Shown here: in pieces, positions 1 to 64,000 of the stretch | Position numbering within the stretch: the stretch's first letter is position 1 | How the letters are laid out: every line of letters starts with the position of its first letter | Origin: Halocatena marina | GTDB lineage: Archaea > Halobacteriota > Halobacteria > Halobacteriales > Haloarculaceae | DNA length: 64,000 nt | Assembly: GCF_023276375.1 (NCBI RefSeq) | Contig: NZ_JALLPK010000001.1 | Location: forward strand, 3,721,391-3,785,390 | Reading direction: 5' to 3' | Position numbers and translations under genes: made by a program | The notes under the pieces: model-generated | Seen by the model: the letters and a program-made list of their open reading frames with translations, nothing else | What the model was told of the DNA's origin: nothing | Database searches by the model: none

Positions 1-866
1 CTGTGATCATCGGTCCGGTAATCGAGCCAGCCCTGCTCTTGCAGCCACCTATTGCAGTGAACCTCGTAGTCTTCGCTCGTGAAGCCGTGGTCACTCGCGA
101 CGACGAGTGTCGTGTTGTCATCGAGCTGGTCACGGAGTTGACCGATGTAGTCATCGACCTTGCGATAGAACTCCATGAACGCCTCTCGGTTCTCTCCGTC
201 GCGTTCGTAGTCTTTGAACAGGAAGTGATTAACCCGGTCAGTGGTCATGAAGACGCCGAAGAAGAGGTCCCAATCGTCCTGTTCGATGTAATGTTTGAAC
301 GCCTCGAAGCGGGCATCGATTGTCTCGTGAGCGTCCTCCATGAACTCGCTCTTGTCCTCCTCGTGACCAAGTTTGGCATTCACATCGATGCGGTAATCCA
401 TGCTTTCGAGTGTTTCACGGATCTCGTCGGGATACGCGCCCTTTTCGACACCAGGCGAGAGGAAGCCCGACACCATCCGCTGGACATTTCGCTGGGGTGG
501 GAACGTGACTGGAACGTTCATGACCGTGGCATCACGGTCGGCGTCGGTGACGCGGTCCCAGAGTCGGGTCGCTTGCACATCTCTTCCCATCGGAACGTAT
601 GTGTCGTACGACCCAATTTCACGATCCTGAAATCCATAGACGCCGGTCTCACCGGGGTTGACACCTGTCGTGAGCGACGGCCAGCATGCGCTCGATTCCG
701 GCGGGACGATGCTATCGATCGCACCCGCCGATCCATCGTTAGCGATAGCAGTCAAATTCGGAAATTCATTAGGGTTGTCATCAATGAGGCTATACGGAAC
801 GCCGTCGATACCGAGAAATACGACGCGCGAACCGGAGTCACCACGAAGTCGATCGAACAGTCCCAT
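1..866 (-). CDS. Type I phosphodiesterase/nucleotide pyrophosphatase (alkaline-phosphatase superfamily) protein, 3' partial; continues beyond the window start
   Basis: Reverse-strand translation from the ATG near 866 gives MGLFDRLRGDSGSRVVFLGIDGVPYSL...PPESSACWPSLTTGVNPGETGVYGF...TLVVASDHGFT. The metal-ligand motifs (GIDG, SxCWPS, ASDHG) are typical of the AlkP-core phosphodiesterase/sulfatase fold. The + strand ORF 3..917 is its antisense shadow. Confidence 0.6.
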   Translation of the reverse strand, partial: MGLFDRLRGDSGSRVVFLGIDGVPYSLIDDNPNEFPNLTAIANDGSAGAIDSIVPPESSACWPSLTTGVNPGETGVYGFQDREIGSYDTYVPMGRDVQATRLWDRVTDADRDATVMNVPVTFPPQRNVQRMVSGFLSPGVEKGAYPDEIRETLESMDYRIDVNAKLGHEEDKSEFMEDAHETIDARFEAFKHYIEQDDWDLFFGVFMTTDRVNHFLFKDYERDGENREAFMEFYRKVDDYIGQLRDQLDDNTTLVVASDHGFTSEDYEVHCNRWLQEQGWLDYRTDDH

Positions 867-1193
867 ATCGCCGATTGCGCGAGGGAAACACAAGAACCTT
901 CTTTTCTTTTTCCCTGACGTTCTCTGCCAGACTTACTCGCCTTCTCCGCCCACGTCGTGCTCGCTGTCGCGCTCTGCGTTCTCCGGAACGACGGTCACGT
1001 GGTTGATCCCAACCGGCACTCGTTGCTTCATTTCATTTCTATGTATTGCCTCCATGACTAAATAATTACTCATGCTCATAACTCATGGGAGTGTGCGTCG
1101 GTATGACTCCGGGGTATCTCTGAAGGACGGGTGACTCTACATTGTGGAACTGCAGAAAAAACGGTGTTCTCGAATCGAGCGTGTTCGGCTGTG

Positions 1194-2402
1194 TTATTGT
1201 TGGTTGAGGACAGCGTCGATCGGGTCAAGTAGCAGTGGTTCGATCTCCGACCACGAGTACGTCTCTTCGATGCGTTGGCGCGCTTGTGTTCCCAGTCGCT
1301 CTCGCAGTCCATCACGAACCAAGAGAGTCCGGATGACCTCAGCGAACGACTCTGGCGTGTCGGCAATCTTCAGGTGTTCGTCTTCTTCAATGTCGATCCC
1401 TTCGGCTCCGAGCGATGTCGTCACGACGGCCTTTCCGAGTCCCATCGATTCGAGAACCTTGTTTTGGAGACCGGCACTGAACCGCATTGGTGCGACTACG
1501 ACACGCGCTTTCGTGAGATATTCGAACGGATCTTCGACGAATCCAGTGACCTGAACCCCCGGGCGCTCGGCGAGCTGGCGCACTTTTTTCGTCGGCTGCG
1601 TTCCGACGATGACGAACTCTGCTTCGGGGTGGTGACGCCGTACCAACGGGAAGATTTCATTCACAAAATACGTGACAGCGTCCTCATTCGGAAAGTAATC
1701 CATCTTCCCGAGAAAGACGAGAAGTTCCCTGTTGTCGGGATTGTTGTCCTGTTCGCCTGTTTCGCTCGGTGTTTGTTCGAGTATCTCGTTTCGGACTCCA
1801 TTCGGGACAACAGAAAACGACGGTAGTCCAGCGTTGTCGCCTTCGATATACTGCTTGTCGGCTTCGGTGATGATAAATGAGTGATCGAAATCACGAACAA
1901 CTTCTCGCTCATAGCGGAGAAGGCGGCTGCTCTCGATCGGATAGATAACTCGCCAGAGACCAGATGCACCCGTGCTCGATTCGGCGTAGTTTCGGGAGAT
2001 GGCATCGACGAAGTCAACGATTTTTGGCGTCTCGTATCTGCGGGCGTATTCGGTTGTCCGAACGTGGTTACAGTATAAGAGATCGTATCGACCGACGTGG
2101 TTGTCGAGCCATTCATCAATCGCATTGAACGAGTAGTAGAACGTCTGAAGGGGCTTTCGAGAGACGAGTCCCAACACCGTATTTAGGTGGAACCGATGCG
2201 ACGGATAGGAAAAGATGGTAACGTCGTTGAATACTCGAGAAAGAGTGTCTATCCGATACTGTTTGATGGGAGACTCATCGACGATCAGCAGGTCTACTGT
2301 GTGTTCAGTTGCAAGAATTTTCGCAGTGTTGAATAGCCGCAGCTTCGCACCACCTGTCAGAGGATAAGGCGTTCGAGAACACAAAACGAGTATCCGTGCC
2401 AT
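1194..2402 (-). CDS. Glycosyltransferase family 4 (GT-B, RfaG-like)
   Basis: Start moved to MARILVLCSRTPYPLTGGAKLR, inside the longer track ORF. The C-terminal half (ELLVFLGKMDYFPNEDAV...EFVIVG...PMRFSAGLQNKVLESMGLGKAVVTT) is a typical GT4 donor-binding domain. Confidence 0.8.
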   Translation of the reverse strand: MARILVLCSRTPYPLTGGAKLRLFNTAKILATEHTVDLLIVDESPIKQYRIDTLSRVFNDVTIFSYPSHRFHLNTVLGLVSRKPLQTFYYSFNAIDEWLDNHVGRYDLLYCNHVRTTEYARRYETPKIVDFVDAISRNYAESSTGASGLWRVIYPIESSRLLRYEREVVRDFDHSFIITEADKQYIEGDNAGLPSFSVVPNGVRNEILEQTPSETGEQDNNPDNRELLVFLGKMDYFPNEDAVTYFVNEIFPLVRRHHPEAEFVIVGTQPTKKVRQLAERPGVQVTGFVEDPFEYLTKARVVVAPMRFSAGLQNKVLESMGLGKAVVTTSLGAEGIDIEEDEHLKIADTPESFAEVIRTLLVRDGLRERLGTQARQRIEETYSWSEIEPLLLDPIDAVLNQQ

Positions 2403-2406
2403 TGTG

Positions 2407-3603
2407 TTATCGTTCCTCTCGACGTGTCGTATCACCGATCTCGCACATCTGTCTCTTCGATAACGAATTGAGTACGTTTGATATCCTCGTTGCGGTTCTG
2501 TCCCACGAAAATCGCTTTGCTCGTTGCCGGCCTTTCGCTTCAAACTCCGAACGAGCCGCTGCGTCGGACCAGAGTCGCGCCACTGCCTCAGAGAGTGCGA
2601 TCGTATCGGCTGGATCGACTGTGAGACCGGCTTCACCGACGACTTCGGGGAGTGACGCTCGATCGGAGACGATAACGGGCGTTCCCGACTGCATCGCTTC
2701 TACGGGTGGTAAACCGAACCCTTCGTACAGTGAAGGATAGACGAACAGCGATGCCATGTTGTATAACAGCGGTAGTTCGTCGGCTGGAACGTGCCCCGTG
2801 AAATGGACGTGTTCACGGAACGGACACCGCTGTAATGCTTTCTCGAGGGCTTCGTCGACGAGGTGATCCTGCCCGACGATGACGAGTGGCGGGCGCGCGT
2901 CTGCATCCAGTACTGCAAGCGCATCGAGGACCGAAGCAAGATTCTTTCGAGGTTCAATATTTCCTACATAGAGCGCGAATTGCTCCGGAATGTCGAACGC
3001 ACGACAGAGCCGATCGCGGGTTTCACTCGGTACGGTTCGAGGCTGATATACGTCATCAGCAGCACCGTATGCGATGGTCACGTCATCGTCTGATAGCTGA
3101 TGATACCGCAGAAGATCGTGTTTTGTGTTTTCTGAAACCGTGATGACCTGATCTGCCCGTTCAAGCGAAGCGGCGAGAAACACGCGGAGGTACAGCCGGT
3201 ACGCCGCCGTATGGACCTCTGGGAGCGTCCGGTGGACCATGTCGTGAACAACGACAGCGCTCGGACCATCGAATGCAACCGGTTGGACGAAGTTTGGGCC
3301 GAAAAAACAATCAATATTATCGCGTTCGAGCAAGCGAGCGAGCGTCACGTTAACCCACCAGATCGGCTGTATCGGACCGAACAGCCGATCAACGAACGAC
3401 GGACAGCGGCACGGCCGCCATCGAAACCGCGTCTCGTCGGGAACCACGATATCAGAGCGGTTCCCATCGGTCGGATCGTAGTACGCGTACACTGTGTAGC
3501 CGTCGAATGCACCGCTTTCGATGATGTTAGCAAGATAGTTCCCGACACCGGACCGCTTTCCGGTGAGCGTTCGTGCATCGACGCCAACGTTCGTGGTTGT
3601 CAT
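2407..3603 (-). CDS. Glycosyltransferase family 4 (GT-B)
   Basis: MTTTNVGVDARTLTGKRSGVGNY...FALYVGNIEPRKN...LVIVG...SLYEGFGLPPVEAMQSGTPVIVSD is the canonical GT4 E-x7-E region. It lies in tandem with the preceding GT4, separated by 4 nt. Confidence 0.8.
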   Translation of the reverse strand: MTTTNVGVDARTLTGKRSGVGNYLANIIESGAFDGYTVYAYYDPTDGNRSDIVVPDETRFRWRPCRCPSFVDRLFGPIQPIWWVNVTLARLLERDNIDCFFGPNFVQPVAFDGPSAVVVHDMVHRTLPEVHTAAYRLYLRVFLAASLERADQVITVSENTKHDLLRYHQLSDDDVTIAYGAADDVYQPRTVPSETRDRLCRAFDIPEQFALYVGNIEPRKNLASVLDALAVLDADARPPLVIVGQDHLVDEALEKALQRCPFREHVHFTGHVPADELPLLYNMASLFVYPSLYEGFGLPPVEAMQSGTPVIVSDRASLPEVVGEAGLTVDPADTIALSEAVARLWSDAAARSEFEAKGRQRAKRFSWDRTATRISNVLNSLSKRQMCEIGDTTRREER

Positions 3604-4182
3604 CTGATCATACGAACGGCTCTCGCCGACAGTTCAACTGGATCGAACGTCCTCCTCATCTCGACTCGGCTTTTCGGCTGTCGTTTCGTTCCGTTCACGA
3701 ATACAGGTAACTTACTCTCATATTATGAATCTCATATACTTGTCGTAAGCCGAGCCGTCGTCGAGTCTCTATCATTCACGCTTGCTGTTGTGTTGCTCCA
3801 TTGTAGGTTGGAGAGCGATCGTAGTATATCGGTTTCGTGTTCCAAGCCTTTTTATTATCACTATCGGTCCACTAATCACCCTTCAAAATTCCAGCTACTG
3901 TCTCGATTTAGTCTGACACGAATAGAACGCTGCTGCTCTCTTCGACTCTGTTGAGTGTCTGTTGGTGTACGTCTCTATTCGTGGACAACACTCGTTGGAG
4001 GTTTGAGCAAGTGACGCCGCTGTGGTTGAAATGAATTGGCCAATGTGTAGCTCGTCGCACGTCTGTCGGAGTGCGCAATTGACTGATGTGGGGTGACAAG
4101 ATCACGATTTACACGCCTATGTGTTGCATCAGTCGAGAATCAGCGACCGCGAATGATGCGGTCGATTTACTGCAGGCCGTAG

Positions 4183-4716
4183 TTACGAGAAATGCTCCTC
4201 GTAGAGCTCCTGTGCGTGGACGATCGCATCCTGTGCAGCTTGCTTGTCCTCCCACCCGAGCGTCTCCACTTCCTTCCCCTCTTCGAGGTTCTTATACGTT
4301 GAAAAGAACTCGTCAATCTCGTCGCGGGTTTGCTGTGGAATGTCGTCGAGATCCTGGATATGGTCGTATCGTGGGTCCTCGGTTGGGACAGCGATGACCT
4401 TATCGTCCTGTTCGCCGTCGTCATCCATCCTCATGAGTGCGACCGGGCGCGATTCGATCACACAGCCTGGGAATGTCGCGTCTTCGACGAGCACGAGCAC
4501 ATCGAACGGATCCTCGTCGTCGTAGTACGAGCGAGGGATGAACCCGTAGTCCGATGGGTAGTGGACGTTGCTGTGGAGGACTCGATCGAGCATCACACCG
4601 GGGATGTCTTTGTCGTACTCGTACTTGTTGCGCTCACCTTTTAGGCACTCTACGACGGCGTTGATTGTCTCAGGCGGGTTCGGTCCGGTTTCGAGATCTT
4701 CCCAGAGGTTCGTCAT
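4183..4716 (-). CDS. ppa: Inorganic pyrophosphatase
   Basis: The 177 aa product (MTNLWEDLETGPNPPE...DKDIPGV...YPSDYGFIP...DPFDVLVL...) matches family I soluble PPase along its full length. ATG start and TAA stop were verified in the sequence. Confidence 0.95.
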   Translation of the reverse strand: MTNLWEDLETGPNPPETINAVVECLKGERNKYEYDKDIPGVMLDRVLHSNVHYPSDYGFIPRSYYDDEDPFDVLVLVEDATFPGCVIESRPVALMRMDDDGEQDDKVIAVPTEDPRYDHIQDLDDIPQQTRDEIDEFFSTYKNLEEGKEVETLGWEDKQAAQDAIVHAQELYEEHFS

Positions 4717-4940
4717 CGGCCGAACTGCGGGAGGTGGCCAAAAATCACTTTCGACACAGCCGTGTCGGTCAATGGGCGGAAACCACCATACTGGTCGCCA
4801 TTCCTCTGTTCATACTGTTTACCAATAGCGAGTATGATTGGTCACTTATGATACTAATTCGGCAGCAGTTAGTGACTTTTTGTAAATATTCACTTGATAG
4901 TTGAATAGTTTTAAATAGAGTCGTGACATTTGTTTAGGTC

Positions 4941-5303
4941 ATGTCAGAGGCAAAGTCAGTCTCCGGCGTATCGGGCATTGAACGCGACCTGACCGCATTT
5001 CAGCAGAACATTCTCGTTATCCTCTCGGAAGAGGCGCGCTATGGACTTGCGATCAAGCGCGAGCTTGAGCAGTACTACGACTCCGAGGTCAATCACGGAC
5101 GGCTGTATCCGAATCTGGACGATCTCGTCGAGATGGATCTTGTTGAAAAAAGCGAGCTGGATAAGCGGACGAATCAGTACGCGCTGACCCAATCCGGATA
5201 CGACGCTGTCATCGATCATTTGTCATGGGTCTTCTCACGATTCGTAACCAATAATGGTCGCGGCGACGAGGTTCGGGCCCTCGTCGACGACGCTCAGACA
5301 TAG
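4941..5303 (+). CDS. PadR family transcriptional regulator
   Basis: 120 aa winged HTH: QNILVILSEEARYGLAIKRELEQYY...HGRLYPNLDDLVEMDLVE...RTNQYALTQSG. It is divergent from ppa across an AT-rich promoter region. Confidence 0.75.
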   Translation: MSEAKSVSGVSGIERDLTAFQQNILVILSEEARYGLAIKRELEQYYDSEVNHGRLYPNLDDLVEMDLVEKSELDKRTNQYALTQSGYDAVIDHLSWVFSRFVTNNGRGDEVRALVDDAQT

Positions 5304-5324
5304 ACTAGCAGGAGACTCTGACGC

Positions 5325-5867
5325 TCACTCACGGGCAATGTCGAGCGTCAGTTCGACCGACTGTTCGACGATCGTGCGTTGTTTTTTTGAGGGCCACACG
5401 TTGCGCGGGTAGTACTCTCTGAGGAATTCTTTACACATCGTCTCTGTCGCCTCTTCGATCGGTTTCAGGTAATGGTTTCCCATGAAATCGGCGAACGCAG
5501 CGGCGTTTTTTCCGTGGATGTCTCCGTGCTGCTCTGTGACGCGTTCGACAATCGTCCGGTTGTGCGCTTCGACCATTTCCCAATCCGCGTTTCCGGGAGC
5601 CTCAAGCGGCCGTTCGATTGCGCTGTCTGTGGTTTCGATCTGTTCGATACGAACGCGTCCGTCTGTGACCCACTCGCTCGGATAGAGCACGAGCGTTGTG
5701 TCCGCGGTGCGCTCACGAGCGATGTATCCGTGGCGTGCGAGGACCTCGTCGCGCTGACGGCGTGCACTCTCCGCTTCGTCCGCGTCGCTCGCGTCTCGTG
5801 CCCGACGCGTCAACCGTTCGGCTTCATCAGCGATGTTTTCAGGAAGCATCAAGCGCCTCATTGGCAA
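5325..5867 (-). CDS. Conserved hypothetical protein
   Basis: 180 aa ORF with good haloarchaeal codon bias and an acidic composition. It overlaps the rnhA stop by about 29 nt on the same strand. No recognisable catalytic motif. Confidence 0.5.
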   Translation of the reverse strand: MPMRRLMLPENIADEAERLTRRARDASDADEAESARRQRDEVLARHGYIARERTADTTLVLYPSEWVTDGRVRIEQIETTDSAIERPLEAPGNADWEMVEAHNRTIVERVTEQHGDIHGKNAAAFADFMGNHYLKPIEEATETMCKEFLREYYPRNVWPSKKQRTIVEQSVELTLDIARE

Positions 5868-6432
5868 GCTTGTCTGCGCGCTCGTTTATCTCCCGCGGAA
5901 CGTGTGTCAGTGACCATTCGTCGAACTGTTCGAGGAGTTCGAGCGCCCGAATTCGACGTTCACGAAGCCCCGGATCGTTTACGTTCCACGCCCCAGTCAC
6001 CTGCTTGACGATGAGCTGTGAATCCCCCCGGACGACTACCGTATCGAATCCACTGTCTGCGGCGACCGTCAGCGCGTGAATAAGCGCCTCATACTCCGCA
6101 CGGTTGTTTGTCATGTCGTCGATTCGTTTGCCACCTTCCGAGACAATCCCATCATCCGTCACGATGACCCAGCCGACGGCCGACGGTCCGGGATTTCCAC
6201 GTGATGCTCCGTCGAAGTAAATGTGTGCGCGTCCACCCGCTTCGCGTAACAGCGCGACTAACCGTTCCGGTGTCTGACCCTGTATGACGACCTTGGTGTC
6301 GTATGCAACGGCTACTGCGCCACCGTGCTCAGCTCGCCAGCGTTCGTGGTCTGTGTTGCCCGGTTCGATATCTATATCCGCGTCTGCGAGTCGTGCGCGC
6401 GCCACGCCGGGATCACACTCGATGACCGGCAT
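5839..6432 (-). CDS. rnhA: Ribonuclease HI with an N-terminal extension
   Basis: The C-terminal 140 aa carry the RNase H motifs (HIYFDGASRGNPGPSAVGWVI...NNRAEYEALIHAL...DSQLIVKQV...HVPREINERADKLANEAL). A roughly 55 aa N-terminal extension is present, as in Halobacterium RNase HI. Confidence 0.9.
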   Translation of the reverse strand: MPVIECDPGVARARLADADIDIEPGNTDHERWRAEHGGAVAVAYDTKVVIQGQTPERLVALLREAGGRAHIYFDGASRGNPGPSAVGWVIVTDDGIVSEGGKRIDDMTNNRAEYEALIHALTVAADSGFDTVVVRGDSQLIVKQVTGAWNVNDPGLRERRIRALELLEQFDEWSLTHVPREINERADKLANEALDAS

Positions 6433-6603
6433 TGGTTCGACTCACCCGGGGAATGATAAATGGCTTCTGGTCCGGCATACTCAGGATCGAAAGAAGACGC
6501 ACGAATCTATCCCTGTTTATCAATTTTGACCAATTTAATTGCGGCAGATGACCCCACGTTACGGAAGGTCTAAGTACCTTGACCAAGGTAGTATAAAAAT
6601 GCG

Positions 6604-7560
6604 ATGACACGGTCCACCCGTACGCGGGAGCGCGAGCAGGAAACGGAACACGAAGCAGAAAGCACGCGAGAATGTCCCGAATGCGGGTCCGACCATCTTA
6701 TTAAGAGTTCAGATCGTGGTGAACTCATTTGTGACGATTGTGGACTCGTCATAGAGGAAGAAAAGATTGACCCTGGTCCTGAGTGGCGGGCGTTCAACCA
6801 TCAAGAACGCCAGCAGAAGTCCCGTGTCGGAGCCCCGACGACTCAGACGATGCACGATAAGGGGCTAACGACCACCATCGACTGGAAGGACAAAGACGCC
6901 TACGGTCGGTCGATTTCTTCGAAAAAGCGCAGCCAGATGCACCGGTTGCGAAAGTGGCAAGAGCGCATTCGAACCAAGGACGCCGGTGAGCGAAACCTCC
7001 AATTCGCTCTTTCCGAGATCGACCGGATGGCCAGCGCGCTCGGCGTCCCCCGATCGGTTCGGGAAGTCGCGTCCGTCATTTATCGACGCGCGCTGAAGGA
7101 CGATCTCATCCGTGGCCGATCCATCGAGGGCGTCGCTACCGCCGCACTGTACGCGGCCTGCCGCAAAGAAGGAATTCCACGGAGCCTCGAGGAGATCTCC
7201 GAAGTCTCCCGTGTCGAGCGAAAAGAAATCGGACGCACGTACCGGTATATCTCCCAAGAACTCGCCCTGGAGATGGAACCGGTCGATCCGAAGAAGTACG
7301 TCCCCCGATTTTGCTCAGAACTCGACTTATCCGAGGAAGTACAAGCAAAAGCCAACGAAATCATCACCACTACCGCAGAGGAAGGACTGCTATCGGGCAA
7401 ATCCCCAACGGGATACGCCGCCGCAGCGATCTACGCTGCCTCCCTTCTCTGCAACGAGAAAAAAACCCAACGGGAAGTCGCCGACGTCGCTCAGGTGACA
7501 GAAGTCACCATCCGAAACCGGTATCAAGAGCAGATTGAGGCGATGGGTATCCACAGCTAA
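6604..7560 (+). CDS. tfb: Transcription initiation factor IIB (TFB)
   Basis: N-terminal zinc ribbon CPECGS...CDDCG, followed by two cyclin-like repeats and the [16 protein letters not shown] helix. Confidence 0.95.
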
Positions 7561-7722
7561 CTACCGCTAATCGACGTACGAAATCCAACCTCGCTCGCGC
7601 TTCCGTTCATCAGCACACCTGCGTTACGTTTTGTAAACACCAGCTGTGGTTTCCCGTGTCGGTCCATTTTTCCGCTCCACTACGAGTGAAGATTCAAGCA
7701 TCTGTCGCTCTTACTGCCAGTA

Positions 7723-8997
7723 ATGCGGCTCGATGAGTTCATCGACGGGCTCGCGTACGACGAAGAGACCCGTATGCGTCAGTTGGCAAAGGAGAAATCC
7801 TACGCAATCACGGAGTATCTTGCCGACACTGAGCGTCGCATCGACGAGACCGTCCAAGGTGACTCACTGTTTGGGAGCACGTCCCCCTCGATTTTTGTTG
7901 GGAGATCTGGGTATCCACAAGTTTCTGCGGGCATTCTCGCCCCGGTCGGTGACGAGCAACACGCCTCCGAGTACGCGACCAGCGGAGAGTGGTACCAGCG
8001 TGGCTACACCATCGATGACGTGTTCCAAGCCAGAACCGGCCTGCTCAACTCTGCGCGACCGACCGATGTTCACGTCGCTGATGAGTGGAACGGGTTCACT
8101 GGCGTTCGACGCGAAGTCGCTATCGCCGACCGTCCAGTTGACGTGGAGGTTGATCTCGATGGACCACCCTCAATCGATCTTGACGTCGGTCGTGACGACA
8201 TAGCGACGCCGACGGGACCGCGGGCGCGGGCAACTGGGGCGCAGCTCACAGAGAACCCTCACGTTCCACGAGCAGTCGAGAAGACGCTCTCAGACGATGA
8301 CTGGCGCGCCGACGGAGCAATGGCGTATCTCTACAACCGTGGGTTCGACGTATACGATATCAACACCATTCTTTCGGCTGGCGCGCTCGGACGGACTACA
8401 AACCGACGACTCGTCCCGACGCGGTGGTCGATTACTGCTGTCGACGACACGGTCTCTCAGTTCTTACGGGGACAACTCCAAAACGCATCGTCCATCGACG
8501 AGGTGGAGGTCCGCTACAACGAGTATCTCGGTAATCAGTTCTGGGTGCTGCTCGCGCCGGGTGACTGGGAGTTCGAGCTCGTCGAGATGAAAGCACCAGG
8601 AAGTGTTTGGAATCCCGACCGCAGCGAGTACTGGCTCGCGAGCGACCGCGAGGGATACGAAGGACGAACGCAGTACGTCGAAGAAACCGCTGGCGCGTAC
8701 TATGCGACCCGCCTTGGGGTCCTCGAACACCTCGCAGAGCGTGACCGTCAGGCGAAGGTGCTCGTGCTCCGGAACGTCACCGACGACTACTGGGGTCCGG
8801 TTGGCGTCTGGCAGGTGCGCGAATCAGTCCGGAACGCCTTCTCTGAGGAGATGGCCACCGCAGAGACGTTCCACGACGCAGTCCGACAGATCGTTCCGCG
8901 GCTTCCTGTCGGCACAGACGCCCTCCGTCGTAAATCCAATATGGTCGCGGGATTACAGACGAGTCTGAGCTCATTCATCACGACCAACGAGGGGTAG
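7723..8997 (+). CDS. nreA: NreA-like archaeal DNA repair protein (DUF650/DUF651), with a C-terminal PIP-like motif
   Basis: 424 aa. The architecture and length match the Nre family. The C-terminus (GLQTSLSSFI) resembles a PCNA-interacting Qxx[LI]xx[FY] box. The family assignment is by recall, not alignment. Confidence 0.55.
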   Translation: MRLDEFIDGLAYDEETRMRQLAKEKSYAITEYLADTERRIDETVQGDSLFGSTSPSIFVGRSGYPQVSAGILAPVGDEQHASEYATSGEWYQRGYTIDDVFQARTGLLNSARPTDVHVADEWNGFTGVRREVAIADRPVDVEVDLDGPPSIDLDVGRDDIATPTGPRARATGAQLTENPHVPRAVEKTLSDDDWRADGAMAYLYNRGFDVYDINTILSAGALGRTTNRRLVPTRWSITAVDDTVSQFLRGQLQNASSIDEVEVRYNEYLGNQFWVLLAPGDWEFELVEMKAPGSVWNPDRSEYWLASDREGYEGRTQYVEETAGAYYATRLGVLEHLAERDRQAKVLVLRNVTDDYWGPVGVWQVRESVRNAFSEEMATAETFHDAVRQIVPRLPVGTDALRRKSNMVAGLQTSLSSFITTNEG

Positions 8998-9023
8998 CAC
9001 AGCGTGCTACGCTCTCCCTTTCG

Positions 9024-9467
9024 TTACTCCGCGAGTGCTGCGAACGCTTCATCAACCAGTTCGCCCGTCTCTCCAACGAGTTCGTCCCACTGTTCGCTTT
9101 CAGGAGCCATCCCGAGCAGTCGAGCAGCGCGCATAATGCTGACGTGATAGACGCGTTGGACGCCTGATTCTTCTTCCCAGATAACGACGTTACACGGGAA
9201 CAGCGCGCCGATCGTTCGGGTCATGTTGAGCGCACGATCTGCCATCTCAGGATGACACGCACCGAGTACGTAGTACGGACTGCGGTCGGCATCGATCTTC
9301 TCGTTGAGAAGTTCGGATGGGGAAAATTCGGCTGGGACACCAAAGCCTCTCTCCGTGAAGGCAGTCCGGACGTGCTCGATGGCTTCCTCATGCTCCATGT
9401 GGAGCGTCGCCTGCTGCTGGCCGATATCTTCGCCGTCCAGTACCGTTGGATCGATCTTCAGGTCCAT
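9024..9467 (-). CDS. DUF302 domain protein
   Basis: Start moved to MDLKIDPTVL. The C-terminal stretch ACHPEMADRALNMTRTIGALFPCNVVIWEE is a DUF302 signature. Confidence 0.7.
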   Translation of the reverse strand: MDLKIDPTVLDGEDIGQQQATLHMEHEEAIEHVRTAFTERGFGVPAEFSPSELLNEKIDADRSPYYVLGACHPEMADRALNMTRTIGALFPCNVVIWEEESGVQRVYHVSIMRAARLLGMAPESEQWDELVGETGELVDEAFAALAE

Positions 9468-9504
9468 CACACCCTCGTTCGAACGAGCAGAATAAAACGC
9501 TTCG

Positions 9505-9798
9505 TTACTCGTCGGTCGATTCGGCCGTCGGAACCGGTCCAGTGCCGATGACTTCACGGACGGCGGTTTCGAGGTCTTGCTTGCGTGGGAAGTACGTGCC
9601 GTCTGACTCATCGAGAATATCTGTGAGCTCGCGCGGTCCATCGGGTGTGCGGATGAGTTTGTCTCCCTCGCGGCGAACGACCTCGCTTTTCGGAATGCCG
9701 TAGTGGAGCCGCGAGGTGATGCGTGCGAGCGGTGCCCCCTCGACCGATTCGCCCTCGCCGAGTTCCACGATCGGTTCGGTTTCCTCGTCGTCAGCCAT
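9505..9798 (-). CDS. Small acidic conserved hypothetical protein
   Basis: Start moved to MADDEETEPIVELGEG; about 97 aa. Co-oriented directly upstream of the DUF302 gene. Typical haloarchaeal acidic composition. Confidence 0.4.
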   Translation of the reverse strand: MADDEETEPIVELGEGESVEGAPLARITSRLHYGIPKSEVVRREGDKLIRTPDGPRELTDILDESDGTYFPRKQDLETAVREVIGTGPVPTAESTDE

Positions 9799-10306
9799 GT
9801 TCGTCCGTCTGCTCGGTTGGCGATTAATACTGTCGGTTGTCCCCTCGTCTCGCTTCCAACGGATCGACAGATACATCGATCCGGTACGGAGGTCGAGAAC
9901 TGTGTTTGGTTACTGATTCTGTGGTCGATATTGAACGCACAGTGTGACCGTTCACGACCGCCAGCGAGTGCGAGACACCATATTTCCGCTGACTATGTTA
10001 CCAAAAACCACACCACACAAAGGCTTATACTCAGATGGACTCCACTTATGTGAGTGACAATGATGATCGTTTTCGTGTCCAACTGAGACGACTGCCGCCG
10101 TTTCACGCGTAGGCCCTCCGTCTTCGATTTCACGACAGTCGCACTGCTTATCCGTCTGCCGCAGCCGCGGCACTGTCTCGCTCTCGCTCCCGATTTGGAT
10201 TCGCTTCACGAATCCACCGAGCTGACAGTTGACAGCGCCCCTATGGCTGGATTTTCGTGATCTGGCTATTGGGTGAACTGCTCGTATTCCACCGACTACG
10301 ACAACG

Positions 10307-12187
10307 ATGACAAACGATACTGATCTCGACGATGATAGCGAAGAAAAGACGTTCGCCGTCCAGCGAGACCGGGTTGACGCTCCGATTCGCCGTCTGTTTG
10401 CAACCTATGGCAGAGAGCAGTGGTTTCCGCTCTCCGTTGGTCTTGTTGCGAGCTTAGCCGCGCATCTCCTCTCGCTCGTTCCACCGTACATTCTCGGCGT
10501 CGCTGTTGATGCGATTTTCAACCAGAACGATCTCTACGAACTCCCGTTGGTTCCACAATCGTGGATCCCGAACGATCCCATCGGACAGTTCTGGCTCTCT
10601 GCTGGACTGATCATTGCCACGTTTGTTGGCGGCGCGGTGGGCGCGTGGGTGAAGGGCTGGGGACTCAACGAATTTGCACAGTCCATCCAACACGAGATCC
10701 GCGTCGACACTTACGATGCAATGCAGCGGTTGGATCTCGGCTTTTTCGCCGAGAAACAGACGGGCGAGCTGATGAGCATCCTGAACAACGACGTCAACCG
10801 TCTCGAACAGTTCCTCAACGGCGGGCTGAACGTGATGACGATGATCGGCGTCACCGTTGTAGGCGTCACTGGGCTTCTCGTCTACATCAATTGGCAACTC
10901 GCGCTCGTGACGCTGGCGACGGTTCCGGTGGTCGCCGTGTTCACACACAAGTTCGTCCAGACCATTCAGCCAAAGTACAGCGAGGTCCGATCGACCGTCG
11001 GACGCCTCAACGCTCGACTCGAAAACAATCTCGGTGGCATCGAAGTCATCAAGGCTAGCAGCGCCGAAGATTATGAGTTCGATCGCGTCACCGACAGCTC
11101 TCAGGAGTACTACGACACGAACTGGGACGCTATTCGCACCCGCATTATGTTCTTCCCGGGGCTTCAGCTGAGTTCTGGCTTCGGCTTCGTGCTCACTTTC
11201 GTCGTTGGCGGCCTGTGGGTGTTTAACGGTCCGCCGCTTTTCTTCTCGGGCGGATTTTCGATTGGGAATTTCGTGACGTTCGTGTTTTTGAGTCAGCGAT
11301 TCGTCTGGCCGCTCGCACAGTTCGGGGAGTTCATCAACATGTATCAGCAGGCGGTCGCCTCCGCTGAGCGTGTCTTCGGATTGATGGACGAACCGAGCGG
11401 ACTCGATATCGACGACGACGCTCCCAATCTCACCGTTACAGAGGGCGTCGTCACATACGAGACCGTCACCTTCGGCTACGACGAGGAATCGATTGTAGAA
11501 GACGTGAACTTCACTGTCGGAGGCGGCGAGACGCTCGCGCTCGTCGGACCGACTGGTGCCGGAAAGTCCACCGTTTTGAAGCTCTTGTTACGGTTCTATG
11601 ACCTCGAAACGGGCACAATCCGTGTCGATGGCCGGGATATCCGTGACACCTCCCTCGTCAGCCTTCGTAAATCGATTGGCTACGTCAGTCAAGAGACGTT
11701 CCTCTTTGCGGGTACCGTCGCGGAGAACGTCGCATACGGCTCCTTCGAGGCGACACGACGGGACGTTATCGAGGCCGCAAAAGCCGCGAAAGCACACGAG
11801 TTCATCGAGGATCTGCCAGATGGATACGATACAGAGGTTGGCGAACGTGGCGTCAAACTATCGGGGGGCCAGCGCCAGCGCGTCGGTATCGCGCGAGTGC
11901 TGCTGCAAGATCCCGAAATCTTGCTCCTCGATGAGGCGACCAGCGATGTCGATACGGAAACAGAACTCCACATCCAAGAGAGCCTTGACGCTCTCTTGGA
12001 GGATCGAACCGTACTCGCCATCGCACACCGCCTCTCGACCATCAAGGATGCAGACACCATCCTCGTCCTTGAGGATGGTCAGGTGGTCGAGCGCGGCGAC
12101 CACCGAGCACTGATCGCACGGGATGGGCTGTACGCCGACCTCTGGGGAGTACAAGCCGGAATGATCGAGGATATTCCGTCGCGGTAA
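10307..12187 (+). CDS. ABC transporter, fused permease/ATP-binding protein (type I exporter, MdlB/Atm1-like)
   Basis: Six-TM ABC_membrane domain followed by Walker A GPTGAGKST, ABC signature LSGGQRQR, Walker B ILLLDEATS and H-loop AHRLS. Confidence 0.9.
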   Translation: MTNDTDLDDDSEEKTFAVQRDRVDAPIRRLFATYGREQWFPLSVGLVASLAAHLLSLVPPYILGVAVDAIFNQNDLYELPLVPQSWIPNDPIGQFWLSAGLIIATFVGGAVGAWVKGWGLNEFAQSIQHEIRVDTYDAMQRLDLGFFAEKQTGELMSILNNDVNRLEQFLNGGLNVMTMIGVTVVGVTGLLVYINWQLALVTLATVPVVAVFTHKFVQTIQPKYSEVRSTVGRLNARLENNLGGIEVIKASSAEDYEFDRVTDSSQEYYDTNWDAIRTRIMFFPGLQLSSGFGFVLTFVVGGLWVFNGPPLFFSGGFSIGNFVTFVFLSQRFVWPLAQFGEFINMYQQAVASAERVFGLMDEPSGLDIDDDAPNLTVTEGVVTYETVTFGYDEESIVEDVNFTVGGGETLALVGPTGAGKSTVLKLLLRFYDLETGTIRVDGRDIRDTSLVSLRKSIGYVSQETFLFAGTVAENVAYGSFEATRRDVIEAAKAAKAHEFIEDLPDGYDTEVGERGVKLSGGQRQRVGIARVLLQDPEILLLDEATSDVDTETELHIQESLDALLEDRTVLAIAHRLSTIKDADTILVLEDGQVVERGDHRALIARDGLYADLWGVQAGMIEDIPSR

Positions 12188-12238
12188 CGGTACGCACCCA
12201 CGGTCCGTATTTTAGTATCCGAGGATCGAAACCCGACC

Positions 12239-12676
12239 ATGAAGGAGTACGAACGGAAGCAGCTCCTCGAACGGATCGACCGCGAGGGTGCGACGGTGGG
12301 GTCGTCAATCCCGGAGACGATCGACGTGCAGGGTGAGGAAATAAATCTTCGAGCGTTCGTCTTCGAGACAAAACGACGCGCGACCGTGCCGCCGGGAGAG
12401 CAAGATCGTCTCGACCGGGTGAAACGGAATCTCAGGCGCGAGCGACTCCAGCGCAGACAGCGCATCGAGGACGATGCGGTCACCTTCGAGACTGGCAAGC
12501 AACTGGTTGAGAGCATCATTGGTATCGAGCGGGCGCTCTCAGCACTCGACTCGCTCGAACGGCCGGACATCGAACGAGAGATCGAGGCGAAGGAGGCGGC
12601 CGATACGAAGCGGTGGACGAAGTTCCTGAAACAGGTGCTCGGAAGTGACACGAACACACCACGGAGGAATCGATGA
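12239..12676 (+). CDS. Charged coiled-coil hypothetical protein, translationally coupled to polX
   Basis: 145 aa, rich in R/E with heptad-like periodicity. Its stop overlaps the polX start (ATGA at 12673-12676). Confidence 0.5.
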   Translation: MKEYERKQLLERIDREGATVGSSIPETIDVQGEEINLRAFVFETKRRATVPPGEQDRLDRVKRNLRRERLQRRQRIEDDAVTFETGKQLVESIIGIERALSALDSLERPDIEREIEAKEAADTKRWTKFLKQVLGSDTNTPRRNR

Positions 12677-14418
12677 CTGTTCGGAACGACGAGCTGGCCG
12701 CCCAATTCGAGGAGATGGCAGATCTTCTCGAAGCCCAAAACGTCGAGTACAAACCCGTTGCCTACCGCCGTGCAGCAGAAAACATCCGGGAATATCCGGA
12801 GAACGTCGCGCATCTCTCACAGGAGAGCCAGAGCGCCGTTGAGCGGATCGACCGCGTCGGCGAAGCAATAGCCGAGAAGATCGTCGAATACGTTGAGACC
12901 GGAACTATAGCCGAGCTCGAAGAGCTCAGAGACGAGCTCCCTGTTGACATGGCTGGGATCACGAGCGTCGAAGGCGTCGGTCCGAAGACGGTCGGTACAC
13001 TGTATGAAGCTCTCGACGTACGAACGCTCGACGATCTCGAAACTGCGGCACGTGAAGCGAACATTCGGGATGTGAAAGGCTTCGGTCCCAAGACCGAAGA
13101 GAACATTCTTGCGAACATTGATTTCGCGCGTGAGTCACGTCAGCGCCAACTCCTTGGAGAAAGTGTCCCGCTTAGTACAGATATCACGGCGTATCTCTCC
13201 GACACTGGTCCCGTCGATCGCTGTGACGTGGCAGGCTCACTTCGACGCTGGCGATCGACGATCGGCGATATAGACGTTCTCGTCGCAAGCGCAGACGCAC
13301 CGAAAGTTGTCGAGGCGTTCACTGATTGGCCGGACGCAGACGAGGTTATCGAAGCAGGGACGAGCAAAGCAAGTGTTCGATCGAACGGTGTCCGCGTCGA
13401 TCTCCGCGTTGTCGTTCCGGACGAGTTCGGTGCCGCGCTCCAGTATTTCACTGGGAGCAGGGATCACAACATCGCGATTCGGAACCGTGCCATCGACAGG
13501 GGTCTGAAAATAAATGAGTACGGCGTCTTCGACATCACAGACGTAGACGATCCTGATGCAGGACAACGCGTTGGTGAGCGAATCGCTGGTAAAACCGAGG
13601 CTGACGTGTACGAAACACTCGATTTGCCGTTGATCCCGGCAGAGCTTCGAGAAGCTCGTGGCGAAATTGAGGCTGCGGCCACAGACAAGCTCCCCGAGCT
13701 GATTTCGGTTGATGACATTCGGGGGGATCTTCATCTCCACACTGAATGGTCGGACGGACGAAATAGCATCGAAGAGATGGTTGCTGGAGCCGAGGAACGG
13801 GGCTATGAGTATCTCTGTATCACCGACCACGCGAGTGGTCCGGGGATGGTTGGTGGCGTTGGACTCTCGGATGACGAACTCGAAGAACAGCTGGCCGTGA
13901 TCCGTGAGACCGGAGACGATGCAGCTATCGAGGTGTTCGCTGGTGTCGAAACAAACATCGACGAAAATGGCAGCGTTTCTACCAGTGATGCGATCCTCGA
14001 ACAGCTCGATTGCGTCGTCGCATCGCCACACTTCGCGCTTGATGGCGACGGCACAGATCGACTCATCGCTGCCGCCGAACATCCTGACGTCGATATCATC
14101 GGCCATCCGACTGGCCGCCAGTTGAACCGCCGGTCGGGACTCGATATCGATGTCTCGAAACTGGCGAACGCCGCAGCGAGAACGGAGACGGCGCTCGAAA
14201 TTAATGCCAATCCTCACCGTCTTGATCTCCGCGGGGGTGCGGTGCAGGTCGCAGTTGAGATGGGTGCGACTGTCGTCATCGATACAGACGCACACCGTCC
14301 GTCGAGCTACGACTACGTTCGCTACGGCGTTCACACTGCCCGTCGTGGATGGGCCGAACCCACTGACGTGCTTACCACTTGGAATGCTGATGCTGTCAGA
14401 ACGTTTTTCGAGTCGTGA
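12673..14418 (+). CDS. polX: DNA polymerase X family protein with C-terminal PHP (polymerase/histidinol phosphatase) domain
   Basis: N-terminal Pol-beta-like region with helix-hairpin-helix motifs (GVGPKT, GFGPKT) and the nucleotidyltransferase motif GSLRRW...DIDVLV. The C-terminus has PHP motifs (DLHLHTEWSDG...CITDH). Confidence 0.9.
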   Translation: MTVRNDELAAQFEEMADLLEAQNVEYKPVAYRRAAENIREYPENVAHLSQESQSAVERIDRVGEAIAEKIVEYVETGTIAELEELRDELPVDMAGITSVEGVGPKTVGTLYEALDVRTLDDLETAAREANIRDVKGFGPKTEENILANIDFARESRQRQLLGESVPLSTDITAYLSDTGPVDRCDVAGSLRRWRSTIGDIDVLVASADAPKVVEAFTDWPDADEVIEAGTSKASVRSNGVRVDLRVVVPDEFGAALQYFTGSRDHNIAIRNRAIDRGLKINEYGVFDITDVDDPDAGQRVGERIAGKTEADVYETLDLPLIPAELREARGEIEAAATDKLPELISVDDIRGDLHLHTEWSDGRNSIEEMVAGAEERGYEYLCITDHASGPGMVGGVGLSDDELEEQLAVIRETGDDAAIEVFAGVETNIDENGSVSTSDAILEQLDCVVASPHFALDGDGTDRLIAAAEHPDVDIIGHPTGRQLNRRSGLDIDVSKLANAAARTETALEINANPHRLDLRGGAVQVAVEMGATVVIDTDAHRPSSYDYVRYGVHTARRGWAEPTDVLTTWNADAVRTFFES

Positions 14419-14731
14419 GTTGGTTGGATATTCAATATCTATAATTTGATACTAATTATATAAAGGCGTGTGTTTCGATTCATTGCTGTGATGTCTAATC
14501 GAGGAAGAATCATCATTTGATAACTATTTGTGATAAGTTTCTTATATGAGGGTTGATTAACGACAACTCCCAAAACCACAATATACCATGGATCTGCATA
14601 GACACATTAGAAATAATACATACGAATCATTCGTAACTATGCTATAACATCTGTCTGTGATATTCTAGAGCAGGATCAAATAGATGCTTTACTGTGGATA
14701 AGGTATATAGCTATTCTCCAATCAGTCCTGA

Positions 14732-15151
14732 ATGATGCCCACCCGGATGACCTCCACTTTCGAGTTCCTCTTTGGGAGGTCATGGGTTGTCTCGCTACGG
14801 ATTATTGCAGTTGGTGTGTTTCTCTCGATAAGTATTGGTCTGATCGGGCGGCTGATCCCGTTGGGTGCGATTGTCGTTTATCGATCAGAGATTGCAGGTG
14901 TTCTTGCTAGTATGGCATTCCTCAGTGGAGCAGGAGCGATCGCCTACTTCAATTCTGGCTACGTTGTGATATTACTGATTCAGGTACTTCTTCTGCTTGG
15001 ATTATTTACCAGCGGTGGTGTCGCAGTGTTTCCCGGGTCGAGTATGGTCGAACAGTTTCAACTGAAAATCCAATTTGCAATTGTAATCGGTCTCTTGCTC
15101 AGTACTATCGGATACGCCGTTGGTGGTGCTGTTCGGTCTATTCGAAGCTGA
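14732..15151 (+). CDS. Small polytopic membrane protein (4 predicted TM helices), hypothetical
   Basis: 139 aa with hydrophobic helices (IIAVGVFLSISIGLIGRLIPLGAIVV..., VVILLIQVLLLLGLF..., FAIVIGLLLSTIGYAVGGAV). It sits in the low-GC islet and shows atypical codon usage. Confidence 0.4.
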   Translation: MMPTRMTSTFEFLFGRSWVVSLRIIAVGVFLSISIGLIGRLIPLGAIVVYRSEIAGVLASMAFLSGAGAIAYFNSGYVVILLIQVLLLLGLFTSGGVAVFPGSSMVEQFQLKIQFAIVIGLLLSTIGYAVGGAVRSIRS

Positions 15152-15514
15152 TTACCTATGAGAAACTGTGACCGTAGAATGGTACTCTCTCAAATGCTGG
15201 TCGATAAGCAGTCACGAAAACGAGTTGGCTGATAATGTCTTGCCGCAAGAAACACCATCCGAAAACAATTATATGGATTTTGTATTTGTTGGTGTAATTA
15301 GATATGAATGTGATATAAAATATGACAGTGGAGAAATTCATACCTCGGTTAAATAAAATAGCATTGGATAAATTGAAATATGATGATTGTGAATTAGATT
15401 ACCGAGTCTTGATATTCACCGCGGAAAATGGTGGCTGTTGAGTCATATCATGTTTCGAACCTATAATGCAACTTCGACAATCTATTTTACGAATGTGACA
15501 GTACTCCGAGTCAG

Positions 15515-16660
15515 ATGATGTTAGATGACCTTGTACGTCCATCGACCAACAAGATCCATGGTGAGACGTACCCAGGAATGAGCCGACGCCGTTTGTTATC
15601 TTCTCTTTCTGGATTGGGATTTACACAGGTTTCAGCAAAATTTATCACGAGGGAGGACATTGACAACGCAGCTTCTGATGAAGTTCCGATTGTCACTGGG
15701 TTCTACAGTGATGATCCAACATCGGAGACAACTGCGTACAAAGAGTATGTGCCAGCTGATTGGTACAACGAATTTCGTCACGCAACACAGATAAAACAGC
15801 AATTAGAGAGTTCTCTCATCCAAATTCCTGGTGTCGTTAGTGTCGGTGTCGTTCCTGGAGAACGTGGAGGGGAGAGTTCTCACGTCGTCGTCAGAATCCA
15901 AGAAAATGTGCTGGGGACGATTCTTGGAGATATCCCGACACTGATCGATGGTATCGAGATCAGTGTCGAACCAGTCAACGAGTTCCGATCCCTGAGTTGT
16001 GCCGGGAGTCTTCGAAATTGGAATGCTTCTCAGTCGTCGATTTATGGCGGATATGAAGTTTGGGGAGACGCATCGAAACCGATTGGAACCGTTGGTGCGC
16101 CAGCGTTCAAAAATGGTCGTCGATATCTCGCTACGTGCAAGCACATTTTTTCGGGGAAAAATTCCACTGGGAAGATATTGAGACACCCAAATGGGGCTCG
16201 ACTCGGGAAAGTTAGTAAGAGTCGTTGTATGGAGGACTTTGCCATGGTGTCTCTCGATCCGGGCCATTATATTGAACGTAACATTCGTCATTCGGGATTT
16301 CGTGGGATCTCTGGTCATTATTCGCATGACGGATTAGCAAATCTCAAGAGTCGAAGAGTGAAGACCCGGAAAGTTGGTCGGACCACGTGTCGGACCACCT
16401 TCGGACGGATCCAATCCACCGCCGAGACGATTTTCACTGCACCGGGTTGTGTACCAAAACCCTACTCAGTGTTTCACAAGGACCAAAGCTCAGGGAACGA
16501 TCTCAAACAAGGCGACAGTGGGTCTATCAGCTTCTATAAAGCTCCGAACAATAGTAATAAATGTTGGTTGGTGAGCTTCATAAATTATGAGGATGCAGGC
16601 ACGAATGATGTTTTCGGGATTGGTCTCTATCGCCTAGCCGATTTTGGATACAGTTTTTAA
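15515..16660 (+). CDS. Secreted chymotrypsin-fold (S1 family, streptogrisin/alpha-lytic-like) serine protease with a Tat signal peptide
   Basis: N-terminal twin-arginine signal MSRRRLLSSLSGLGFTQVSA. Candidate catalytic His in LATCKHIF, Asp in DFAMVSLD, and the Ser motif KQGDSGSISF (GDSGx). A roughly 100 aa segment between the signal and the catalytic domain could be a pro-region. Confidence 0.6.
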   Translation: MMLDDLVRPSTNKIHGETYPGMSRRRLLSSLSGLGFTQVSAKFITREDIDNAASDEVPIVTGFYSDDPTSETTAYKEYVPADWYNEFRHATQIKQQLESSLIQIPGVVSVGVVPGERGGESSHVVVRIQENVLGTILGDIPTLIDGIEISVEPVNEFRSLSCAGSLRNWNASQSSIYGGYEVWGDASKPIGTVGAPAFKNGRRYLATCKHIFSGKNSTGKILRHPNGARLGKVSKSRCMEDFAMVSLDPGHYIERNIRHSGFRGISGHYSHDGLANLKSRRVKTRKVGRTTCRTTFGRIQSTAETIFTAPGCVPKPYSVFHKDQSSGNDLKQGDSGSISFYKAPNNSNKCWLVSFINYEDAGTNDVFGIGLYRLADFGYSF

Positions 16661-16745
16661 TAAGACATACTGTATCATTCACATCTAATAAATATAGTTT
16701 GTCTTCTCGTAATTCGCTCGGCGATGTTGACGCGACGGAATTCTC

Positions 16746-17621
16746 TTATCCCCATTCAATCCCCATCGCGCCTCCAATGATGAATTCGAGCGCGTTCACG
16801 AGATAGTGCGCAACGACAACAGCGAGAAGACTGTTGGTGTAAATGAATACGACTGCTAGTGCGAATCCGAGGATTCCCGTAACGAGAATTCCGAGTCGAC
16901 CTTGCGCGCCGTGACCGACCGCGAACGCCACAGACGAGCCCCCGGCGAGGAACCAGGGGGAGATCGCAAAGCCAGAACTCAGAACACCGATCAACACTCC
17001 TCGAAAGAGTAACTCCTCAAAGCCAGCGATAATTGGAAGGACGCCACAGAGCAAGAGAACCCAACCAGCAGGCGTCTCTGGAGTCAAGAGATCGCGTAGT
17101 TGCTCTTCGTATTCATAGCCAAGTGCAGTCGCACTCGCAGCACCGACAGCGTTAGCTGCATAGAGTCCAAGACCAGTCACAACACCGACCCCGACCGCCA
17201 ACAGACCAACACTCAATGGATCCCGAACATCAAGACCGAGTGCCGCTGGTGGAATTGCTGTATACCACGCACCGGCAACGAGAATAAACCCAAACAAACC
17301 CTGCGAGAGTGCAACGTTGGCGAGCAACATTCCCGCAGAGAACTGTGGTTGGGTCGGAGCCTCATCACTCGGCGAGCTCAACTGACGATTTGAATTTGAA
17401 TTTGAATTCGTATTCTCGGTAGTATTGGTGCTGATCTCTGCTTCGTTCTGCTGGTCGCTGTCCTTTGTCGTGAACGCCTCAGTCTCGTGGTTGCTGTTCG
17501 ACTGTGGTGTTGATTCGTTGGGGCGCTCACTCATGTCTTGGCCTTGTGAAAGGCGAGCAAGCGACAGTAAGAGAACGAGGACGACGCCCGTCAACCCCGA
17601 AAACGCCGTCCAATTGGGCAC
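16746..17621 (-). CDS. CPBP family intramembrane glutamic endopeptidase (CAAX protease/Abi domain)
   Basis: C-terminal polytopic domain with the EELLFRG, FAVGH and HYLVN motifs. The N-terminus is a low-complexity Ser/Asn/Thr-rich linker after a signal/TM segment. It lies 3 nt downstream of lonB on the same strand. Confidence 0.8.
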   Translation of the reverse strand: MPNWTAFSGLTGVVLVLLLSLARLSQGQDMSERPNESTPQSNSNHETEAFTTKDSDQQNEAEISTNTTENTNSNSNSNRQLSSPSDEAPTQPQFSAGMLLANVALSQGLFGFILVAGAWYTAIPPAALGLDVRDPLSVGLLAVGVGVVTGLGLYAANAVGAASATALGYEYEEQLRDLLTPETPAGWVLLLCGVLPIIAGFEELLFRGVLIGVLSSGFAISPWFLAGGSSVAFAVGHGAQGRLGILVTGILGFALAVVFIYTNSLLAVVVAHYLVNALEFIIGGAMGIEWG

Positions 17622-17624
17622 GCG

Positions 17625-19673
17625 TTATTGTGGGCTCGGGCTGCCGGGGCCGGTGGCAGAGCCCGATTCGAGTGCTTGTCCGGTAATGCTCTTGAGACGG
17701 TCGACGAGCGAGTCCTTTTCTGGTTCACCAACCAGCGCGATGTCGAGCACTTCGCTGATGTGTGAGACTGGAATGATCTCGATCATTTCCTTGTACTCGT
17801 CTTCGATCATCACGTCTTGCATGTTCGCGGCGGGGATGATGACTGTCTCCACCCCGGCCTTGGCGGCGGCCTCAATCTTGTGAGTCACGCCACCGACGGG
17901 GAGAACGTCACCGCGAACCGACAGTGAACCAGTCATCGCAACGCTCTGATCGATCGGGATGTCCTCCAACGAGCTGATGACGGCTGTGGCCATTGTGACG
18001 CTTGCAGAGTCGCCTTCAACTCCTTCGTAGGACTGCACGTACTGGATGTGGATGTCCCTCTTGGAAATGTCCTCATCAGAGAACTTCTTGATGATGGCAG
18101 AGACGTTCTGAACAGCTTCCTGTGCAATGTCCTGAAGGTTACCAGTTGCGATAACCTCACCAGGTCCCTGTGAAGGAGCAACCTCGGCCATCACCGGCAT
18201 CACGATGCCGGAGTCTTCGCCCATGACTGCAAGGCCGTTGACCCGACCTCCGACGTTCCCTTGCGCGATGGTCATATCGTAATCTTTGCGCCGCTCGATG
18301 TAATCATCGGCAAGCTGCTGTTCGATAGAGCGCGAACGTCCTTTCGCCTGCAGAACGTGGTCTCGGGTCGTGAACTCAGCATCCTCAGCGCGGGCGATGT
18401 CACCTGCAACTCGTACGAGTCCACCGAGGGCTCGCAGTTCGAGCGTCAGGTGCCCCTTGCGACCGGAGCGACGCCGCGCTTCGAGGATGAGTTCTTCGGC
18501 GGCAGTGCGGGTGAAATGCGGTAGTCGGCCGTCTTTCTTAACTTCCTGAGCGATGAAGCGAGAGTACTTCCGGCGCATCTCCGGTGTATCCTCGATGGTG
18601 TCATCCATGTACACCTCGTACCCGTAGCCTTTGATACGGTTCCGGAGTGCTGGGTGCATATTCTCCATCGCATCGAGGTTCCCCGCAGCGACCATGATGA
18701 AGTCCGTCGGAACCGGTTCGGTCTGGACCATCGCGCCCGAGGAGCGCTCGGACTGCCCCGTGATCGAGAACTCACCTTCCTGAATGGCAGTCATCAGCTT
18801 TTGCTGTGACCTGATATCGAGGGTGTTGATCTCGTCGATGAACAGCACGCCTTTGTTCGACTTGTGAATGGCACCAGGCTCAACGCGATCGTGGCTCGGT
18901 GTCTCCATCCCACCTGACTGGAATGGGTCGTGTCGAACGTCCCCGAGCAGCGCGCCAGCGTGTGCGCCTGTTGCGTCCTCGAACGGGGCCGTCTGCTTAT
19001 CGGCGTTGTTCACGAGCAGATTCGGGATCATCGCGTCGCTGCCGCGACTGCTGTAGCGGAAGACGAGATAGATGATTCCTGCTGCAAGAATCCCGATGAG
19101 AAGCTGCTGGCGAAGGATCAACGCGTACCCAAGGACGATCGCGATGATAATCCACATGAGGAACGACCGCATTTGGTTGCGCTTTCTGGCTTCCTCTTTA
19201 TGTGCATCGACGATCTGGTCGCCTTTTCCTGCTGGCACCGTCCGGATCTTCGGCTCATTCCCGTCGTCGGGATTGTGGTAGACCAATATGTCTTGGAGTT
19301 CTTCTCGTGGGAGAAGCTGGCTCATCGCCTTTGCGAGCATCGACTTGCCCGTGCCCGGTGACCCGATCATCATCACGTGGCGGCGCTGTTTGGCCGCTTT
19401 CAGGACGATGTCTCGGGCGTGATCCTGTCCGATGACCTGATCGACGAGCCGATCTGGCACCTCAATGTCGGCGGTAGTATCAATTTTTAGGCCGCCGAGC
19501 AGGTCGTCTTCGGCCATCTCTTCGTCGATCTTCTCCTCGTTGATCTGCTCTTCGCCAATCTGCTCCCCGCCGACTTCGCGAACGACCTCGGCGGATCGGT
19601 CTCCCGACTCGGATAGCGAATCGCTTGTCCCCCCGCTCCCCGGAAGAGCCTCATCTGGGTTGTTATCGCTCAT
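17625..19673 (-). CDS. lonB: Archaeal membrane-bound Lon protease (LonB)
   Basis: AAA+ Walker A GSPGTGKSM, a membrane-anchoring insertion with two TM helices (LMWIIIAIVLGYALI..., LIGILAAGIIYLV), and a C-terminal Lon protease domain with the catalytic Ser (VDGDSASVTMATAVIS). Confidence 0.95.
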   Translation of the reverse strand: MSDNNPDEALPGSGGTSDSLSESGDRSAEVVREVGGEQIGEEQINEEKIDEEMAEDDLLGGLKIDTTADIEVPDRLVDQVIGQDHARDIVLKAAKQRRHVMMIGSPGTGKSMLAKAMSQLLPREELQDILVYHNPDDGNEPKIRTVPAGKGDQIVDAHKEEARKRNQMRSFLMWIIIAIVLGYALILRQQLLIGILAAGIIYLVFRYSSRGSDAMIPNLLVNNADKQTAPFEDATGAHAGALLGDVRHDPFQSGGMETPSHDRVEPGAIHKSNKGVLFIDEINTLDIRSQQKLMTAIQEGEFSITGQSERSSGAMVQTEPVPTDFIMVAAGNLDAMENMHPALRNRIKGYGYEVYMDDTIEDTPEMRRKYSRFIAQEVKKDGRLPHFTRTAAEELILEARRRSGRKGHLTLELRALGGLVRVAGDIARAEDAEFTTRDHVLQAKGRSRSIEQQLADDYIERRKDYDMTIAQGNVGGRVNGLAVMGEDSGIVMPVMAEVAPSQGPGEVIATGNLQDIAQEAVQNVSAIIKKFSDEDISKRDIHIQYVQSYEGVEGDSASVTMATAVISSLEDIPIDQSVAMTGSLSVRGDVLPVGGVTHKIEAAAKAGVETVIIPAANMQDVMIEDEYKEMIEIIPVSHISEVLDIALVGEPEKDSLVDRLKSITGQALESGSATGPGSPSPQ

Positions 19674-19830
19674 AGAACCGTGCTCTCATCATATAGGATG
19701 TGATGTTTACTGATATACTTTCTCCCCTCTTTCTCGTATCTGTCTGTCGAAATCGCCACCCATGAGAGTGACTGACAGCATTTTCGGCTCGACCGAAGGA
19801 CGTTGGGCTTATTAAACGTCCGGGTGAGGT

Positions 19831-20352
19831 TTGAGTATGCGCGGGTTCCTTATTGGGCGGTTCCAGCCCTTCCATGAGGGCCACCAGACAATGGTCGAAC
19901 GAATCGCCCCAGAGGTCGACGAACTCGTTCTCGGTATCGGCAGTGCTGATCAGTCACACACGATGCGTAACCCGTTCACCCCCGGTGAGCGCATCATGAT
20001 GATCACCAAAGCCGTCTCGAAACTCGACCTCACTACCTATGCTGTTCCGATCGAGGATCTGAATCGAAATGCGGTGTGGGTGAGCCACGTTCAGAGTATG
20101 TCTCCTCATTTTGACGTAGCGTACTCGAACAATCCGCTGGTCGTACGGCTGTTCGAGGAAGCCGGGGTCGAGGTCCGGTCGACCCCAATGATCAGACGCG
20201 AAGAACTCGAAGGCTCCGAAGTCCGCGATCGAATGTGTCGAGACGAAAATTGGGAGTCACTCGTTCCTGATGCGGTCGTCGAAGTCATCGACGAGATCGA
20301 TGGTGCCAACCGACTTCGACAGGTGAGTGACTCGGATGCAAACGGAGCGTAA
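19831..20352 (+). CDS. nadM: Nicotinamide-nucleotide adenylyltransferase (archaeal NMNAT)
   Basis: MRGFLIGRFQPFHEGHQTMVERIA contains the (H/T)xGH nucleotidyltransferase motif of archaeal NMNAT, and SxT/ISAT-like GSADQSHT follows. 173 aa. Confidence 0.9.
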   Translation: MSMRGFLIGRFQPFHEGHQTMVERIAPEVDELVLGIGSADQSHTMRNPFTPGERIMMITKAVSKLDLTTYAVPIEDLNRNAVWVSHVQSMSPHFDVAYSNNPLVVRLFEEAGVEVRSTPMIRREELEGSEVRDRMCRDENWESLVPDAVVEVIDEIDGANRLRQVSDSDANGA

Positions 20353-20412
20353 TCAATCTCACTGTAGCACAACGCAGTTCGGTTTTTAGCGCTCCGATCC
20401 AAACAGACTGCC

Positions 20413-21156
20413 ATGATCACGCTCGCAACTGATTTTGGCTCTCCGTATCCGGCGGCGATGCGGGGTGTTATTCTCGGTGCCTGTGATGCTCGTATCGTCG
20501 ACATCACGCACGAGTTTCCGCGCCAGGACGTACAGACGGCTGCGTTTTGGCTCCGCGAGGTGCTCCCGTATTACCCACCAGCCGTCCACTGTGCGGTCGT
20601 CGATCCAGGTGTCGGAACTGACCGTGCTGCACTCCTCGTACGGGCAGGCGAACACCTACTTGTCGGTCCGGATAATGGTCTCCTCTTACCAGCCGCCCGT
20701 GCGCTCTCTGAACGTATCGATGTTTTTGAGTGGCAGTACGAATCCCCAGACAGCACGACATTCCACGGACGAGACGTGTTCGCACCAGCAGCAGCAGCCG
20801 TCCACGAACACAGCATCGCGGAACTCGATCGTGCGAGACCGACCGACGAGTACGTCGATCACGCGTTCCCCGAACCCGAACTCCGCGAACAGGACGTGAT
20901 CGGCACAGTCCTCGTCGTCGATGGGTTCGGAAACGTAATCACGAACATTCCCGGCACCGTTCTCGATGCGTGTAATGAATCCGTCATGGTGAACGAAGAA
21001 CGAGTGCCAGTCGAGCGGGCGTACGCCCAACTCGAACCCAACAGCCGACTCGTCACAGTCGGGAGCCACGGAAATGTCGAACTCGCCGTGAATCAGGGGC
21101 GCGGCGATAGAGCGTTCGATCTGGACACCGGTGATGCGGTCCGACTCGAATTGTGA
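20413..21156 (+). CDS. SAM hydroxide adenosyltransferase / SAM hydrolase (DUF62, fluorinase/chlorinase-like fold)
   Basis: MITLATDFGSPYPAAMRGVI...CAVVDPGVGTDR...GPDNGLL...FHGRDVFAPAAA is the DUF62 core. It is typically found adjacent to nadM in archaea. Confidence 0.85.
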   Translation: MITLATDFGSPYPAAMRGVILGACDARIVDITHEFPRQDVQTAAFWLREVLPYYPPAVHCAVVDPGVGTDRAALLVRAGEHLLVGPDNGLLLPAARALSERIDVFEWQYESPDSTTFHGRDVFAPAAAAVHEHSIAELDRARPTDEYVDHAFPEPELREQDVIGTVLVVDGFGNVITNIPGTVLDACNESVMVNEERVPVERAYAQLEPNSRLVTVGSHGNVELAVNQGRGDRAFDLDTGDAVRLEL

Positions 21157-21300
21157 GACACTGATCGAGATTCGTGTCCAACGAACGGTATCGATGATCG
21201 ACACGCTGCTCCGATTTTGTATAATGTCGTACTCACTGCTATGGGATCGTCACAGCGCCAAAAGAGTCGTAGATTGTGGGCCGTAGAGCGTACGCGCCGC

Positions 21301-22878
21301 TTAGTTGGCGGAGATAACGTCGTCGATGCGGACGATCATCGTTGCCGCTTCCGTTGCGCTCTCGATGGCTTCGCGTTTGACCGCAGCAGGGTCGAGGATG
21401 CCGGCTTCGATTGGATCAGCGACGTGGCCGGTCTGTCCCTCGGCGATGACGCCTGCTCGACCCTCTCCCTCGAAGGTCGAACGGAGGTCGACAAGCGCGT
21501 CGATTGCATCCATCCCGGCGTTCGTTGCGAGTGTGCGCGGGAGAACGTCGAGTGCGTCAGCGAATGCCTCAACAGCGAGCTGTTTGCGACCCGTGATGGA
21601 CGCGGCTTCCGTGCGGATTCCGTCCGCAATTGCGATTTCGGTCGCTCCTGCGCCGGGCACGACACTGCCTTCTTCGAGTGCGGCAGTAACGACATCGAGT
21701 CCGTCAGCCAGCGCGCGTTCGAGTTCGTCGGTGACGTGATCGGTGCCACCTCGGGCGAACACAGTGACGGCTTCTGCTTGGGCACCACCCTCGACAAACG
21801 CGAGTTCGTCCTCACCGAACTTCTCGACGCGGACGAGTTCGGCGGAGCCAAAGTCATCTTCTTCAAGATCGTCGACCGTACCGACGAGGCGAGCGCCCGT
21901 CGCACGGGAGATCGCCGATGCTTCGTCGTCGTCGACACCGTCGAATGCGAGCACACCCTCGTTTGCGAGGAACGAGGCCACACGGTCGTCAACATCGCCG
22001 GTCACGAATGCGACATCGATACCCGCATCGGTGAGCGTGTCAGCGTACTCTCGAAGTTCACCTTCCTCTGCGTCGAGTGCGGCGTTGAGCTGGTCGACGC
22101 TCGTAACGTTGTACTCGGCATCGATGCTGCTCTCGCGCACTTCAAGATCGACATCGAGCACTGCGATCGTCGCGTCTTCAACGCGTCGGGGCATATTCTC
22201 GTGGAGTGGCTCCTCTTCGGAAATGACACCCTCGACGAGTTCCGTTGCGGAGGAGGATGCTCCAGTCTGCGTGCGTACTCGAACGTTCTCACGCTCGACT
22301 CCGTCCTCACCATCGACCATCAGAATAGCCTGGACGACAGTTTCCGAGAGTGGAACTGCGCCGATGTCTCCGGTTCCCTTACCGGTCATGCTCGTGACAG
22401 CGACTCGTTCGAGGAGATCGGCGTCGATCTCGTCCTCAAGCTCCTGCTCGGCAATCGTTTCCTGTGCGATGCTCGCGGCTTCGTGGTAGCCCTCGACGAT
22501 CGCAGTCGGGTGTACATCGTCGTCAAGGAGATCTTCGGCGCGAGAAAGAAGCTCACCAGAAAGCACTGCTGCCGTCGTCGTTCCGTCGCCAACCTCTTCT
22601 TCCTGAGTGCTGGCGACTTCGACGATCATCTGTGCTGCCGGGTGATCGATGTCCATCTCCTCAAGGATGGTCGCACCGTCGTTCGTGATAACGACGTCGC
22701 CCGAATCGGAAACGAGCATTTTGTCCATCCCACGCGGACCCAGTGTCGATCGAACGGCGTTGCTCACCGCCTTCCCGGCGGCGATGTTAGACGATTGAGC
22801 GTCCTGGCCACGCGTACGTTCACTATCCTCTGCGAGAATGAACATCGGTTGACCTCGGCGCTGGGCGGATTGTGACAT
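21301..22878 (-). CDS. ths: Thermosome subunit (group II chaperonin)
   Basis: [19 protein letters not shown]...[10 protein letters not shown]...TNDGATIL...[10 protein letters not shown]... GGGAVE-type signature over the full length. Start may be MIM (22884) or MSQ (22878). Confidence 0.95.
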
Positions 22879-23025
22879 AATCATGGAGACATGGATTGCG
22901 CTTCTATATAAAAGTTGCTGTGTTGGGATTAGGAATCGGACGACGGAGCGCCATGTCGATTGCTATCATGGACACTAACGTCGTTGTGTCGTCCGAATTG
23001 ACTATTGTTCAAAGGGGTCCGGTCG

Positions 23026-23223
23026 TTAGGATTCGGTGACTGGGATCTCGGTCGCGTTCTCCCAACTCCGTTGTGTGTGTTCTTCGATCGTTTCGTCGAC
23101 GAGAATTCCGATTTTCGCACCGATACTTGCTCCAACACTCGCGCCGACGGGTCCACCGATCGCACCGACGCTCGCGCCGATACTCGCACCCGTAATCGTT
23201 CCGCAGTTGTCTCGTCGATCCAT
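23026..23223 (-). CDS. Possible small glycine-zipper protein (GxxxG repeats); weak call
   Basis: MDRRDNCGTITGASIGASVGAIGGPVGASVGASIGAKIGILVDETIEE... The GC3 bias is only moderate and competing overlapping ORFs exist. It sits between the GT2 stop and the thermosome start. Confidence 0.2.
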   Translation of the reverse strand: MDRRDNCGTITGASIGASVGAIGGPVGASVGASIGAKIGILVDETIEEHTQRSWENATEIPVTES

Positions 23224-23254
23224 ATGTTCACATCGTCGCGGTGGCATAAGAGTC

Positions 23255-24250
23255 CTATCGTCGATCGTAGACAGTGACAGCACGGTCTGTGCGTGCTGAG
23301 AGACCACGGTGATTGCGGCGGGGTGTTCGGTCGCGGAGCCGAGCGATGAGGCTATCTTTCAATCCGACACCCACGCCTCCAGCAATATCTCGCCCGTTTG
23401 TAAGCCATTCTGACGGTCGTGTTTCGCCTCGTGCGATGGTCGGTATGCCCGAGCCAATGTCGGTAACGATGTGTCGAGCAACCCGCCAGAGCGAACGAGT
23501 GCCGTAGTTCTTCACTAATCGATAGGTGAGTGATCGGTATCGCCAGCGCCAGTCTCTCGCATCTTTCCCACCATCAGCACGGATTCCCGGCTGTGCGCCG
23601 TATTCGTCGACTTCGGGAACAGGTCCGTCGTGAGATTGTGTTTGTCGTCGAACACTCATCTCAGGTTCCCACGCCACCTCGTGTCCGAGGCGGGCAAGCC
23701 GGTGGGCGACATCCCGCGCTCCGCCGGTCGCTAGATACTCATCGAAGCCGTCGACAGCTTTGAGCGCATCTCGATGAAAAGCGACGTTTCCGCCACGAAA
23801 GTATGTCACGTGCTGGCCTGCAATAGAGCGACGTTCGACAGTTTCCGTGCTCATACCACCGCGGAGCGGTCGATGGATCGGTCCAGTAACGACTGCTGGT
23901 GATTCCGGTCCATGCCCGCTAGCGCGGTGGGCTGGTGCAACGCATTCAAACGCTCTCTGAATTGCGTCTGCCCAGCCTTCCTCGACGGCAAGCCAGTACT
24001 CGACGAACGCGAGAATGTCGCCACTCGCGCGGTCGAGACCGGCGTTCCTCGCGACGTTAATATTTCGTTCTCCGACCTCTACAAGCACGTCTACGTCGTC
24101 TCGCTGACGGATTACTCCTGTCGTCCCGTCCACGCTCGGGCCGTTGACAACGATGATTTCTGCCGATGGTACATTGGTCGATAGCGCATCGAGACACCTC
24201 ACCAGGTGCTCGCGGCCGTTGAGCGTCGGCACGACCACCGAGAGTTGCAT
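23255..24250 (-). CDS. Glycosyltransferase family 2 (GT-A)
   Basis: MQLSVVVPTLNGREHLVRCLDAL...IIVVNGPSVDGT... with a DxD-like motif in SGDILAFVEY. Confidence 0.8.
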   Translation of the reverse strand: MQLSVVVPTLNGREHLVRCLDALSTNVPSAEIIVVNGPSVDGTTGVIRQRDDVDVLVEVGERNINVARNAGLDRASGDILAFVEYWLAVEEGWADAIQRAFECVAPAHRASGHGPESPAVVTGPIHRPLRGGMSTETVERRSIAGQHVTYFRGGNVAFHRDALKAVDGFDEYLATGGARDVAHRLARLGHEVAWEPEMSVRRQTQSHDGPVPEVDEYGAQPGIRADGGKDARDWRWRYRSLTYRLVKNYGTRSLWRVARHIVTDIGSGIPTIARGETRPSEWLTNGRDIAGGVGVGLKDSLIARLRDRTPRRNHRGLSARTDRAVTVYDRR

Positions 24251-24464
24251 ACCTTTGCTACGGACCCTCGAACGATAAAAAGACGCCGTTACTCTGCTCC
24301 CGACCGAACTTCTATACTTCTGATAGGTCCCCCATAGTCACTGACTTTTCGATTATTTTCGGCTGTATATATCTATTGTAAAGATGCTAATATAACGATC
24401 GATGTATCGCCACACCGATCATGCCGTGAGAGGATAGTGACAGGGGTACTCTGTAGAGAGTGAT

Positions 24465-25172
24465 TCACACTACGCGCGTATTCCAGTACGACACCGAAGC
24501 GAGACGGTCGCCTATGGTCGTGCTACCGACTGTCGTATCTGCTTCCCGGAATGTGGATGCAATCTCGTCGGGGATCTGTCGGTAGAAACCGTATGGAAGA
24601 ATAAAATCGTGTGATTCATCGACGAGTGTGAGACTTGCGCCGCTGAGAAGGCGATTGACCTCGTTCTCGGAGTACAGTCGTGATCCCATCGGAAGCAGCC
24701 AGTTGTAGACCGTCCGTGTGCTGTAGCGGTTGAACGTATCGAAGAAGACCTGTTCCCGTGAGACTCGACTCATCTCACTCAGGAACGATGCTGGTGTGTC
24801 TGCGAGGTGGAAAAAGCGCATGGCGAACACCGAATCAAAGTAATTGTCTGGAAACGGCAACCGGGCCGCATCGCCCCGAATGAACTCGATGTGGTCTGGC
24901 ACGCCATTCTGTTGTGCCTTCTCTCGGCCTTGCTGTAGCATGGCAGCAGAGATATCGATACCGGTGACATCTGCGCCCCGTTTTGCGAGCATCGAGGTGA
25001 ATCGACCCGTCCCGCAGGCAATTTCGAGAATTCGGCGGCCTTCAACGGGCGAAAGAGCGTTGAGAACAGCCTGTTTTTCCCGTTGGTCGATGAGTCGCCC
25101 ACCCCGCGAGAACCGCTTTGTGTCGTAGTCCTCGGCAACATCGTCCGCTTGGTACCACTCCTGCCCTTTCAC
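24465..25172 (-). CDS. Class I SAM-dependent methyltransferase (Methyltransf_11/25)
   Basis: SAM motif I ILEIACGTGRFT and post-I motif VTGIDIS, followed by DHIEFIRGDAARLPFPDNYFDSVFA. The start is uncertain. I chose a GTG (VKGQEWYQADDVAEDYD) to avoid a roughly 60 nt overlap with the upstream PPOX gene. The track ORF extends to 25334. Confidence 0.7.
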   Translation of the reverse strand: MKGQEWYQADDVAEDYDTKRFSRGGRLIDQREKQAVLNALSPVEGRRILEIACGTGRFTSMLAKRGADVTGIDISAAMLQQGREKAQQNGVPDHIEFIRGDAARLPFPDNYFDSVFAMRFFHLADTPASFLSEMSRVSREQVFFDTFNRYSTRTVYNWLLPMGSRLYSENEVNRLLSGASLTLVDESHDFILPYGFYRQIPDEIASTFREADTTVGSTTIGDRLASVSYWNTRVV

Positions 25173-25254
25173 GCTACCCACAACAATCCATTCGGGAAAT
25201 AAAACGGTACTGGATTTGAGTGCAACGAGTTGACTAGTCCAACTGTGATGAAAA

Positions 25255-25659
25255 CTACGTGGTGGCGACGTTGTTGGGTGCAATCCGTAGTACAACCCGC
25301 GCGCCCTCTTCCTCATCCAATCCCGGATATTCATCGCGCCCCATGTATCGCTGAGTGAGTTCGTTGATGTGCGCTATGGCTCCTGCTTCGGTAATGTCGA
25401 CTACTTCGCCACGAACCGAGACGAATCGGTAAGGGTCCTCGGGATCGATCATGCTCACGCCAACGCTTGGGGTTCGCTGAACGTTCCGTTCTTTCTGTCG
25501 CCCCCGTTCGGTGTTGATCAGCACGTGTCCAGCGTCAGCGTCGTAGTCCACCCACACCGGTGTTACCTGTGGCGTTCCGTCTGGCATCACCGTCGAGAGG
25601 TGCGCAAACGTTTTCTTTTCGAATAGATCGTGGTACTCGTCTGGAATTGCCATACCCAC
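25255..25659 (-). CDS. Pyridoxamine 5'-phosphate oxidase family protein (PPOX class, possibly F420/FMN-binding split barrel)
   Basis: 134 aa; FAHLSTVMPDGTPQVTPVWVDYD...VLINTERGRQKERNVQRTP...RFVSVRGEV matches the PNPOx-like fold. Confidence 0.8.
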   Translation of the reverse strand: MGMAIPDEYHDLFEKKTFAHLSTVMPDGTPQVTPVWVDYDADAGHVLINTERGRQKERNVQRTPSVGVSMIDPEDPYRFVSVRGEVVDITEAGAIAHINELTQRYMGRDEYPGLDEEEGARVVLRIAPNNVATT

Positions 25660-25773
25660 TACACGCGCCCGACTGAGAAAAATGAATGGCGTCGTTTCTT
25701 CTACTCATTTCGGTCCGGATCTGTGGCGACGCTTTGACGCTGGACGCTTACCCTGATTCGGACGAACATCGCG

Positions 25774-26187
25774 TTATTCTGGACTGACGACCTCGACTTT
25801 GATCCCCGCTGGATCTTCGCAGTAGAGTGCGTAGTAGCCGCCTGCATACGGATGCTGGTCCTCGTAGAGAACAACAGAATCCGCTCGTTCGCGGATTTCC
25901 GCGGTCAGTTCGTCAACCTGTGCACGAGAATCTGCGTGGAAAGCGAGGTGGTTGAGGCCCGGAGCCTGCCGGTCGAAAGGATCATCGGAGACGTCGGCCT
26001 GTTTGATGACGATGTACGTTGGGCCATTACTCCACGAACGACCACCATCCCACTCGTTGTTTTGTTCGTAGCCGAGTTCGGTTAGCAACCACGCCCAAAA
26101 ATCAACTGACGCCGCGAGGTCAGAGGCGCACAGCTCGACATGGTGAAGTTGTCCGGTGTGTTCGAAATTGGAACGATCGTGGTTCAT
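25774..26187 (-). CDS. VOC family protein (glyoxalase/bleomycin resistance/dioxygenase fold)
   Basis: 137 aa; HHVELCASDLAASVDFWAWLLTELGY...LNHLAFHADSRAQVDEL...GGYYALYCEDPAGIKVEVV. Confidence 0.8.
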   Translation of the reverse strand: MNHDRSNFEHTGQLHHVELCASDLAASVDFWAWLLTELGYEQNNEWDGGRSWSNGPTYIVIKQADVSDDPFDRQAPGLNHLAFHADSRAQVDELTAEIRERADSVVLYEDQHPYAGGYYALYCEDPAGIKVEVVSPE

Positions 26188-26747
26188 TTACACTGCGTCG
26201 TAGATTGCGTCCACTCCTCGGAGGGTAACGGATACGCTACTTCCCACAGGTGGCCATCAGAATCTTAAACGTTCTGGAGTATCCGCCCAAACGTCCTGTG
26301 CTGATTTTACGATGCGACCACCGGCTGCTTTGGCTTGCACGAGTAGCTCTCGTGGAGAGATAGCAAGCCACGTTCCATCCAAGGGAAAAAAGCGATATCG
26401 CTGTCGTCCTCTCGGTCGCGTAGTGGGAAGCCGAGATCATCTCGGAAGGAAATTTGATTCATCGATGTCCGAGACACCGAGTGTAACAACTGAGAGCTGT
26501 GGATCCAGCCGACGAGTATATATTGAATGATGGTGAAGGTGTCTGTTCTCTCCTCTCTTGGTAGTCGGATACTATGTCGTTGAGGATGTTTGCCATCGTC
26601 AAACGATTACGTCTGTATTTGCATCGGTTGCGGCAATACCTGTCTGATATCTATGTATAAGGATAACAACCCTACATTGGAGTATTCGTATTGTTTTGTG
26701 GGGGTTATAGCGAAGATTTACAATCTCCTTCCCCCCAGAGCCGGTAT

Positions 26748-27020
26748 ATGAGTACGAATGCGGAAAACCAGCCCGTGGAAACGTTCCTCACCAACCCGGA
26801 TTTTCGTGACAGATTGCGCGAACTCCCCCCAAGTGCGAAGCTAGTGGCCAAGGTACTCGACGATGAGTCGCCTCTCTCACAAGGACAGCTCGCTCAAGAA
26901 TCACTGCTTCCCGACCGTACCGTTCGATACGCACTAAATCGACTCGAAGAAGCTGATCTCGTCAATTCCCGTTACAGCTTCCACGACGCGCGAAAACAGG
27001 TATACTTCCTCATTAAGTAG
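26748..27020 (+). CDS. Small winged-helix (MarR/TrmB-like) DNA-binding protein
   Basis: Start moved to MSTNAENQPV; about 90 aa. AKLVAKVLDDESPLSQGQLAQESLLPDRTVRYALNRLEEADLV is a wHTH recognition helix plus wing. Confidence 0.5.
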   Translation: MSTNAENQPVETFLTNPDFRDRLRELPPSAKLVAKVLDDESPLSQGQLAQESLLPDRTVRYALNRLEEADLVNSRYSFHDARKQVYFLIK

Positions 27021-27148
27021 TTCTTCGAACGCGTGTGGATATGCTACGTGACGATTCGTGACGAACTCGTGTTCTCTCTGAGTGGCCCGGCTTCGAGAGA
27101 TTCATGGGACTCACGATACTGTAGCTGTTTTTTAGATTCGCCGTCTGA

Positions 27149-27994
27149 GTGACTAGCATGAACGTGTCCCGAGTCTCCGTTCAAACTAACACACCAAGCG
27201 GGACGACAAACACCTATCTCCTTGGTAGCGATAGCGCTCTTCTTATCGACCCAGCGGCACGAAACGATGCGCTCGATGCTGCTATCGCCGCACACAGCGT
27301 CGATCATATTGCCGTCACGCATCATCATCCGGATCACATCGGTGCTGTCCACGAGTACGCTATCGAGACTGGTGCCACGGTGTGGGCAAAGCATGGGCGT
27401 GAGCGATCATTCAAATCAGCAACCGGTATCGCTCCAGACAGAACATTTCGCGGCGGAACTGCTATCGAAATTGGAAGCGAGCGAATCCACGTGCTCGAAA
27501 TACCTGGTCACACGCCCGAACACGTCGGATTCGTAGGGAATGATGGGGAACAAACACGACTCCTCGTTGGTGACCTCGCGGTGGCGACCGGGAGTGTTGC
27601 CGTCGGTGCACCGGAGGGCGATATGCGCGCGTATCTCGGCTCGCTCCGTCGCGTCCACGCCCGTGCACCAGACGTACTCGACCCCGGCCACGGTCCAGTT
27701 ATCACTACTCCGAGAACAACGATTCGTGAACTCATCGACCGTCGACTCGACCGCGAACAGCACGTTCTCACAGCCGTCGAATTGGGAGCCTCGACCGTTT
27801 CGGAAATCACCGATGCAGCCTATGAGAAAGATATCTCCTCTGTTCGCTCGCTCGCTGAGGCAACAGTGAATGCGCATATCAAAAAGCTCGCCGTCGAACA
27901 GAAGGTGAAGTGGGACGGAACGCACGCATCGTTCGACCGTCCTCGAGAAGATGATCTTTTCTCGATCGAGGAGAAGACTCGATATGGACGGTGA
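27149..27994 (+). CDS. MBL-fold metallo-hydrolase
   Basis: Zn-binding motif HHHPDHIG, and later the GHTPEH and DPGHG motifs; glyoxalase II-like N-terminal domain. Confidence 0.85.
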   Translation: MTSMNVSRVSVQTNTPSGTTNTYLLGSDSALLIDPAARNDALDAAIAAHSVDHIAVTHHHPDHIGAVHEYAIETGATVWAKHGRERSFKSATGIAPDRTFRGGTAIEIGSERIHVLEIPGHTPEHVGFVGNDGEQTRLLVGDLAVATGSVAVGAPEGDMRAYLGSLRRVHARAPDVLDPGHGPVITTPRTTIRELIDRRLDREQHVLTAVELGASTVSEITDAAYEKDISSVRSLAEATVNAHIKKLAVEQKVKWDGTHASFDRPREDDLFSIEEKTRYGR

Positions 27995-28781
27995 AGAGTT
28001 CGATGGCGTTGGCTCCGACCCCACGTCCGGCGCTTCGTCCGAACCGGAATCTGACCTCGAACGCGAGCACGAACGCGCGCTCGCACTCGATATCGAACGC
28101 CTCGCGGACGCCATCGAATCCATCGGTTTTGAGTGTACCCGTTGCGGTGCGTGTTGTACCAGTCACGGGGATGAACGAGACCAAGAACACACCGCGACCG
28201 TCTTTCCAGATGAGGTACGCACACTACAGGACTCGGAGGACGAGTGGCGCGATGTTGCCCGTCCGATTCCGTACGGCCTCAGCGAAGGACCAGACGGTCT
28301 GGAAGGTGAAACGTTCGAGTGGGCACTCCAGACGGATTCTTGTGGTGACTGTGCGTTCTATACGGAAACTGACGGGACAGGCGAGTGTACGGCACACGAG
28401 AACCGGCCGCTCATCTGCCAGACGTATCCCTTTAGCGTCGCGCTTTCGGGAACGAGCCAGCCGATGGGTGAAGTCGTTGACAGACGCTCGGTTAGCAGCC
28501 GAGCGAAGCTCGGCGACAGAGACGGATCCAGTCCTTCAAGCAGCCAAACTGTGTCCGGTGACAGTGAGGAGGTTCGTGCTCACGAGTGTGAGGGGCTCGG
28601 TCGGGAAATCAGTCGAGCAGACGCACGCTCGCTTGCAACCGCGCTGAAAGAACGCGCTGTTCGGGAACTCGAAGAAGCCATCGCCGTTCGTGATGCGTAC
28701 GAGCCAACCCGTCCCGCTAGCGGCGAAATCGTCGTCCACGATTCGGAAGGCGCGAAACATCCAGACGGTACACGACGCTGA
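27984..28781 (+). CDS. YkgJ-family zinc/iron-chelating protein (CxxCxxCC domain, UPF0153)
   Basis: Start moved to MDGEEFDG. FECTRCGACCTSHGDE, with a second Cys cluster SCGDCAFY...GECTAHENRPLICQTYPF. The start overlaps the MBL hydrolase stop, suggesting an operon. Confidence 0.6.
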   Translation: MDGEEFDGVGSDPTSGASSEPESDLEREHERALALDIERLADAIESIGFECTRCGACCTSHGDERDQEHTATVFPDEVRTLQDSEDEWRDVARPIPYGLSEGPDGLEGETFEWALQTDSCGDCAFYTETDGTGECTAHENRPLICQTYPFSVALSGTSQPMGEVVDRRSVSSRAKLGDRDGSSPSSSQTVSGDSEEVRAHECEGLGREISRADARSLATALKERAVRELEEAIAVRDAYEPTRPASGEIVVHDSEGAKHPDGTRR

Positions 28782-28837
28782 GCGAACTGCGATTCCCGTA
28801 TTGGTGTAAATTCTTCGATGCCACGGCTTGCCGGCAG

Positions 28838-29614
28838 CTACTTTCGAATTCCTCGGCTCCGGTACGAAATCGGTCCAAGTGTGAGATACGCTAGTGCGAC
28901 GACGAGTAACACGCGCGCCAGCCACTGGCCGGATGATCCCCACGCGATGACGACGGTCTGTACGGTCCCCACTCCGAGCGCATCGCGTGCGCACAAACCG
29001 GGGTAGGGTATTTGAGCGAGCATTAGATACGTTAGCGCGGCGGCCTCAACCAGCAGCAGGGTCGCACTGTCGAAGCCAGCGAGATACGTCAGAGTGAGAA
29101 CCGTCGCCGCGAGCGTGTTCGGAACTCCCGGACGAAATTCATCTGACTCATACACCATGTACATCGTCGTGCGAAGAAGCGCCGCTACCACGAACGCCGT
29201 CGTGATCGCTATGGTAAGCACAACCCGTTCGGTCGGATCTGGTATCGAACTCCATCCCCACTCCGTGCGCGCAACGGTGTAAACAAACAGGCCTGGCGCG
29301 ACACCGAATGAGACGATATCTGCGAGCGAATCGAGCAGTTCACCGATTTCCGAACTGGTACTTATCCGAGCCAGCACGCCGTCTAACCCATCGGCGATCA
29401 CCCCGAGAAGAATGAGCCGCGCTGCCAAGCCTAACTCTCCTCCCGACCCTGTCTCTACAGATATCACGACGATTGCGAGAAATCCAAACATGACGTTCGC
29501 TATCGTCACTATGTCGGGAAGTTCGAGCCGCCTAACTGGATGCTGGCGCACGTTTGTGCCCGCGAGACAGTCGACAATATACCTTCCGTTGCTTCCTATG
29601 AAAGTGATACCCAA
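28838..29614 (-). CDS. CDP-alcohol phosphatidyltransferase family protein (archaetidylserine/archaetidylinositol-phosphate synthase-like)
   Basis: Signature D-G-x2-A-R-x8-G-x3-D-x3-D is present in DGLDGVLARISTSSEIGELLDSLADIVSFGVAPG. Polytopic membrane protein. The start codon choice is uncertain. Confidence 0.8.
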   Translation of the reverse strand: MGITFIGSNGRYIVDCLAGTNVRQHPVRRLELPDIVTIANVMFGFLAIVVISVETGSGGELGLAARLILLGVIADGLDGVLARISTSSEIGELLDSLADIVSFGVAPGLFVYTVARTEWGWSSIPDPTERVVLTIAITTAFVVAALLRTTMYMVYESDEFRPGVPNTLAATVLTLTYLAGFDSATLLLVEAAALTYLMLAQIPYPGLCARDALGVGTVQTVVIAWGSSGQWLARVLLVVALAYLTLGPISYRSRGIRK

Positions 29615-29713
29615 TCAATCCAGGTTCGTTCCATCTCAGAAAAACGATCGATGTCGTTCTGAGGCGATACATTCTTTACCCCGTGCCCGTGACATCGCGT
29701 TCAGAGGTCTATC

Positions 29714-30106
29714 ATGGAAATCTCAGAAAAGCTCCTGTGTCTGTTTAGTGCTGAGGTGTCCGCTAGTGGGGACACCTACACCGTCGAAATCCCGCGGCGC
29801 GAGATCGAAACTGGATCTATCGACCCCGGTGAAACCTACCGTGTCGCACTCATCTCGGCCAGTGATGACTCCCCTTCGCCTTCAACTTCCACTCCTGATC
29901 AGGTCACGGGACAACCACAACCACCGGTCGAAGGCGGAGAAATCCGGTACGTCGAAATAGAAGATCTCGGAAAGCAGGGCGATGGTATCGCTCGTGTCGA
30001 ACGCGGCTACGTCATCATCGTTCCAGATTCAGAGGTCGGCGAGCGCGTCAAGGTCGAAATCACTGAAGTGAAATCCAATTTTGCTGTTGGAGAGATCATC
30101 GAGTAA
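29714..30106 (+). CDS. TRAM domain-containing protein
   Basis: The C-terminal 60 aa (VEIEDLGKQGDGIARVERGYVIIVPDSEVGERVKVEITEVKSNFAVGEII) are a canonical TRAM OB-fold. A low-complexity Pro/Ser/Thr linker precedes it. Confidence 0.8.
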   Translation: MEISEKLLCLFSAEVSASGDTYTVEIPRREIETGSIDPGETYRVALISASDDSPSPSTSTPDQVTGQPQPPVEGGEIRYVEIEDLGKQGDGIARVERGYVIIVPDSEVGERVKVEITEVKSNFAVGEIIE

Positions 30107-30399
30107 GTAATCTCTCCTTACTTCCCTCCTCCGTCGCGGATCGAATCACTTTGAGAGAATGTTCAGAAACATCTCTTATTATCTTATCCTACTAAATTGA
30201 CCGCCAGTTCTTCGGTACTCGGGGAGATAATCGGTCTTGTGTCGATATAAAGCAACCGACATTTCTTCGGTAATCTCGTGTTACCCGCGTGTACCAACCC
30301 CCCGGCCATAGCTCCTTCTATACGACGGTAGAGGTGGAGAAATCGCATGAGGGAAGCGTGTTACCCCACTGTACCAAACCCACTATATGCCGTTCGGCC

Positions 30400-30651
30400 A
30401 TGATTTTGCTTATGAGTGTCAGCGCCTCATCGGCAACGGAACTGACGGAGAAGCAACAACAAATCCTTCGATATCTCCGCGAGAACGCAGCGACGAAGAC
30501 GTACTTCAAATCACGCCTCATCGGAGAGGAACTCGATTTGAGCGCGAAGGAAGTAGGCGCAAACATGCGTACGATTCAGGAAGCAGCGTTTGATCTCACG
30601 ATCGAGAAGTGGGGATACTCATCCGGAACAACGTGGAAGGTCACGACCTAA
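30400..30651 (+). CDS. Small HTH-like hypothetical protein
   Basis: About 83 aa. LTEKQQQILRYLRENAATKTYFKSRLIGEELDLSAKEVGANMRTI looks like a wHTH. The start (ATG at 30400 or 30412) is uncertain. Confidence 0.4.
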   Translation: MILLMSVSASSATELTEKQQQILRYLRENAATKTYFKSRLIGEELDLSAKEVGANMRTIQEAAFDLTIEKWGYSSGTTWKVTT

Positions 30652-30706
30652 TCTTGAAGTTGCTCTCGATCAATGAGAACGTTCTACTGGTCACTCTAAG
30701 GATGGG

Positions 30707-31321
30707 TTACTGTGGGTCGTACCGGACCAGTGAATCGGCATCAGCAGCGAGTGCAATTGCGTCTGGCCCGAATGAATCGGCATAGCGCACAAGGAGGGTG
30801 AGTACAGTCTCAGGGCGCTCGACCGTATAGCCGTTGTTGCGAGATAACAATGCAGCCTCTTCAAGTTCCTTTGCGTATTTGCTTACTGTTGGCCGCGAGA
30901 CACCAAGGGTCTGGGCGAGATCGCTTGCACTCGTCTCTGGCTCCCGAAGAAGCGTGATAAACATCCCCCGTGCAGTCTCACGGCGAAGATAGCCGAGGGC
31001 TGTTTTCTCAAAGTCACTGAACCGGCGCGCTTGAACGTACCGCCGGTACTCGCCGTCACGGAAGCTTTCAATTGCTTTCGATTCGACGAGTCTGCGGAGA
31101 TGATGTTGTGTCTCGCCAGTCCCCAGCGATAGATCATCACGAACCTTCGAAAAGTGTGCACCAGGTGTCGTCGAGAGATACCCCACGATGGCATCGCGCG
31201 CGTTGCTTGAGGACCCGCTATCAACAAGCCGCGAGAGCGGACCCGCGGCTCCAAGTGCCGCAAACCGCCGAAGCGTCGCCCGCTTCTCCGTGTCAACTGT
31301 CTCTCCCGACTCACCAGTCAT
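30707..31321 (-). CDS. Winged helix-turn-helix transcriptional regulator (tandem wHTH, ArsR/IclR-N-like)
   Basis: Two wHTH units: AIVGYLSTTPGAHFSKVRDDLSLGTGETQHHLRRLVES and LLREPETSASDLAQTLGVSRPTVSKYAKELEEAALL. Confidence 0.6.
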   Translation of the reverse strand: MTGESGETVDTEKRATLRRFAALGAAGPLSRLVDSGSSSNARDAIVGYLSTTPGAHFSKVRDDLSLGTGETQHHLRRLVESKAIESFRDGEYRRYVQARRFSDFEKTALGYLRRETARGMFITLLREPETSASDLAQTLGVSRPTVSKYAKELEEAALLSRNNGYTVERPETVLTLLVRYADSFGPDAIALAADADSLVRYDPQ

Positions 31322-31382
31322 TACTTATCCGTAAGAACGCGGTGTGTAAAATATCTTTGTCGGTTCGTGATGCGTGATCGAC

Positions 31383-32618
31383 TCACTCGGTTTCCGTTTC
31401 GGGTTCGGATTCCGGTTCTGGTTCTGGTTCTGGTTCTGTCTGCCGATTATTCGATTCGGCTTCCGTATTTTCGGTGGTATTGGTGCCTGTCTGTCCTCCA
31501 CCATTGTCCATTTCTATTTCGGCATCCATCTCTTCGATCACTTCATCTGGATCTTTGATATCGATGGCATCCTGCCCTTCTTTGATTGCTTGTGCCTCCT
31601 GTTCCATCTCTTCGACGTCCATTTCTGCTGCGTTGTCGATTTGGCCGATGATCTGTTCGATGTCATCGATACCGATCAGTTCGCGGGTCTCCGCGTCGAA
31701 GTCGAGACTGTCGAGTGCTTGGCTGTCTGTCGCCTGGACATCGCTGCCAGTGAGGTGCTTGCCGTAGCGCCCGAGGAGTGACGTGAGTTCCTGTGGGAGC
31801 ACGTACGTGGTGGAGTCGCTCTGGCCGATCTCTGCGAGTGTTTCCATGCCTTTGTCGATGACAGCCCGTTCGCCCATCGATTGTGCCGACTTCGCTCGCA
31901 GCACTGTCGACACAGCGTCACCCTGTGCTTCCAAGATCTGTGCTTGCTTTTCACCCTGCGCGCGAATGATGTTCGACTGCTTGTCACCTTCTGCCGTCTC
32001 GACAGCACTGCGGCGTTCACCCTGCGCTTCGAGGATCATCGCGCGACGGCGGCGCTCTGCGGATGTCTGTTGCTCCATGGCCTGCTGGACGTCTTGGCTC
32101 GGGTTCACTTCACGAACCTCAACGCTTTCGACGCGGACACCCCACTCGTCGGTCGGCTCGTCGAGTTCCTTGCGGATGCGTGCGTTGATCTCCTGTCGCT
32201 TGTTCAGCGTGTCGTCGAGATCCATATCACCGAGCACAGCCCGAAGTGTTGTTTGGGCGAGATTCGACACTGCTCGCTTGTAATCATCGACTTCGAGAAA
32301 CGCCTTCCTCGCATTCATTACCTTGATGTAGACGACCGCATCCGCCGTCACGGGGGAATTGTCCCGCGTGATCGCTTCCTGACGGGGGACATCGAGCGTT
32401 TGTGTCCGCATGTCGAACGGGTATGTTGCCGAGACGAACGGTGGGACGAAGTTGATGCCAGGTTCGAGCAGCTTCCGGTACTCGCCGAACACCGTGAGTG
32501 CACGCTTTTCAGTCGCTTGAACGATCTCGACGGCTTGAGAGACCGCGAAGATAAGAATAAGCAGTACGACGAGACCGATTATCGACGCGATACCTACTTG
32601 CAACGGGAGGGCTAGCAT
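31383..32618 (-). CDS. SPFH/band 7 domain protein (stomatin/prohibitin homolog) with an acidic (EP)n C-terminal tail
   Basis: Start moved to MLALPLQVGIASIIGLVVLLILIF (N-terminal TM). SPFH core RALTVFGEYRKLLEPGINFVPPF...TRDNSPVTADAVVYIKV, then a coiled-coil region. The tail is TEPEPEPEPESEPETETE. Confidence 0.85.
   Translation of the reverse strand: MLALPLQVGIASIIGLVVLLILIFAVSQAVEIVQATEKRALTVFGEYRKLLEPGINFVPPFVSATYPFDMRTQTLDVPRQEAITRDNSPVTADAVVYIKVMNARKAFLEVDDYKRAVSNLAQTTLRAVLGDMDLDDTLNKRQEINARIRKELDEPTDEWGVRVESVEVREVNPSQDVQQAMEQQTSAERRRRAMILEAQGERRSAVETAEGDKQSNIIRAQGEKQAQILEAQGDAVSTVLRAKSAQSMGERAVIDKGMETLAEIGQSDSTTYVLPQELTSLLGRYGKHLTGSDVQATDSQALDSLDFDAETRELIGIDDIEQIIGQIDNAAEMDVEEMEQEAQAIKEGQDAIDIKDPDEVIEEMDAEIEMDNGGGQTGTNTTENTEAESNNRQTEPEPEPEPESEPETETE
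31389..31440. repeat. Hexanucleotide microsatellite (GGTTCT)n, with 4 perfect units plus degenerate flanking units, encoding the (EP)n tail of the SPFH protein
   Basis: The tract reads ggtttc cgtttc gggttc ggattc c ggttct ggttct ggttct ggttct. It lies in frame at the 3' end of CDS 31383..32618. Confidence 0.8.
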
Positions 32619-32753
32619 ACCATGACGTTGGCATACTGGTACTAAAAGCGTTTTTATCAGGAATAGTAGCTTTAAACTGCAACATTCCTCCATGTGTTTC
32701 GACCGCTGTCTTACCGATTCCAGTAACTAATAGCACGTTGCTCGGTGCTGTTG

Positions 32754-33326
32754 TTATGCTGTATCTGGCTCTCGTTCCTCGTTTCGGTATTCTTTGGCGA
32801 GTTCCCGATCGATGTCGTCTTCGATCGCTGAGAGTGCTTCGACAGTAATGACGTTCCCGCCACCGGGATCGAGGACCATAATCTCTTCACCAGCTGGAAT
32901 TTCACCATCGAGCGTCCGGGCCTGATAGTAAGGGTTGAACCCACCGTCTTCGAGTTTCACTTCGCCTCCCGACCGCGAGACGTCCTCCGTCACGTGTCCT
33001 GTCTTTCCCCGAAGTGCATCCGAATCACTGGTCCGACCGCTCCCTTTTCCACCATAAATATCAAATTCTCTATATGTGTAGAGAGATAGTCCGCCCGCGA
33101 TGAGGACGGTGAGCGCCATTCCGATCAATGTCGGGAACAGGGTAAGACCCAGACCGCTCAGTGCGATTCCGACGGCGCCAGCAATCAGTAGTGCGATGCC
33201 GATGACGATGAAGTGAGCTCCTGGAGCGAGGGCTTCGGCGATCATGAGCCCTGCTCCAGCGAGCAACAGTAGGACCGGTATCGGGAGCGTCAACCAATCG
33301 GCAATTTGGAGGACGATTGTATCCAT
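32754..33326 (-). CDS. NfeD family protein (short form; stomatin operon partner)
   Basis: Start moved to MDTIVLQIADWLTLPIPVLLLLAGAGLMI. Three TM helices, then a C-terminal beta-barrel (OB) domain (GKTGHVTEDVSRSGGEVKLEDGG...EIMVLDPGGGNVITVE). It sits immediately upstream of the SPFH gene. Confidence 0.8.
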   Translation of the reverse strand: MDTIVLQIADWLTLPIPVLLLLAGAGLMIAEALAPGAHFIVIGIALLIAGAVGIALSGLGLTLFPTLIGMALTVLIAGGLSLYTYREFDIYGGKGSGRTSDSDALRGKTGHVTEDVSRSGGEVKLEDGGFNPYYQARTLDGEIPAGEEIMVLDPGGGNVITVEALSAIEDDIDRELAKEYRNEEREPDTA

Positions 33327-33623
33327 GCGTGATGATTGGCCGTTCGATATGTTAACCCTTCGGGGGTGATGGTGCCGTGGTATTTTTTCGTTGCTCGCTG
33401 CTGGTGTTCTGTTCTCACGACGTGGGTTTGTCTCTCCTTCGTGACCGGTTACTGACAATGGCTGATCTGAAAAGCATCAGAGACGACCCGCTTGCTGTGA
33501 TCTAGTCTCAACTTCACAGACCGTCACACCACCGCAGTATTCGAGCGACTGGTGACGAACATCGTGGTTTCGAGAGTGACAGTCACCAGATCCCGCAACT
33601 CTACGCTGTGACACAGAGAGCAG

Positions 33624-33863
33624 TCACAGCACGCCAAGGAGCAATAACAGGACCGTAACCGTCACTATCGCTCCGAGCGCAACGAACGCCGCGTTTTCGG
33701 CAGACGGTGATCCCGGTTCCGGGTCCGCAGATCGAAGCCTTGCGATCTCGTCGTTGTACCCACCATTGGCTTCTACTTCGTCCTCGTTTTCGGTTCCGAC
33801 ATCATCGATGTCAAACCGCCACTCCCGTTCGTCGTCCATGCTTTTCATAGGCACTGTACGCAT
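33624..33863 (-). CDS. Small acidic protein with a C-terminal TM anchor, hypothetical
   Basis: MKSMDDEREWRFDIDDVGTENEDEVEANGG...AAFVALGAIVTVTVLLLLLGVL. Codon bias is acceptable and the locus is otherwise intergenic. Confidence 0.35.
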   Translation of the reverse strand: MRTVPMKSMDDEREWRFDIDDVGTENEDEVEANGGYNDEIARLRSADPEPGSPSAENAAFVALGAIVTVTVLLLLLGVL

Positions 33864-34034
33864 AAGTCGCTACCGAACAGATAGCAACATGCCACTTTGT
33901 TTCCCGCCGAACTGTCCGTAGCGCGTTCGATCGTCGCGTGCTCAGTGCGCTATTCAATCGATCTTTGAATGGCGTTTTCTCGGAACGAAGCTGATTGATG
34001 GATCACTCACTTCGACACAGCTCGTGGGTCTTGT

Positions 34035-36116
34035 TCACGTGATCTTCGTTCCAAGTGGTGCGTCGCCGTGGGTTGTGAGGAGATCTGCCTCCTCGCCGGC
34101 GGCGAGTACCATTCCATTGCTTTCGACGCCGAACAGCTCTGCTTTCTCCAAATTCGCAACGAGGACGACACGCGTTCCGGGGAGGTCGTCCACGTCGTGT
34201 AGCTGTCGCAGTCCAGCAACGACCTGACGTGTTTCGAGACCGATATCAACAGCGAGCTTTACGAGCTTGTCTGCCCCCTCGATCGGCTCGGCGGATTGAA
34301 TACGGCCGACCCGTAGATCGAGTGCCTGAAACTCCTCGAAGCCAATTCGTTCCTCAGAAAGCGGTTCGAGATCGACATCATCGTCAGTCTCTGAACCGTC
34401 ATCGGTGGGTGTTTCCGTCATTTCTTCGTGCTCGATTCGTTCGTCAAGACGCTCGTTCAGTGCTTCGATCCTGTCGTCTTCGATTTTCTCGAACAGTTCG
34501 GTCGGCTCGTCGAACCGTGCGGCTGGCGCTTCGAGCGCGTCGTCGAGCGTCGTGTTGTGAACTGATCCATCCTCGTTCAGTTGCGAGTAGAGCCGCGCTG
34601 CCGTAGCTGGGGCGGTCGGTTCGATGAGGACGGCAATTGCTTTCACCAGTTGGACGCAGTCCCGAATGACCTGAGCGGCTCGTTCTGGATCCTCATCTGT
34701 AAGCTTCCACGGCTCATTTCGTTGGATGTACTCGTTGCCAAAGCTCGCCACGTCAACCGCGGCCTGCGTGGCGTTTCGGATGGAGTACTCGTTGATGCTG
34801 GTCCGGAATGTCTCGATCGCGTCCTCGATCTGTTCGCGGACCTCATCGGAGACAGACACGTCTGGCGTCCCCTCGTAATTTCGGTACGCAAACAGCAGCG
34901 AGCGATAGACGAAGTTGCCGACGTTGCCGACGAGCTCGCCATTGACTCGTTGTTGGAAGCGTTCCCAAGCGAAATCGATGTCGTCCTGAATGCCACCGAC
35001 AGTCGTCAGGTAGTATCGCAGCAGATCGGGATCGAATCCCTCGTCGAGATACTCGTGGGCCCAGATAGCGCGGTTGCGACTGGTCGAGAACGCATCTCCA
35101 TCGAGGCTCATGAATCCGTGAGCGACGATCGCTCGCGGTTCGTTGTACTCAGCGACGTGGAGCATCGCTGGCCAGAAGACTGTGTGATGCTGGATAATGT
35201 CTCGCCCGATGATGTGGATGATCTCTCCATCTTGCTTCCACGGATCTTTCCAGTCGTAGACATCGCTTCCAACGCGCTCTGTGTACTGTTTGGTCGAGGC
35301 GATGTACTCGATCGGTGCATCCACCCAGACGTACAGGACGAGATCCTCTTCGCTGTTCGCGTCTGGATCTGTGTCCGGGTAGTCGATCCCCCACTCCATA
35401 TCGCGGGTAATACACCAGTCTAGTAGCTCCCCTTCGATCCATTCACGGGGCTGGTTGCGGGCGTTGCTGGTCCCTTCAAGACGGTCGATGAACGACTGAA
35501 GGTACGACTGGAGATCCGACAGTCGGAAGAATTTGTGCGTCCGCTCGCGGTATTCCGCCGGATTTCCTGTGAATGCACTATACGGGTCCTCGATCTCGCC
35601 GGGTTCGAGGTGGCGCTGGCACCCCTCATCACACTCGTCACCGCGTGCTTCGGCACCACAGTAGGGGCAGGTGCCGCGGACGAAGCGATCGGGGAGCGGC
35701 TGCTCTTCTTCGGGGTCCCACGCAACGAGCACCTCGTCTTCGTAGATGTAGCCCTCGTCTTCGAGCGTCTGGACAATCTCTTTGGTTAGTTCGGTGTTCG
35801 TCTCGTCGTGGGTGTGCCCGTAGTTGTCGAACTCGATGTTAAAGCGTGGAAACGTCTCCTCGTACTGCTCGTGTCGTCCGAGCGCCAGCTCCTCAGGCTC
35901 GACTCCCTGCTGGAGTGCTTGGACCGCGACCGGCGTTCCGTGCATATCGGTTCCACAGACGTAGGCAGTCTGTTGACCGAGCGTTCGCAGGGCACGCGTG
36001 AACACGTCGGCACCGACGTAGCCCCGCAGATGACCAATGTGCAAATCCCCCGTGGCGTACGGTAGTCCACAGGTCACTACCGCTGGCCGATTAGTTGGAA
36101 AGGTTTCGTGGCTCAT
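34035..36116 (-). CDS. metG: Methionine--tRNA ligase
   Basis: HIGH motif (LPYATGDLHIGHLRG), zinc knuckle CPYCGAEARGDECDEGC, KMSKS-like region, anticodon-binding domain and a C-terminal EMAP/tRNA-binding OB domain. The ATG start was verified in the sequence. Confidence 0.97.
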   Translation of the reverse strand: MSHETFPTNRPAVVTCGLPYATGDLHIGHLRGYVGADVFTRALRTLGQQTAYVCGTDMHGTPVAVQALQQGVEPEELALGRHEQYEETFPRFNIEFDNYGHTHDETNTELTKEIVQTLEDEGYIYEDEVLVAWDPEEEQPLPDRFVRGTCPYCGAEARGDECDEGCQRHLEPGEIEDPYSAFTGNPAEYRERTHKFFRLSDLQSYLQSFIDRLEGTSNARNQPREWIEGELLDWCITRDMEWGIDYPDTDPDANSEEDLVLYVWVDAPIEYIASTKQYTERVGSDVYDWKDPWKQDGEIIHIIGRDIIQHHTVFWPAMLHVAEYNEPRAIVAHGFMSLDGDAFSTSRNRAIWAHEYLDEGFDPDLLRYYLTTVGGIQDDIDFAWERFQQRVNGELVGNVGNFVYRSLLFAYRNYEGTPDVSVSDEVREQIEDAIETFRTSINEYSIRNATQAAVDVASFGNEYIQRNEPWKLTDEDPERAAQVIRDCVQLVKAIAVLIEPTAPATAARLYSQLNEDGSVHNTTLDDALEAPAARFDEPTELFEKIEDDRIEALNERLDERIEHEEMTETPTDDGSETDDDVDLEPLSEERIGFEEFQALDLRVGRIQSAEPIEGADKLVKLAVDIGLETRQVVAGLRQLHDVDDLPGTRVVLVANLEKAELFGVESNGMVLAAGEEADLLTTHGDAPLGTKIT

Positions 36117-36174
36117 ACGTGATGCTGCCTCCCAGCGGGTGTAAAACCGCCGATTGTTCGCTTTTGACTCCTTC

Positions 36175-36222
36175 GTTCGTGTTCGTGTCTATGTTCGTGT
36201 TCGTGTCCGTGTTCATGTTCGT
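36175..36222. repeat. Hexanucleotide microsatellite (GTTCGT)8, with variants GTCTAT, GTCCGT and GTTCAT, 60-110 nt upstream of the metG start
   Basis: The tract reads gttcgt gttcgt gtctat gttcgt gttcgt gtccgt gttcat gttcgt. The + strand ORF 36095..36379 (FVFVSMFVFVSVFMFV...) is an artefact of this repeat. Confidence 0.8.
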
Positions 36223-36532
36223 CGATGTGATTGTAGCGGTTGTCTTCGCTGTGCTCGTCGTTCGTTCACGTTCCGTGTCGAATTCTCACACCGAGCGAGA
36301 TCGTAATACGATCCACACAAACCGTATGACCGGCATCTCGGGGAGATCCACCGACACAACAGCAGCTACAGACGCATAGAACAGACCACAAGCGACCGCG
36401 CTGTAACCGTCACGTCAAGCTATCCGTTACGATCGAGTAAAAACCCTCGGACGCGTGTTATTGTTGCTCGCTGCCGGTGGTTCGGTACTACCAATTCTAC
36501 GCGCGTGAAGAGTGTGTGATTTGAAACGGCGT

Positions 36533-37024
36533 TCAAAAGAACAGGAAGACGATCTCGATGCCAGCGAGCCAGACGATCAATCGTCCCACGCTCCCGATGA
36601 ACGTCGCCACCGCGAACTTCGCGTAATCTTCTTCGAGCACGGTGAAGGCGTAGATCGAGAGTGTGTCCGGAAACCCCGGGATACAGAGCGCGAGTGCGAG
36701 CCCGATATACCCGTACTGTTGGGCGATAGCGACTGTCTTCCGCTGTGAGATTCCGACGACATCGATGCCAGTGCGGTTTAGTGCACGCATCACTGGTCCT
36801 GCCTTCTTGGCTTCATTACCGATCCGGAGCGCAAGCACGCTTCCGATCGATTTTCCGACACCGCTCACAACGACGATAAGGGCCATCGTCATCCACTTTG
36901 GGAGGCCGAGATCGAGCGGCGCGGCGAGAACGACCTCGCTTGGCAACGGGAGGATGATGGCAATGAGAAACGAATAAACGAAGATGATCAGCAACCCGAT
37001 TGGCCCGGTCGCCTGCTCCACCAT
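36533..37024 (-). CDS. DedA/TVP38-family membrane protein
   Basis: Start moved to MVEQATGPIGLLIIFVYSFLIAIILPLPSEVVLAAPLDLG. The SNARE-associated-Golgi/DedA core with its typical re-entrant helices is present. Confidence 0.65.
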   Translation of the reverse strand: MVEQATGPIGLLIIFVYSFLIAIILPLPSEVVLAAPLDLGLPKWMTMALIVVVSGVGKSIGSVLALRIGNEAKKAGPVMRALNRTGIDVVGISQRKTVAIAQQYGYIGLALALCIPGFPDTLSIYAFTVLEEDYAKFAVATFIGSVGRLIVWLAGIEIVFLFF

Positions 37025-37295
37025 CCGTTCAAGTCCCAAGAAGCCGCCCTGAAGAAATACAGCTTGGAACGCACAGAGGAACGGTGTGGAGGGATCCACG
37101 ATCACATGTGAAATTGTAGAAGGAAAACTCCTAAATGTTCCGAAATTGTTGAGTAACAAAACCATGCCGCAGTACTGCGGTTTTCGTTGATGAGGCTGCT
37201 GAGATCCCACCGAATCTGTTCCATTATCCTCTCTTTGGAACCGGAGTGCTGCTCAATGACGGACGCTTTATCGGGGTGGCGGTCACAGATGAACT

Positions 37296-37808
37296 ATGCA
37301 GGTCAAATCCCGTCACCATCTTCGCGGCGACGAGATACGGCGCATCGAAACGACGATCGAAAGATCACTCGGTGTCGCTCTCGATGCTGACAGCTACGAG
37401 CGCGTCGATTTCGACGATAGTGATACCGATCTCGTTCTCGTTGACGGTGATCCATTCATCGCGTACTTCGAGCAATCGGTCAGCTCCGAGGAAGATCACA
37501 CCGAATTATCACCGTTCCTCACCGTTCGTGGCGCGAACGCGTATCCACCACAGCAGCACGTAGTGACCGTCGACACCGGAGCCATCTCGTTCGTCTCGGA
37601 CGGCGCAGACGTGATGCGTCCTGGTATCGCTGCTGTCGATGACGGTATCGAGTCGGGCGATCTCGTCGCTATCAGCGAAGAGTCACACGGGAAAATCCTC
37701 GCCATCGGGCGGGCGCGGGTCAGCAGTGATGACCTCCTCGGAGACAGCGGTAAGGTCATCGACTCGCTCCACCACGTCGGAGACGAACTGTATCAAGTGA
37801 CGCTGTGA
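37296..37808 (+). CDS. PUA domain-containing RNA-binding protein (archaeal MCT-1/Tma20-like)
   Basis: 170 aa. The C-terminal 80 aa (VVTVDTGAISFVSDGADVMRPGI...GDLVAISEESHGKILAIGRARVSSDDL) are a PUA domain. Confidence 0.7.
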   Translation: MQVKSRHHLRGDEIRRIETTIERSLGVALDADSYERVDFDDSDTDLVLVDGDPFIAYFEQSVSSEEDHTELSPFLTVRGANAYPPQQHVVTVDTGAISFVSDGADVMRPGIAAVDDGIESGDLVAISEESHGKILAIGRARVSSDDLLGDSGKVIDSLHHVGDELYQVTL

Positions 37809-37860
37809 AACTCTCGATTTTCACTGATGCTGATAGAGCGTACAACTACTGGCTATCTAT

Positions 37861-38163
37861 TTAGACTAAATCACCAGGCAGCTCGTCGCTCTGGGATTCA
37901 AGGAGTTCCAACACTGGTCGTATCTCCTCGAACCGCGGTCCCTTCTCCACTTTGTTCGACTCGTATGTGATGAATTCGTTGTCGGTCAGCTTTGGGAGAT
38001 GAACGTGGTAGTCCTTTAGCGTGTACTGCTTTTCTCCGTTGGCTGACTGTGGTGAAACTACTTGGGGGTTGTGTTCGAGTAGGGCGAACAGCAACTGCCG
38101 TCGTCGACTATTCGACAATGCGTCGAATATCGCATCGGTGCTTGTAGTTTCGGTGTGTGACAT
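37861..38163 (-). CDS. Small HTH protein (haloarchaeal DUF7344/ArsR-like)
   Basis: Start moved to MSHTETTSTDAIFDALSNSRRRQLLFALLEHNP. The SNxRRRxLL motif is typical of haloarchaeal HTH_20-like domains. The surrounding segment is lower in GC. Confidence 0.5.
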   Translation of the reverse strand: MSHTETTSTDAIFDALSNSRRRQLLFALLEHNPQVVSPQSANGEKQYTLKDYHVHLPKLTDNEFITYESNKVEKGPRFEEIRPVLELLESQSDELPGDLV

Positions 38164-38229
38164 CAAAAATGGGTTTGACCTCGATAACAGTGAGAGTGAC
38201 TTCTGTATATACAACAGGCTTGATAGTCT

Positions 38230-38883
38230 TCACTGTGGCTGGTTCTCTGAACTGATCGAGGCGTTCGCTATGAGCCGTCGCATCCCGCGCCGAATTCGGG
38301 AACTAAGTGCCTGTTGTGTGATTTCGAGTTCGTCAGCGATGTCAGTGAGTGTTACGTCAGGGGGTGATTCGAAATAGCCACGCTCATACGCTAAGAGCAG
38401 GGCCTCTTGTTGCGTATCGGTTAGCTTTTTGGCTGCTTCCGGTTCGGTCAGCGCACTGACTGAAGTGATATCGATCGAGATATCATTACACTCACAATAT
38501 TCTTTGAACGTAGAGATACTATCCGCATCGTCGCCACGGATCTCGAACCGCCAACCGTCTTCAGTTCCGACTGCGCTGAGTAACACGATATCCGACTTGG
38601 CAAGTCCTGTCAAAATACCTTCATATTTCCTCACCCACTTACACTTCATGAGATGTCGTGATCCAAAAGTGTCGACAACTGTTATATTTCGCACTCCCGG
38701 ATGTTCTGAAAACTGTGCCACGATGTCGGCCATATTCATATCCTCAATCCAAAAGTATGGAACGACTCCCTCTGTTTTCGGGACGACGCGTTCGAGTTCT
38801 ACTGTAACATCTTCAACATTCTTAAAAATGGTCCCTAGTGGGAACTGGCCGGCGTTGACGGTAAACTCGACGATAGTGGCCAT
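38230..38883 (-). CDS. Bat-type HTH_10 domain transcriptional regulator (bacterio-opsin-activator-like C-terminal HTH)
   Basis: Start moved to MATIVEFTVNAGQFPLG. The C-terminus (LTDTQQEALLLAYERGYFESPPDVTLTDIADELEITQQALSSRIRRGMRRLI) is a canonical HTH_10. The gene is about 48% GC, well below the window average. Confidence 0.7.
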   Translation of the reverse strand: MATIVEFTVNAGQFPLGTIFKNVEDVTVELERVVPKTEGVVPYFWIEDMNMADIVAQFSEHPGVRNITVVDTFGSRHLMKCKWVRKYEGILTGLAKSDIVLLSAVGTEDGWRFEIRGDDADSISTFKEYCECNDISIDITSVSALTEPEAAKKLTDTQQEALLLAYERGYFESPPDVTLTDIADELEITQQALSSRIRRGMRRLIANASISSENQPQ

Positions 38884-39045
38884 AATACAACCTATGTGAT
38901 GAGCGGCAATGAGATTGTAGGTGAAGTGATTGTTACGGCGTACATCAACGTGTCTGGAATACGAATGGTGGTCGAATAACACCGCTGCTGAACGGATCGT
39001 TCACGCTGTTCTGTTCAGTGTGCGTCTGACCTCGCTCATCTTGAA

Positions 39046-40473
39046 TCACTGTGTTGCAGGACCATCAGTCGAATCGGCTTGCACACGCTCTCCATCGGCA
39101 GTTTCGGGAAATATCTTTCCTGGGTTGAGCGTGTCACGAGGGTCGAGTGCGCGCTTGATCTGTCGCATTGCCTCGATGCTTGATTCTCCGTGTTCGTGAA
39201 TCATATACTCACGTTTTCCCATTCCGATGCCGTGTTCTCCGGTTGCGGTGCCGCCGAGGTCTATAGCTTTCTTCACGACACGGCGATAGAGCAACTCACC
39301 ACGTTCTCGCATTGTTGGATCATCCGGATCGACCAGCACCGAATAGTGGACGTTACCGTCACCCGCATGCCCGAAACAGGGGACGAGAAGATCGTGTTCC
39401 GCACTGAGTGCTTTCGCATAGCGAATGATCTCTGGATACTTGCTGATTGGAACGGTAATATCCCCTGGATGGAGCGGTCTACGATCAGGGTCGTACACTT
39501 GCACGGCAAAAGCGAGCTCCTTGCGGGCAGTCCAGAGTTCGTCCATCCGACTTTCGTCGCTCGAAATTTCACACTGCTTGGCTTCGTGTGCCTCGAAGAT
39601 CGATCGGCAGGTCTCGATCTCTCGTTCGACTGGATCGTGGAAGGCAACAAAAACCATCGGTGCGTTCGGCAGTCCGGTGTCGAGATACGCGTTGGCCATC
39701 TCGGCACTCTCTCTGTCGATCAGTTCGATGGTAGCAACGTCGATGCCCGACTGAACAGTGTCGAAGACGGCTTCGGTCGCACCAGCAAGCGTCGGGAAGA
39801 TGGCCCGACCGCCGTGGATTCGTTCGGGACGGCCCGCGACTTCGAGTGTCGCGCGCGTGATCACCGCAAGCGTCCCTTCGCTGCCGACGAGGAGATCACA
39901 GAGGTTGTAGCCACTCGATGTCTTGCTCGCAGTACTTCCCGCCGTGATAACCGATCCATCAGCGAGCACAGCCTCCAGTTCGAGCACCCAGTCGCCCACT
40001 TCGCCGTATTTGACGGTCTTCATTCCGCTTGCGTCGTTAGCGATCATGCCACCAATCGTTGAGAGATCGGCGGAGGCGGGCATCGGTGGAAAGAACAAGT
40101 CGTGCGTTTCGAGTGCGCTGTCGATAGCCGACCCCATCACTCCCGGTTCGACGTCGATCTGGAAATCATCGGGACGAACGTCGAGAATCGCGTCCATCCG
40201 AGTCAGGTTCATACTTATTCCTCGGTGAGCGGGCACAGCGTTTCCTTCGAGACTCGTTCCCGCTGCGTAGGGCGTCACGGGAACACCGTGCTCGTTCGCG
40301 CTGGCGAGAACTGCTGACACCTCCACCGTTGATGTTGGCCAGACGACAGCATCGGGCGTCACTGCGAGGTCGAACGCTTCTGCTCCCCAGTCACCCGCAT
40401 GGCTCTCCCTGTCGGAATCACCGTACGATACCTCGACCGAGAGATCGTCGAGGAATGTACAATCGTTGGACAT
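39046..40473 (-). CDS. FAD-binding oxidoreductase (GlcD/D-lactate dehydrogenase family)
   Basis: FAD_binding_4 domain (PYAAGTSLEGNAVP...), a C-terminal FAD-oxidase domain, and GEHGIGMGKREY. The start is uncertain. The track ORF begins at a TTG at 40590; I placed the start at MSNDCTFLDD. Confidence 0.8.
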   Translation of the reverse strand: MSNDCTFLDDLSVEVSYGDSDRESHAGDWGAEAFDLAVTPDAVVWPTSTVEVSAVLASANEHGVPVTPYAAGTSLEGNAVPAHRGISMNLTRMDAILDVRPDDFQIDVEPGVMGSAIDSALETHDLFFPPMPASADLSTIGGMIANDASGMKTVKYGEVGDWVLELEAVLADGSVITAGSTASKTSSGYNLCDLLVGSEGTLAVITRATLEVAGRPERIHGGRAIFPTLAGATEAVFDTVQSGIDVATIELIDRESAEMANAYLDTGLPNAPMVFVAFHDPVEREIETCRSIFEAHEAKQCEISSDESRMDELWTARKELAFAVQVYDPDRRPLHPGDITVPISKYPEIIRYAKALSAEHDLLVPCFGHAGDGNVHYSVLVDPDDPTMRERGELLYRRVVKKAIDLGGTATGEHGIGMGKREYMIHEHGESSIEAMRQIKRALDPRDTLNPGKIFPETADGERVQADSTDGPATQ

Positions 40474-40649
40474 GTTATCTACCCTCACGCCCACGACCAT
40501 ACATGTATCGGGACACCGAATTCGAGCAATCTGGTATGAGGGAGCGGAACGGCAATAGGGAAGCCACTGCAATCGGTCGTTCAATATCAATACTCACGAG
40601 ATGAATACGAATTTATTCTCCGAACTCTGATGATAGAACGTGATCATCG

Positions 40650-41714
40650 GTGAACGGAGAGTATTTTGAGCGCATTGTCGATCCGGATCGACTCGCTGTG
40701 TATCTCGAATCGGAACTCGGAGCTGTAGACGAATACGATGTCGAACATCATCAGGAGGGTCATTCTAACGAGACGCTGTTCGTGACGTGGGGTGAACGTG
40801 AGCTCGTCATCCGCCGACCGCCGCCGGGTGACATCGCCGAAACGGCCCACGACGTGCTCCGAGAATACCGCGTGATTGATGCATTACAGGAGACGAGCGT
40901 CCCTGTTCCGGAGACGGTTCTCGCTTGCGAGAATCACGACGTAATCGGGAGCGACTTCTACGTGATGGAACGAATCAGGGGCGACGTTCTCCGTGCGGGG
41001 GAACCAGAACGATTCCAGCATCCGGATGCTCGCCGATGCATCGGGACAGAGCTGATCGATACGCTTGCGGCCATCCACACTGTCGACGTTGAAGCTGTTG
41101 GTCTCGACGAATTCGGTCATCCGCCCGGATTCACCCACCGACAGGTCAAGCGATGGTCTGAACAGCTGATGTGGGCGTTTGAGGTGACCACCGACGAGCG
41201 TGAGGTGCCCCTGCTCTACGACGTGATGGAATGGCTGCAAGCCAACGTTCCCGAGGATACACCGTCGACGCTCGTCCACGGTGACTACAAGCTTGATAAT
41301 GTAATATACGCACGCGACGAGCCGACGATCGTTGGGGTGTTCGACTGGGAGATGAGCACGCTTGGAGACCCATTTACCGACCTCGGATGGATGCTCTCAT
41401 ACTGGTGGGACGAAGACGACCCTGACCCACCGCAGGCAACTGATACGCTCACAGCTACGTTCATGCAACGCGATGGATACAACACCCGATGTGACTTGAT
41501 CGAACGCTACGAGGCGGCGACCGGGTTTACATTCGAAAACAACCGATTCTACCGCGCGCTCGCTGTGTACAAGCTCGCTGCCCTCGGGGAGATGTTTTTC
41601 CGACGATATCTCGAAGGAAATTCTGACGATCCGATGTATCCGCAGATGCGCGATGGGGTCGGCCAGCTTGCTGCACGGGCACAACGAATCATCGACGGCG
41701 AAGAACCTCTCTGA
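40650..41714 (+). CDS. Phosphotransferase family protein (APH/choline-kinase-like)
   Basis: Brenner motif VHGDYKLDNVIY and a DWE motif in VFDWEMSTLGDP. GTG start at 40650, directly after an in-frame stop. Confidence 0.85.
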   Translation: MNGEYFERIVDPDRLAVYLESELGAVDEYDVEHHQEGHSNETLFVTWGERELVIRRPPPGDIAETAHDVLREYRVIDALQETSVPVPETVLACENHDVIGSDFYVMERIRGDVLRAGEPERFQHPDARRCIGTELIDTLAAIHTVDVEAVGLDEFGHPPGFTHRQVKRWSEQLMWAFEVTTDEREVPLLYDVMEWLQANVPEDTPSTLVHGDYKLDNVIYARDEPTIVGVFDWEMSTLGDPFTDLGWMLSYWWDEDDPDPPQATDTLTATFMQRDGYNTRCDLIERYEAATGFTFENNRFYRALAVYKLAALGEMFFRRYLEGNSDDPMYPQMRDGVGQLAARAQRIIDGEEPL

Positions 41715-41782
41715 CAATGACTATCAAATAATAAATAATAACTATAGTAATATCGAATACAAATTATATTAATGCAAAACAA

Positions 41783-41823
41783 GGGATAGGAGTGATCTAC
41801 GGTCCTATCCCCTTACTATAAAA
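41783..41823 (+). promoter_or_regulatory. Perfect 9-bp stem hairpin (GGGATAGGA-N10-TCCTATCCC) followed by a TATA-like box (CTATAAAA) about 25-30 nt upstream of the rhomboid gene ATG
   Basis: Both are seen directly in the sequence. The arrangement fits a terminator for the upstream phosphotransferase gene followed by an archaeal TATA for a leaderless downstream transcript. Confidence 0.4.
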
Positions 41824-41846
41824 CCCATCAGGGCTACTACAGTAGT

Positions 41847-43529
41847 ATGCAGCCGTTGTTCAGGCTTGCGATTTCGATATTTCCTTCGTGGCTCCCGGTT
41901 TATGATCTCCTTCTCGTCGGTGCTATCGTTCTCTCATTCGGTATTGCCAGATGGTTCGGTGGCTTCGATCCCGTTCGGGTCGCACGAACGCGCTTTCGCT
42001 GGGGGATTCCGTGGGGGACACTCTCTATTAGTGGTTTCGTGCTTTTCGTGTATCTCTTCGTTCAGAATGGGATTACCTACCCTAATGCGCCAACCGTGAT
42101 TCCGTTTCGAGCGTGGTCGTATTTCTCCCCAACAGGGATTGTGATGTCACCGTTCACGCACGCGAATCGTGGACATGTCACCGGTAACATCGTTGGAACG
42201 CTCACCGTTGGCGTGCTGGCGGAGTATCTGTGGTCTCACTATCCTGAAAAGCGAACATCGAATGCATCCACGTCGTTAAAACGTGGATTCGTGCCGACAC
42301 TGGCTCATCCGTCCGTGCGAATACTTGCGTTCGTCGTCGGATCTCTCGTTGTTGGTCTCTTGTCTGGCGTGTTTTCGCTCGGGCCGACGATCGGATTCTC
42401 GGGTGTGGTCTTTGCGTACGCTGGTTTCACACTGATGCGATATCCGCTCGGAACAGTGCTCGTACTGCTTTCCGGCCGCGTTCTCTCGCTCGTCTATCAA
42501 TCGATCAAAAATCCAACGGTCACACAAGCCGGACAGCCACAGTTCGTCACGCCGTGGTGGGCAGGTATCTCGCTCCAAGGCCACGCATTGGGACTGTTCA
42601 TCGGTGCGCTGTGTGGGATCTATCTCGTTCGTCGTCGATCGGTCCGTCCGAATGGACTCCGTCTCTGGTCGGGCGTTCTCATCTTTGCCGTATTCGAGGG
42701 GATGTGGGCGATGTACATCCCGCTGGGTGGATCTCAATTCAAGCTGTTTCGAGCCATCGGAGCGGCAGCAGTCTTCTTACTCGCAGCGTTGCTCACGATT
42801 GCGGTCCAAAGCTCGAATCAGCCGTTGTTCGGTCGCTCTAGAATCCAGTACAAGGACGCTGCACTGAGTCTCGTGGCCGTCTTGCTCGTCGTCATCGCTG
42901 CGGTGGCTGTTCCGTACAATCTATTTACTGTTTCCGATCGATCATCGGGGATCACTGATCAAAACAGCATTCAGGTTCGGGGCTACACCATCGCGTACGC
43001 CGAAGGGATTCCTAATCAGTACATCTCGGACGTCGAATTCAATGCATTAGGTGAGACGACGAATGTAAAGGCAAGTGGCGTCATCGTCGTCAACGATCAA
43101 CAGGAAATCTGGTGGCAGGAGATCTCGAAAGATCGACTCGGATTTGATCATAGGGTCGCTGTGCGTGTCGGCGGCATTGGGTGGCGCGAGACCGTTCTCG
43201 CCAGTCGAACGACGTGGAAGGTCGTCGGGAACCACTCGGTGTACACCGTCCAGTTAGAACACGACGACGAACGAACCCACGTATTCACCTCACAACCCGC
43301 ACGCGCCGAACCGACCATCGCGGGCCGGAACGTCACATTCGTCCCCGGCGAAACGTTCTCGTTTCGCGTCACACGCAACGGAACCGTGCTTGGTCAAGCA
43401 GACATCCCCGAACGCGACGAAGCGGTCTCTGCTGGCGGACTCACGCTCGTCCGAATGAAAAACCGTTTGTACGCAATGAACAACCAAACCCGAGTCCGAA
43501 TAGCGAAATACGTCCCACCGAAAAAATAA
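41847..43529 (+). CDS. Rhomboid family intramembrane serine protease with a large C-terminal extracytoplasmic domain
   Basis: Catalytic GxSG in TIGFSGVVFAYAGF and catalytic His in ISLQGHALGLFIGALCG. There are six or more TM helices, then a roughly 250 aa soluble domain. Confidence 0.8.
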   Translation: MQPLFRLAISIFPSWLPVYDLLLVGAIVLSFGIARWFGGFDPVRVARTRFRWGIPWGTLSISGFVLFVYLFVQNGITYPNAPTVIPFRAWSYFSPTGIVMSPFTHANRGHVTGNIVGTLTVGVLAEYLWSHYPEKRTSNASTSLKRGFVPTLAHPSVRILAFVVGSLVVGLLSGVFSLGPTIGFSGVVFAYAGFTLMRYPLGTVLVLLSGRVLSLVYQSIKNPTVTQAGQPQFVTPWWAGISLQGHALGLFIGALCGIYLVRRRSVRPNGLRLWSGVLIFAVFEGMWAMYIPLGGSQFKLFRAIGAAAVFLLAALLTIAVQSSNQPLFGRSRIQYKDAALSLVAVLLVVIAAVAVPYNLFTVSDRSSGITDQNSIQVRGYTIAYAEGIPNQYISDVEFNALGETTNVKASGVIVVNDQQEIWWQEISKDRLGFDHRVAVRVGGIGWRETVLASRTTWKVVGNHSVYTVQLEHDDERTHVFTSQPARAEPTIAGRNVTFVPGETFSFRVTRNGTVLGQADIPERDEAVSAGGLTLVRMKNRLYAMNNQTRVRIAKYVPPKK

Positions 43530-43591
43530 CACTGACTTCGATGTCATTCCTCGGTGAGATTGGTCGAGTATCCCCCTGATGCGGTACTGGA

Positions 43592-43642
43592 TTTAGGCAT
43601 GCCTAAAAATCAATACTTTTATGTTGTTTAGGCGAACCTAAA
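43592..43642. promoter_or_regulatory. Two copies of the inverted repeat TTTAGG-N4-CCTAAA (TTTAGGCATGCCTAAA and TTTAGGCGAACCTAAA), spaced about 35 bp apart upstream of the siderophore operon
   Basis: The palindromes are seen directly. The half-site TTAGG/CCTAA matches the DtxR/IdeR iron-box core (TTAGGTTAGGCTAACCTAA). Haloarchaea use DtxR-family Idr regulators for iron uptake genes. Confidence 0.55.
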
Positions 43643-43717
43643 ATATTGTATGCAGAGATTGATGTCCCGGACGTGGCGCGTCGTCAACGATCGTGACGAA
43701 CAGAGACACAACGGGGT

Positions 43718-45082
43718 ATGAGACAGATGGTTACAAACGAGGATTTCTTGACACAGCAGTCTCGACGCGAATCGAACGCACGAACGTATCCTCGTGGGAT
43801 ACCGATCGCGATTCAGTCGGCTCGTGGAATCGAGATCAAAGACGTCGAGGGGAACACGTACATCGATTGTCTCGCGGGTGCCGGTACCCTCGCTCTTGGT
43901 CACAATCATCCGGTCGTCGTCGATGCAATGCAGAGCGCGCTTGAAGACGACCGCGCGCTTCACACGCTCGACCTCACGACACCGATCAAAGAACAGTTCG
44001 TAGATACGCTGTTCGATAGCCTCCCAGATGAGTTCACAGACTCTGCGAAGATTCAGTTCTGTAGTCCAGCTGGAACGGATGCGGTTGAGGCGGCGCTGAA
44101 ATTAGTGAAGCACGCGACTGGAAATCGGGATGTGCTGGCGTTTCAGGGCGGCTATCACGGGATGACGAACGGTGCACTGAGTTTAATGGGTGACGTGGAG
44201 GCCAAAGAGGGCGTTTCGGGTTTGATGTCTGGTGTTCATCACCTACCGTACCCCTACGAGTACCGGTGTCCGTTCGGGGGTGAAGGCAGCACTCACGAAA
44301 CCGCCAGTCGATACGTCGAGCGTCTGCTCGATAATCCGACCAGCGGTATCGCTGAACCGGCCGGGATGATCGTCGAACTCGTTCAGGGAGAGGGTGGTAT
44401 GATTCCCGCACCAGATGCGTGGACGAAGGAGATTCGACGGATCACACGAGAGCGTGACATCCCGCTCATCGTCGATGAGATTCAGACCGGACTTGGGCGG
44501 ACAGGCGAGCAGTACGCGTTCGAACACGCCGACATCACACCTGATGTCATCACGCTCTCGAAGGCGATCGGTGGCAGCCTTCCGCTGGCGGTCGTGTTGT
44601 ACCACGAGCGATACGATGTCTGGGAGCCGGGAGCACACGCGGGAACGTTCCGTGGGAATCAGCTGGCGATGGCGGCGGGCCAAGCGACGATCGAATACGT
44701 TCTCGAACACGATCTCGCCTCGCACGCAGCGGAGATGGGTGCGCGACTCCAAGAGAAACTATCCCAGACAGCGCAACTCGACGTTGTCGGTGACGTTCGC
44801 GGGCGCGGGCTCATGATCGGCGTCGAAATTGTCGATCCGACCGGCGAACAAGAGCCAGACGGAAGCTATCCAGAGAACCCCGATCTCGCAAAGCAAATTC
44901 AGTCTGGCTGTGTCGATCGCGGACTCATCATCGAACGTGGTGGTCGGCGAGGGAGCACAGCACGATTCCTCCCGCCGTTGATCGTCTCGAAAGGCCAGAT
45001 CGACACGATCGTAGAGATTTTCCACGAAGCCGTTGTTGGGGCTCGATCGGATCCATCATCTGATGAGCAGACCAATCGATGA
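43718..45082 (+). CDS. dat: Diaminobutyrate--2-oxoglutarate aminotransferase (class III PLP aminotransferase; RhbA/EctB-like)
   Basis: ESNARTYPRGIPIAIQSARGIEIKDVEGNTYIDCLAGAGTLALGHNHP..., PLP-Lys region DEIQTGLGRTG...TLSKAIGG. 4-nt overlap with the next gene. Confidence 0.9.
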   Translation: MRQMVTNEDFLTQQSRRESNARTYPRGIPIAIQSARGIEIKDVEGNTYIDCLAGAGTLALGHNHPVVVDAMQSALEDDRALHTLDLTTPIKEQFVDTLFDSLPDEFTDSAKIQFCSPAGTDAVEAALKLVKHATGNRDVLAFQGGYHGMTNGALSLMGDVEAKEGVSGLMSGVHHLPYPYEYRCPFGGEGSTHETASRYVERLLDNPTSGIAEPAGMIVELVQGEGGMIPAPDAWTKEIRRITRERDIPLIVDEIQTGLGRTGEQYAFEHADITPDVITLSKAIGGSLPLAVVLYHERYDVWEPGAHAGTFRGNQLAMAAGQATIEYVLEHDLASHAAEMGARLQEKLSQTAQLDVVGDVRGRGLMIGVEIVDPTGEQEPDGSYPENPDLAKQIQSGCVDRGLIIERGGRRGSTARFLPPLIVSKGQIDTIVEIFHEAVVGARSDPSSDEQTNR

Positions 45083-46638
45083 GCGGGACGAAAACGTTTC
45101 GTGAGAGTCCAGAAGATCTCACAGAAGGGCTCTTCTTGGGAACTGATGCCGGGACCATCGCCTACCGGACAGCGATGGGGCAGGCCCAGCAGGCCGTTCT
45201 CGACGCGTACTTACGGCGCGCAACGCCCTATTCGGGCGCGTCACACGAACAACAGGCAGCACAGCTTGCATCGATCGAGTGTCTCCCAGAGGACGGACGA
45301 GGATTGCCCGCGACGATCGAACTGGTCGCCGAGACGGTGCTCCAACATTCGGTCGGCGTCTCCGATCCCGCCTGCGTCGCACACTTACAGTGCCCACCGA
45401 TGATCCCGGCACTCGCCGCTGAGGCGATGATTACCGCGACGAACCAGTCGTTGGACTCGTGGGATCAGAGTCCGTCTGCAACCGAACTTGAAACGCGCCT
45501 CGTCGACGCGTTGGCTGAGGTGTTCGGATACGAGGAGCACTCAGATGGCGTGTTCACGAGCGGGGGAACACAGTCGAATTTCATGGCACTCCTCCTCGCT
45601 CGGAACTGGTATCTCGATGATCGATTCGATCACAATGCACGAATTGACGGACTTCCACCTGAGATTGATTCACTCCGTATTCTCTGCTCAGAGGACGCCC
45701 ATTTCACCACGCGCCAAAGTGCAGCGCAGCTCGGTCTCGGTGAAAATGCCGTTGTCACAGTTCCCACAGACGACGAGCATCGTCTCTCGGTCGATGCGCT
45801 CGATTCGACGGTTCAGACCCTGTGCGAACGGGATCTACAGCCATTCGCACTCGTTGGAACCGCTGGAACCACCGATTTCGGGAGCATCGATCCGCTTACA
45901 CCCCTTGCCCAACGCGCGCACGAACACAACATGTGGTTTCACGTCGATGCGGCCTACGGCGGCGCACTCGCGTTCAGCGAGCGACACAACGAGAAATTGA
46001 GCGGAATCGCTCTCTCCGATTCAATCAGTATCGACTTCCACAAGCTGTTCTATCAACCGCTCAGCTGTGGCGCATTCCTCCTCCGAGAGGGTGATCGATA
46101 CCGATACATCGATCGCAACGCCGCGTATCTCAATCCCGAATCCGACGATACTGATGGCGTCGTGAACCTCGTCTCGAAATCCGTCCAGACATCCCGGCGA
46201 TTCGACGCTCTGAAACCGTTTATCGCGTTCCAGACGCTCGGTCGAGCGGGAATCGCGGAGCTGATCGATTACACTCTCGAACTCGCCACGGCCGTCGCCG
46301 ACACGATCGCTGCCGATCCTGCCTTCGAGCTGAAACACGAACCAACGCTGAATGCTGTCGTGTTCCGCTATCTGCCAACAACAGACGCGAACGGATCGGC
46401 CACGAGCGAAACGAGCGAGGTAAACGAGCGGATTCGTGATCGATTGCGCGCGGAGGGTGACGCTATCATCGCGCGGACAACGGTCGATGCGGAGACCTAT
46501 CTCAAGTTCACGCTGTTGAACCCGCAGACAACGATCAGTGATGTCGAACGAATCCTCGAAGCGATCAAACAGTACGGGACAGAGATCACACCGCTTTATG
46601 AACAGAAAACAAACTACGATGCCTCAGCTGAAGAATAA
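45079..46638 (+). CDS. ddc: L-2,4-diaminobutyrate decarboxylase (group II PLP-dependent decarboxylase; RhbB-like)
   Basis: Pyridoxal-dependent decarboxylase conserved domain: TSGGTQSNFMALLLAR...SIDFHKLFYQPLSCGAFL, with the Lys in DFHK. Confidence 0.9.
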   Translation: MSGTKTFRESPEDLTEGLFLGTDAGTIAYRTAMGQAQQAVLDAYLRRATPYSGASHEQQAAQLASIECLPEDGRGLPATIELVAETVLQHSVGVSDPACVAHLQCPPMIPALAAEAMITATNQSLDSWDQSPSATELETRLVDALAEVFGYEEHSDGVFTSGGTQSNFMALLLARNWYLDDRFDHNARIDGLPPEIDSLRILCSEDAHFTTRQSAAQLGLGENAVVTVPTDDEHRLSVDALDSTVQTLCERDLQPFALVGTAGTTDFGSIDPLTPLAQRAHEHNMWFHVDAAYGGALAFSERHNEKLSGIALSDSISIDFHKLFYQPLSCGAFLLREGDRYRYIDRNAAYLNPESDDTDGVVNLVSKSVQTSRRFDALKPFIAFQTLGRAGIAELIDYTLELATAVADTIAADPAFELKHEPTLNAVVFRYLPTTDANGSATSETSEVNERIRDRLRAEGDAIIARTTVDAETYLKFTLLNPQTTISDVERILEAIKQYGTEITPLYEQKTNYDASAEE

Positions 46639-46640
46639 AA

Positions 46641-48527
46641 ATGACTGATAAATCGATATCCTCCGAGAAAATTGCTGAATCGGCAACGATCCACAGTTTC
46701 GTGAACTGCTATCTGCGCGAGACAGGAAACTACGACCGTCTGAAACCGGACGAGATCTCGATCACAGCACGGGACGGTAGAAACGATGGTGGAGATGACA
46801 ACAACGATAATGGAGAGAGCGATGGAAATGGGGGACGGCTGTCGTGTGATACCGTCTTCTGGAGTGAACTGTCTACTCTGAATCTCGATTTACTATTTCC
46901 CGTCCGATACGAATCGCCAACTGGGCGCCACCTGTTTGACCTTCCGGTGTACGTTCGCTCAGCCGGGGATTGGATCGAGCTGGACTACACCACGCTCGCA
47001 AGTCTGATCGTTCGTGAGCTCGCGCTTTCACGCTCGGACTCAGACGACAGTGCTGATGAGCTACTGTTGCGAGTCATTCGGAGTGCTCGTAACATCGAAC
47101 GTTACGTTGCAGCCCGAGACGATTTCGAGCAGCTCTACGGGTTCGAGACGACCTTTCGGGACGCCGAGCAGTCACTCGTGTTCGGTCATCTCCTTCATCC
47201 GACGCCAAAAAGTAGACAAGGGATCGCTCGCCGTGATGCGCCGACGTACGCGCCCGAGCTACACGGGGCGTTTCAGCTGCACTACTTCCGCGCTGATCCC
47301 GAAATTGTGACACAGGGGTCGGCGCGCGAGGAGAGCGCCACAGAATGGGTAAAATCGGAGCTACGCGACGATCCAAACGTTTCGAATGCGTTCATCTCCT
47401 CACACGTCGACAGCGAGGACGCGTTACTCCCAATCCACCCGTGGCAAGCCGAGTATCTCCTCGATCAACCCCACGTCCAACAGGCGATCGAGGACGGGTG
47501 CCTCGAACATCTTGGCGCACACGGACGGACGTTCTATCCCACATCATCCGTTCGTACTTTGTACAACCCGACTGCCGCATTCATGGTGAAAGGGTCACTC
47601 GATGTGAAGATCACCAACTCCGTTCGAACGAACAAACGACCGGAGCTAGAGCGAGGCGTCGCTGTGAGCGAACTTCTCGAAACAGAGTTGGGAGCGCAAC
47701 TCCGAGAGCGGTTTCCAGACTTTCAGGTCGTTCGTGACCCCGCCTCTCTCACGCTCGATATCGGGACCGAGCGGGAGTCAGGGTTCGAAGTTGTCCTCCG
47801 TGACAATCCGTTCCGTGGTGATGCAGCGACGAATGCGACGCCGGTCGTTGCTCTATGCCAGGATCACCTCTATCGTACAACCGACCGAACCGACCACAAT
47901 GCCTCGCGGCTCGATCACATCATTCGGACGCTCGCAGACCGCGAAGGTCGCACGACAGCGACGGTTAGTGAGGACTGGTTCCGTCAGTATCTCGCAATTT
48001 CTGTGCGCCCGGTGCTCTGGTTGTACCTCACCCACGGCGTCGGCGTCGAGGCACATCAGCAAAACAGCGTGCTGGCCTTGGATGACGGCTATCCTGACCA
48101 GTTCTACTACCGCGACAATCAGGGCTATTACTTCTGTGAATCGACCTACGAGGCCGTCGATGCACTTCTTCCTGGCGTCGGTGAACGAGCAGACACGATC
48201 TGTCCGGACGCGATTGCAGACGAGCGCATCCGATACTACGTCATTTTGAACAACACGTTCGGTCTCATCAACGCCTTCGGATGCGCCGATCTCGTCGACG
48301 AGCGGCGATTGTTAGAGCTTCTTCGCGAGGAACTGAACCGGTTGCAAGCGTTCGACCGCGAGACGTCGAACTTGTTGGAGCCGCTTCTCACGTCACCGAC
48401 GATTCCCTGCAAGGCGAACTTGCTCACTCGATTTCACGGGATGGACGAGCTCGAAGCCTCGATCGAGAACCAGTCGGTGTATACGGAGATCGACAACCCG
48501 CTCGTTACTGAACGGGAGGCCCAGTGA
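46641..48527 (+). CDS. iucA: IucA/IucC family NRPS-independent siderophore synthetase (RhbC-like)
   Basis: 628 aa, with the IucA/IucC N-terminal domain and a FhuF-like C-terminal domain. Motifs include HPWQAEYLL and AAFMVKGSLDVKITNSVRT. Placing it as the iucA/rhbC paralog rather than iucC is a guess. Confidence 0.9.
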   Translation: MTDKSISSEKIAESATIHSFVNCYLRETGNYDRLKPDEISITARDGRNDGGDDNNDNGESDGNGGRLSCDTVFWSELSTLNLDLLFPVRYESPTGRHLFDLPVYVRSAGDWIELDYTTLASLIVRELALSRSDSDDSADELLLRVIRSARNIERYVAARDDFEQLYGFETTFRDAEQSLVFGHLLHPTPKSRQGIARRDAPTYAPELHGAFQLHYFRADPEIVTQGSAREESATEWVKSELRDDPNVSNAFISSHVDSEDALLPIHPWQAEYLLDQPHVQQAIEDGCLEHLGAHGRTFYPTSSVRTLYNPTAAFMVKGSLDVKITNSVRTNKRPELERGVAVSELLETELGAQLRERFPDFQVVRDPASLTLDIGTERESGFEVVLRDNPFRGDAATNATPVVALCQDHLYRTTDRTDHNASRLDHIIRTLADREGRTTATVSEDWFRQYLAISVRPVLWLYLTHGVGVEAHQQNSVLALDDGYPDQFYYRDNQGYYFCESTYEAVDALLPGVGERADTICPDAIADERIRYYVILNNTFGLINAFGCADLVDERRLLELLREELNRLQAFDRETSNLLEPLLTSPTIPCKANLLTRFHGMDELEASIENQSVYTEIDNPLVTEREAQ

Positions 48528-49156
48528 TGACCGGTCCAACGTTCCCGTCGGACTACGACTACAGAACCTACAACGAGAGGCTCGAAAAGCTGATTGCATT
48601 CAGACAGGTCTCGTTGGAGCGCGATCTTGAGCGATTGCACGCGTGGCTCAACGCAGAACACGTCCTTCCATACTGGCAGCTCAACGACCCGCTTCCGACG
48701 TTTCGGGCCGAACTCGTCGAGAAAATCGAGGACGAGCATTTGGCACCGTACATCGGCTACCTCGATCACGTCCCGATGAGCTACTGGGAGTGTTACTGGG
48801 CGGCAGACGACGTGATAGCGGACTACTGTGAGACGAACGCGGCCGATCAAGGGATTCACCTGCTCATTGGTCCAGCGGAGTATCTCGGCCGTGGATACGC
48901 CGAACCGCTGGTGCGAGCCGTCACGGAGATGCAGTTTTGCCATCCAGAGACCGACCGCATCCTCACCGAACCCGATGTCAGAAACGAGACTGTGATTCAC
49001 GTCTTCGAAAAGTGTGGCTTCGAACCGCTCCGAGAGATCGAACTCCCGGAGAAAGACGCTCTGTTGATGGCCTGTGAACGAGCGCAGTTCCAACAGCACG
49101 GTTCGAGTGGAAACGAAACCCGAGTGAGTGCCGACACAGGTGAGGATGGCCAATGA
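48524..49156 (+). CDS. iucB: Siderophore-biosynthesis GNAT N-acetyltransferase (IucB/RhbD-like)
   Basis: 210 aa. The Acetyltransf_8-like core (YIGYLDHVPMSYWECYWAADD...LLIGPAEYLGRGYAEPLVRAVTEMQF) is present. It overlaps its neighbours by 4 nt on each side. Confidence 0.8.
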   Translation: MMTGPTFPSDYDYRTYNERLEKLIAFRQVSLERDLERLHAWLNAEHVLPYWQLNDPLPTFRAELVEKIEDEHLAPYIGYLDHVPMSYWECYWAADDVIADYCETNAADQGIHLLIGPAEYLGRGYAEPLVRAVTEMQFCHPETDRILTEPDVRNETVIHVFEKCGFEPLREIELPEKDALLMACERAQFQQHGSSGNETRVSADTGEDGQ

Positions 49157-50496
49157 CCGACGAACCGTACGACCTCGTTGGCATTGGTCTCGGTCCGTTC
49201 AATCTCGGTCTCGCGTCTCTCCTTGAAGACTGGGACCTCGACGTTGTGTTCCTCGAACAGCGCTCGGAGTTTTCGTGGCACGAAGGGATGCTCATCGAGG
49301 GAACGACGCTCGAAGTGCCGTTTCTCGCGGATCTCGTTACACTCGCGGATCCAACGAACCCCTACAGCTACCTCAACTATCTGCGGGAAACTGGACGAAT
49401 CTACGAATTTTACTTCTACGAGACGTTCCAGATTCCCCGAAGAGAGTACAACGACTACCTCAAGTGGGTCACAACGCGCCTCGATAACTGCCTGTTCAAT
49501 CGCCGGGTACAATCAGTGCGCTGGGAGCAAGAGGAGGAACTGTTTGTCATTACGGCCGTGCACCCCGACAGCGGGGAGGAGCATGAATACCGAGCCGCTG
49601 ACGTCGCACTCGGGATCGGGAGCCAGCCACAGATTCCCGATTCGCTACACGGTCACTCAGAAGACGTGTTTCACACAGCGGCGTATCGCTCACACCGGCA
49701 GCGGTGTCTCGATGCTGATTCAATTACGGTCGTCGGATCGGGCCAGAGCGCAGCTGAGGTCTTTTTGGATCTTCTCCAGCGCCAACCCGACGGTGAGTAC
49801 CGTCTCGATTGGCTCACCCGCTCTGAGGGATTTTTCCCGATGGAGTACTCGAAACTCGGACTCCAACATTTCACGCCGGAGTACACACAGTACGTCTACG
49901 AACTCGATCAGGACACCAAAGACGAACTCATTCCGGAGCAGGGGCTGTTGTATAAGGGGATTGACGTCAACACGAGTGCTGAGATATACGATCTCCTCTA
50001 TCGCCGATCGATCGGTGCCCGTGATCCGGACGTTGGTCTCTTCGCGATGACCGAAGTCTCGGACGTTCAGGCGACAGAAGATGGCTGTCGCCTGACTTGC
50101 GAGCAATGGCAGACTGAACAGTCATTTGTTCAGGAAAGCGATGTCGTCATTCTCGGAACTGGTTACGAACGCCCCGATCCCAGCTTTCTCGATCCACTCG
50201 AAACGCACATTGTGCGCGACGAGAGCGGTCGGTTCCGGATGAGCGAGGACTACCGCATCGAACTCGACGATGTTGCAGGCCGAGTGTTCGTCCAAAACGC
50301 CGAGTTACACACTCACGGCGTCGGTGCGCCGGATCTCGGACTCGGCTGTTACCGAAACACGCGGATTATCAATCAACTCCTCGGGCACAAAGCCTACTCG
50401 GTAGACACCGATACTGTCTATCAAGATTTCTCCGTCGAGCGGTTTCTTGAACACGCCCCCGGTGCTTCCCGAGACCAGGGTCAGCCTCAAAACTGA
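49153..50496 (+). CDS. iucD: Lysine/ornithine/diaminopropane N-monooxygenase (IucD/RhbE/SidA family flavoprotein)
   Basis: FAD motif VGIGLGPFNLGLA, NADPH motif VVGSGQSAAE and a C-terminal LGTGY motif. K_oxygenase family. Confidence 0.85.
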   Translation: MTDEPYDLVGIGLGPFNLGLASLLEDWDLDVVFLEQRSEFSWHEGMLIEGTTLEVPFLADLVTLADPTNPYSYLNYLRETGRIYEFYFYETFQIPRREYNDYLKWVTTRLDNCLFNRRVQSVRWEQEEELFVITAVHPDSGEEHEYRAADVALGIGSQPQIPDSLHGHSEDVFHTAAYRSHRQRCLDADSITVVGSGQSAAEVFLDLLQRQPDGEYRLDWLTRSEGFFPMEYSKLGLQHFTPEYTQYVYELDQDTKDELIPEQGLLYKGIDVNTSAEIYDLLYRRSIGARDPDVGLFAMTEVSDVQATEDGCRLTCEQWQTEQSFVQESDVVILGTGYERPDPSFLDPLETHIVRDESGRFRMSEDYRIELDDVAGRVFVQNAELHTHGVGAPDLGLGCYRNTRIINQLLGHKAYSVDTDTVYQDFSVERFLEHAPGASRDQGQPQN

Positions 50497-50647
50497 GAAC
50501 AGAGTCACTCTCAGGATGTAACAACATAAACCGACTGACGTACCCGCGCGAAGATGCGAGAACTAACAGAAATATTTGATGATAGCTTTCTACCGCTTCG
50601 TCATCAAGTGCACTCCACGAGATTGCAACCGATTTACGACCGACAGA

Positions 50648-51262
50648 TCACCACTCTATTCGGTACGCCTCGGCGTCGATCGTTCGTTTGTCGGTCGTAT
50701 GGAAATGGAACTGTCGCGGGAGATCGAGATCGACGGCGAACGCGTGGGTAACGGTTCCTCCGTGATCGTCAGCGAACGCCTCGATGAACGCGTGGCTCCC
50801 ATCGTTGTGTATCGAGTAGGAGACGGTTGCGATATCAGACGTTGCACGGAGGAACGCCCGATCTGCGTGCGCTCGTCCTTGTTGTGCGCCAAATGGCGGA
50901 TTCATCAGGACTGTAACCGGTTCATCCAAACAGAGTGGGAGACGGGTTGCATCACCGCGTATCCACGCTGGTGTCACTGGGGGCGTAACGCAGTGCTCGT
51001 TTTCGCGGGCCGACGAGAGCGCACGCTCATCGCGGTCGATACCGACGATTTTGCTCGCTCCACTCAGCGCCGCACCGAGCGCCAGCATCCCTGTTCCGGT
51101 TCCAAGATCGACGACAGTATTTGCAAGATCTCCGTGTGTGCCCGCGAGATGAATGAGATGGGCAGCGATATCCGCCGGCGTCGGATACTGCTCGAACTCG
51201 ATGCGTGGCTCCTCGAAGCCAGCGACCGCCGATAGTTCGCGTTCGAGCGCACCCCGTCGCAT
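50648..51262 (-). CDS. METTL5/RsmD-like N6-adenine methyltransferase (putative RNA methylase)
   Basis: SAM motif VVDLGTGTGMLALGAAL and catalytic NPPF in VLMNPPFGAQ. About 204 aa. Confidence 0.75.
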   Translation of the reverse strand: MRRGALERELSAVAGFEEPRIEFEQYPTPADIAAHLIHLAGTHGDLANTVVDLGTGTGMLALGAALSGASKIVGIDRDERALSSARENEHCVTPPVTPAWIRGDATRLPLCLDEPVTVLMNPPFGAQQGRAHADRAFLRATSDIATVSYSIHNDGSHAFIEAFADDHGGTVTHAFAVDLDLPRQFHFHTTDKRTIDAEAYRIEW

Positions 51263-51353
51263 AGCACGCCTAGTATTGGGACGAATAAAAGCAACTGCAA
51301 ATTAGACACACAACCCAGCCACAACTGCGACTCGATCCGAGTGGTAGCGACAG

Positions 51354-52391
51354 TCACCACGTTCCGTGGAACGTATCGAACGAGAGATCTTCGAGGGGTG
51401 CGTTGCCGACAGCGATCTCGTATTCGCCCGGCGTGAGCATCGGCTTGTGGAACTGTGGTCCGTCGTCAGTTGTGATGCGTGGACAGCCGGTGTTCACGAA
51501 CGCATCGAAACCGAAGTTTCGCAGGCGATCTGGTGTCACTTCGTCCATCGTGAGGAGGTAGGCGTTGTCGTTGTTCTCGACAATTTCTATCGCGGTCTCC
51601 CACCGTCCCTGTCCGATTTTCGTACAGAAGACGACGCCCCATGTTTCGGCATCCATCGCCCGGTGAACAGCTCCGTAGCGTTGCTTCATGAACTTCTCTG
51701 TGTCGGCGATCGTGACGACGTTGTTCACTGGATCGGCGATCACGACCCGTTTCTCGGGGTGTTCCATCGCAAGACCGAGCGGATGGAACTTCCCGCCGCC
51801 CACATAGAGGATCTGTTCGGCATCAATATCTGCACTCGCGTAGTTACAGCCCAGCACCTGTCCCTCGTGGGTGAGGCGTTCGTCGCCACGGCGCGTATGA
51901 ACCGTGTAGCCCCGCTCTTCGAGCCACGAGCGCATCTCGTCGAATCGGTTCATGTGCTGGGCGGTCGTGACGAGGCCGACCTCCTCTTCAGGGAGCTTTT
52001 CGAGCGCTTCCTCCATGATGGGAGCCACCTCCACGTTCGAGAACAGCGGGACGTAGATGATTTTATCCGACTCCTTCATCGGCGAGTGACCGAAGTGAAC
52101 GAACACGTCCGTCCGGCGCAGCAAGTACGTATCGAGATCACACGCACCGTAACACGGCTGCCCCGAAATCATGATGCTGACGTCGTCGCCGAGTAACTCC
52201 CCGAGATCGTCCGCGACAGCCGATCCACGTCGTTTCAGTCCTTCTGGAAACTGTAGGCCAACCGTCGTGGCGTCTCGCTCTTCGCATGCCTCGACGATAC
52301 GCTCGAGTTCGTAATCCCACTCGCGATCGTGTTTGAGCGACAACCCCGTCTTTCGGAGATCACCCTCCGAGAACTCCGATCCGTGACTCAT
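51354..52391 (-). CDS. dph2: Diphthamide biosynthesis enzyme Dph2 (2-(3-amino-3-carboxypropyl)histidine synthase, radical-SAM-like)
   Basis: 345 aa archaeal Dph2, with the three conserved Cys (one per domain) that bind the 4Fe-4S cluster: GQPCYGACDL, GCNYASAD and NTGCPRITTDD. Confidence 0.9.
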   Translation of the reverse strand: MSHGSEFSEGDLRKTGLSLKHDREWDYELERIVEACEERDATTVGLQFPEGLKRRGSAVADDLGELLGDDVSIMISGQPCYGACDLDTYLLRRTDVFVHFGHSPMKESDKIIYVPLFSNVEVAPIMEEALEKLPEEEVGLVTTAQHMNRFDEMRSWLEERGYTVHTRRGDERLTHEGQVLGCNYASADIDAEQILYVGGGKFHPLGLAMEHPEKRVVIADPVNNVVTIADTEKFMKQRYGAVHRAMDAETWGVVFCTKIGQGRWETAIEIVENNDNAYLLTMDEVTPDRLRNFGFDAFVNTGCPRITTDDGPQFHKPMLTPGEYEIAVGNAPLEDLSFDTFHGTW

Positions 52392-52664
52392 TATACGATG
52401 CAGTGGATCAGTGCGGATAACGCGTGCGGTTCAACGATCGTTCGGTTCTCACTTTGCTTTCACTGAAGGTGTTGTGTCGTCGTGCTCTGGTGCTTCACTG
52501 TATGATTGGTTCACGTTTCTCGCGTTCTGAACGCTCGGTCCGAGCAGAAAATGAGCAAAATTTGGAATATACACCAAGTTCACTTCTCCGTTCAAGTAGC
52601 AGGCCGAATTTGGGGGAGGGTCATTTTTCGCCACACCTAAACCATCTCGCTTCCAACTGCGAGT

Positions 52665-53066
52665 ATGAGCACCGACACGACGCCGGATGTCGAGACGATG
52701 CCCGAAACGACGGCGACGGAGTTGGCGAGTGATCTGGGGGAGGCGATCACACAACTTCCGACTTACCAGCGATTCCTCGAAGCCAAGGAGGCCGTTGAGG
52801 AGAGCGAAGAAGCCCAGGAGAAAGTCCAACAGTTCGAACAACAGCGCGAGGAGTTCATGCTCGCACGCCAGACCGGCAGCGCAACCAATCAGGACCTCCG
52901 GGAGCTACAGGCCGCCCAAGAAGAGCTTCACGACATCCCAGTCATGAGTGAGTTCCTCGAAGTGCAATCGGAACTCGAACTCACACTACAGGAACTCAAC
53001 GAAACGATTTCTGAGCCGTTGGCAATTGATTTCGGCGAGAAATCCGGCGGCTGCTGTCAAGACTGA
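52665..53066 (+). CDS. YlbF/YmcA-like (UPF0342) protein
   Basis: 133 aa helical protein. LPTYQRFLEAKEAVEESEEAQEKVQQFEQQREEF...ELHDIPVMSEFLEVQSELELTLQEL matches the YheA/YmcA coiled-coil family. C-terminal GGCCQD. Confidence 0.5.
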   Translation: MSTDTTPDVETMPETTATELASDLGEAITQLPTYQRFLEAKEAVEESEEAQEKVQQFEQQREEFMLARQTGSATNQDLRELQAAQEELHDIPVMSEFLEVQSELELTLQELNETISEPLAIDFGEKSGGCCQD

Positions 53067-53097
53067 GTGTTCAGTCTCAATCTCCGTGCGCACCGTT

Positions 53098-53658
53098 TCA
53101 GAGAGAGGGGACCGTAAACTCGTACGGCAGATCCTCCTTCCGTGCGGTGTCGAGAACGCGCCTCATGAACTGTGTTTTTCCCTTGGAGTAGGCACTGAGA
53201 TCATCGTGCGTGTCGGACAGATCACGCTTTAGCTCCTCGTACTCACGACAGAGGTCGGGATACATCCGGAGAACGTCGCGTGTAACAACACTGATCTTCC
53301 ATCTGTCACTCGATACGGCGAAGACGTGATCGTTGAACCGTTGACCGTTTTCCACGCGAAAGACAGGCTGCCACTGATCTGAATTTTTCACACGTTTGCC
53401 GCCCCATTCGGCTTCGAGCGCCAGTGAGACATCGCTCACTGTACCATCGTTGACGATGATATCGAGATCGACGATATCTTTCGCCGCGAGGTCGGGGACG
53501 GCAGTCGAGCCAACGTGTTCGATTCGCTCAATGTGCGCGTCAAGTGCATGCGTCGAAAGCGCCGTACGGATACGATCGCGCTCTCCGGTGAATTGCTCGC
53601 ACCATTCTTCATAATTAGATGACACGAGTTCGATTGGATCGTCGTCCACATCGACCAT
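53098..53658 (-). CDS. GrpB family protein (nucleotidyltransferase-fold)
   Basis: IEHVGSTAVPDLAAKDIVDLDIIV is the GrpB/DUF hallmark (hGS motif plus a DxD-like motif). Confidence 0.8.
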   Translation of the reverse strand: MVDVDDDPIELVSSNYEEWCEQFTGERDRIRTALSTHALDAHIERIEHVGSTAVPDLAAKDIVDLDIIVNDGTVSDVSLALEAEWGGKRVKNSDQWQPVFRVENGQRFNDHVFAVSSDRWKISVVTRDVLRMYPDLCREYEELKRDLSDTHDDLSAYSKGKTQFMRRVLDTARKEDLPYEFTVPSL

Positions 53659-53773
53659 TATCTCACCAACTACTGAGGCGTACTTCAGCTTGGTCGAACT
53701 GTGTTAGGTGCTATCATGGGAAACGAGTGTGCGCGACAGGCCGTCTGATGCGGTATCGGACGATTTGGCGTTC

Positions 53774-56428
53774 TTACTGTGCCCATTCTAACAGCCGTTC
53801 ATAAAACGGGTCGCTTCGAAGCGTGTCCGCATCTCCCACGAGACAGAGTGCTTTTTTCGCCCGCGTGAGCGCGACGTTTACCCGTCTGCGGTCCTCGAAG
53901 ATCGGGCTGTCGAGCGATTCGGTAGCAACGAACGAAACGATGATGACCTCCCGCGAGGAGCCTTGAAAGCGATCAACTGTATCGACCGTGATCTCATCTG
54001 GAACGCGCTGTGTAATCGCAGCCACCTGTGCGCGAAACGGGGCGATGACGCCGATCTCTTCAGAGCTGACGCCCACTTCCCTGTATGTGTCGACGATTTC
54101 TGCGACTCGCTCTGCTTCGATCGGATTCACGTTCCCGTTCTCTCTCCCATCAGGATCGACGAACGAGACCGCATCGTGGAGTTCAGTTGGAAGCTCATCT
54201 GTCGAAACGGTTGGAAGCTCATCAAGTCGCTGGCCGGCGATCGCCGGTGTTGCCGGCCGCAGTTCACCGTCGTAAAACGCATCCGATGAAAAATACTGGA
54301 TGCGCTGGGCCATCCGATACTGGCGATCGAGCGTGACCGATGCGTCCGGAAAGCGTTCGATGAGCCGTTCGAACAGCGAGGTGTCAAGGTCGGTGTCGGC
54401 TCTGACGACCGGTGGGAGCTGTTGGTGATCGCCGACAAGGACGAACCGCTCTGCGAGGTTGATGGCAGCGAGTGTTCCTGGTTCGGTGAGTTGACTCGCT
54501 TCATCGACGATGGCTACGTCGAACTCACACTCTTGCAACACGGACGAACCACACGCAGCAGCCGTCGCAGCCACGACGGGAGCGTTCTGGAGCTTCGTGA
54601 CCCGTTCTGTTGGATCACCTCGATAGTCAAAGCGGGCCTCCTGCATCGACGGACTAACGCTGTGCTCAGATCCGATTCTGATGAACGCATCGAAGCCCTG
54701 CTCGTCGAGACATTCGAGCGCGTTGTCGACGGCTCGGTTCGTAAACGCCGCCAACAGAACCCGATCGCCCTGTTCACAGAGCGCGCGCACTGTTTGTGCA
54801 AGCGTGTACGTCTTTCCAGTCCCGGGTGGGCCGTGGATGAGCGCACAGTCGTCGGCCGTCACCGCTAGCTTCACGGCACGATTCTGCGCCGCGTTGTTCT
54901 CGATGAACGTCTCGTCACTCTCGCCGAACGACGGCTCACGACGCCCGAAGAGGATGTCTTTCCGGTGGCTGTCTCCTTTCAGAACAGTGTCGTGAATTGC
55001 CGTTTGCAACACGTTGAGGCCGTAATCAGAGGGATACACGTCGAGACGACGGAGTTCGACCGGTTCGTCCGCCGTCACGACGATTTCACTGTCGAGCCGA
55101 ATGACTCGGGCAAGTTCTGCGTCGCCACGTGTTGGGTGGCCGTCGCTCGCCAGAACAACGTCACCCTCACGTATCTTAGAGACAGCGTCGGTTCCCTGCG
55201 CGCGAAGTTCCCACGTTCCGTCCGCTCGCTGGTCGTGCCCGAGTGGCTCGAGATCGATGAGTGCTCTGTCGTCGTCTGCGCGCTCTGAGGCTGATTGGGT
55301 CCACAGCTTCACGTACTCGCGGTGAATCTCACGGCGTTCGGCCTCAATTGCACGATACAGCCGCTCGAAATACTCGCGCTCTTCGTCGGAAACGGAATCG
55401 CCAATCGCACCGGCTTTTGATTCCTGATCGAGCCGCCCCGCAACGACCATGCAGGTGTCGCGCACGAAGCAGTACTCACAGACTGCATTGCTTTCCTTGC
55501 CTGTTGGAACCGACAGGTCGTACTCCATGGCGGCAAGCTCGTTTCGTGCACGAACCACGAATTCGAGAAGTCCAGATCCGATCGAGAAGTCCTTCGCTGG
55601 TGAGAGATCCCCCGACGCTTCTGCGCGGTCAATCGCCGAGTTCTTCGTATACAGCAGCGTTCCCGTATCGGGTGCTGTTTCGTCGTGTTCTCCGAGTAAG
55701 AGCGCATAACAGGTCGCCTGTACTTTATCTTCGAACCGTGGTTCTGATTTGGTGTTCTTCCCCGTCTTGAGCTCGACCGGTACACCACGTCTAACGGCGT
55801 CTGCACGACCCTTGATGGCGAACGTCTCACTGATCAGCGTCTGTTCTGATCGCCACTCGTCTTGTTCTGTGAGCCTCCCCTGTTCGAGCCAGCCCTCGAT
55901 GGCTCGCGCGTTGGCTCTGACGTCGCCCGCGACAGATTCGGCATCACGCCCGAGCAGCCCGAGCTTCAGCCCCGCGTCCGCGACCTGATCCTCGATTGAT
56001 GCATCGAGGTCTCGCTCTCGGAGCAAGTCGCCAAACACCTCGTGGACGAGCGATCCCTTCACGAGCGGATAGGAGAGTGATGCACTCGTGAACTTATTCA
56101 GGTAGTACTGGCGCGGACACTGCACCCACTCGCGGATGTCGGTCACGTTGACCAGAAACTCCGGTTCAACAATAACGTACGACTCACGCGTAGTGGAATA
56201 CTGTGTCTCACCCTGAAATTCGCGCGCTTCCGGCTCGGTCACGCGGATCGACATCCCGGATTCGAGCAGCTCGGCCGTCTCGACCCACGATCCCCACAGA
56301 GTAACTGTCACAGGTGCACCCGCTCCCCGCTCCGGACGCATCGTCACTTCAGCGAGCTCGCGGCTGCCGTGGCGTGTGCTCACTGTCTTCGGTTCATCAA
56401 CGCTGACGACAGGGCCGCAAAGCGTCAC
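53774..56428 (-). CDS. dna2: Dna2-like nuclease/SF1B helicase (DNA2/NAM7 family)
   Basis: N-terminal OB-like region and a PD-(D/E)xK nuclease domain with Cys cluster (EWVQCPRQYYLNKF...CEYCFVRDTC). C-terminal SF1 helicase with Walker A ALIHGPPGTGKTYT, Walker B VAIVDEASQL and motif VI VALTRAKKAL. Confidence 0.75.
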   Translation of the reverse strand: MTLCGPVVSVDEPKTVSTRHGSRELAEVTMRPERGAGAPVTVTLWGSWVETAELLESGMSIRVTEPEAREFQGETQYSTTRESYVIVEPEFLVNVTDIREWVQCPRQYYLNKFTSASLSYPLVKGSLVHEVFGDLLRERDLDASIEDQVADAGLKLGLLGRDAESVAGDVRANARAIEGWLEQGRLTEQDEWRSEQTLISETFAIKGRADAVRRGVPVELKTGKNTKSEPRFEDKVQATCYALLLGEHDETAPDTGTLLYTKNSAIDRAEASGDLSPAKDFSIGSGLLEFVVRARNELAAMEYDLSVPTGKESNAVCEYCFVRDTCMVVAGRLDQESKAGAIGDSVSDEEREYFERLYRAIEAERREIHREYVKLWTQSASERADDDRALIDLEPLGHDQRADGTWELRAQGTDAVSKIREGDVVLASDGHPTRGDAELARVIRLDSEIVVTADEPVELRRLDVYPSDYGLNVLQTAIHDTVLKGDSHRKDILFGRREPSFGESDETFIENNAAQNRAVKLAVTADDCALIHGPPGTGKTYTLAQTVRALCEQGDRVLLAAFTNRAVDNALECLDEQGFDAFIRIGSEHSVSPSMQEARFDYRGDPTERVTKLQNAPVVAATAAACGSSVLQECEFDVAIVDEASQLTEPGTLAAINLAERFVLVGDHQQLPPVVRADTDLDTSLFERLIERFPDASVTLDRQYRMAQRIQYFSSDAFYDGELRPATPAIAGQRLDELPTVSTDELPTELHDAVSFVDPDGRENGNVNPIEAERVAEIVDTYREVGVSSEEIGVIAPFRAQVAAITQRVPDEITVDTVDRFQGSSREVIIVSFVATESLDSPIFEDRRRVNVALTRAKKALCLVGDADTLRSDPFYERLLEWAQ

Positions 56429-56552
56429 ACCCGAACTGGAACGGCCACTCGAAAAGAGGGTGTCGGTTGCAGAAGTTTGGACCGTCAGTTCCTCGCCGGC
56501 ACGAGACGCAGGCTCGCGTAACCGTTATTCTCCTGACTCTGTAAGCCGATAT

Positions 56553-57539
56553 ATGGACTGTGACAAGTGTGGCGATCAGGCAGTGATGAACGCCGCGTAC
56601 TCTGGCCTGCATCTCTGTGAGCGCCACTTCTTTCGCTCGGTCGAAAAGCGCGTCAGACGGCGCATTCGAGAGGATGCACTCATTGGTGATGATGCATCGC
56701 CCGAAACGCCAGAGAATTGGGTCATCGGTCTCTCCGGTGGAAAAGATAGTGTTGTCCTCACGCACATTCTCAACGAAACGTTTGCGAACGATCCACGCAT
56801 CGAACTGATCGCCCTCACGATACACGAAGGCATCGAAGGCTACCGCGATGCGTCGCTAGAAGCGTGTCTCGATCTCACTGATGAAATCGACATTCGCCAC
56901 GAGGTCATCACCTACGAGGACGAGTTCGACCTCCAGATGGATGATGTGGCCGAAACGGATCCCGAGGGGATGGCTCCCTGTGCGTACTGTGGTGTTTTCC
57001 GTCGAGATATTCTCTCTCGGTATGCAGAACAGTTCGAGGCGGATAAGCTCTTTACCGGCCACAACCTCGATGACGAGACCCAAACCGCGCTGATGAATAT
57101 TTTCGAAGGTGATGTTGCACAGATTGCAAAACACTTCGACGCCAGTCTCGGCCGCTTTGAGCATCCGAACAACGACGGACGGACGCGCACCGAAACAGAG
57201 GCGTTCATTCCGCGCGCAAAACCCCTTCGAGACATTCCCGAAAAGGAAATCGCACTCTATGCGCACCTGAAAGATCTCCCGGTACATATGGCAGAATGTC
57301 CACACGCGAGCGAAGCGTACCGAGGTGAGATCCAACAACTGCTGCTCTCTCTTGAAGAGAATCATCCTGGAACACGCCACTCAATCATGGCCGGCTACGA
57401 GGAACTCGCTGGTATTGCTGCCGAACAGTACCACGATGACGGTGGTCCCGAATTAAACGAGTGTGAACGCTGCGGTGCGTCGACAACCCAACAGCTTTGT
57501 CGGAAATGTCAACTAGTAGATGCAGTTCATGCTGCGTGA
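56553..57539 (+). CDS. ncsA: tRNA 2-thiolation protein NcsA (Ncs6/Ctu1/TtuA-family PP-loop ATPase)
   Basis: Start moved to MDCDKCGD (N-terminal zinc finger CDKCG...LCERHF). PP-loop GLSGGKDS and a C-terminal zinc finger CERCG...CRKC. The track ORF extends upstream into the divergent dna2 promoter region. Confidence 0.8.
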   Translation: MDCDKCGDQAVMNAAYSGLHLCERHFFRSVEKRVRRRIREDALIGDDASPETPENWVIGLSGGKDSVVLTHILNETFANDPRIELIALTIHEGIEGYRDASLEACLDLTDEIDIRHEVITYEDEFDLQMDDVAETDPEGMAPCAYCGVFRRDILSRYAEQFEADKLFTGHNLDDETQTALMNIFEGDVAQIAKHFDASLGRFEHPNNDGRTRTETEAFIPRAKPLRDIPEKEIALYAHLKDLPVHMAECPHASEAYRGEIQQLLLSLEENHPGTRHSIMAGYEELAGIAAEQYHDDGGPELNECERCGASTTQQLCRKCQLVDAVHAA

Positions 57540-57654
57540 TTTCTATTCGTCGGTCAAGAAACGACACACGTCATCCTACTGCCGTTAAATTTTAGAAACG
57601 ATTCATGACAGTACCGAAGTGTAGATCTCCTGTTTATTTTCTCTGGGAGATAGG

Positions 57655-58818
57655 TTATCTAATGACATCGAGACCATTGTTGGTCTCGATAGGATCCTGT
57701 CCGCCGTCGGATTGCGCGCTTCCGAACTCCGTTTCTGTCTCCGTGTTGACCTGATCCAGGGCAGCACGGCGTGAAGCATCTGCCTGCTTTTGTGTTGTTG
57801 GGCCGAGTATTTGGGCACTCTGAACGCCCGTCATGATCGCCATGACACGGACTTTGCCCTTGTACTCTTCTTGAATGCGCGCACCCCAAATGACGTTTGC
57901 GTGGGCTTCGAGTCGCTCGGTGATCCGTTGAGCGATTCCCTCAGCCTCCTTGAGTGTGAGGTCTGGACCGCCGGTAATGTGGACCAGCCCACCGGTTGCG
58001 CCTCGATAGTCGACATCGAGTAGTGGGTGGCTCATTGCGTCGCGGACGACCTCTTCGGTTTTGTTCTTATCCTGGGTCTCACCAACAAGCATGACTGCAA
58101 CACCACCTTGACCCATGATGGCGGTCATGTCTGCGTAGTCGAGATTGATGAGCGATGGTTGAGTAATCGTCTCGGAGATACCCTTGACTGTTTCGGCGAT
58201 GATCTGGTCCATCACCGAAAACGCCTTTCCAATCGGGAGATTTGGGACGTAATCGAGCAGCCGATTGTTATCGAGGACGATGATAGAGTCGGCCTCGTTA
58301 CGAAGCTGCTCGAGTCCCTCTTCTGCTTTGACGGTCCGTGCCCGTTCGACGTTGAACGGGGTTGAGACCATTCCGACGACGATCGCACCCAGCTCCTTTG
58401 CAACTTTCGAGACGACAGGTGCCGCCCCGGTGCCCGTGCCGCCACCCATGCCAGCCGTGACGAACACAAGGTCGGCACCCGAGAGAACATCTTTGACCGT
58501 TCCTCGAGCCATCTCTGTCGCGCGCTCGCCCATTGCGGGATCGCCACCCGCACCGAGTCCTTGCGTGAGTGTTTTACCGACGAGAACTTTCGTATCGGCC
58601 TCGATCATCTGTAGGTGCTGCTTGTCAGTATTGATCGCAACTGTGTCTGCACCTTCGACGCCAATATTGTAAAGCCGATTAACCGTATTGTTCCCTGCAC
58701 CGCCACAGCCAACGACAACAATACGAGGATCGCCGAACTCGTCGATGTTTCCCGCATCTGCCATCTCACGCTCTTCGTCCTCAGCGTGTTCGAGCGCGTC
58801 GTTGACGAGTTCTTGCAT
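57655..58818 (-). CDS. ftsZ2: Cell division GTPase FtsZ (type 2, by its cdrS-linked context)
   Basis: Tubulin signature [17 protein letters not shown]-binding GCGGAGNN, T7-loop NxDxxD-like region and an acidic C-terminal peptide. The ATG start was verified. ftsZ2 is assigned because the small RHH gene (cdrS) lies immediately upstream, as in Halobacterium and Haloferax. Confidence 0.9.
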
Positions 58819-58820
58819 CG

Positions 58821-59000
58821 TCAGGCACGCGCCCACGGACGCTTATTTTCCCGTCGTTGACGCTCCGCGTTCTCTTCGTTAATCATATCACGAACAGCGG
58901 ACCGAATCGCCTCGCTTCGGTTCGGGAACTCACCCGTTTCGACCAGCTGTTCCACTGCTTCGATCTGTTGTTTTGGAATCCGTAGTGTCACACGCTCCAT
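58821..59000 (-). CDS. cdrS: Ribbon-helix-helix (CopG-like) small protein, CdrS-like cell division regulator
   Basis: Start moved to [40 protein letters not shown], a canonical RHH. Its stop lies 3 nt upstream of the ftsZ start. Confidence 0.65.
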
Positions 59001-59009
59001 GGTTTTCCC

Positions 59010-59122
59010 CTTTCCGGTAAGACGATCAGACGCACGTCCGCCCCGCGTCTTACACGGCGAAATCACACGAAAGCGACCGAATCACTCCACACGATTCGCC
59101 GTGTAAGACGATCGTCTTACGC
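59010..59122. promoter_or_regulatory. Nested inverted repeats built from the octamer GTAAGACG/CGTCTTAC in the cdrL-cdrS spacer: four copies, including a perfect 18-bp palindrome GTAAGACGATCGTCTTAC and a 14-bp inverted pair CGTCTTACACGGCG...CGCCGTGTAAGACG
   Basis: Seen directly in the sequence. The position upstream of the cdrS-ftsZ2 transcription unit and downstream of cdrL suggests an operator or structured leader. Confidence 0.5.
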
Positions 59123-59224
59123 AGGTGTGTGCATTATCGCCGGTGTAATAAATCTTTGCCCTATGTATGACATTGCCGTCTGATACAGTGCAAATAGATC
59201 AGGAGATGGTGTAAAATTAAATAT

Positions 59225-59767
59225 CTATGTCTGATCGAGAACGTCCGCCGCAGGCGTGCGACGGCCGCAGCTGGGGCAGAACGACCAATCAGAGCGAATT
59301 TCATCACCACAGTCACAGAACACCCGCCGACTCGATTTTTCTCCACAGTTGGGACAGTAAACGTGGGGTTCCGAAAGTGGTTCACCGCACTGAGAACACT
59401 GTTTACGTTTTGCCTCGGATTCATCCTCTGGCGTAGTACGCGTCTTACACTTTTCAGCTGATTGTGACGACTCATTGTCCAGAGACGCCTCATGCTCTCC
59501 GTCTACGGTGATGTTTACGTTGATATCTTGTGGCTCTGATCGTGTAAACGCGCCTGTGGAACGTTCTGTGATGAGTTCGTCGACTCGCTCGCGCACGATC
59601 CGATCGATTTCGATCCCAGCGTCGGGAGCAGCACGAGAATCAGACGTCTCGACAGAATTTTCGAGATAGGAGCGTAGCGCTTCGCGCATGATCGCGCTCT
59701 TGGAGGCATCGAACTCCTCCAACTGGGCAATGAGATCATCGTCTGCGCGAAACGTGATCTTGCTCAT
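59225..59767 (-). CDS. cdrL: RHH-domain transcription regulator with C-terminal zinc ribbons, CdrL-like
   Basis: N-terminal RHH MSKITFRADDDLIAQLEEF...IMREALRSYL. C-terminal double zinc ribbon CSQCG...CPNCG...CDCGDE...CPSCG. Confidence 0.65.
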   Translation of the reverse strand: MSKITFRADDDLIAQLEEFDASKSAIMREALRSYLENSVETSDSRAAPDAGIEIDRIVRERVDELITERSTGAFTRSEPQDINVNITVDGEHEASLDNESSQSAEKCKTRTTPEDESEAKRKQCSQCGEPLSEPHVYCPNCGEKSSRRVFCDCGDEIRSDWSFCPSCGRRTPAADVLDQT

Positions 59768-59902
59768 TCGTACCGTCGTTGTTTCCCAAACTATTTTAAC
59801 GTTGGTGCCAACGTCATACGTCCGTCAGTCACACACCAGAATGGTTCACTCCGGCGAAAAAAGACAAGGGTTAAATTGGGGTTAGGACATACAAATGAAT
59901 GA

Positions 59903-59976
59903 CCGCTCTTAGCTCAGTCTGGCAGAGCAGTCGACTGTAGATCGACTTGTCCCCCGTTCAAATCGGGGAGAGCGGA
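59903..59976 (+). tRNA. tRNA-Tyr (anticodon GUA), no encoded CCA
   Basis: Hand-folded cloverleaf: acceptor CCGCUCU/AGAGCGG; U8 A9; D-stem GCUC/GAGC; anticodon stem GUCGA/UCGAC with loop CUGUAGA (anticodon GUA); 5-nt variable loop; T-stem CCCCG/CGGGG with loop UUCAAAU; discriminator A. Confidence 0.9.
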
Positions 59977-60219
59977 CTTCCTGTCACACAGCATCGTGGG
60001 AGCCGTGAATAGCGATGTGTCTGGAATCCGTCTCGGTATGATCTGAGTCAGTCGTGCCGAAGGGATGACGCATTTCACGTCGAGAAGAGTAGATTTGAAT
60101 AGTTGCCAATCCCATTCGAATACTCTCCGTTCTATTCTCCGAAATTAGATGATTCAACCACCAAACCAAATGACTGGCTGTTAATAAGCGGCCAGAAAGC
60201 ATATTCCGAACATCTCTAA

Positions 60220-61950
60220 GTGACTCACATAATGACGTATCAACGGGTGCCGATTAGCCGGCGGTCATTTCTTTCTGGAGCAACCGCTGCTGTTGCTGGT
60301 GGTGTATTTCTCGGAAAGAGCAACCCGGTACGAGCGGACTCGGATCCGACAGGCGACGAGCAGTGGACACAGCTTGGTAAGAACGCAGCATCCACCCACT
60401 CCGCCATGACCGGTGTTGGACCAACAGGCGATATTTCTATCGCGTGGGACGCGCACAAGAGCGTCCATGGATACAGTGGGGATTCAAGCGTGGGGGCGGT
60501 CGTCGACGGAACGGTGTACGCCTCGGGCACTGGTCTGGTTGCGCTTGATGCGACAGATGGGACCGAACTGTGGAGCTTTGGTGCCAAAATCCCCGACAGA
60601 GAGTACCCAGAATCAGGAATTACAGGGGATATCGAAACACCAGCGGTCATGGACGGAACCGTGTTCGCTACTGTCCGCTTTGGAGTCTACGACGCAGATT
60701 CGTCCGTTTTCCATACAGCCATTGTCGCTGTGGATGCAGAATCTGGTGAGAAACAGTGGCGTATTGATGTGCCGTACGGTCTTTCGTTTTCGGAACTGAC
60801 AGCAGTCGACGGATCACTGTTCGTGAACGGTCCGGATATGGACGGTGGAGATGGCCTATTCCTGTACGTCCTCAACGCGGATGATGGATCAGTGCAGTGG
60901 CGCCAGCCTATACAAAGGACTGAGTTCGGCACCCGTCCGCGCGATTACTACTCGGCCCCAATCGTTGCCGATGGGTTGGTGTTCGTTGCACCTCCCAACG
61001 GCGTCAACGCCTACGATGCGGCTAGCGGCGACCTCGTCTGGGACGCCCTTCCTTATGTGAAAGATCTCTCTGTGGCGATGGTCTCGGAGGAAACGCTGTT
61101 CGTGAATGAGAACAGCAGGCCGGGAGCGACGATCATCGCACTCAATGCGAGGACCGGAGATGACCAGTGGAAAACAGCCTACGGCGGAGATATTCGCGTG
61201 GCCATGCACACAGTCGATACGGAACGGCTGTACATCTCCACGAGCGAAGACGACAGCGATGTCGTTGCCCTCGATCGGTCCACTGGGAATGAACGCTGGC
61301 GGACGACCATTCCTCAGCCCACCAATGAAGAGCAACCCCGAATGTGGATACCAAACCGTGGCATGATTCGCGTCGGGGAACTGTTGTACGTCGGTGGAGC
61401 TGCGTTGCAGCCGTCAGACGGTGAAATTCTCTGGAAAAAGGAGCTCAGAGAGGTCCCGTCAGGTGGCTATTCGTTAGACGCCGTCGCCGGGGGACAGATG
61501 TATATCAGCGACCGCGGTCTCGGGGGTGGTCTCGTCGTACTGGAAGGGACGAAAACACAGACAACGACGCCAACGCCCCAACCGGAGAACACCGAGCAAC
61601 AGGGTGACCTCAACGAGAGAACTGACACGTCACATCGAACCCAGTCGGACGATACTACTGCTCGAACTGATACGTCACATCCTACCCAGTCAGACAATAC
61701 TGACCAATCGACGGCCGACCACACCGAGAAAACCGACACGCCCAATCACACTCAATCGGGCAGGACGATCCAACAAGCCGCCGAAACAACACCGCAGGCG
61801 ACCCCTACCCAAACCGGCACCGCTTCGAACTCCGAACCCGCAACTCGCGCAACTGACGCAACGACCGCCACTGACGGACCAGGATTTGGTCTGGTGACAG
61901 CTATCGCGGGCGTTGGAGTCGGTGCGTGGCGATATCTTACCACCGACTAA
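60220..61950 (+). CDS. PQQ-like beta-propeller repeat surface protein with Tat signal and PGF-CTERM archaeosortase sorting signal
   Basis: Tat motif ISRRSFLSGATAAVAGG. Multiple PQQ-type repeats (GTVYASG..., LVALDATDGTELW, VDAESGEKQWR, LNADDGSVQWR, YDAASGDLVWD, LNARTGDDQWK, LDRSTGNERWR). A Thr/Ser/Asp-rich linker with tandem 14-aa repeats. C-terminal PGFGLVTAIAGVGVGAWRYL. Confidence 0.8.
   Translation: MTHIMTYQRVPISRRSFLSGATAAVAGGVFLGKSNPVRADSDPTGDEQWTQLGKNAASTHSAMTGVGPTGDISIAWDAHKSVHGYSGDSSVGAVVDGTVYASGTGLVALDATDGTELWSFGAKIPDREYPESGITGDIETPAVMDGTVFATVRFGVYDADSSVFHTAIVAVDAESGEKQWRIDVPYGLSFSELTAVDGSLFVNGPDMDGGDGLFLYVLNADDGSVQWRQPIQRTEFGTRPRDYYSAPIVADGLVFVAPPNGVNAYDAASGDLVWDALPYVKDLSVAMVSEETLFVNENSRPGATIIALNARTGDDQWKTAYGGDIRVAMHTVDTERLYISTSEDDSDVVALDRSTGNERWRTTIPQPTNEEQPRMWIPNRGMIRVGELLYVGGAALQPSDGEILWKKELREVPSGGYSLDAVAGGQMYISDRGLGGGLVVLEGTKTQTTTPTPQPENTEQQGDLNERTDTSHRTQSDDTTARTDTSHPTQSDNTDQSTADHTEKTDTPNHTQSGRTIQQAAETTPQATPTQTGTASNSEPATRATDATTATDGPGFGLVTAIAGVGVGAWRYLTTD
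61621..61698 (+). repeat. Imperfect 36-nt direct repeat with 42-nt period, inside the linker of the PQQ protein (encodes RTDTSH(R/P)TQSD(D/N)T)
   Basis: ACTGACACGTCACATCGAACCCAGTCGGACGATACT and ACTGATACGTCACATCCTACCCAGTCAGACAATACT. Confidence 0.7.
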
Positions 61951-62855
61951 CGTATCCTGTATCTGATCTGGGACTGTCCCGATCCTTCCGGGTCGGTTAC
62001 CCACACCAGAACAAATTGTCACCATCTGATACAGTCCAGACCACGAGACCTACTTCCCGAAGAAGTCCGTATCAAATATCGGTGGCCTGATGAGAAAACG
62101 AACGAATCTTTCGAGGCTACGGTCTCAAACAATTGCTAGCTGTGCCCCCCTGTTGTGACTGTAGCTGTGGACGTGATTGATTGGTACAGGCGGTGTACCA
62201 ACGTCGAGCAGTAGATGCTAAACGCAGTAGCACCATTACTGTCGTATACTCGAACGGATCTGCTTGTTCTATGTTTGTAAGTCATGAGTGCTATTGTCTT
62301 ACGCAATCTGTATCAGAGCAGAATTTATTATGGCGTTGTAGTAGTGATCTCACGATCGTTCTCTACGACTGTTCTGCAGCTCCAAGATCGGTAGGTGCTA
62401 CTCAACTTCCTCCTCTGATTGCTGCTGTTAGGTCCTGTTTACGAAGCCAATACCGCATTTATCGGCACTGAGACGCTCTCTCGTGGAACTGATACAGCGG
62501 AATACATTTCGTTCAGAGAACCGAAAACGATGCACTCATATTGCACTTCTAACTATATTGTTCCCATATCTCTTGTGTAATTATATCTGCGTATTGGTAG
62601 TACCGCTCGATTTCTGGTTCTCGAACGAAATATATAATTTCGATTGCATCAACTGATCGGTTCGTGTTCTGACTAGAATGTAGTACGTAAGACATCTAAC
62701 GTCATTCAGAGAGAAGGAACGACCCCTGTCTTATGTGTTGTATACAAACATGATCTCAGTGTACGCAATCTGTTTGAACGAGAACCACTGCACGCGAATC
62801 CGACGAGGCCCTGAATTGGCGTATCACTTCAGTCTGTGCTACGGTGACACGTGTC

Positions 62856-63941
62856 TTACAGCGAGTCAAGCACGGATCCTAACACGTCCAACGCCTGTTT
62901 CATCTCATCAGTCTGCCCGCCGAGACTTATCCGGATACGTTCAGGAGCGTCGAAAAAGCGCCCTGGAATAACAAGGAGGTCTTGCTCCCACGCGGCTCGT
63001 GTGACCCGATCTCCGTCAGCGTGAGTGCAGGCGAGTGTGGCAAACGGGCATCCATCCGGTACAGTCCCAGTAAGGTCGGTGCGCGAATCGACGAATGATG
63101 AGAGGAGGTCGTGGTTTCGTTCGATGAGATCGCGTGATCGGTCAGTGAGTGTCTCCGCATTGAATAATGCCCGTCGACCGAGAGCACGGCTGGTGTCGGC
63201 TACGACAGGCGTATACCACGCGACGGAGGAGAGTCGGTCGACAAACGCGGCAGGGCCGATGACCCAGCCGATGCGGAGGCCACCGAGCCCGTGAAACTTC
63301 GTGAATGATCCTGTCACCACGGTGTTCGGAAGTCCTGCCGCCGTCACGCCCCCAAAGCCACGCTCTCCGCGCGATGTTGGGACGTATGGTGCGTACACTT
63401 CATCAACAAGACAGAATGCATCACTTTGACTCGCAATATCGGCTACTGCTGCCAGTGTCTCGCGGTCAGTCATCGTCCCCGATGGATTGTGTCGGTTCGT
63501 GAGGACAACGAGATCAACAGGACCGCTGTCTGCTGCGTCCGCGATGGTATCGGGATCGAGCTGTCCGTTCGTGTCGCGTGGGATGCGGTCGACTTCAGCA
63601 CCAAGACCGATCGGCGTCTTCACAAGCGGTTCGTAGCCGGGCGTCTCGACGAGCACTCGGGAACTCAGATCCCGCTGTCGCTCGAACTGGAGTGCGGTTG
63701 CCATCACGAGCAGATTTGCGTGAGTGGCTCCTGCTGTGACGTGAATCTGGTCCGGGCGGACGGCGTACACATCAGCAAGCTGTTCTTCGAGTGTCGTCTC
63801 TGCTGGCGGATCTGGAAACCCATCGAGCGCCTCACGAGGTGAATCCTGAGGAACAGCGTGGAGATCGCTCGACCCGAGATCGTGCGCCGCGGCGTCTGGT
63901 CGTCCGGCGATCCATTCGAGATACGCTATCGGTTGGTTCAT
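62856..63941 (-). CDS. Class I/II PLP-dependent aminotransferase (HisC/CobD-like)
   Basis: PLP-Lys region FTKFHGLGGLRIGWVIG, and an N-terminal ...DLGSSDLHAVPQ... arrangement typical of histidinol-phosphate aminotransferase/threonine-phosphate decarboxylase. Start placed at MNQPIAYLEW. Confidence 0.75.
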   Translation of the reverse strand: MNQPIAYLEWIAGRPDAAAHDLGSSDLHAVPQDSPREALDGFPDPPAETTLEEQLADVYAVRPDQIHVTAGATHANLLVMATALQFERQRDLSSRVLVETPGYEPLVKTPIGLGAEVDRIPRDTNGQLDPDTIADAADSGPVDLVVLTNRHNPSGTMTDRETLAAVADIASQSDAFCLVDEVYAPYVPTSRGERGFGGVTAAGLPNTVVTGSFTKFHGLGGLRIGWVIGPAAFVDRLSSVAWYTPVVADTSRALGRRALFNAETLTDRSRDLIERNHDLLSSFVDSRTDLTGTVPDGCPFATLACTHADGDRVTRAAWEQDLLVIPGRFFDAPERIRISLGGQTDEMKQALDVLGSVLDSL

Positions 63942-64000
63942 TCGCACGCCCATCCGCGATTCGTGTGGTTCAATCGCTCGTAGCCATCATCGGTCACAAC

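What the first reader, a model, noticed from the sequence alone, without database searches (positions are those of the whole stretch)
43592..50496. Complete rhbABCDE-like NRPS-independent hydroxamate siderophore operon with twin DtxR-type iron boxes
Five genes with overlapping stop/start codons (dat, ddc, one IucA/IucC synthetase, a GNAT acyltransferase, an N-monooxygenase) reproduce the gene order rhbA-B-C-D-E of the 1,3-diaminopropane-based rhizobactin-1021/schizokinen pathway. Only one NIS synthetase is present here; the second (rhbF/iucC) is missing from the window, which raises the question of whether it exists elsewhere or a single enzyme iterates. About 75-125 bp upstream, two palindromes TTTAGGCATGCCTAAA and TTTAGGCGAACCTAAA match the half-site of bacterial DtxR/IdeR iron boxes, consistent with control by haloarchaeal DtxR-family Idr regulators.
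Basis: partly seen in the sequence, partly recalled or inferred. Interest (0 to 1): 0.6.

Follow-up and report, generated by a model that had tools for sequence, protein, structure and literature searches.

The report
Iron-regulated siderophore operon missing its last gene
This is the Halocatena marina copy of a siderophore (iron-scavenger) operon and iron-repressor operator already characterised in Haloferax volcanii; it is ordinary except that its sixth gene has been deleted and the matching enzyme is encoded on a megaplasmid behind the same operator.

Summary
The window (a Halocatena marina chromosome) carries dat-ddc-iucA-iucB-iucD. Two TTTAGG-N4-CCTAAA palindromes lie 76-126 bp upstream and bracket a TATA-like box.

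- The operon is not complete. It is the orthologue of the known six-gene haloarchaeal dat-bdb-iucABDC operon (predicted product schizokinen). Its sixth gene, iucC, has been cleanly deleted; a fully syntenic relative still has it.
- A second synthetase does exist, in trans. The ~474-kb H. marina plasmid encodes a type C synthetase next to a glutamine-synthetase-like gene and an MFS transporter. Their shared intergenic region holds the only two copies of the same palindrome in that 31.8-kb locus.
- In Halostagnicola larsenii the same genes form one linked cluster without a terminal iucC, so trans-complementation is the best reading.
- The five genes are under purifying selection (dN/dS 0.14).
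- The palindromes match the ChIP-defined TroR operator of Haloferax volcanii, not the published Idr motifs. They are present, with at most one mismatch, upstream of dat in all 19 haloarchaeal loci checked.

One new detail: an unannotated, probably leaderless 23-codon upstream ORF runs from box 2 to an ATGA overlap with dat. Its length, not its sequence, is conserved across haloarchaea.

Verdict: a variant of a known system; modest interest.

The parts
43592..43607 (.). Operator box 1, perfect palindrome TTTAGGCATGCCTAAA, upstream of the TATA-like box
   Evidence: Arms invariant in a 5-sequence promoter alignment whose flanks are not conserved. Present, with at most one mismatch, in 19 other haloarchaeal dat promoters. 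Matches the TroR motif TTTAGGC-NNN-CCTAAAANAN (PMC10783522).
43617..43623 (+). TATA-like element TTTTATG between the two boxes
   Evidence: CTTTATG is conserved between the boxes in relatives. It lies about 27-33 nt upstream of ATG 43650. The TroR paper draws the same TATA-plus-two-motif layout for P_hvo_B0047. That it acts as a TATA box is inferred.
43627..43642 (.). Operator box 2, TTTAGGCGAACCTAAA, between the TATA-like box and the predicted transcript start
   Evidence: Start-to-start spacing to box 1 is 35 bp here and 35-36 bp in 17 other loci.
43650..43721 (+). Unannotated 23-codon upstream ORF (MQRLMSRTWRVVNDRDEQRHNGV). Its ATG is 7 nt after box 2 and its TGA overlaps the dat ATG (ATGA). 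It is probably the leaderless first cistron.
   Evidence: In 18 loci an ATG lies 3-7 nt after box 2 and opens a 16-24-codon ORF with no in-frame stop. Across 395 interior codons, the other two frames hold 11 and 10 stops. 16 of the 18 end in an A/GTGA junction with dat. In Halegenticoccus the ORF is fused in frame to dat. An ATG in the same position after a box starts long ORFs (146-491 codons). Translation has not been shown.
43718..45082 (+). dat: diaminobutyrate--2-oxoglutarate aminotransferase (RhbA-like). NCBI annotation starts it at 43727.
   Evidence: PF00202 1e-93. NF005393 732 bits (cut-off 671) and TIGR00709 516 bits (cut-off 402).
45079..46638 (+). ddc/bdb: PLP-dependent L-2,4-diaminobutyrate decarboxylase (RhbB-like), which makes 1,3-diaminopropane
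   Evidence: PF00282 6e-56. Best NCBIfam model is DABADecarRhbB at 442 bits, below its 900-bit equivalog cut-off.
46641..48527 (+). iucA: type A NIS synthetase (IucA/RhbC-like)
   Evidence: PF04183+PF06276. PDB phmmer gives IucA 190 bits, IucC 48, DesD <=34. It keeps all 188 columns that are >=95% conserved in 118 haloarchaeal orthologues. 62% identical to Hfx. volcanii IucA and 39% to RhbC.
48524..49156 (+). iucB: GNAT N-acyltransferase (IucB/RhbD-like). Alternative ATG start at 48527.
   Evidence: PF13523 2e-47.
49153..50496 (+). iucD: FAD-dependent amine N-monooxygenase (IucD/RhbE-like). It lacks the acidic C-terminal tail that relatives carry.
   Evidence: PF13434 2e-114. C-terminal alignment.
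50480..50647 (.). Deletion scar. These 168 bp replace the 2009 bp that hold the iucD tail and all of iucC in the syntenic relative L006.
   Evidence: blastn aligns window 50317-50479 to the 3' part of L006 iucD, and 50648-50800 to the L006 methyltransferase gene. Nothing in between aligns, and tblastn finds no iucC remnant. The junction is the same in the RDMS1-type assemblies.

Best explanation
Identity. This is the Halocatena marina orthologue of the haloarchaeal dat-bdb-iucA-iucB-iucD-iucC siderophore operon. That operon resembles rhbABCDEF and its predicted product is schizokinen.

Chemistry (inferred from homology).
1. Dat and Ddc convert aspartate semialdehyde into 1,3-diaminopropane.
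2. IucD N-hydroxylates the diaminopropane and IucB acetylates it.
3. The type A synthetase IucA joins one such unit to citrate.
4. The second unit needs a type C synthetase.

The missing sixth gene. This operon lost iucC through a ~1.9-kb deletion (shown by comparison with relatives). The type C step is most likely supplied in trans by a synthetase on the ~474-kb plasmid. That gene belongs to a second haloarchaeal type C group, here called clade 2. It is transcribed divergently from a gamma-glutamylputrescine-synthetase-like gene and an MFS transporter gene.

Regulation (inferred by analogy with Haloferax volcanii). Both loci carry the TroR-type operator TTTAGG-N4-CCTAAA. With iron present, a DtxR-family repressor, probably a TroR orthologue, would bind the two palindromes that bracket the TATA box and block initiation. 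Without iron, transcription would start at or next to ATG 43650.

Translation (inferred). The leaderless 23-codon upstream ORF would be translated first. Ribosomes would then pass along a chain of overlapping or abutting stop/start codons through dat, ddc, iucA, iucB and iucD.
For: Gene identities.

Organism and orthology: the IucA protein is ~99.5% identical to H. marina's and 60-63% to Haloferax IucA.

The six-gene norm and the deletion:
- Halocatena salina has the six genes, with the same methyltransferase and diphthamide-synthase genes further downstream.
- L006 is syntenic on both flanks and differs only by having iucC.
- Every comparator locus that carries the five-gene set also has an iucC-type gene in cis.

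The operon is still in use:
- dN/dS is 0.136 between two H. marina strains that share the deletion (23 synonymous vs 10 nonsynonymous differences, p=3e-8).
- There is no rate acceleration relative to L006 (101 vs 97 unique changes).
- IucA keeps every conserved column.

The trans-encoded enzyme:
- tblastn finds it on both H. marina plasmids, and the annotation shows its neighbours.
- It is type C: DesD 350 bits, IucC 285, IucA 26. A canonical operon IucC gives the same profile.
- The only two TTAGG-N4-CCTAA sites of that 31.8-kb locus lie in its 311-bp upstream intergenic region.

Clade-2 enzymes do serve this pathway elsewhere:
- One, 73% identical, is the sixth gene of a canonical operon in Halorussus sp. 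MSC15.2.
- In Halostagnicola larsenii, glnA2-MFS-dat-ddc-iucA-iucB-iucD has no terminal iucC, and a 63%-identical type C gene is divergent from it.

Operator: the TroR motif, tandem sites around a TATA box, loss of repression in a troR deletion, and either site sufficing come from PMC10783522. Conservation is shown.

Upstream ORF.
Against: - Everything here is sequence inference. No transcript, binding or metabolite data exist for H. marina.
- No DtxR-family gene lies in the window, and a TroR orthologue in H. marina could not be looked up.
- The plasmid enzyme is only 52-54% identical to the native-type IucC.
- Its gene pair with the GS-like gene also occurs with no dat..iucD genes within 10 kb, in Haloarcula pellucida and Halocatena pleomorpha. 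The module may therefore have a job of its own.
- Schizokinen is itself only a predicted product in archaea (PMC7407949, PMC11349517).
- I could not search the rest of the H. marina chromosome for further synthetases.
- The strain divergence behind the dN/dS value is small (pS 0.014).
Confidence: 0.65

Rival explanations
1. The five-gene operon works alone. Either the type A synthetase adds both diaminopropane units to citrate, as the single synthetases of rhizoferrin pathways do, or the end product is the mono-substituted citryl-hydroxamate (calculated ~306 Da) acting as a weaker chelator. The plasmid synthetase would then belong to an unrelated pathway.
For: - The operon is under purifying selection without a cis iucC.
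- The plasmid gene pair (type C plus GS-like gene) also occurs without the hydroxamate genes nearby.
- The plasmid enzyme is only 52-54% identical to native-type IucC.
Against: - IucA shows no change at any of 188 conserved columns and no accelerated evolution, so nothing points to a new specificity.
- It scores 62 bits against the FslA rhizoferrin model, whose cut-off is 1000.
- Every comparator cluster pairs the five genes with a type C enzyme.
- The plasmid gene carries the same operator.
Confidence: 0.15
2. The operon is a decaying remnant. After iucC was lost the pathway became non-functional, and the remaining genes are drifting or survive only to supply 1,3-diaminopropane.
For: - iucC is deleted.
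- Two assemblies show frameshifts in ddc and iucD.
- dat and bdb homologues occur widely outside siderophore clusters (PMC7407949).
Against: - The frameshifts are single-base changes in homopolymer runs, in assemblies otherwise identical to an intact one. They look like sequencing errors.
- All five ORFs are intact in two strains, with dN/dS 0.136.
- The operator, the TATA-like box and the upstream ORF are all intact.
Confidence: 0.05
3. The palindromes are bound by an Idr-type rather than a TroR-type DtxR paralogue. They might also be bound by several paralogues.
For: - In Halobacterium salinarum, Idr2 affects iucABC expression (PMC3074139).
- DtxR paralogues are closely related, and which ones H. 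marina has is unknown.
- One GTT-N9-AAC match overlaps box 2.
Against: - The published Idr motifs differ from this palindrome, and WCGAS[C/A]TCGW is absent from the promoter.
- The GTT-N9-AAC match is not kept in relatives.
- In Hfx. volcanii the motif comes from TroR ChIP-seq, and idr or sirR deletions left dat regulation intact.
Confidence: 0.15

Closest known systems
Haloferax volcanii HVO_B0046-HVO_B0041 (dat-bdb-iucA-iucB-iucD-iucC), Niessen & Soppa 2020 (PMC7407949)
   Same: Same five enzymes in the same order with 4-nt overlaps. IucA is 62% identical. The operon is iron-regulated and carries TroR boxes. A short upstream ORF ends in ATGA on dat.
   Different: The sixth gene, iucC, is absent here. 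This copy is chromosomal, not on pHV3. Here a twin box sits directly upstream of dat; in Hfx. volcanii single boxes lie at -69 and -378 from dat, and one more directly precedes HVO_B0047.
TroR operator of Haloferax volcanii, Martinez-Pastor et al. 2024 (PMC10783522)
   Same: Sequence TTTAGGC-N3-CCTAAAA. [quoted passage not shown]
   Different: Binding and regulation have not been tested in Halocatena. No TroR gene lies in the window.
Halostagnicola larsenii XH-48 plasmid cluster glnA2-MFS-dat-ddc-iucA-iucB-iucD with a divergent type C synthetase (NZ_CP007056.1)
   Same: The five-gene set has no terminal iucC. It is accompanied by a clade-2 type C synthetase (63% identical), a GS-like gene (69%) and an MFS gene (66%), and TroR-type boxes precede each unit.
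   Different: There everything is linked in one divergent gene cluster. In H. marina the five genes are chromosomal, and the GS-like, MFS and type C genes are on the megaplasmid.
Sinorhizobium meliloti rhbABCDEF (rhizobactin 1021)
   Same: Gene order A-E and diaminopropane-based chemistry. RhbC is 39% identical to the window's synthetase, and the RhbB model is the best match for Ddc.
   Different: No rhbF here. This is an archaeal promoter with a DtxR-family operator, not the rhizobial regulation (from my own knowledge). No lipid-tail step is implied.
Bacterial DtxR/IdeR 19-bp iron box (TTAGGTTAGCCTAACCTAA; consensus from my own knowledge)
   Same: It shares the TTAGG...CCTAA arms. Box 2 plus 4 upstream bases matches the IdeR consensus at 15 of 19 positions.
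   Different: This is a 16-bp palindrome with a 4-bp core, not a 19-bp 9-1-9 palindrome. It sits around an archaeal TATA box.

Membership tests
rhbABCDEF / haloarchaeal dat-bdb-iucABDC hydroxamate siderophore operon | First gene is a diaminobutyrate--2-oxoglutarate aminotransferase | tested here: met
   PF00202. NF005393 732 bits, above its 671 cut-off; TIGR00709 516 bits, above 402.
rhbABCDEF / haloarchaeal dat-bdb-iucABDC hydroxamate siderophore operon | Second gene is an L-2,4-diaminobutyrate decarboxylase | tested here: inconclusive
   PF00282 is met. The RhbB equivalog is the best NCBIfam model by far, but its 442 bits fall below the 900-bit cut-off. Orthology to haloarchaeal bdb genes is 58-76% identity.
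rhbABCDEF / haloarchaeal dat-bdb-iucABDC hydroxamate siderophore operon | Type A (IucA/RhbC) citrate-activating NIS synthetase | tested here: met
   IucA 190 bits vs IucC 48. All 188 conserved columns are kept. RhbC is 39% identical.
rhbABCDEF / haloarchaeal dat-bdb-iucABDC hydroxamate siderophore operon | IucB/RhbD-type acyltransferase and IucD/RhbE-type N-monooxygenase | tested here: met
   PF13523 2e-47 and PF13434 2e-114.
rhbABCDEF / haloarchaeal dat-bdb-iucABDC hydroxamate siderophore operon | Type C (IucC/RhbF) synthetase in the same operon | tested here: not met
   Absent from the whole window. Deleted relative to L006. A type C gene exists in trans on the megaplasmid.
rhbABCDEF / haloarchaeal dat-bdb-iucABDC hydroxamate siderophore operon | Product is a citrate-dihydroxamate siderophore made under iron starvation | not testable with these tools
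   Needs a CAS assay, LC-MS and expression data.
Haloarchaeal TroR (DtxR-family) operator | Motif TTTAGGC-NNN-CCTAAAA | tested here: met
   Two copies, 0.01 expected. Motif taken from PMC10783522.
Haloarchaeal TroR (DtxR-family) operator | Tandem sites about 30 bp apart around the TATA box, conserved in orthologous promoters | tested here: met
   35-bp spacing with TTTTATG between the boxes. Same pair in 19 other loci, 35-36 bp apart in 17.
Haloarchaeal TroR (DtxR-family) operator | A TroR orthologue is encoded and binds in an iron-dependent way | not testable with these tools
   No DtxR-family gene in the window.
Bacterial DtxR/IdeR iron box | 19-bp interrupted palindrome TTAGGTTAGCCTAACCTAA | tested here: not met
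   The best match in the window has 4-5 mismatches. Only the TTAGG/CCTAA arms are shared.
Halobacterium salinarum Idr1/Idr2 sites | GTT-N8,9-AAC or WCGAS[C/A]TCGW | tested here: not met
   WCGAS[C/A]TCGW is absent from 43530-43730. One GTT-N9-AAC overlaps box 2 but is not kept in relatives.
Single-synthetase NIS pathways (DesD/PubC/AlcC type C; FslA/LbtA rhizoferrin) | The sole synthetase is an iterative type C or a rhizoferrin-type enzyme | tested here: not met
   The window's enzyme is IucA-like type A. FslA model 62 bits against a 1000-bit cut-off.

The most novel reading that the evidence does not exclude
Haloarchaeal siderophore operons may begin with an unannotated leaderless upstream ORF of roughly 16-24 codons. 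Its ATG sits 3-7 nt after the promoter-proximal TroR box, and its TGA overlaps the dat start. Translation of the whole operon would then be seeded at the 5' end of the mRNA and passed on by termination-reinitiation. The same device precedes the plasmid type C synthetase gene. In H. marina the pathway is additionally split between chromosome and megaplasmid, held together only by the shared operator, and could yield a product other than plain schizokinen.
Probability: 0.5. Interest if true: 0.45.

Novelty: new variant of a known kind. Interest (0 to 1): 0.3.

Why it matters
The operon type and its operator are already described, so the finding as written adds another member. Three smaller points are new.
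1. It is a natural case where a siderophore pathway lost its cis-encoded last enzyme yet stays under selection. A paralogous enzyme on another replicon sits behind the same operator. This makes a testable example of pathway splitting and enzyme displacement, and of chromosome-plasmid interdependence.
2. Two architectures of haloarchaeal hydroxamate clusters emerge: iucC as the terminal gene, or a divergent clade-2 type C gene with a GS-like gene and an MFS transporter. The GS-like gene has no assigned role in siderophore chemistry.
3. The length-conserved leaderless upstream ORF would explain why TroR sites lie ~100 nt upstream of start codons in organisms whose mRNAs are mostly leaderless. 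It also gives a clean system for studying translational coupling in archaea.

Tried and rejected
- **IucC protein search.** I queried with the H. salina IucC and found no H. marina protein among the top 120 hits. I briefly read this as 'no second synthetase'. That was wrong: the plasmid enzyme is only ~52% identical and fell below the listed hits. tblastn against plasmids found it.
- **Genome-contig scan with an IucA+IucC chimera.** It was meant to find iucC elsewhere in H. marina. No H. marina locus came back, although three of the six patterns came from its own IucA. The genome is apparently not in that collection, so the scan only supplied 71 comparator loci.
- **iucC remnants in the 168-bp scar.** None found.
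- **Frameshifts in ddc and iucD of two assemblies as a sign of decay.** Rejected. They are single-base homopolymer differences in assemblies otherwise identical to an intact one.
- **Neofunctionalised IucA.** Rejected. No deviation at conserved columns and no rate acceleration.
- **Reciprocal gene loss on the plasmid.** No remnants of dat, ddc, iucA, iucB, iucD or fhuD within 15 kb of the plasmid module, and no type A gene on H. marina plasmids. I do not claim this scenario.
- **Rfam scan of 43400-50800.** No hits.
- **Bacterial-type terminator scan after iucD.** Nothing found.
- **Idr motifs and the 19-bp bacterial DtxR box.** Neither is met.

Full report
**1. The observation**

The region holds five + strand ORFs: 43718-45082, 45079-46638, 46641-48527, 48524-49156 and 49153-50496. 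Their Pfam matches are unambiguous:
- class III aminotransferase
- group II PLP decarboxylase
- IucA_IucC plus the FhuF-like C-terminal domain
- Acetyltransf_8 GNAT
- Lys/Orn N-monooxygenase

Three junctions are 4-nt overlaps (ATGA, GTGA, ATGA). The ddc/iucA junction is a 2-nt gap.

The two palindromes lie at 43592-43607 and 43627-43642. TTAGG-N4-CCTAA occurs nowhere else in the 64 kb, and 0.01 matches are expected by chance.

No other IucA/IucC gene lies in the window. This rests on Pfam scans of the long ORFs and on tblastn with IucA and with a relative's IucC. The remaining genes I scanned are housekeeping: thermosome, LonB, MetRS, TFB, FtsZ and diphthamide synthase. I found no iron-uptake gene and no DtxR-family gene.

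**2. Source**

The synthetase is ~99.5% identical to the Halocatena marina IucA/IucC family protein. The window aligns over 21.9 kb to the H. marina chromosome CP110249.1 at 99.6% identity. It is therefore a second H. marina strain. It differs at 42 substitution sites in the 8 kb around the operon. The gene products are acidic, with D+E at 15-19%, as expected for a haloarchaeon.

**3. What the operon is**

- Dat passes the NCBIfam cut-offs for diaminobutyrate--2-oxoglutarate transaminase.
- Ddc's best model is the RhbB L-2,4-diaminobutyrate decarboxylase equivalog, but below its cut-off.
- The synthetase is type A: IucA 190 bits, IucC 48, DesD 34 or less.
- It is 62% identical to Haloferax volcanii IucA and 39% to Sinorhizobium RhbC.

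The gene order matches the Hfx. volcanii operon HVO_B0046-B0041 (dat-bdb-iucA-iucB-iucD-iucC). That operon is transcribed as one iron-starvation-induced transcript. It is needed for siderophore production, and it is predicted, not chemically shown, to make schizokinen (PMC7407949; PMC11349517).

**4. The operon is not complete: iucC was deleted**

- Halocatena salina has six genes, with iucC directly after iucD. The same PrmA-like methyltransferase and diphthamide-synthase genes lie further downstream.
- The closest relative found is a metagenomic contig, L006 (IucA 77% identical). It is syntenic on both sides: FAD-oxidase, APH and a rhomboid-like gene | dat ddc iucA iucB iucD iucC | methyltransferase. 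It differs from H. marina only by having iucC.
- At nucleotide level, window 50317-50479 aligns to the 3' part of L006 iucD. Window 50648-50800 aligns to the methyltransferase gene. The 168 bp in between replace 2009 bp of L006 and hold no iucC remnant.
- The deletion also removed the acidic C-terminal tail of IucD.
- In 71 loci from genomes plus several metagenomic ones, every locus with the five-gene set also has an iucC-type gene in cis. This sample is biased, because three of the six search patterns came from IucC.

**5. The truncated operon is not decaying**

- Between the window and strain RDMS1, which share the deletion junction, the five genes differ at 23 synonymous and 10 nonsynonymous sites. 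That gives pN/pS = 0.136, p = 3e-8 against neutrality.
- Frameshifts in two other assemblies are single-base homopolymer differences, in sequences otherwise identical to the intact one.
- A relative-rate test against L006, with two outgroups, gives 101 vs 97 lineage-specific changes.
- IucA keeps all 188 columns that are at least 95% conserved in 118 orthologues.

**6. A second synthetase exists in trans**

tblastn of a relative's IucC against PLSDB plasmids hit both H. marina plasmids, NZ_CP109980.1 and NZ_CP110250.1 (~474 kb each), at 52% identity. The gene encodes WP_264556301.1 (629 aa).

It is type C: DesD 350 bits, IucC 285, IucA 26. A canonical operon IucC gives the same profile.

It is transcribed divergently from a gamma-glutamylputrescine-synthetase-like gene (NF045547, 702 bits against a 650 cut-off) followed by an MFS transporter gene. 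The 311-bp shared intergenic region holds the only two TTAGG-N4-CCTAA sites of the 31.8-kb locus, one facing each transcription unit.

Haloarchaeal type C enzymes fall into two groups in my six-protein comparison, which I call clade 1 and clade 2:
- Clade 1 holds the native-type IucC of L006, H. salina and Hfx. volcanii.
- Clade 2 holds the H. marina plasmid enzyme, at ~54% identity to clade 1.

Three observations show how clade-2 enzymes are used elsewhere:
- In Halorussus sp. MSC15.2, one that is 73% identical is the sixth gene of a canonical operon.
- In Halostagnicola larsenii XH-48, glnA2-MFS-dat-ddc-iucA-iucB-iucD lies on one strand. Only 269 bp separate iucD from the next gene, so there is no room for iucC. 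A type C gene 63% identical is divergent from the cluster, followed by two substrate-binding-protein genes.
- Halostella pelagica shows the same spacing between its type A and type C genes.

So 'five genes without a terminal iucC, plus a clade-2 type C, a GS-like gene and an MFS gene' is a natural linked architecture. H. marina has the same gene set split over two replicons. This is why I prefer trans-complementation.

The caveat is that the GS-like/type C gene pair also occurs with no hydroxamate genes within 10 kb. This is so in Haloarcula pellucida, where it has boxes and an MFS gene, and in Halocatena pleomorpha, where it has neither. I found no remnant of the five genes near the plasmid module and no type A gene on the plasmids.

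**7. The palindromes**

They match the motif TTTAGGC-NNN-CCTAAAANAN obtained by TroR ChIP-seq in Hfx. volcanii. The following results are that paper's, not mine (PMC10783522):
- Tandem copies about 30 bp apart flank the TATA box of a siderophore-locus promoter.
- Either copy alone suffices for iron-dependent repression.
- Deleting troR derepresses the promoter.
- Deleting idr or sirR does not disturb iron control of dat.

The published Idr1/Idr2 motifs of Halobacterium salinarum are different (PMC3074139), and they are not met here. The 19-bp bacterial DtxR/IdeR box is matched only in its arms, with 4-5 mismatches.

Phylogenetic footprinting is clear. In five Halocatena-group promoters only three elements are invariant: TTTAGG-N4-CCTAAAAA, the TATA-like TTTAT and TTTAGG-N4-CCTAAA. 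The twin box, with at most one arm mismatch, is present in all 19 other haloarchaeal dat promoters examined, one of which is a near-duplicate. The start-to-start spacing is 35-36 bp in 17 of them and 53 bp in one. The last, L012, has three boxes 53 and 78 bp apart.

In the window, box 1 lies upstream of the TATA-like TTTTATG (43617-43623), and box 2 lies between it and the predicted transcript start. This is the classic geometry for blocking TBP/TFB/RNA polymerase. The mechanism is inferred from the Haloferax data and was not tested here.

**8. An unannotated upstream ORF**

Seven nt after box 2, about 27-33 nt downstream of the TATA-like box, lies ATG 43650. It opens a 23-codon ORF whose TGA (43719-43721) overlaps the dat ATG at 43718 as ATGA.
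- In 18 loci, including Hfx. volcanii, an ATG 3-7 nt after the promoter-proximal box opens an ORF of 16-24 codons.
- Across 395 interior codons there is no in-frame stop. The other two frames hold 11 and 10 stops. The joint shuffle probability is 1.6e-6, ignoring relatedness.
- 16 of the 18 end in an ATGA or GTGA junction with dat.
- In the two Halegenticoccus species the ORF is fused in frame to dat.
- The peptide itself is not conserved. L006 and L008 differ mostly by nonsynonymous changes (my reading).
- An ATG 4-6 nt after a box also opens long ORFs of 146-491 codons. Two of them are the fhuD-like gene calls HVO_B0047 of Hfx. volcanii and its counterpart in Halorussus. This supports a transcript start at that ATG.
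- The plasmid type C gene has a 52-codon version ending in TGATG. The Haloarcula and Halogeometricum versions have 24 codons.

I read this ORF as a leaderless first cistron coupled to dat by termination-reinitiation. That extends the chain of coupled genes already predicted by Niessen & Soppa, whose paper does not mention an upstream ORF. It would also explain the ~100-nt distance between TroR sites and start codons noted in the TroR paper. Translation has not been shown. Rfam finds no known RNA element in the region.

**9. Verdict**

The finding is real, but it is the known haloarchaeal schizokinen-type operon with the known TroR operator. The new points are modest:
- loss of the cis iucC, with a co-regulated clade-2 type C enzyme on the megaplasmid;
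- recognition of a second cluster architecture;
- the length-conserved leaderless upstream ORF.

Steps shown by sequence comparison: the gene identities, the deletion, purifying selection, conservation of the operator, and the existence and type of the plasmid enzyme. Steps inferred: the product, repression by TroR, trans-complementation, and translation and coupling of the upstream ORF.

Noticed in passing
window 43650-43721 (+); also L082:14825-14983 and the dat promoters of L005-L037, L080 and L084: An unannotated, length-conserved short ORF starts 3-7 nt after the promoter-proximal TroR box and ends in a stop that overlaps the start of dat, or of the type C synthetase gene. It is 16-24 codons before dat and 24-52 before the synthetase gene. 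The peptide sequence is not conserved.
   Followed up: yes
L082:12097-16872 (H. marina plasmid NZ_CP109980.1); L087, L083, L088: A gamma-glutamylputrescine-synthetase-like gene (glnA2), often with an MFS transporter gene, is divergently paired with a clade-2 type C NIS synthetase gene. It sits behind TroR-type boxes in several haloarchaeal genera. What a GS-like enzyme does in a siderophore cluster is unexplained.
   Followed up: partly
L030 (Haloferax sp. S1W plasmid pHFX2) 7096-13626: A cluster dat-ddc-iucA-iucC lacks the acetyltransferase and monooxygenase genes but keeps the same twin boxes and upstream ORF. This suggests a non-hydroxamate diaminopropane-citrate product.
   Followed up: no
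L089 (Halomicrobium mukohataei plasmid) 9953-20509: This cluster has three IucA/IucC-family genes: a type C-like gene upstream of dat, plus the usual iucA and a terminal iucC.
   Followed up: no
window 46764-46835 (IucA residues ~42-65): H. marina IucA carries an Asp/Asn/Gly-rich insertion (DGRNDGGDDNNDNGESDGNGG) that is absent from more than 80% of 118 orthologues.
   Followed up: partly
L024-L079 (Bacillota loci): Halophilic Bacillaceae, Thermoactinomycetaceae and Paenibacillus carry the same gene set at 43-64% protein identity. This fits the bacteria-to-haloarchaea transfer already proposed by Niessen & Soppa. In many Paenibacillus loci the iucC-type gene sits 1-1.5 kb beyond iucD, or upstream of dat.
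   Followed up: no
window 14001-16000: G+C drops to 0.46 against ~0.55 elsewhere. The 381-aa ORF at 15515-16660 has no Pfam match. This may be foreign DNA.
   Followed up: no
L002 and L003 (GCA_042662865.1, GCA_042663845.1), equivalent to window 45562, 49762 and 50478: Single-base homopolymer indels split ddc and iucD in these assemblies. They look like sequencing errors rather than pseudogenes.
   Followed up: yes
window 43623-43637: One GTT-N9-AAC match (the MDR1/Idr-type pattern) overlaps box 2. It is not conserved in relatives and is probably coincidental.
   Followed up: yes

Follow-up and report, generated by a model that had tools for sequence, protein, structure and literature searches.

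The locus formed by cdrL, cdrS and ftsZ2 raises the question of what a group of near-identical octamers is doing in the spacer between its first two genes. CdrL, CdrS and FtsZ2 constitute the best-studied transcriptional division circuit of FtsZ-using archaea, and the octamers GTAAGACG/CGTCTTAC had been proposed, in an earlier note, either as operator sites for ribbon-helix-helix (RHH) proteins or as a stem-loop acting as a terminator/attenuator. The analysis of the window (the whole 64-kb stretch of DNA in which the locus lies) and of orthologous loci leads us to favor, with somewhat better than even confidence, the view that cdrS-ftsZ2 has a single cis-regulatory module, acting at both the DNA and the RNA levels, with the octamers as its conserved core. 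The operator part of the earlier interpretation is plausible, the terminator/attenuator part is not supported, and the long-range pairing of box 1 with box 4 and of box 2 with box 3 had been missed (Table 1).

Table 1. [quoted passage not shown]
Feature	Position	Strand	Remarks
ftsZ2	57655-58818	(-)	387 aa from ATG at 58818; Tubulin and FtsZ_C domains
cdrS	58821-59000	(-)	59 aa, ribbon-helix-helix; NCBIfam and Pfam matches
ATGGAGCGTGTGACAC	58985-59000	(-)	cdrS codons 2-5; contains box-like heptamer GTGTGAC (codons 3-5)
cdrS-ftsZ2 5' leader RNA, predicted, ~120 nt	59001-59122	(-)	from folding, covariation and covariance model
SD-like GGGG	59007-59010	(-)	within leader
Box 4	59017-59024	(-)	CGTCTTAC on sense strand; 3' strand of predicted helix A
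V2	59025-59045	(-)	variable; short predicted hairpin C; all four pairs (helix 6) change on both sides
Box 3	59046-59053	(-)	GTAAGACG on sense strand; 3' strand of predicted helix B
V1	59054-59102	(-)	49-nt variable hairpin extending predicted helix B
Box 2	59103-59110	(-)	5' strand of predicted helix B in RNA; half of palindrome
18-bp palindrome GTAAGACG-AT-CGTCTTAC	59103-59120	(-)	boxes 1 and 2; about +1/+3 to +20 of predicted cdrS promoter
Box 1	59113-59120	(-)	5' strand of predicted helix A in RNA; half of palindrome
Predicted cdrS transcription start	59120-59122	(-)	from TATA-box distance
cdrS-ftsZ2 TATA box	59146-59152	(-)	TTTATTA on sense strand; consensus TTTATA
Box 0	59165-59171	(-)	GTCATAC on sense strand; consensus GTCTTAC, general GTNNNAC
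T-rich stretch ATATTTAATTTTAC (sense strand)	59205-59222	(-)	directly after cdrL stop codon; lineage-specific
cdrL	59225-59767	(-)	180 aa; Pfam profile matches
Box -1	59441-59448	(-)	GTAAGACG on sense strand, within cdrL frame, 328 nt upstream of box 1

The cdrL-cdrS-ftsZ2 architecture reported earlier holds when the genes are compared with Pfam and NCBIfam profiles. The cdrL product scores 38.2 bits with CdrL_M (PF24252), whose cut-off is 27, and ends in a double zinc ribbon (DZR, 38.2 bits; Zn_ribbon_3, 37.8 bits), and its gene lies directly upstream of cdrS, as expected for CdrL. Its N-terminus gives a weak RHH_1 match (18.2 bits, below the cut-off of 20.5), and the sequence MSKITFRADDDL...SKSEVMREALR found there is invariant among the 44 orthologues compared. 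The protein runs from an N-terminal MSKITFRADDDL ribbon through the CdrL_M region and an acidic linker to the double zinc ribbon. The cdrS product is recognized by the NCBIfam equivalog NF058555 ('transcriptional regulator CdrS', 112.4 bits against a cut-off of 100) and by RHH_1 (33.6 bits against 20.5); at least 120 cdrS homologues are listed, all of them haloarchaeal among the matches listed. The ftsZ product matches TIGR00065, the generic FtsZ equivalog, at 406 bits, and its synteny with cdrS points to FtsZ2, the protein known as HVO_0581 / VNG0192G, rather than FtsZ1. The gene follows cdrS immediately and in the same orientation, and an alternative GTG at 58836, which would overlap cdrS, is less likely as its start. 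The 224-bp length given for the cdrL-cdrS spacer (59001-59224) is correct; the cdrS-ftsZ2 gap, previously counted as 3 nt, is 2 nt (58819-58820) from the cdrS stop codon (58821-23) to the ATG. The proteins of the locus are already known, and it is the leader and operator anatomy that is new.

Five GTAAGACG/CGTCTTAC octamers occur in the whole window, all within 432 bp, where 2.2 scattered copies are expected, and none of 1000 dinucleotide shuffles of the window placed even three within 440 nt. The four spacer copies and the perfect 18-bp palindrome described earlier are present. The fifth copy (59441-48), inside cdrL, had been omitted, and the '14-bp inverted pair' is indeed an inverted pair, with a perfect length of 16 nt (59046-61 with 59095-110, 33 nt between the arms). 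Another perfect inverted pair, of 11 nt, joins 59017-27 with 59110-20. The two half-sites of the palindrome lie 10 bp apart from centre to centre, or about one helical turn, as expected of an RHH operator.

Conservation was followed in 80 orthologous loci across Halobacteria (salt-loving archaeal species) and in a diverse subset of 39 leaders less than 85% identical to one another. Throughout the 80 loci, the octamers are almost invariant and keep fixed positions. Conservation of the palindromes in orthologous spacers had been named beforehand as a check on their importance; the boxes proved invariant or nearly so in the diverse leaders, with boxes 1, 2 and 4 unchanged in 39 of 39. The 200 nt that precede cdrS hold 21.8 heptamers per kb, compared with 0.2 per kb elsewhere (81 sequences, 524 kb outside the leader), and no palindromic heptamer pair was found elsewhere in these 524 kb. 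In the Haloarcula and Natronomonas lineages box 3 takes the degenerate form GTAAAC, and boxes 2 and 3 are lost in one Haloquadratum genome. Most species have a palindrome spacer of 2 nt, with values of 1 to 3 nt when genera are compared; such variation is easier to reconcile with an RNA junction than with a rigid operator. Viral contigs scanned for GTAAGACNNNNGTCTTAC gave 65 matches, all unrelated and mostly in low-GC contigs without cdrS; the box cluster was absent from all but one, and there was no sign of the operator in haloviruses.

The position of the promoter places the boxes with respect to transcription. In an ungapped promoter alignment of 46 species anchored on box 1, the TATA box is the best-conserved block upstream of that box (TTTATA at -32..-27) and starts 32 nt upstream of the box 1 G. 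Because the spacer boxes lie downstream of this conserved TATA box, the palindrome would cover the predicted cdrS start, with all four spacer copies in a 5' leader of ~120 nt. In the same 46 species, the palindrome overlaps the predicted start and core promoter, the location expected of an RHH operator. In Haloferax volcanii, an identical palindrome is found at the site its authors targeted as 'promoter/TSS', and the bicistronic cdrS-ftsZ2 mRNA of ~1,500 nt fits a leader of about 120 nt. In this species the transcript is processed at a site 2 nt before the cdrS AUG, and a 2,638-nt transcript over all three genes is also listed. Co-expression of cdrL with cdrS-ftsZ2 is only conditional. The accessible portion of the H. 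volcanii TSS table of Babski 2016 lists no sense TSS for cdrS.

At the RNA level, a nested pairing is predicted for the leader, in which boxes 1 and 4 form one helix and boxes 2 and 3 another, closing a three-way junction. Its parts would be helix A (box 1:box 4), helix B (box 2:box 3, continued by the V1 hairpin) and hairpin C (V2). The length of V1 is kept (46-50 nt in most species) while its sequence is not, except for a conserved G(A/G)TT(T/C)C on the 3' side. Folding the leader of the window gives the nested structure at a minimum free energy of -57.4 kcal/mol (z -4.74), and RNAalifold also returns box 1:box 4 and box 2:box 3 as nested helices. The pairs that extend the boxes are complementary more often than expected from shuffled partners, in 73% and 63% of species for box 2:box 3, where 48% and 43% are expected, with CG to GC swaps, and in 90% against 78% for box 1:box 4, with GC in 30 and AT in 6 species. 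In the same anchored comparison, neither a box 3:box 4 hairpin nor pairing outside box 1:box 2 was more complementary than expected, and the nested fold was preferred to both. Within helix A, a single pair covaries clearly (GC 32, AU 8).

Covariation over the whole leader points in the same direction. In a MAFFT alignment the covariation score is 0.115, compared with 0.073 in shuffles, and none of 500 shuffles reached the observed value; the interior of V1 is not resolved by MAFFT-only alignments. A covariance model seeded on Halorubrum gave an alignment in which 31 of 37 pairs change on both sides (18.2 when shuffled), counts that are biased towards the model structure because the alignment is fitted to it. 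Its score is 0.26, against 0.098 when shuffled and 0.03-0.06 when partners are slid. Within Halorubrum alone, covariation is not significant because there is too little variation. When the halves of V1 were compared with chimeric combinations, a species' own halves folded 6.5 kcal/mol better, and ranked in the top 5% in 16 of 39 species. Applied to the window, the covariance model had a sole match, at 58998-59123 (49.2 bits). The compensatory base-pair changes seen across species, in part on the model-fitted alignment, are what is expected of a structured cis-regulatory leader. A search of the 4,227 families of Rfam 15 gave no match even at E up to 10, only chance-level miRNA and sRNA similarities far below gathering scores, and the three-way-junction leader RNA is previously undescribed.

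Related boxes are also found where this fold does not reach. Box 0 lies 51-52 bp upstream of box 1 (-52..-46), just before the BRE/TATA region, and hence outside the transcript made from the cdrS promoter. GTNNNAC occurs at -52/-51 in 37 of the 46 species, where the background per offset is 0.3, and the outer GT...AC is kept while the central triplet varies or flips in several lineages. Box -1, of the form CGTAAGAC(G/A), is a nucleotide-level island inside an otherwise unalignable cdrL linker, and its heptamer is present in 61 of 80 loci. Its codons here are TGT AAG ACG (Cys-Lys-Thr). At RKT/CKT sites, (C/T)GT AAG AC(G/A) is used in 62 of 65 cases, with CGT accounting for only about 18% of cdrL Arg codons, and in Halocatena the Arg has changed to Cys with the heptamer retained. 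The distance from box -1 to box 1 is 284-373 bp, without helical phasing. Codons 2-5 of cdrS, which include the rare codons CGT and ACA, are near-invariant at synonymous sites, with a codon entropy of 0.15-0.26 bits compared with 1.3-2.0 bits for later Arg codons; a search for a pairing partner for these codons gave only inconsistent local hairpins.

Since box 0, box -1 and the GTGTGAC of cdrS are not explained by the leader fold, they point to sequence-specific recognition by a protein. In Halobacterium salinarum, the sole reproducible ChIP-seq peak of CdrL is the region upstream of cdrS-ftsZ2, which makes CdrL the most likely binder, and the octamers at the start site probably bind it. The reading of the repeats as an RHH operator is plausible on these grounds for part of the array: the 18-bp palindrome and the upstream box, which lie on either side of the TATA box and over the predicted start, are its candidates, in view of the boxes outside the fold and the CdrL ChIP-seq data.

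The two-level module that we favor would then work as follows. In the DNA, as suggested by position and by the published ChIP-seq, the palindrome GTAAGACG-NN-CGTCTTAC on the predicted start would be the candidate core operator, occupied by an RHH tetramer, and together with box 0 and the box inside cdrL it would make up the probable CdrL operator. A regulator sitting at the start site would block RNA polymerase, and the upstream box could aid or modulate binding. Transcription would begin 0-2 nt before box 1, and in the resulting leader the 1:4 and 2:3 pairing would form a three-way junction with two lineage-specific inner hairpins, in which the 5' end is buried and the SD-like GGGG and the AUG remain outside the junction. 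Such a leader would most likely affect mRNA stability, processing or translation of cdrS-ftsZ2. The need to remain complementary to boxes 2 and 1, which are constrained by the protein, would keep the operator sequence in boxes 3 and 4.

It could instead be that the octamers matter just as RNA, in a self-contained riboregulator whose DNA is read by no protein. We consider this unlikely, but it has much to account for it: the strong covariation of the leader helices, the variable length of the palindrome spacer, the retention of partial pairing where box 3 is degenerate in Haloarcula, and the alternating orientation of six boxes in most species. This explanation would also have box 0 and box -1 compete as pairing partners in read-through cdrL-cdrS-ftsZ2 transcripts and so remodel the leader, with which the three-gene transcript listed for H. 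volcanii agrees. However, four-way complementarity accounts for slow change and not for class-wide invariance. Moreover, box 0 keeps just its GT...AC, and flips of the central triplet would destroy pairing; by inspection, the flanks of box 0 and box -1 have no obvious complementarity to their putative partners. CdrL also occupies the region in vivo in Hbt. salinarum.

If a protein does read the boxes, it might be CdrS in place of CdrL, as autoregulation, or both RHH proteins. Several observations fit: the CdrS beta-strand MERVTLRIP is invariant in 46 of 46 species, deletion of cdrS lowers ftsZ2 expression in Hbt. salinarum, and the CdrS motifs of H. volcanii span -41 to -110, a range that includes box 0 with its distance of about -50 from the start. 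A resemblance of the CdrS motif to the aCcr1-box has been stated, and the core of the aCcr1-box, as read here, is GTA(A/G)NTAC, near GTAAGAC; Natronococcus carries GTGTAATACAC at the upstream position. However, the 18 sites of CdrS ChIP-seq in H. volcanii do not include the cdrS promoter, and the CdrL ChIP-seq of Hbt. salinarum does peak there. Binding by CdrS, alone or together with CdrL, appears quite improbable.

The leader itself may do more than the two-level module with CdrL as the probable binder asks of it. As boxes 1 and 3, and boxes 2 and 4, are equal in sequence, the RNA can switch between two folds, one with 1:2 and 3:4 hairpins and the other with the nested 1:4 and 2:3 helices. 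A ligand or RNA-binding protein selecting between them would make the leader a sensing riboregulator and not a passive stabiliser, a speculation to which we give a low probability. The selectors envisaged under it are c-di-AMP, or CdrL or CdrS acting on RNA, and it would couple growth state to FtsZ2 synthesis. In H. volcanii, cdrS and ftsZ2 are among the most upregulated genes when c-di-AMP is lowered. Folding and the terminator scan made no terminator or SD-sequestering stem evident as an expression platform in the leader.

At the opposite extreme, every box could be a protein site in a DNA operator array, with RNA pairing an unselected by-product of inverted repeats. The conservation of the box sequence is what protein sites require, and in one Haloquadratum genome three repeats follow one another in direct orientation, spaced by 10 bp. 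Against this, the variable segments keep their pairing through compensatory changes and a conserved length, the box-flanking pairs covary in the 1:4 and 2:3 registers and not in 3:4 or outside 1:2, and boxes 3 and 4 show no phasing in their distance to box 1, which together leave this explanation with little probability. A terminator/attenuator stem-loop separating the cdrL transcript from the cdrS-ftsZ2 unit, as also suggested earlier, is scarcely credible: the spacer does hold long stable hairpins and cdrL is just conditionally co-expressed with the other two genes, but the repeats are downstream of the cdrS TATA box and thus inside the cdrS transcript, no T run (at least 4) follows any stem, the only T-rich tract lies upstream of all spacer boxes, and a scan for bacterial-type promoters and terminators, otherwise uninformative for an archaeon, gave no terminator-like site in the spacer. 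That T-rich tract may be the oligo-T terminator of cdrL.

Most haloarchaeal mRNAs are leaderless, and long structured 5' leaders are rare. Since the present one is kept in the whole sample and belongs to the master division operon, it probably matters. The candidate operator, consisting of the palindrome and the flanking GTNNNAC boxes, offers a base-resolution target for what CdrL recognizes, and the structured leader with its defined helices offers another for the reported post-transcriptional control and c-di-AMP dependence of cdrS-ftsZ2. If transcribed operator half-sites serve as the closing helices of the RNA, this would explain why the helices are invariant in sequence, and the arrangement of operator and leader would be an unusual regulatory economy. 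The sensing riboregulator, should it prove true, would be to our knowledge the first riboswitch-like controller of archaeal cell division, built from a transcribed operator.

Among known systems, the classical RHH operators (Arc, the met-boxes of MetJ, CopG, omega) consist of short half-sites, inverted or direct, spaced about one helical turn apart, with RHH dimers binding cooperatively, one to each half-site, in an operator that overlaps the core promoter. These are bacterial, plasmid or phage systems, and we know of none in which the operator doubles as the closing helices of a structured leader RNA. The met-box AGACGTCT and the present palindrome have AGACG/CGTCT in common, a likeness that may be coincidence. 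Riboswitch leaders such as the ydaO/kimA c-di-AMP riboswitch likewise have a multi-helix junction in the 5' UTR, covarying stems and invariant nucleotides close to the junction; here, in contrast, the invariant nucleotides are in helices and not in loops or junctions.

Closer in biology is aCcr1 of the Sulfolobales with its box at cdvA, which is likewise a small RHH regulator of the main division gene, with a box kept at equivalent positions across a whole order and, when bound, proposed to block formation of the pre-initiation complex (PMC9976878). The two differ in the sequence of the box (the 9-bp A(T/G)G(A)TA(G)A(T/G)TACN compared with GTAAGAC here) and in the division machinery, which is ESCRT in that system and FtsZ in this one (PMC9976878). 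No RNA structure built from boxes is described for aCcr1 (PMC9976878), and viral copies of the present palindrome were not found in the contigs scanned. The nearest relative is the CdrL/CdrS-FtsZ2 circuit of Halobacterium salinarum and Haloferax volcanii itself (Darnell et al. 2020, PMC7439475; Liao et al. 2021, PMC8406309). It has the same three genes in the same order, the same 2-nt cdrS-ftsZ2 junction and, in H. volcanii, an identical palindrome. The published circuit includes CdrL on the intergenic region in vivo and a cdrS gene with TATA box, TSS and 5' UTR. The main texts of these papers define no CdrL motif, palindrome or leader structure, and the strings 'motif' and 'palindrom' do not occur in that of Darnell et al. 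(PMC7439475). To this circuit, the present analysis adds as newly described a layout of six to seven boxes, a predicted three-way-junction fold, and boxes within cdrL and at cdrS codons 3-5.

The three co-oriented genes, cdrL, cdrS and ftsZ, make up an ordinary example of the known CdrL/CdrS/FtsZ2 locus. The architecture proposed earlier from the sequence is borne out by Pfam CdrL middle-region and CdrS equivalog matches above their cut-offs, and the 224 bp given for the cdrL-cdrS spacer agrees. The match of CdrL to the generic ribbon-helix-helix (RHH) family is sub-threshold in Pfam; CdrS shares 95% identity with its Halocatena pleomorpha counterpart, and the window has a G+C content of 55%. 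The gap before ftsZ, put at 3 nt, is 2 nt in the sequence. The mechanical ftsZ ORF begins at GTG 58836, overlapping the cdrS end, but ATG 58818 is the likelier start and reproduces the 2-nt cdrS-ftsZ2 junction of H. volcanii (517343/517346). The cdrL transcript is probably leaderless, because a TTAAAATA element sits ~32 nt before its ATG, in contrast to the ~120-nt leader predicted for cdrS. A tRNA gene lies divergent from cdrL, and H. volcanii cdrL is likewise adjoined by one.

Coordinates of features in the window
Feature	Position	Strand	Remarks
ftsZ	57655-58818	-	ATG 2 nt past cdrS stop codon
cdrS	58821-59000	-	59 aa; NCBI CdrS equivalog, 112.4 bits (cut-off 100)
ATGGAGCGTGTGACAC	58985-59000		cdrS codons 1-5
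Covariance-model match	58998-59123		49.2 bits
Box 4	59017-59024		spacer octamer
Box 3	59046-59053		spacer octamer
V1 motif	59058-59066 region		GATTTCG
Box 2	59103-59110		spacer octamer
Palindrome	59103-59120		perfect, 18 bp
Box 1	59113-59120		spacer octamer
Predicted cdrS start	59120-59122		0-2 nt ahead of box 1
T-rich tract	59205-59222		directly past cdrL stop codon
cdrL	59225-59767	-	180 aa; Pfam CdrL middle region, 38.2 bits (cut-off 27); double zinc ribbons
Box -1	59441-59448		octamer inside cdrL
TTAAAATA element	within 59768-59830		~32 nt ahead of cdrL ATG
tRNA-Tyr(GTA)	59903-59977	+	
AT-rich stretch	62000-62855		~850 bp, largely without ORFs
TTG ORF	62181-62471		96 aa
Heptamers	62296, 62687, 62853		GTAAGAC/GTCTTAC
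TACGCAATCTGT	62300, 62763		repeat

Five copies of the octamer GTAAGACG/CGTCTTAC are present in the 64 kb, all between 59017 and 59448, four of them in the spacer (boxes 1-4) and one within cdrL. When the window was shuffled 1000 times with dinucleotides preserved, three or more octamers within 440 nt were never seen. The four spacer copies and the perfect 18-bp palindrome described in the earlier note are confirmed; its 14-bp inverted pair exists, but the arms are perfect over 16 nt (59046-59061 with 59095-59110). A perfect 11-nt inverted pair joins 59017-59027 with 59110-59120. Further away, an AT-rich stretch that has a single ORF of at least 90 aa holds three GTAAGAC/GTCTTAC heptamers inside a span of 560 nt and also carries the repeated TACGCAATCTGT; this group may have arisen by chance (rough p 0.01-0.02) or may mark a second target.

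Scanning genomes with CdrS yielded 80 loci spread over many genera (among them Halorubrum, Haloferax, Halobellus, Haloarcula, Natronomonas, Haladaptatus, Halorussus, Natronococcus, Halovivax, Haloquadratum, Halocatena). Upstream of cdrS they share a sense-strand layout: box 0 (GTCTTAC-like), the TATA box, boxes 1 and 2 (GCGTAAGACG-NN-CGTCTTACA), a variable segment V1 of ~48 nt, box 3 (GTGTAAGAC(G/A)), a variable segment V2 of 19-34 nt, box 4 (CCGTCTTACC), and an SD-like GGGG(G)AA followed by the cdrS ATG. Boxes 1 and 4 are invariant at every base, and box 2 mostly so, among 39 leaders of <85% mutual identity. Heptamer density reaches 21.8/kb in the 200 nt before cdrS versus 0.2/kb in the remaining 524 kb of 81 sequences, where no palindromic heptamer pair was found; viral contigs scanned for halovirus copies of the palindrome gave none. 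Since the boxes are near-invariant in the orthologous leaders, the lack of conservation that the earlier note named as grounds for rejecting its reading is not what is found. In Haloquadratum walsbyi J07HQW1 (L045), boxes 2 and 3 are replaced and box 4 is retained; around the predicted start, at about -129 to -103 relative to the cdrS ATG, are three direct repeats (GTATGAC, GTAAGAC, GTATGAC) with a spacing of exactly 10 bp. Direct repeats with this spacing around a start are an arrangement typical of RHH operators.

Promoter geometry was read from an ungapped alignment of 46 species, with the first G of box 1 as anchor, in which box 0 occupies -52 to -46, a BRE-like block -42 to -34, and TTTATA -32 to -27. 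Archaeal TATA boxes are centred ~27 nt upstream of the start. From this position of the TATA box, cdrS initiation is predicted 0-2 nt ahead of box 1; the palindrome would then span roughly +1/+3 to +20, with the four spacer boxes all inside a leader of ~120 nt. Such a start and leader agree with published H. volcanii data: a TATA box, +1 and 5' UTR were drawn for cdrS (PMC8406309), and CRISPRi spacers 'close to the transcription start site' (CCCTCTGTGTGATTATC-GCGTAAGACGGTTGTCTT and GACGGTTGTCTTACAGCT-ACCCGACGG...; PMC8406309) show that H. volcanii has the same palindrome at that place. Its bicistronic mRNA of ~1,500 nt, minus the two reading frames, leaves about 110-120 nt. The searched text of the Babski H. 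volcanii TSS table lists no sense TSS at cdrS. The other suggestion made for the spacer, a stem-loop acting as a terminator or attenuator between cdrL and cdrS, is rejected because the repeats lie downstream of the cdrS TATA box; no T run follows any stem, a terminator scan of the spacer returned nothing, and the only T-rich tract directly follows cdrL.

Besides the box conservation and the geometry relative to the TATA box, the comparison establishes nested RNA helices with covariation. RNA folding, proposed earlier as a check on the spacer, gave a stable three-way junction for the predicted leader (MFE -57.4 kcal/mol, z = -4.74), in which box 1 pairs with box 4 (helix A), box 2 with box 3 (helix B), V1 forms a long hairpin atop helix B and V2 a small one. 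RNAalifold returned identical nested helices from two independent alignments. When positions flanking the invariant boxes were compared in fixed register with shuffled partners, helix B flanks paired in 73% and 63% versus 48% and 43% expected, with CG to GC exchanges, and the helix A flank in 90% versus 78% (G-C in 30 species, A-T in 6); no excess was found for a box 3:box 4 helix or for pairs lying outside box 1:box 2. The covariation score of the MAFFT alignment was 0.115, against 0.073 ± 0.007 with shuffling (0/500 reaching 0.115) and 0.03-0.08 with partners slid. V1 differs in sequence between genera, and its halves from one species fold 6.5 kcal/mol better than cross-species chimeras (own-half fold in the top 5% for 16/39). 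A covariance model seeded on 20 Halorubrum leaders found one sense match at the cdrS leader in 46 of 48 sources (none at E ≤ 0.01 in L072 and L073), with four weaker antisense matches at the same places and nothing elsewhere. In its alignment both sides had changed in 31/37 pairs versus 18.2 ± 1.5 shuffled, and the score was 0.26 versus 0.098 shuffled and 0.03-0.06 slid; fitting to the model inflates the paired fraction, and the same-column controls are still far lower. Halorubrum alone, with too little variation, showed no covariation, and Rfam 15 held no matching family. A G(A/G)TT(T/C)C(G) motif is kept on the 3' side of the V1 hairpin in all loci (GATTCG or GGTTTC in Halorubrum; GGTTTC in Haloferax and Haloarcula), paired in some MFE folds and in an internal loop in others.

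Several box-like features are not explained by this fold. Box 0, upstream of the TATA box and fixed 52 bp from box 1, retains GT...AC in 37/46 species with central triplets CTT (21), CAT (8), AAG (3), TTT (2) and ATG (2), some representing the reversed orientation; this is compatible with recognition of a pseudo-palindromic 7-bp site by a two-fold-symmetric protein dimer, and not with base pairing. In Natrialbales (L050, L079, L029, L041), an inverted pair GTAAGACAC ... GTGTCTGAC replaces it at about -65 to -40 from box 1, directly ahead of a T-rich TATA, and Natronococcus (L049, L062, L064) has a perfect palindrome GTGTAATACAC upstream of TATA that resembles the aCcr1/CdrS-type motif. Box -1, CGTAAGAC(G/A), lies within the cdrL reading frame in 61/80 loci and encodes an Arg-Lys-Thr island amid an acidic, otherwise unalignable linker. 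(C/T)GT AAG AC(G/A) is used at 62/65 such sites; in the cdrL background CGT makes up ~18% of Arg codons, and ACC, which accounts for 28% of Thr codons, appears at the sites just once. Halocatena has Cys for Arg (CKT) with the heptamer retained. Together, this codon bias and the surviving heptamer indicate that the constraint acts on nucleotides. Haloarcula has two copies, the second directly before the first zinc-ribbon cysteine. Within cdrS, codons 2-5 (GAG CGT GTG ACA) show no synonymous variation in 44-45/46 species, use the rare codons CGT and ACA, and produce GCGTGTGACAC, containing the box-like heptamer GTGTGAC; codons 1-5 are almost invariant at synonymous sites across the 46 species. 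Similar strings (GCGTGTGAC or GCGTCTGAC) recur in V2 of many species, and no consistent pairing partner was found for the codon 2-5 element.

As binder of the boxes, CdrL is the leading candidate, because its only reproducible genomic ChIP-seq site in Hbt. salinarum lies upstream of cdrS-ftsZ2 (PMC7439475) and none of the 18 CdrS sites in H. volcanii is at its own promoter (PMC8406309). No CdrL motif was described in the Hbt. salinarum study (PMC7439475). The N-terminal ribbon MSKITFRADDDL is invariant across the CdrL orthologues compared, which would match the invariant boxes. CdrS, whose ribbon is as invariant, is a possible binder of lower rank: box 0 sits where CdrS motifs usually fall, and a resemblance between the CdrS motif and the aCcr1-box has been noted (PMC9976878). 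The operator reading is plausible. CdrL, as a dimer of dimers on the start-site palindrome, could repress or gate initiation, with cooperative contacts added by box 0 and perhaps also by box -1 and by the cdrS coding-sequence box. Once transcribed, the leader would bury its own 5' end in helix A, leaving the SD-like GGGG and AUG outside the junction, and its fold might then influence stability, processing or translation. Boxes 3 and 4 may retain operator sequence simply because they have to go on pairing with boxes 2 and 1, which the protein constrains. Several published observations are in line with this scheme. A H. volcanii processing site at 517533 (-), 2 nt upstream of the cdrS AUG (517531; PMC8303175), and the 'RNA of unknown function' HVO_0582s annotated at that locus (PMC8406309) hint that the leader is perhaps cleaved off as a separate small RNA. 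Ribo-seq/RNA-seq discordance in Hbt. salinarum suggests post-transcriptional control of the operon, and lowering c-di-AMP raises cdrS and ftsZ2 transcript levels.

Altogether, the analysis chiefly adds a conserved structured leader RNA made from operator repeats, plus boxes beyond the spacer; a literature search found no description of the boxes or the leader structure. CdrL recognition and post-transcriptional control of ftsZ2 thereby become directly testable. In function, the nearest analogue is aCcr1 of Sulfolobales, from which this system differs in box sequence, in the number and spread of boxes, and in having a covarying three-way junction formed by its transcribed boxes.
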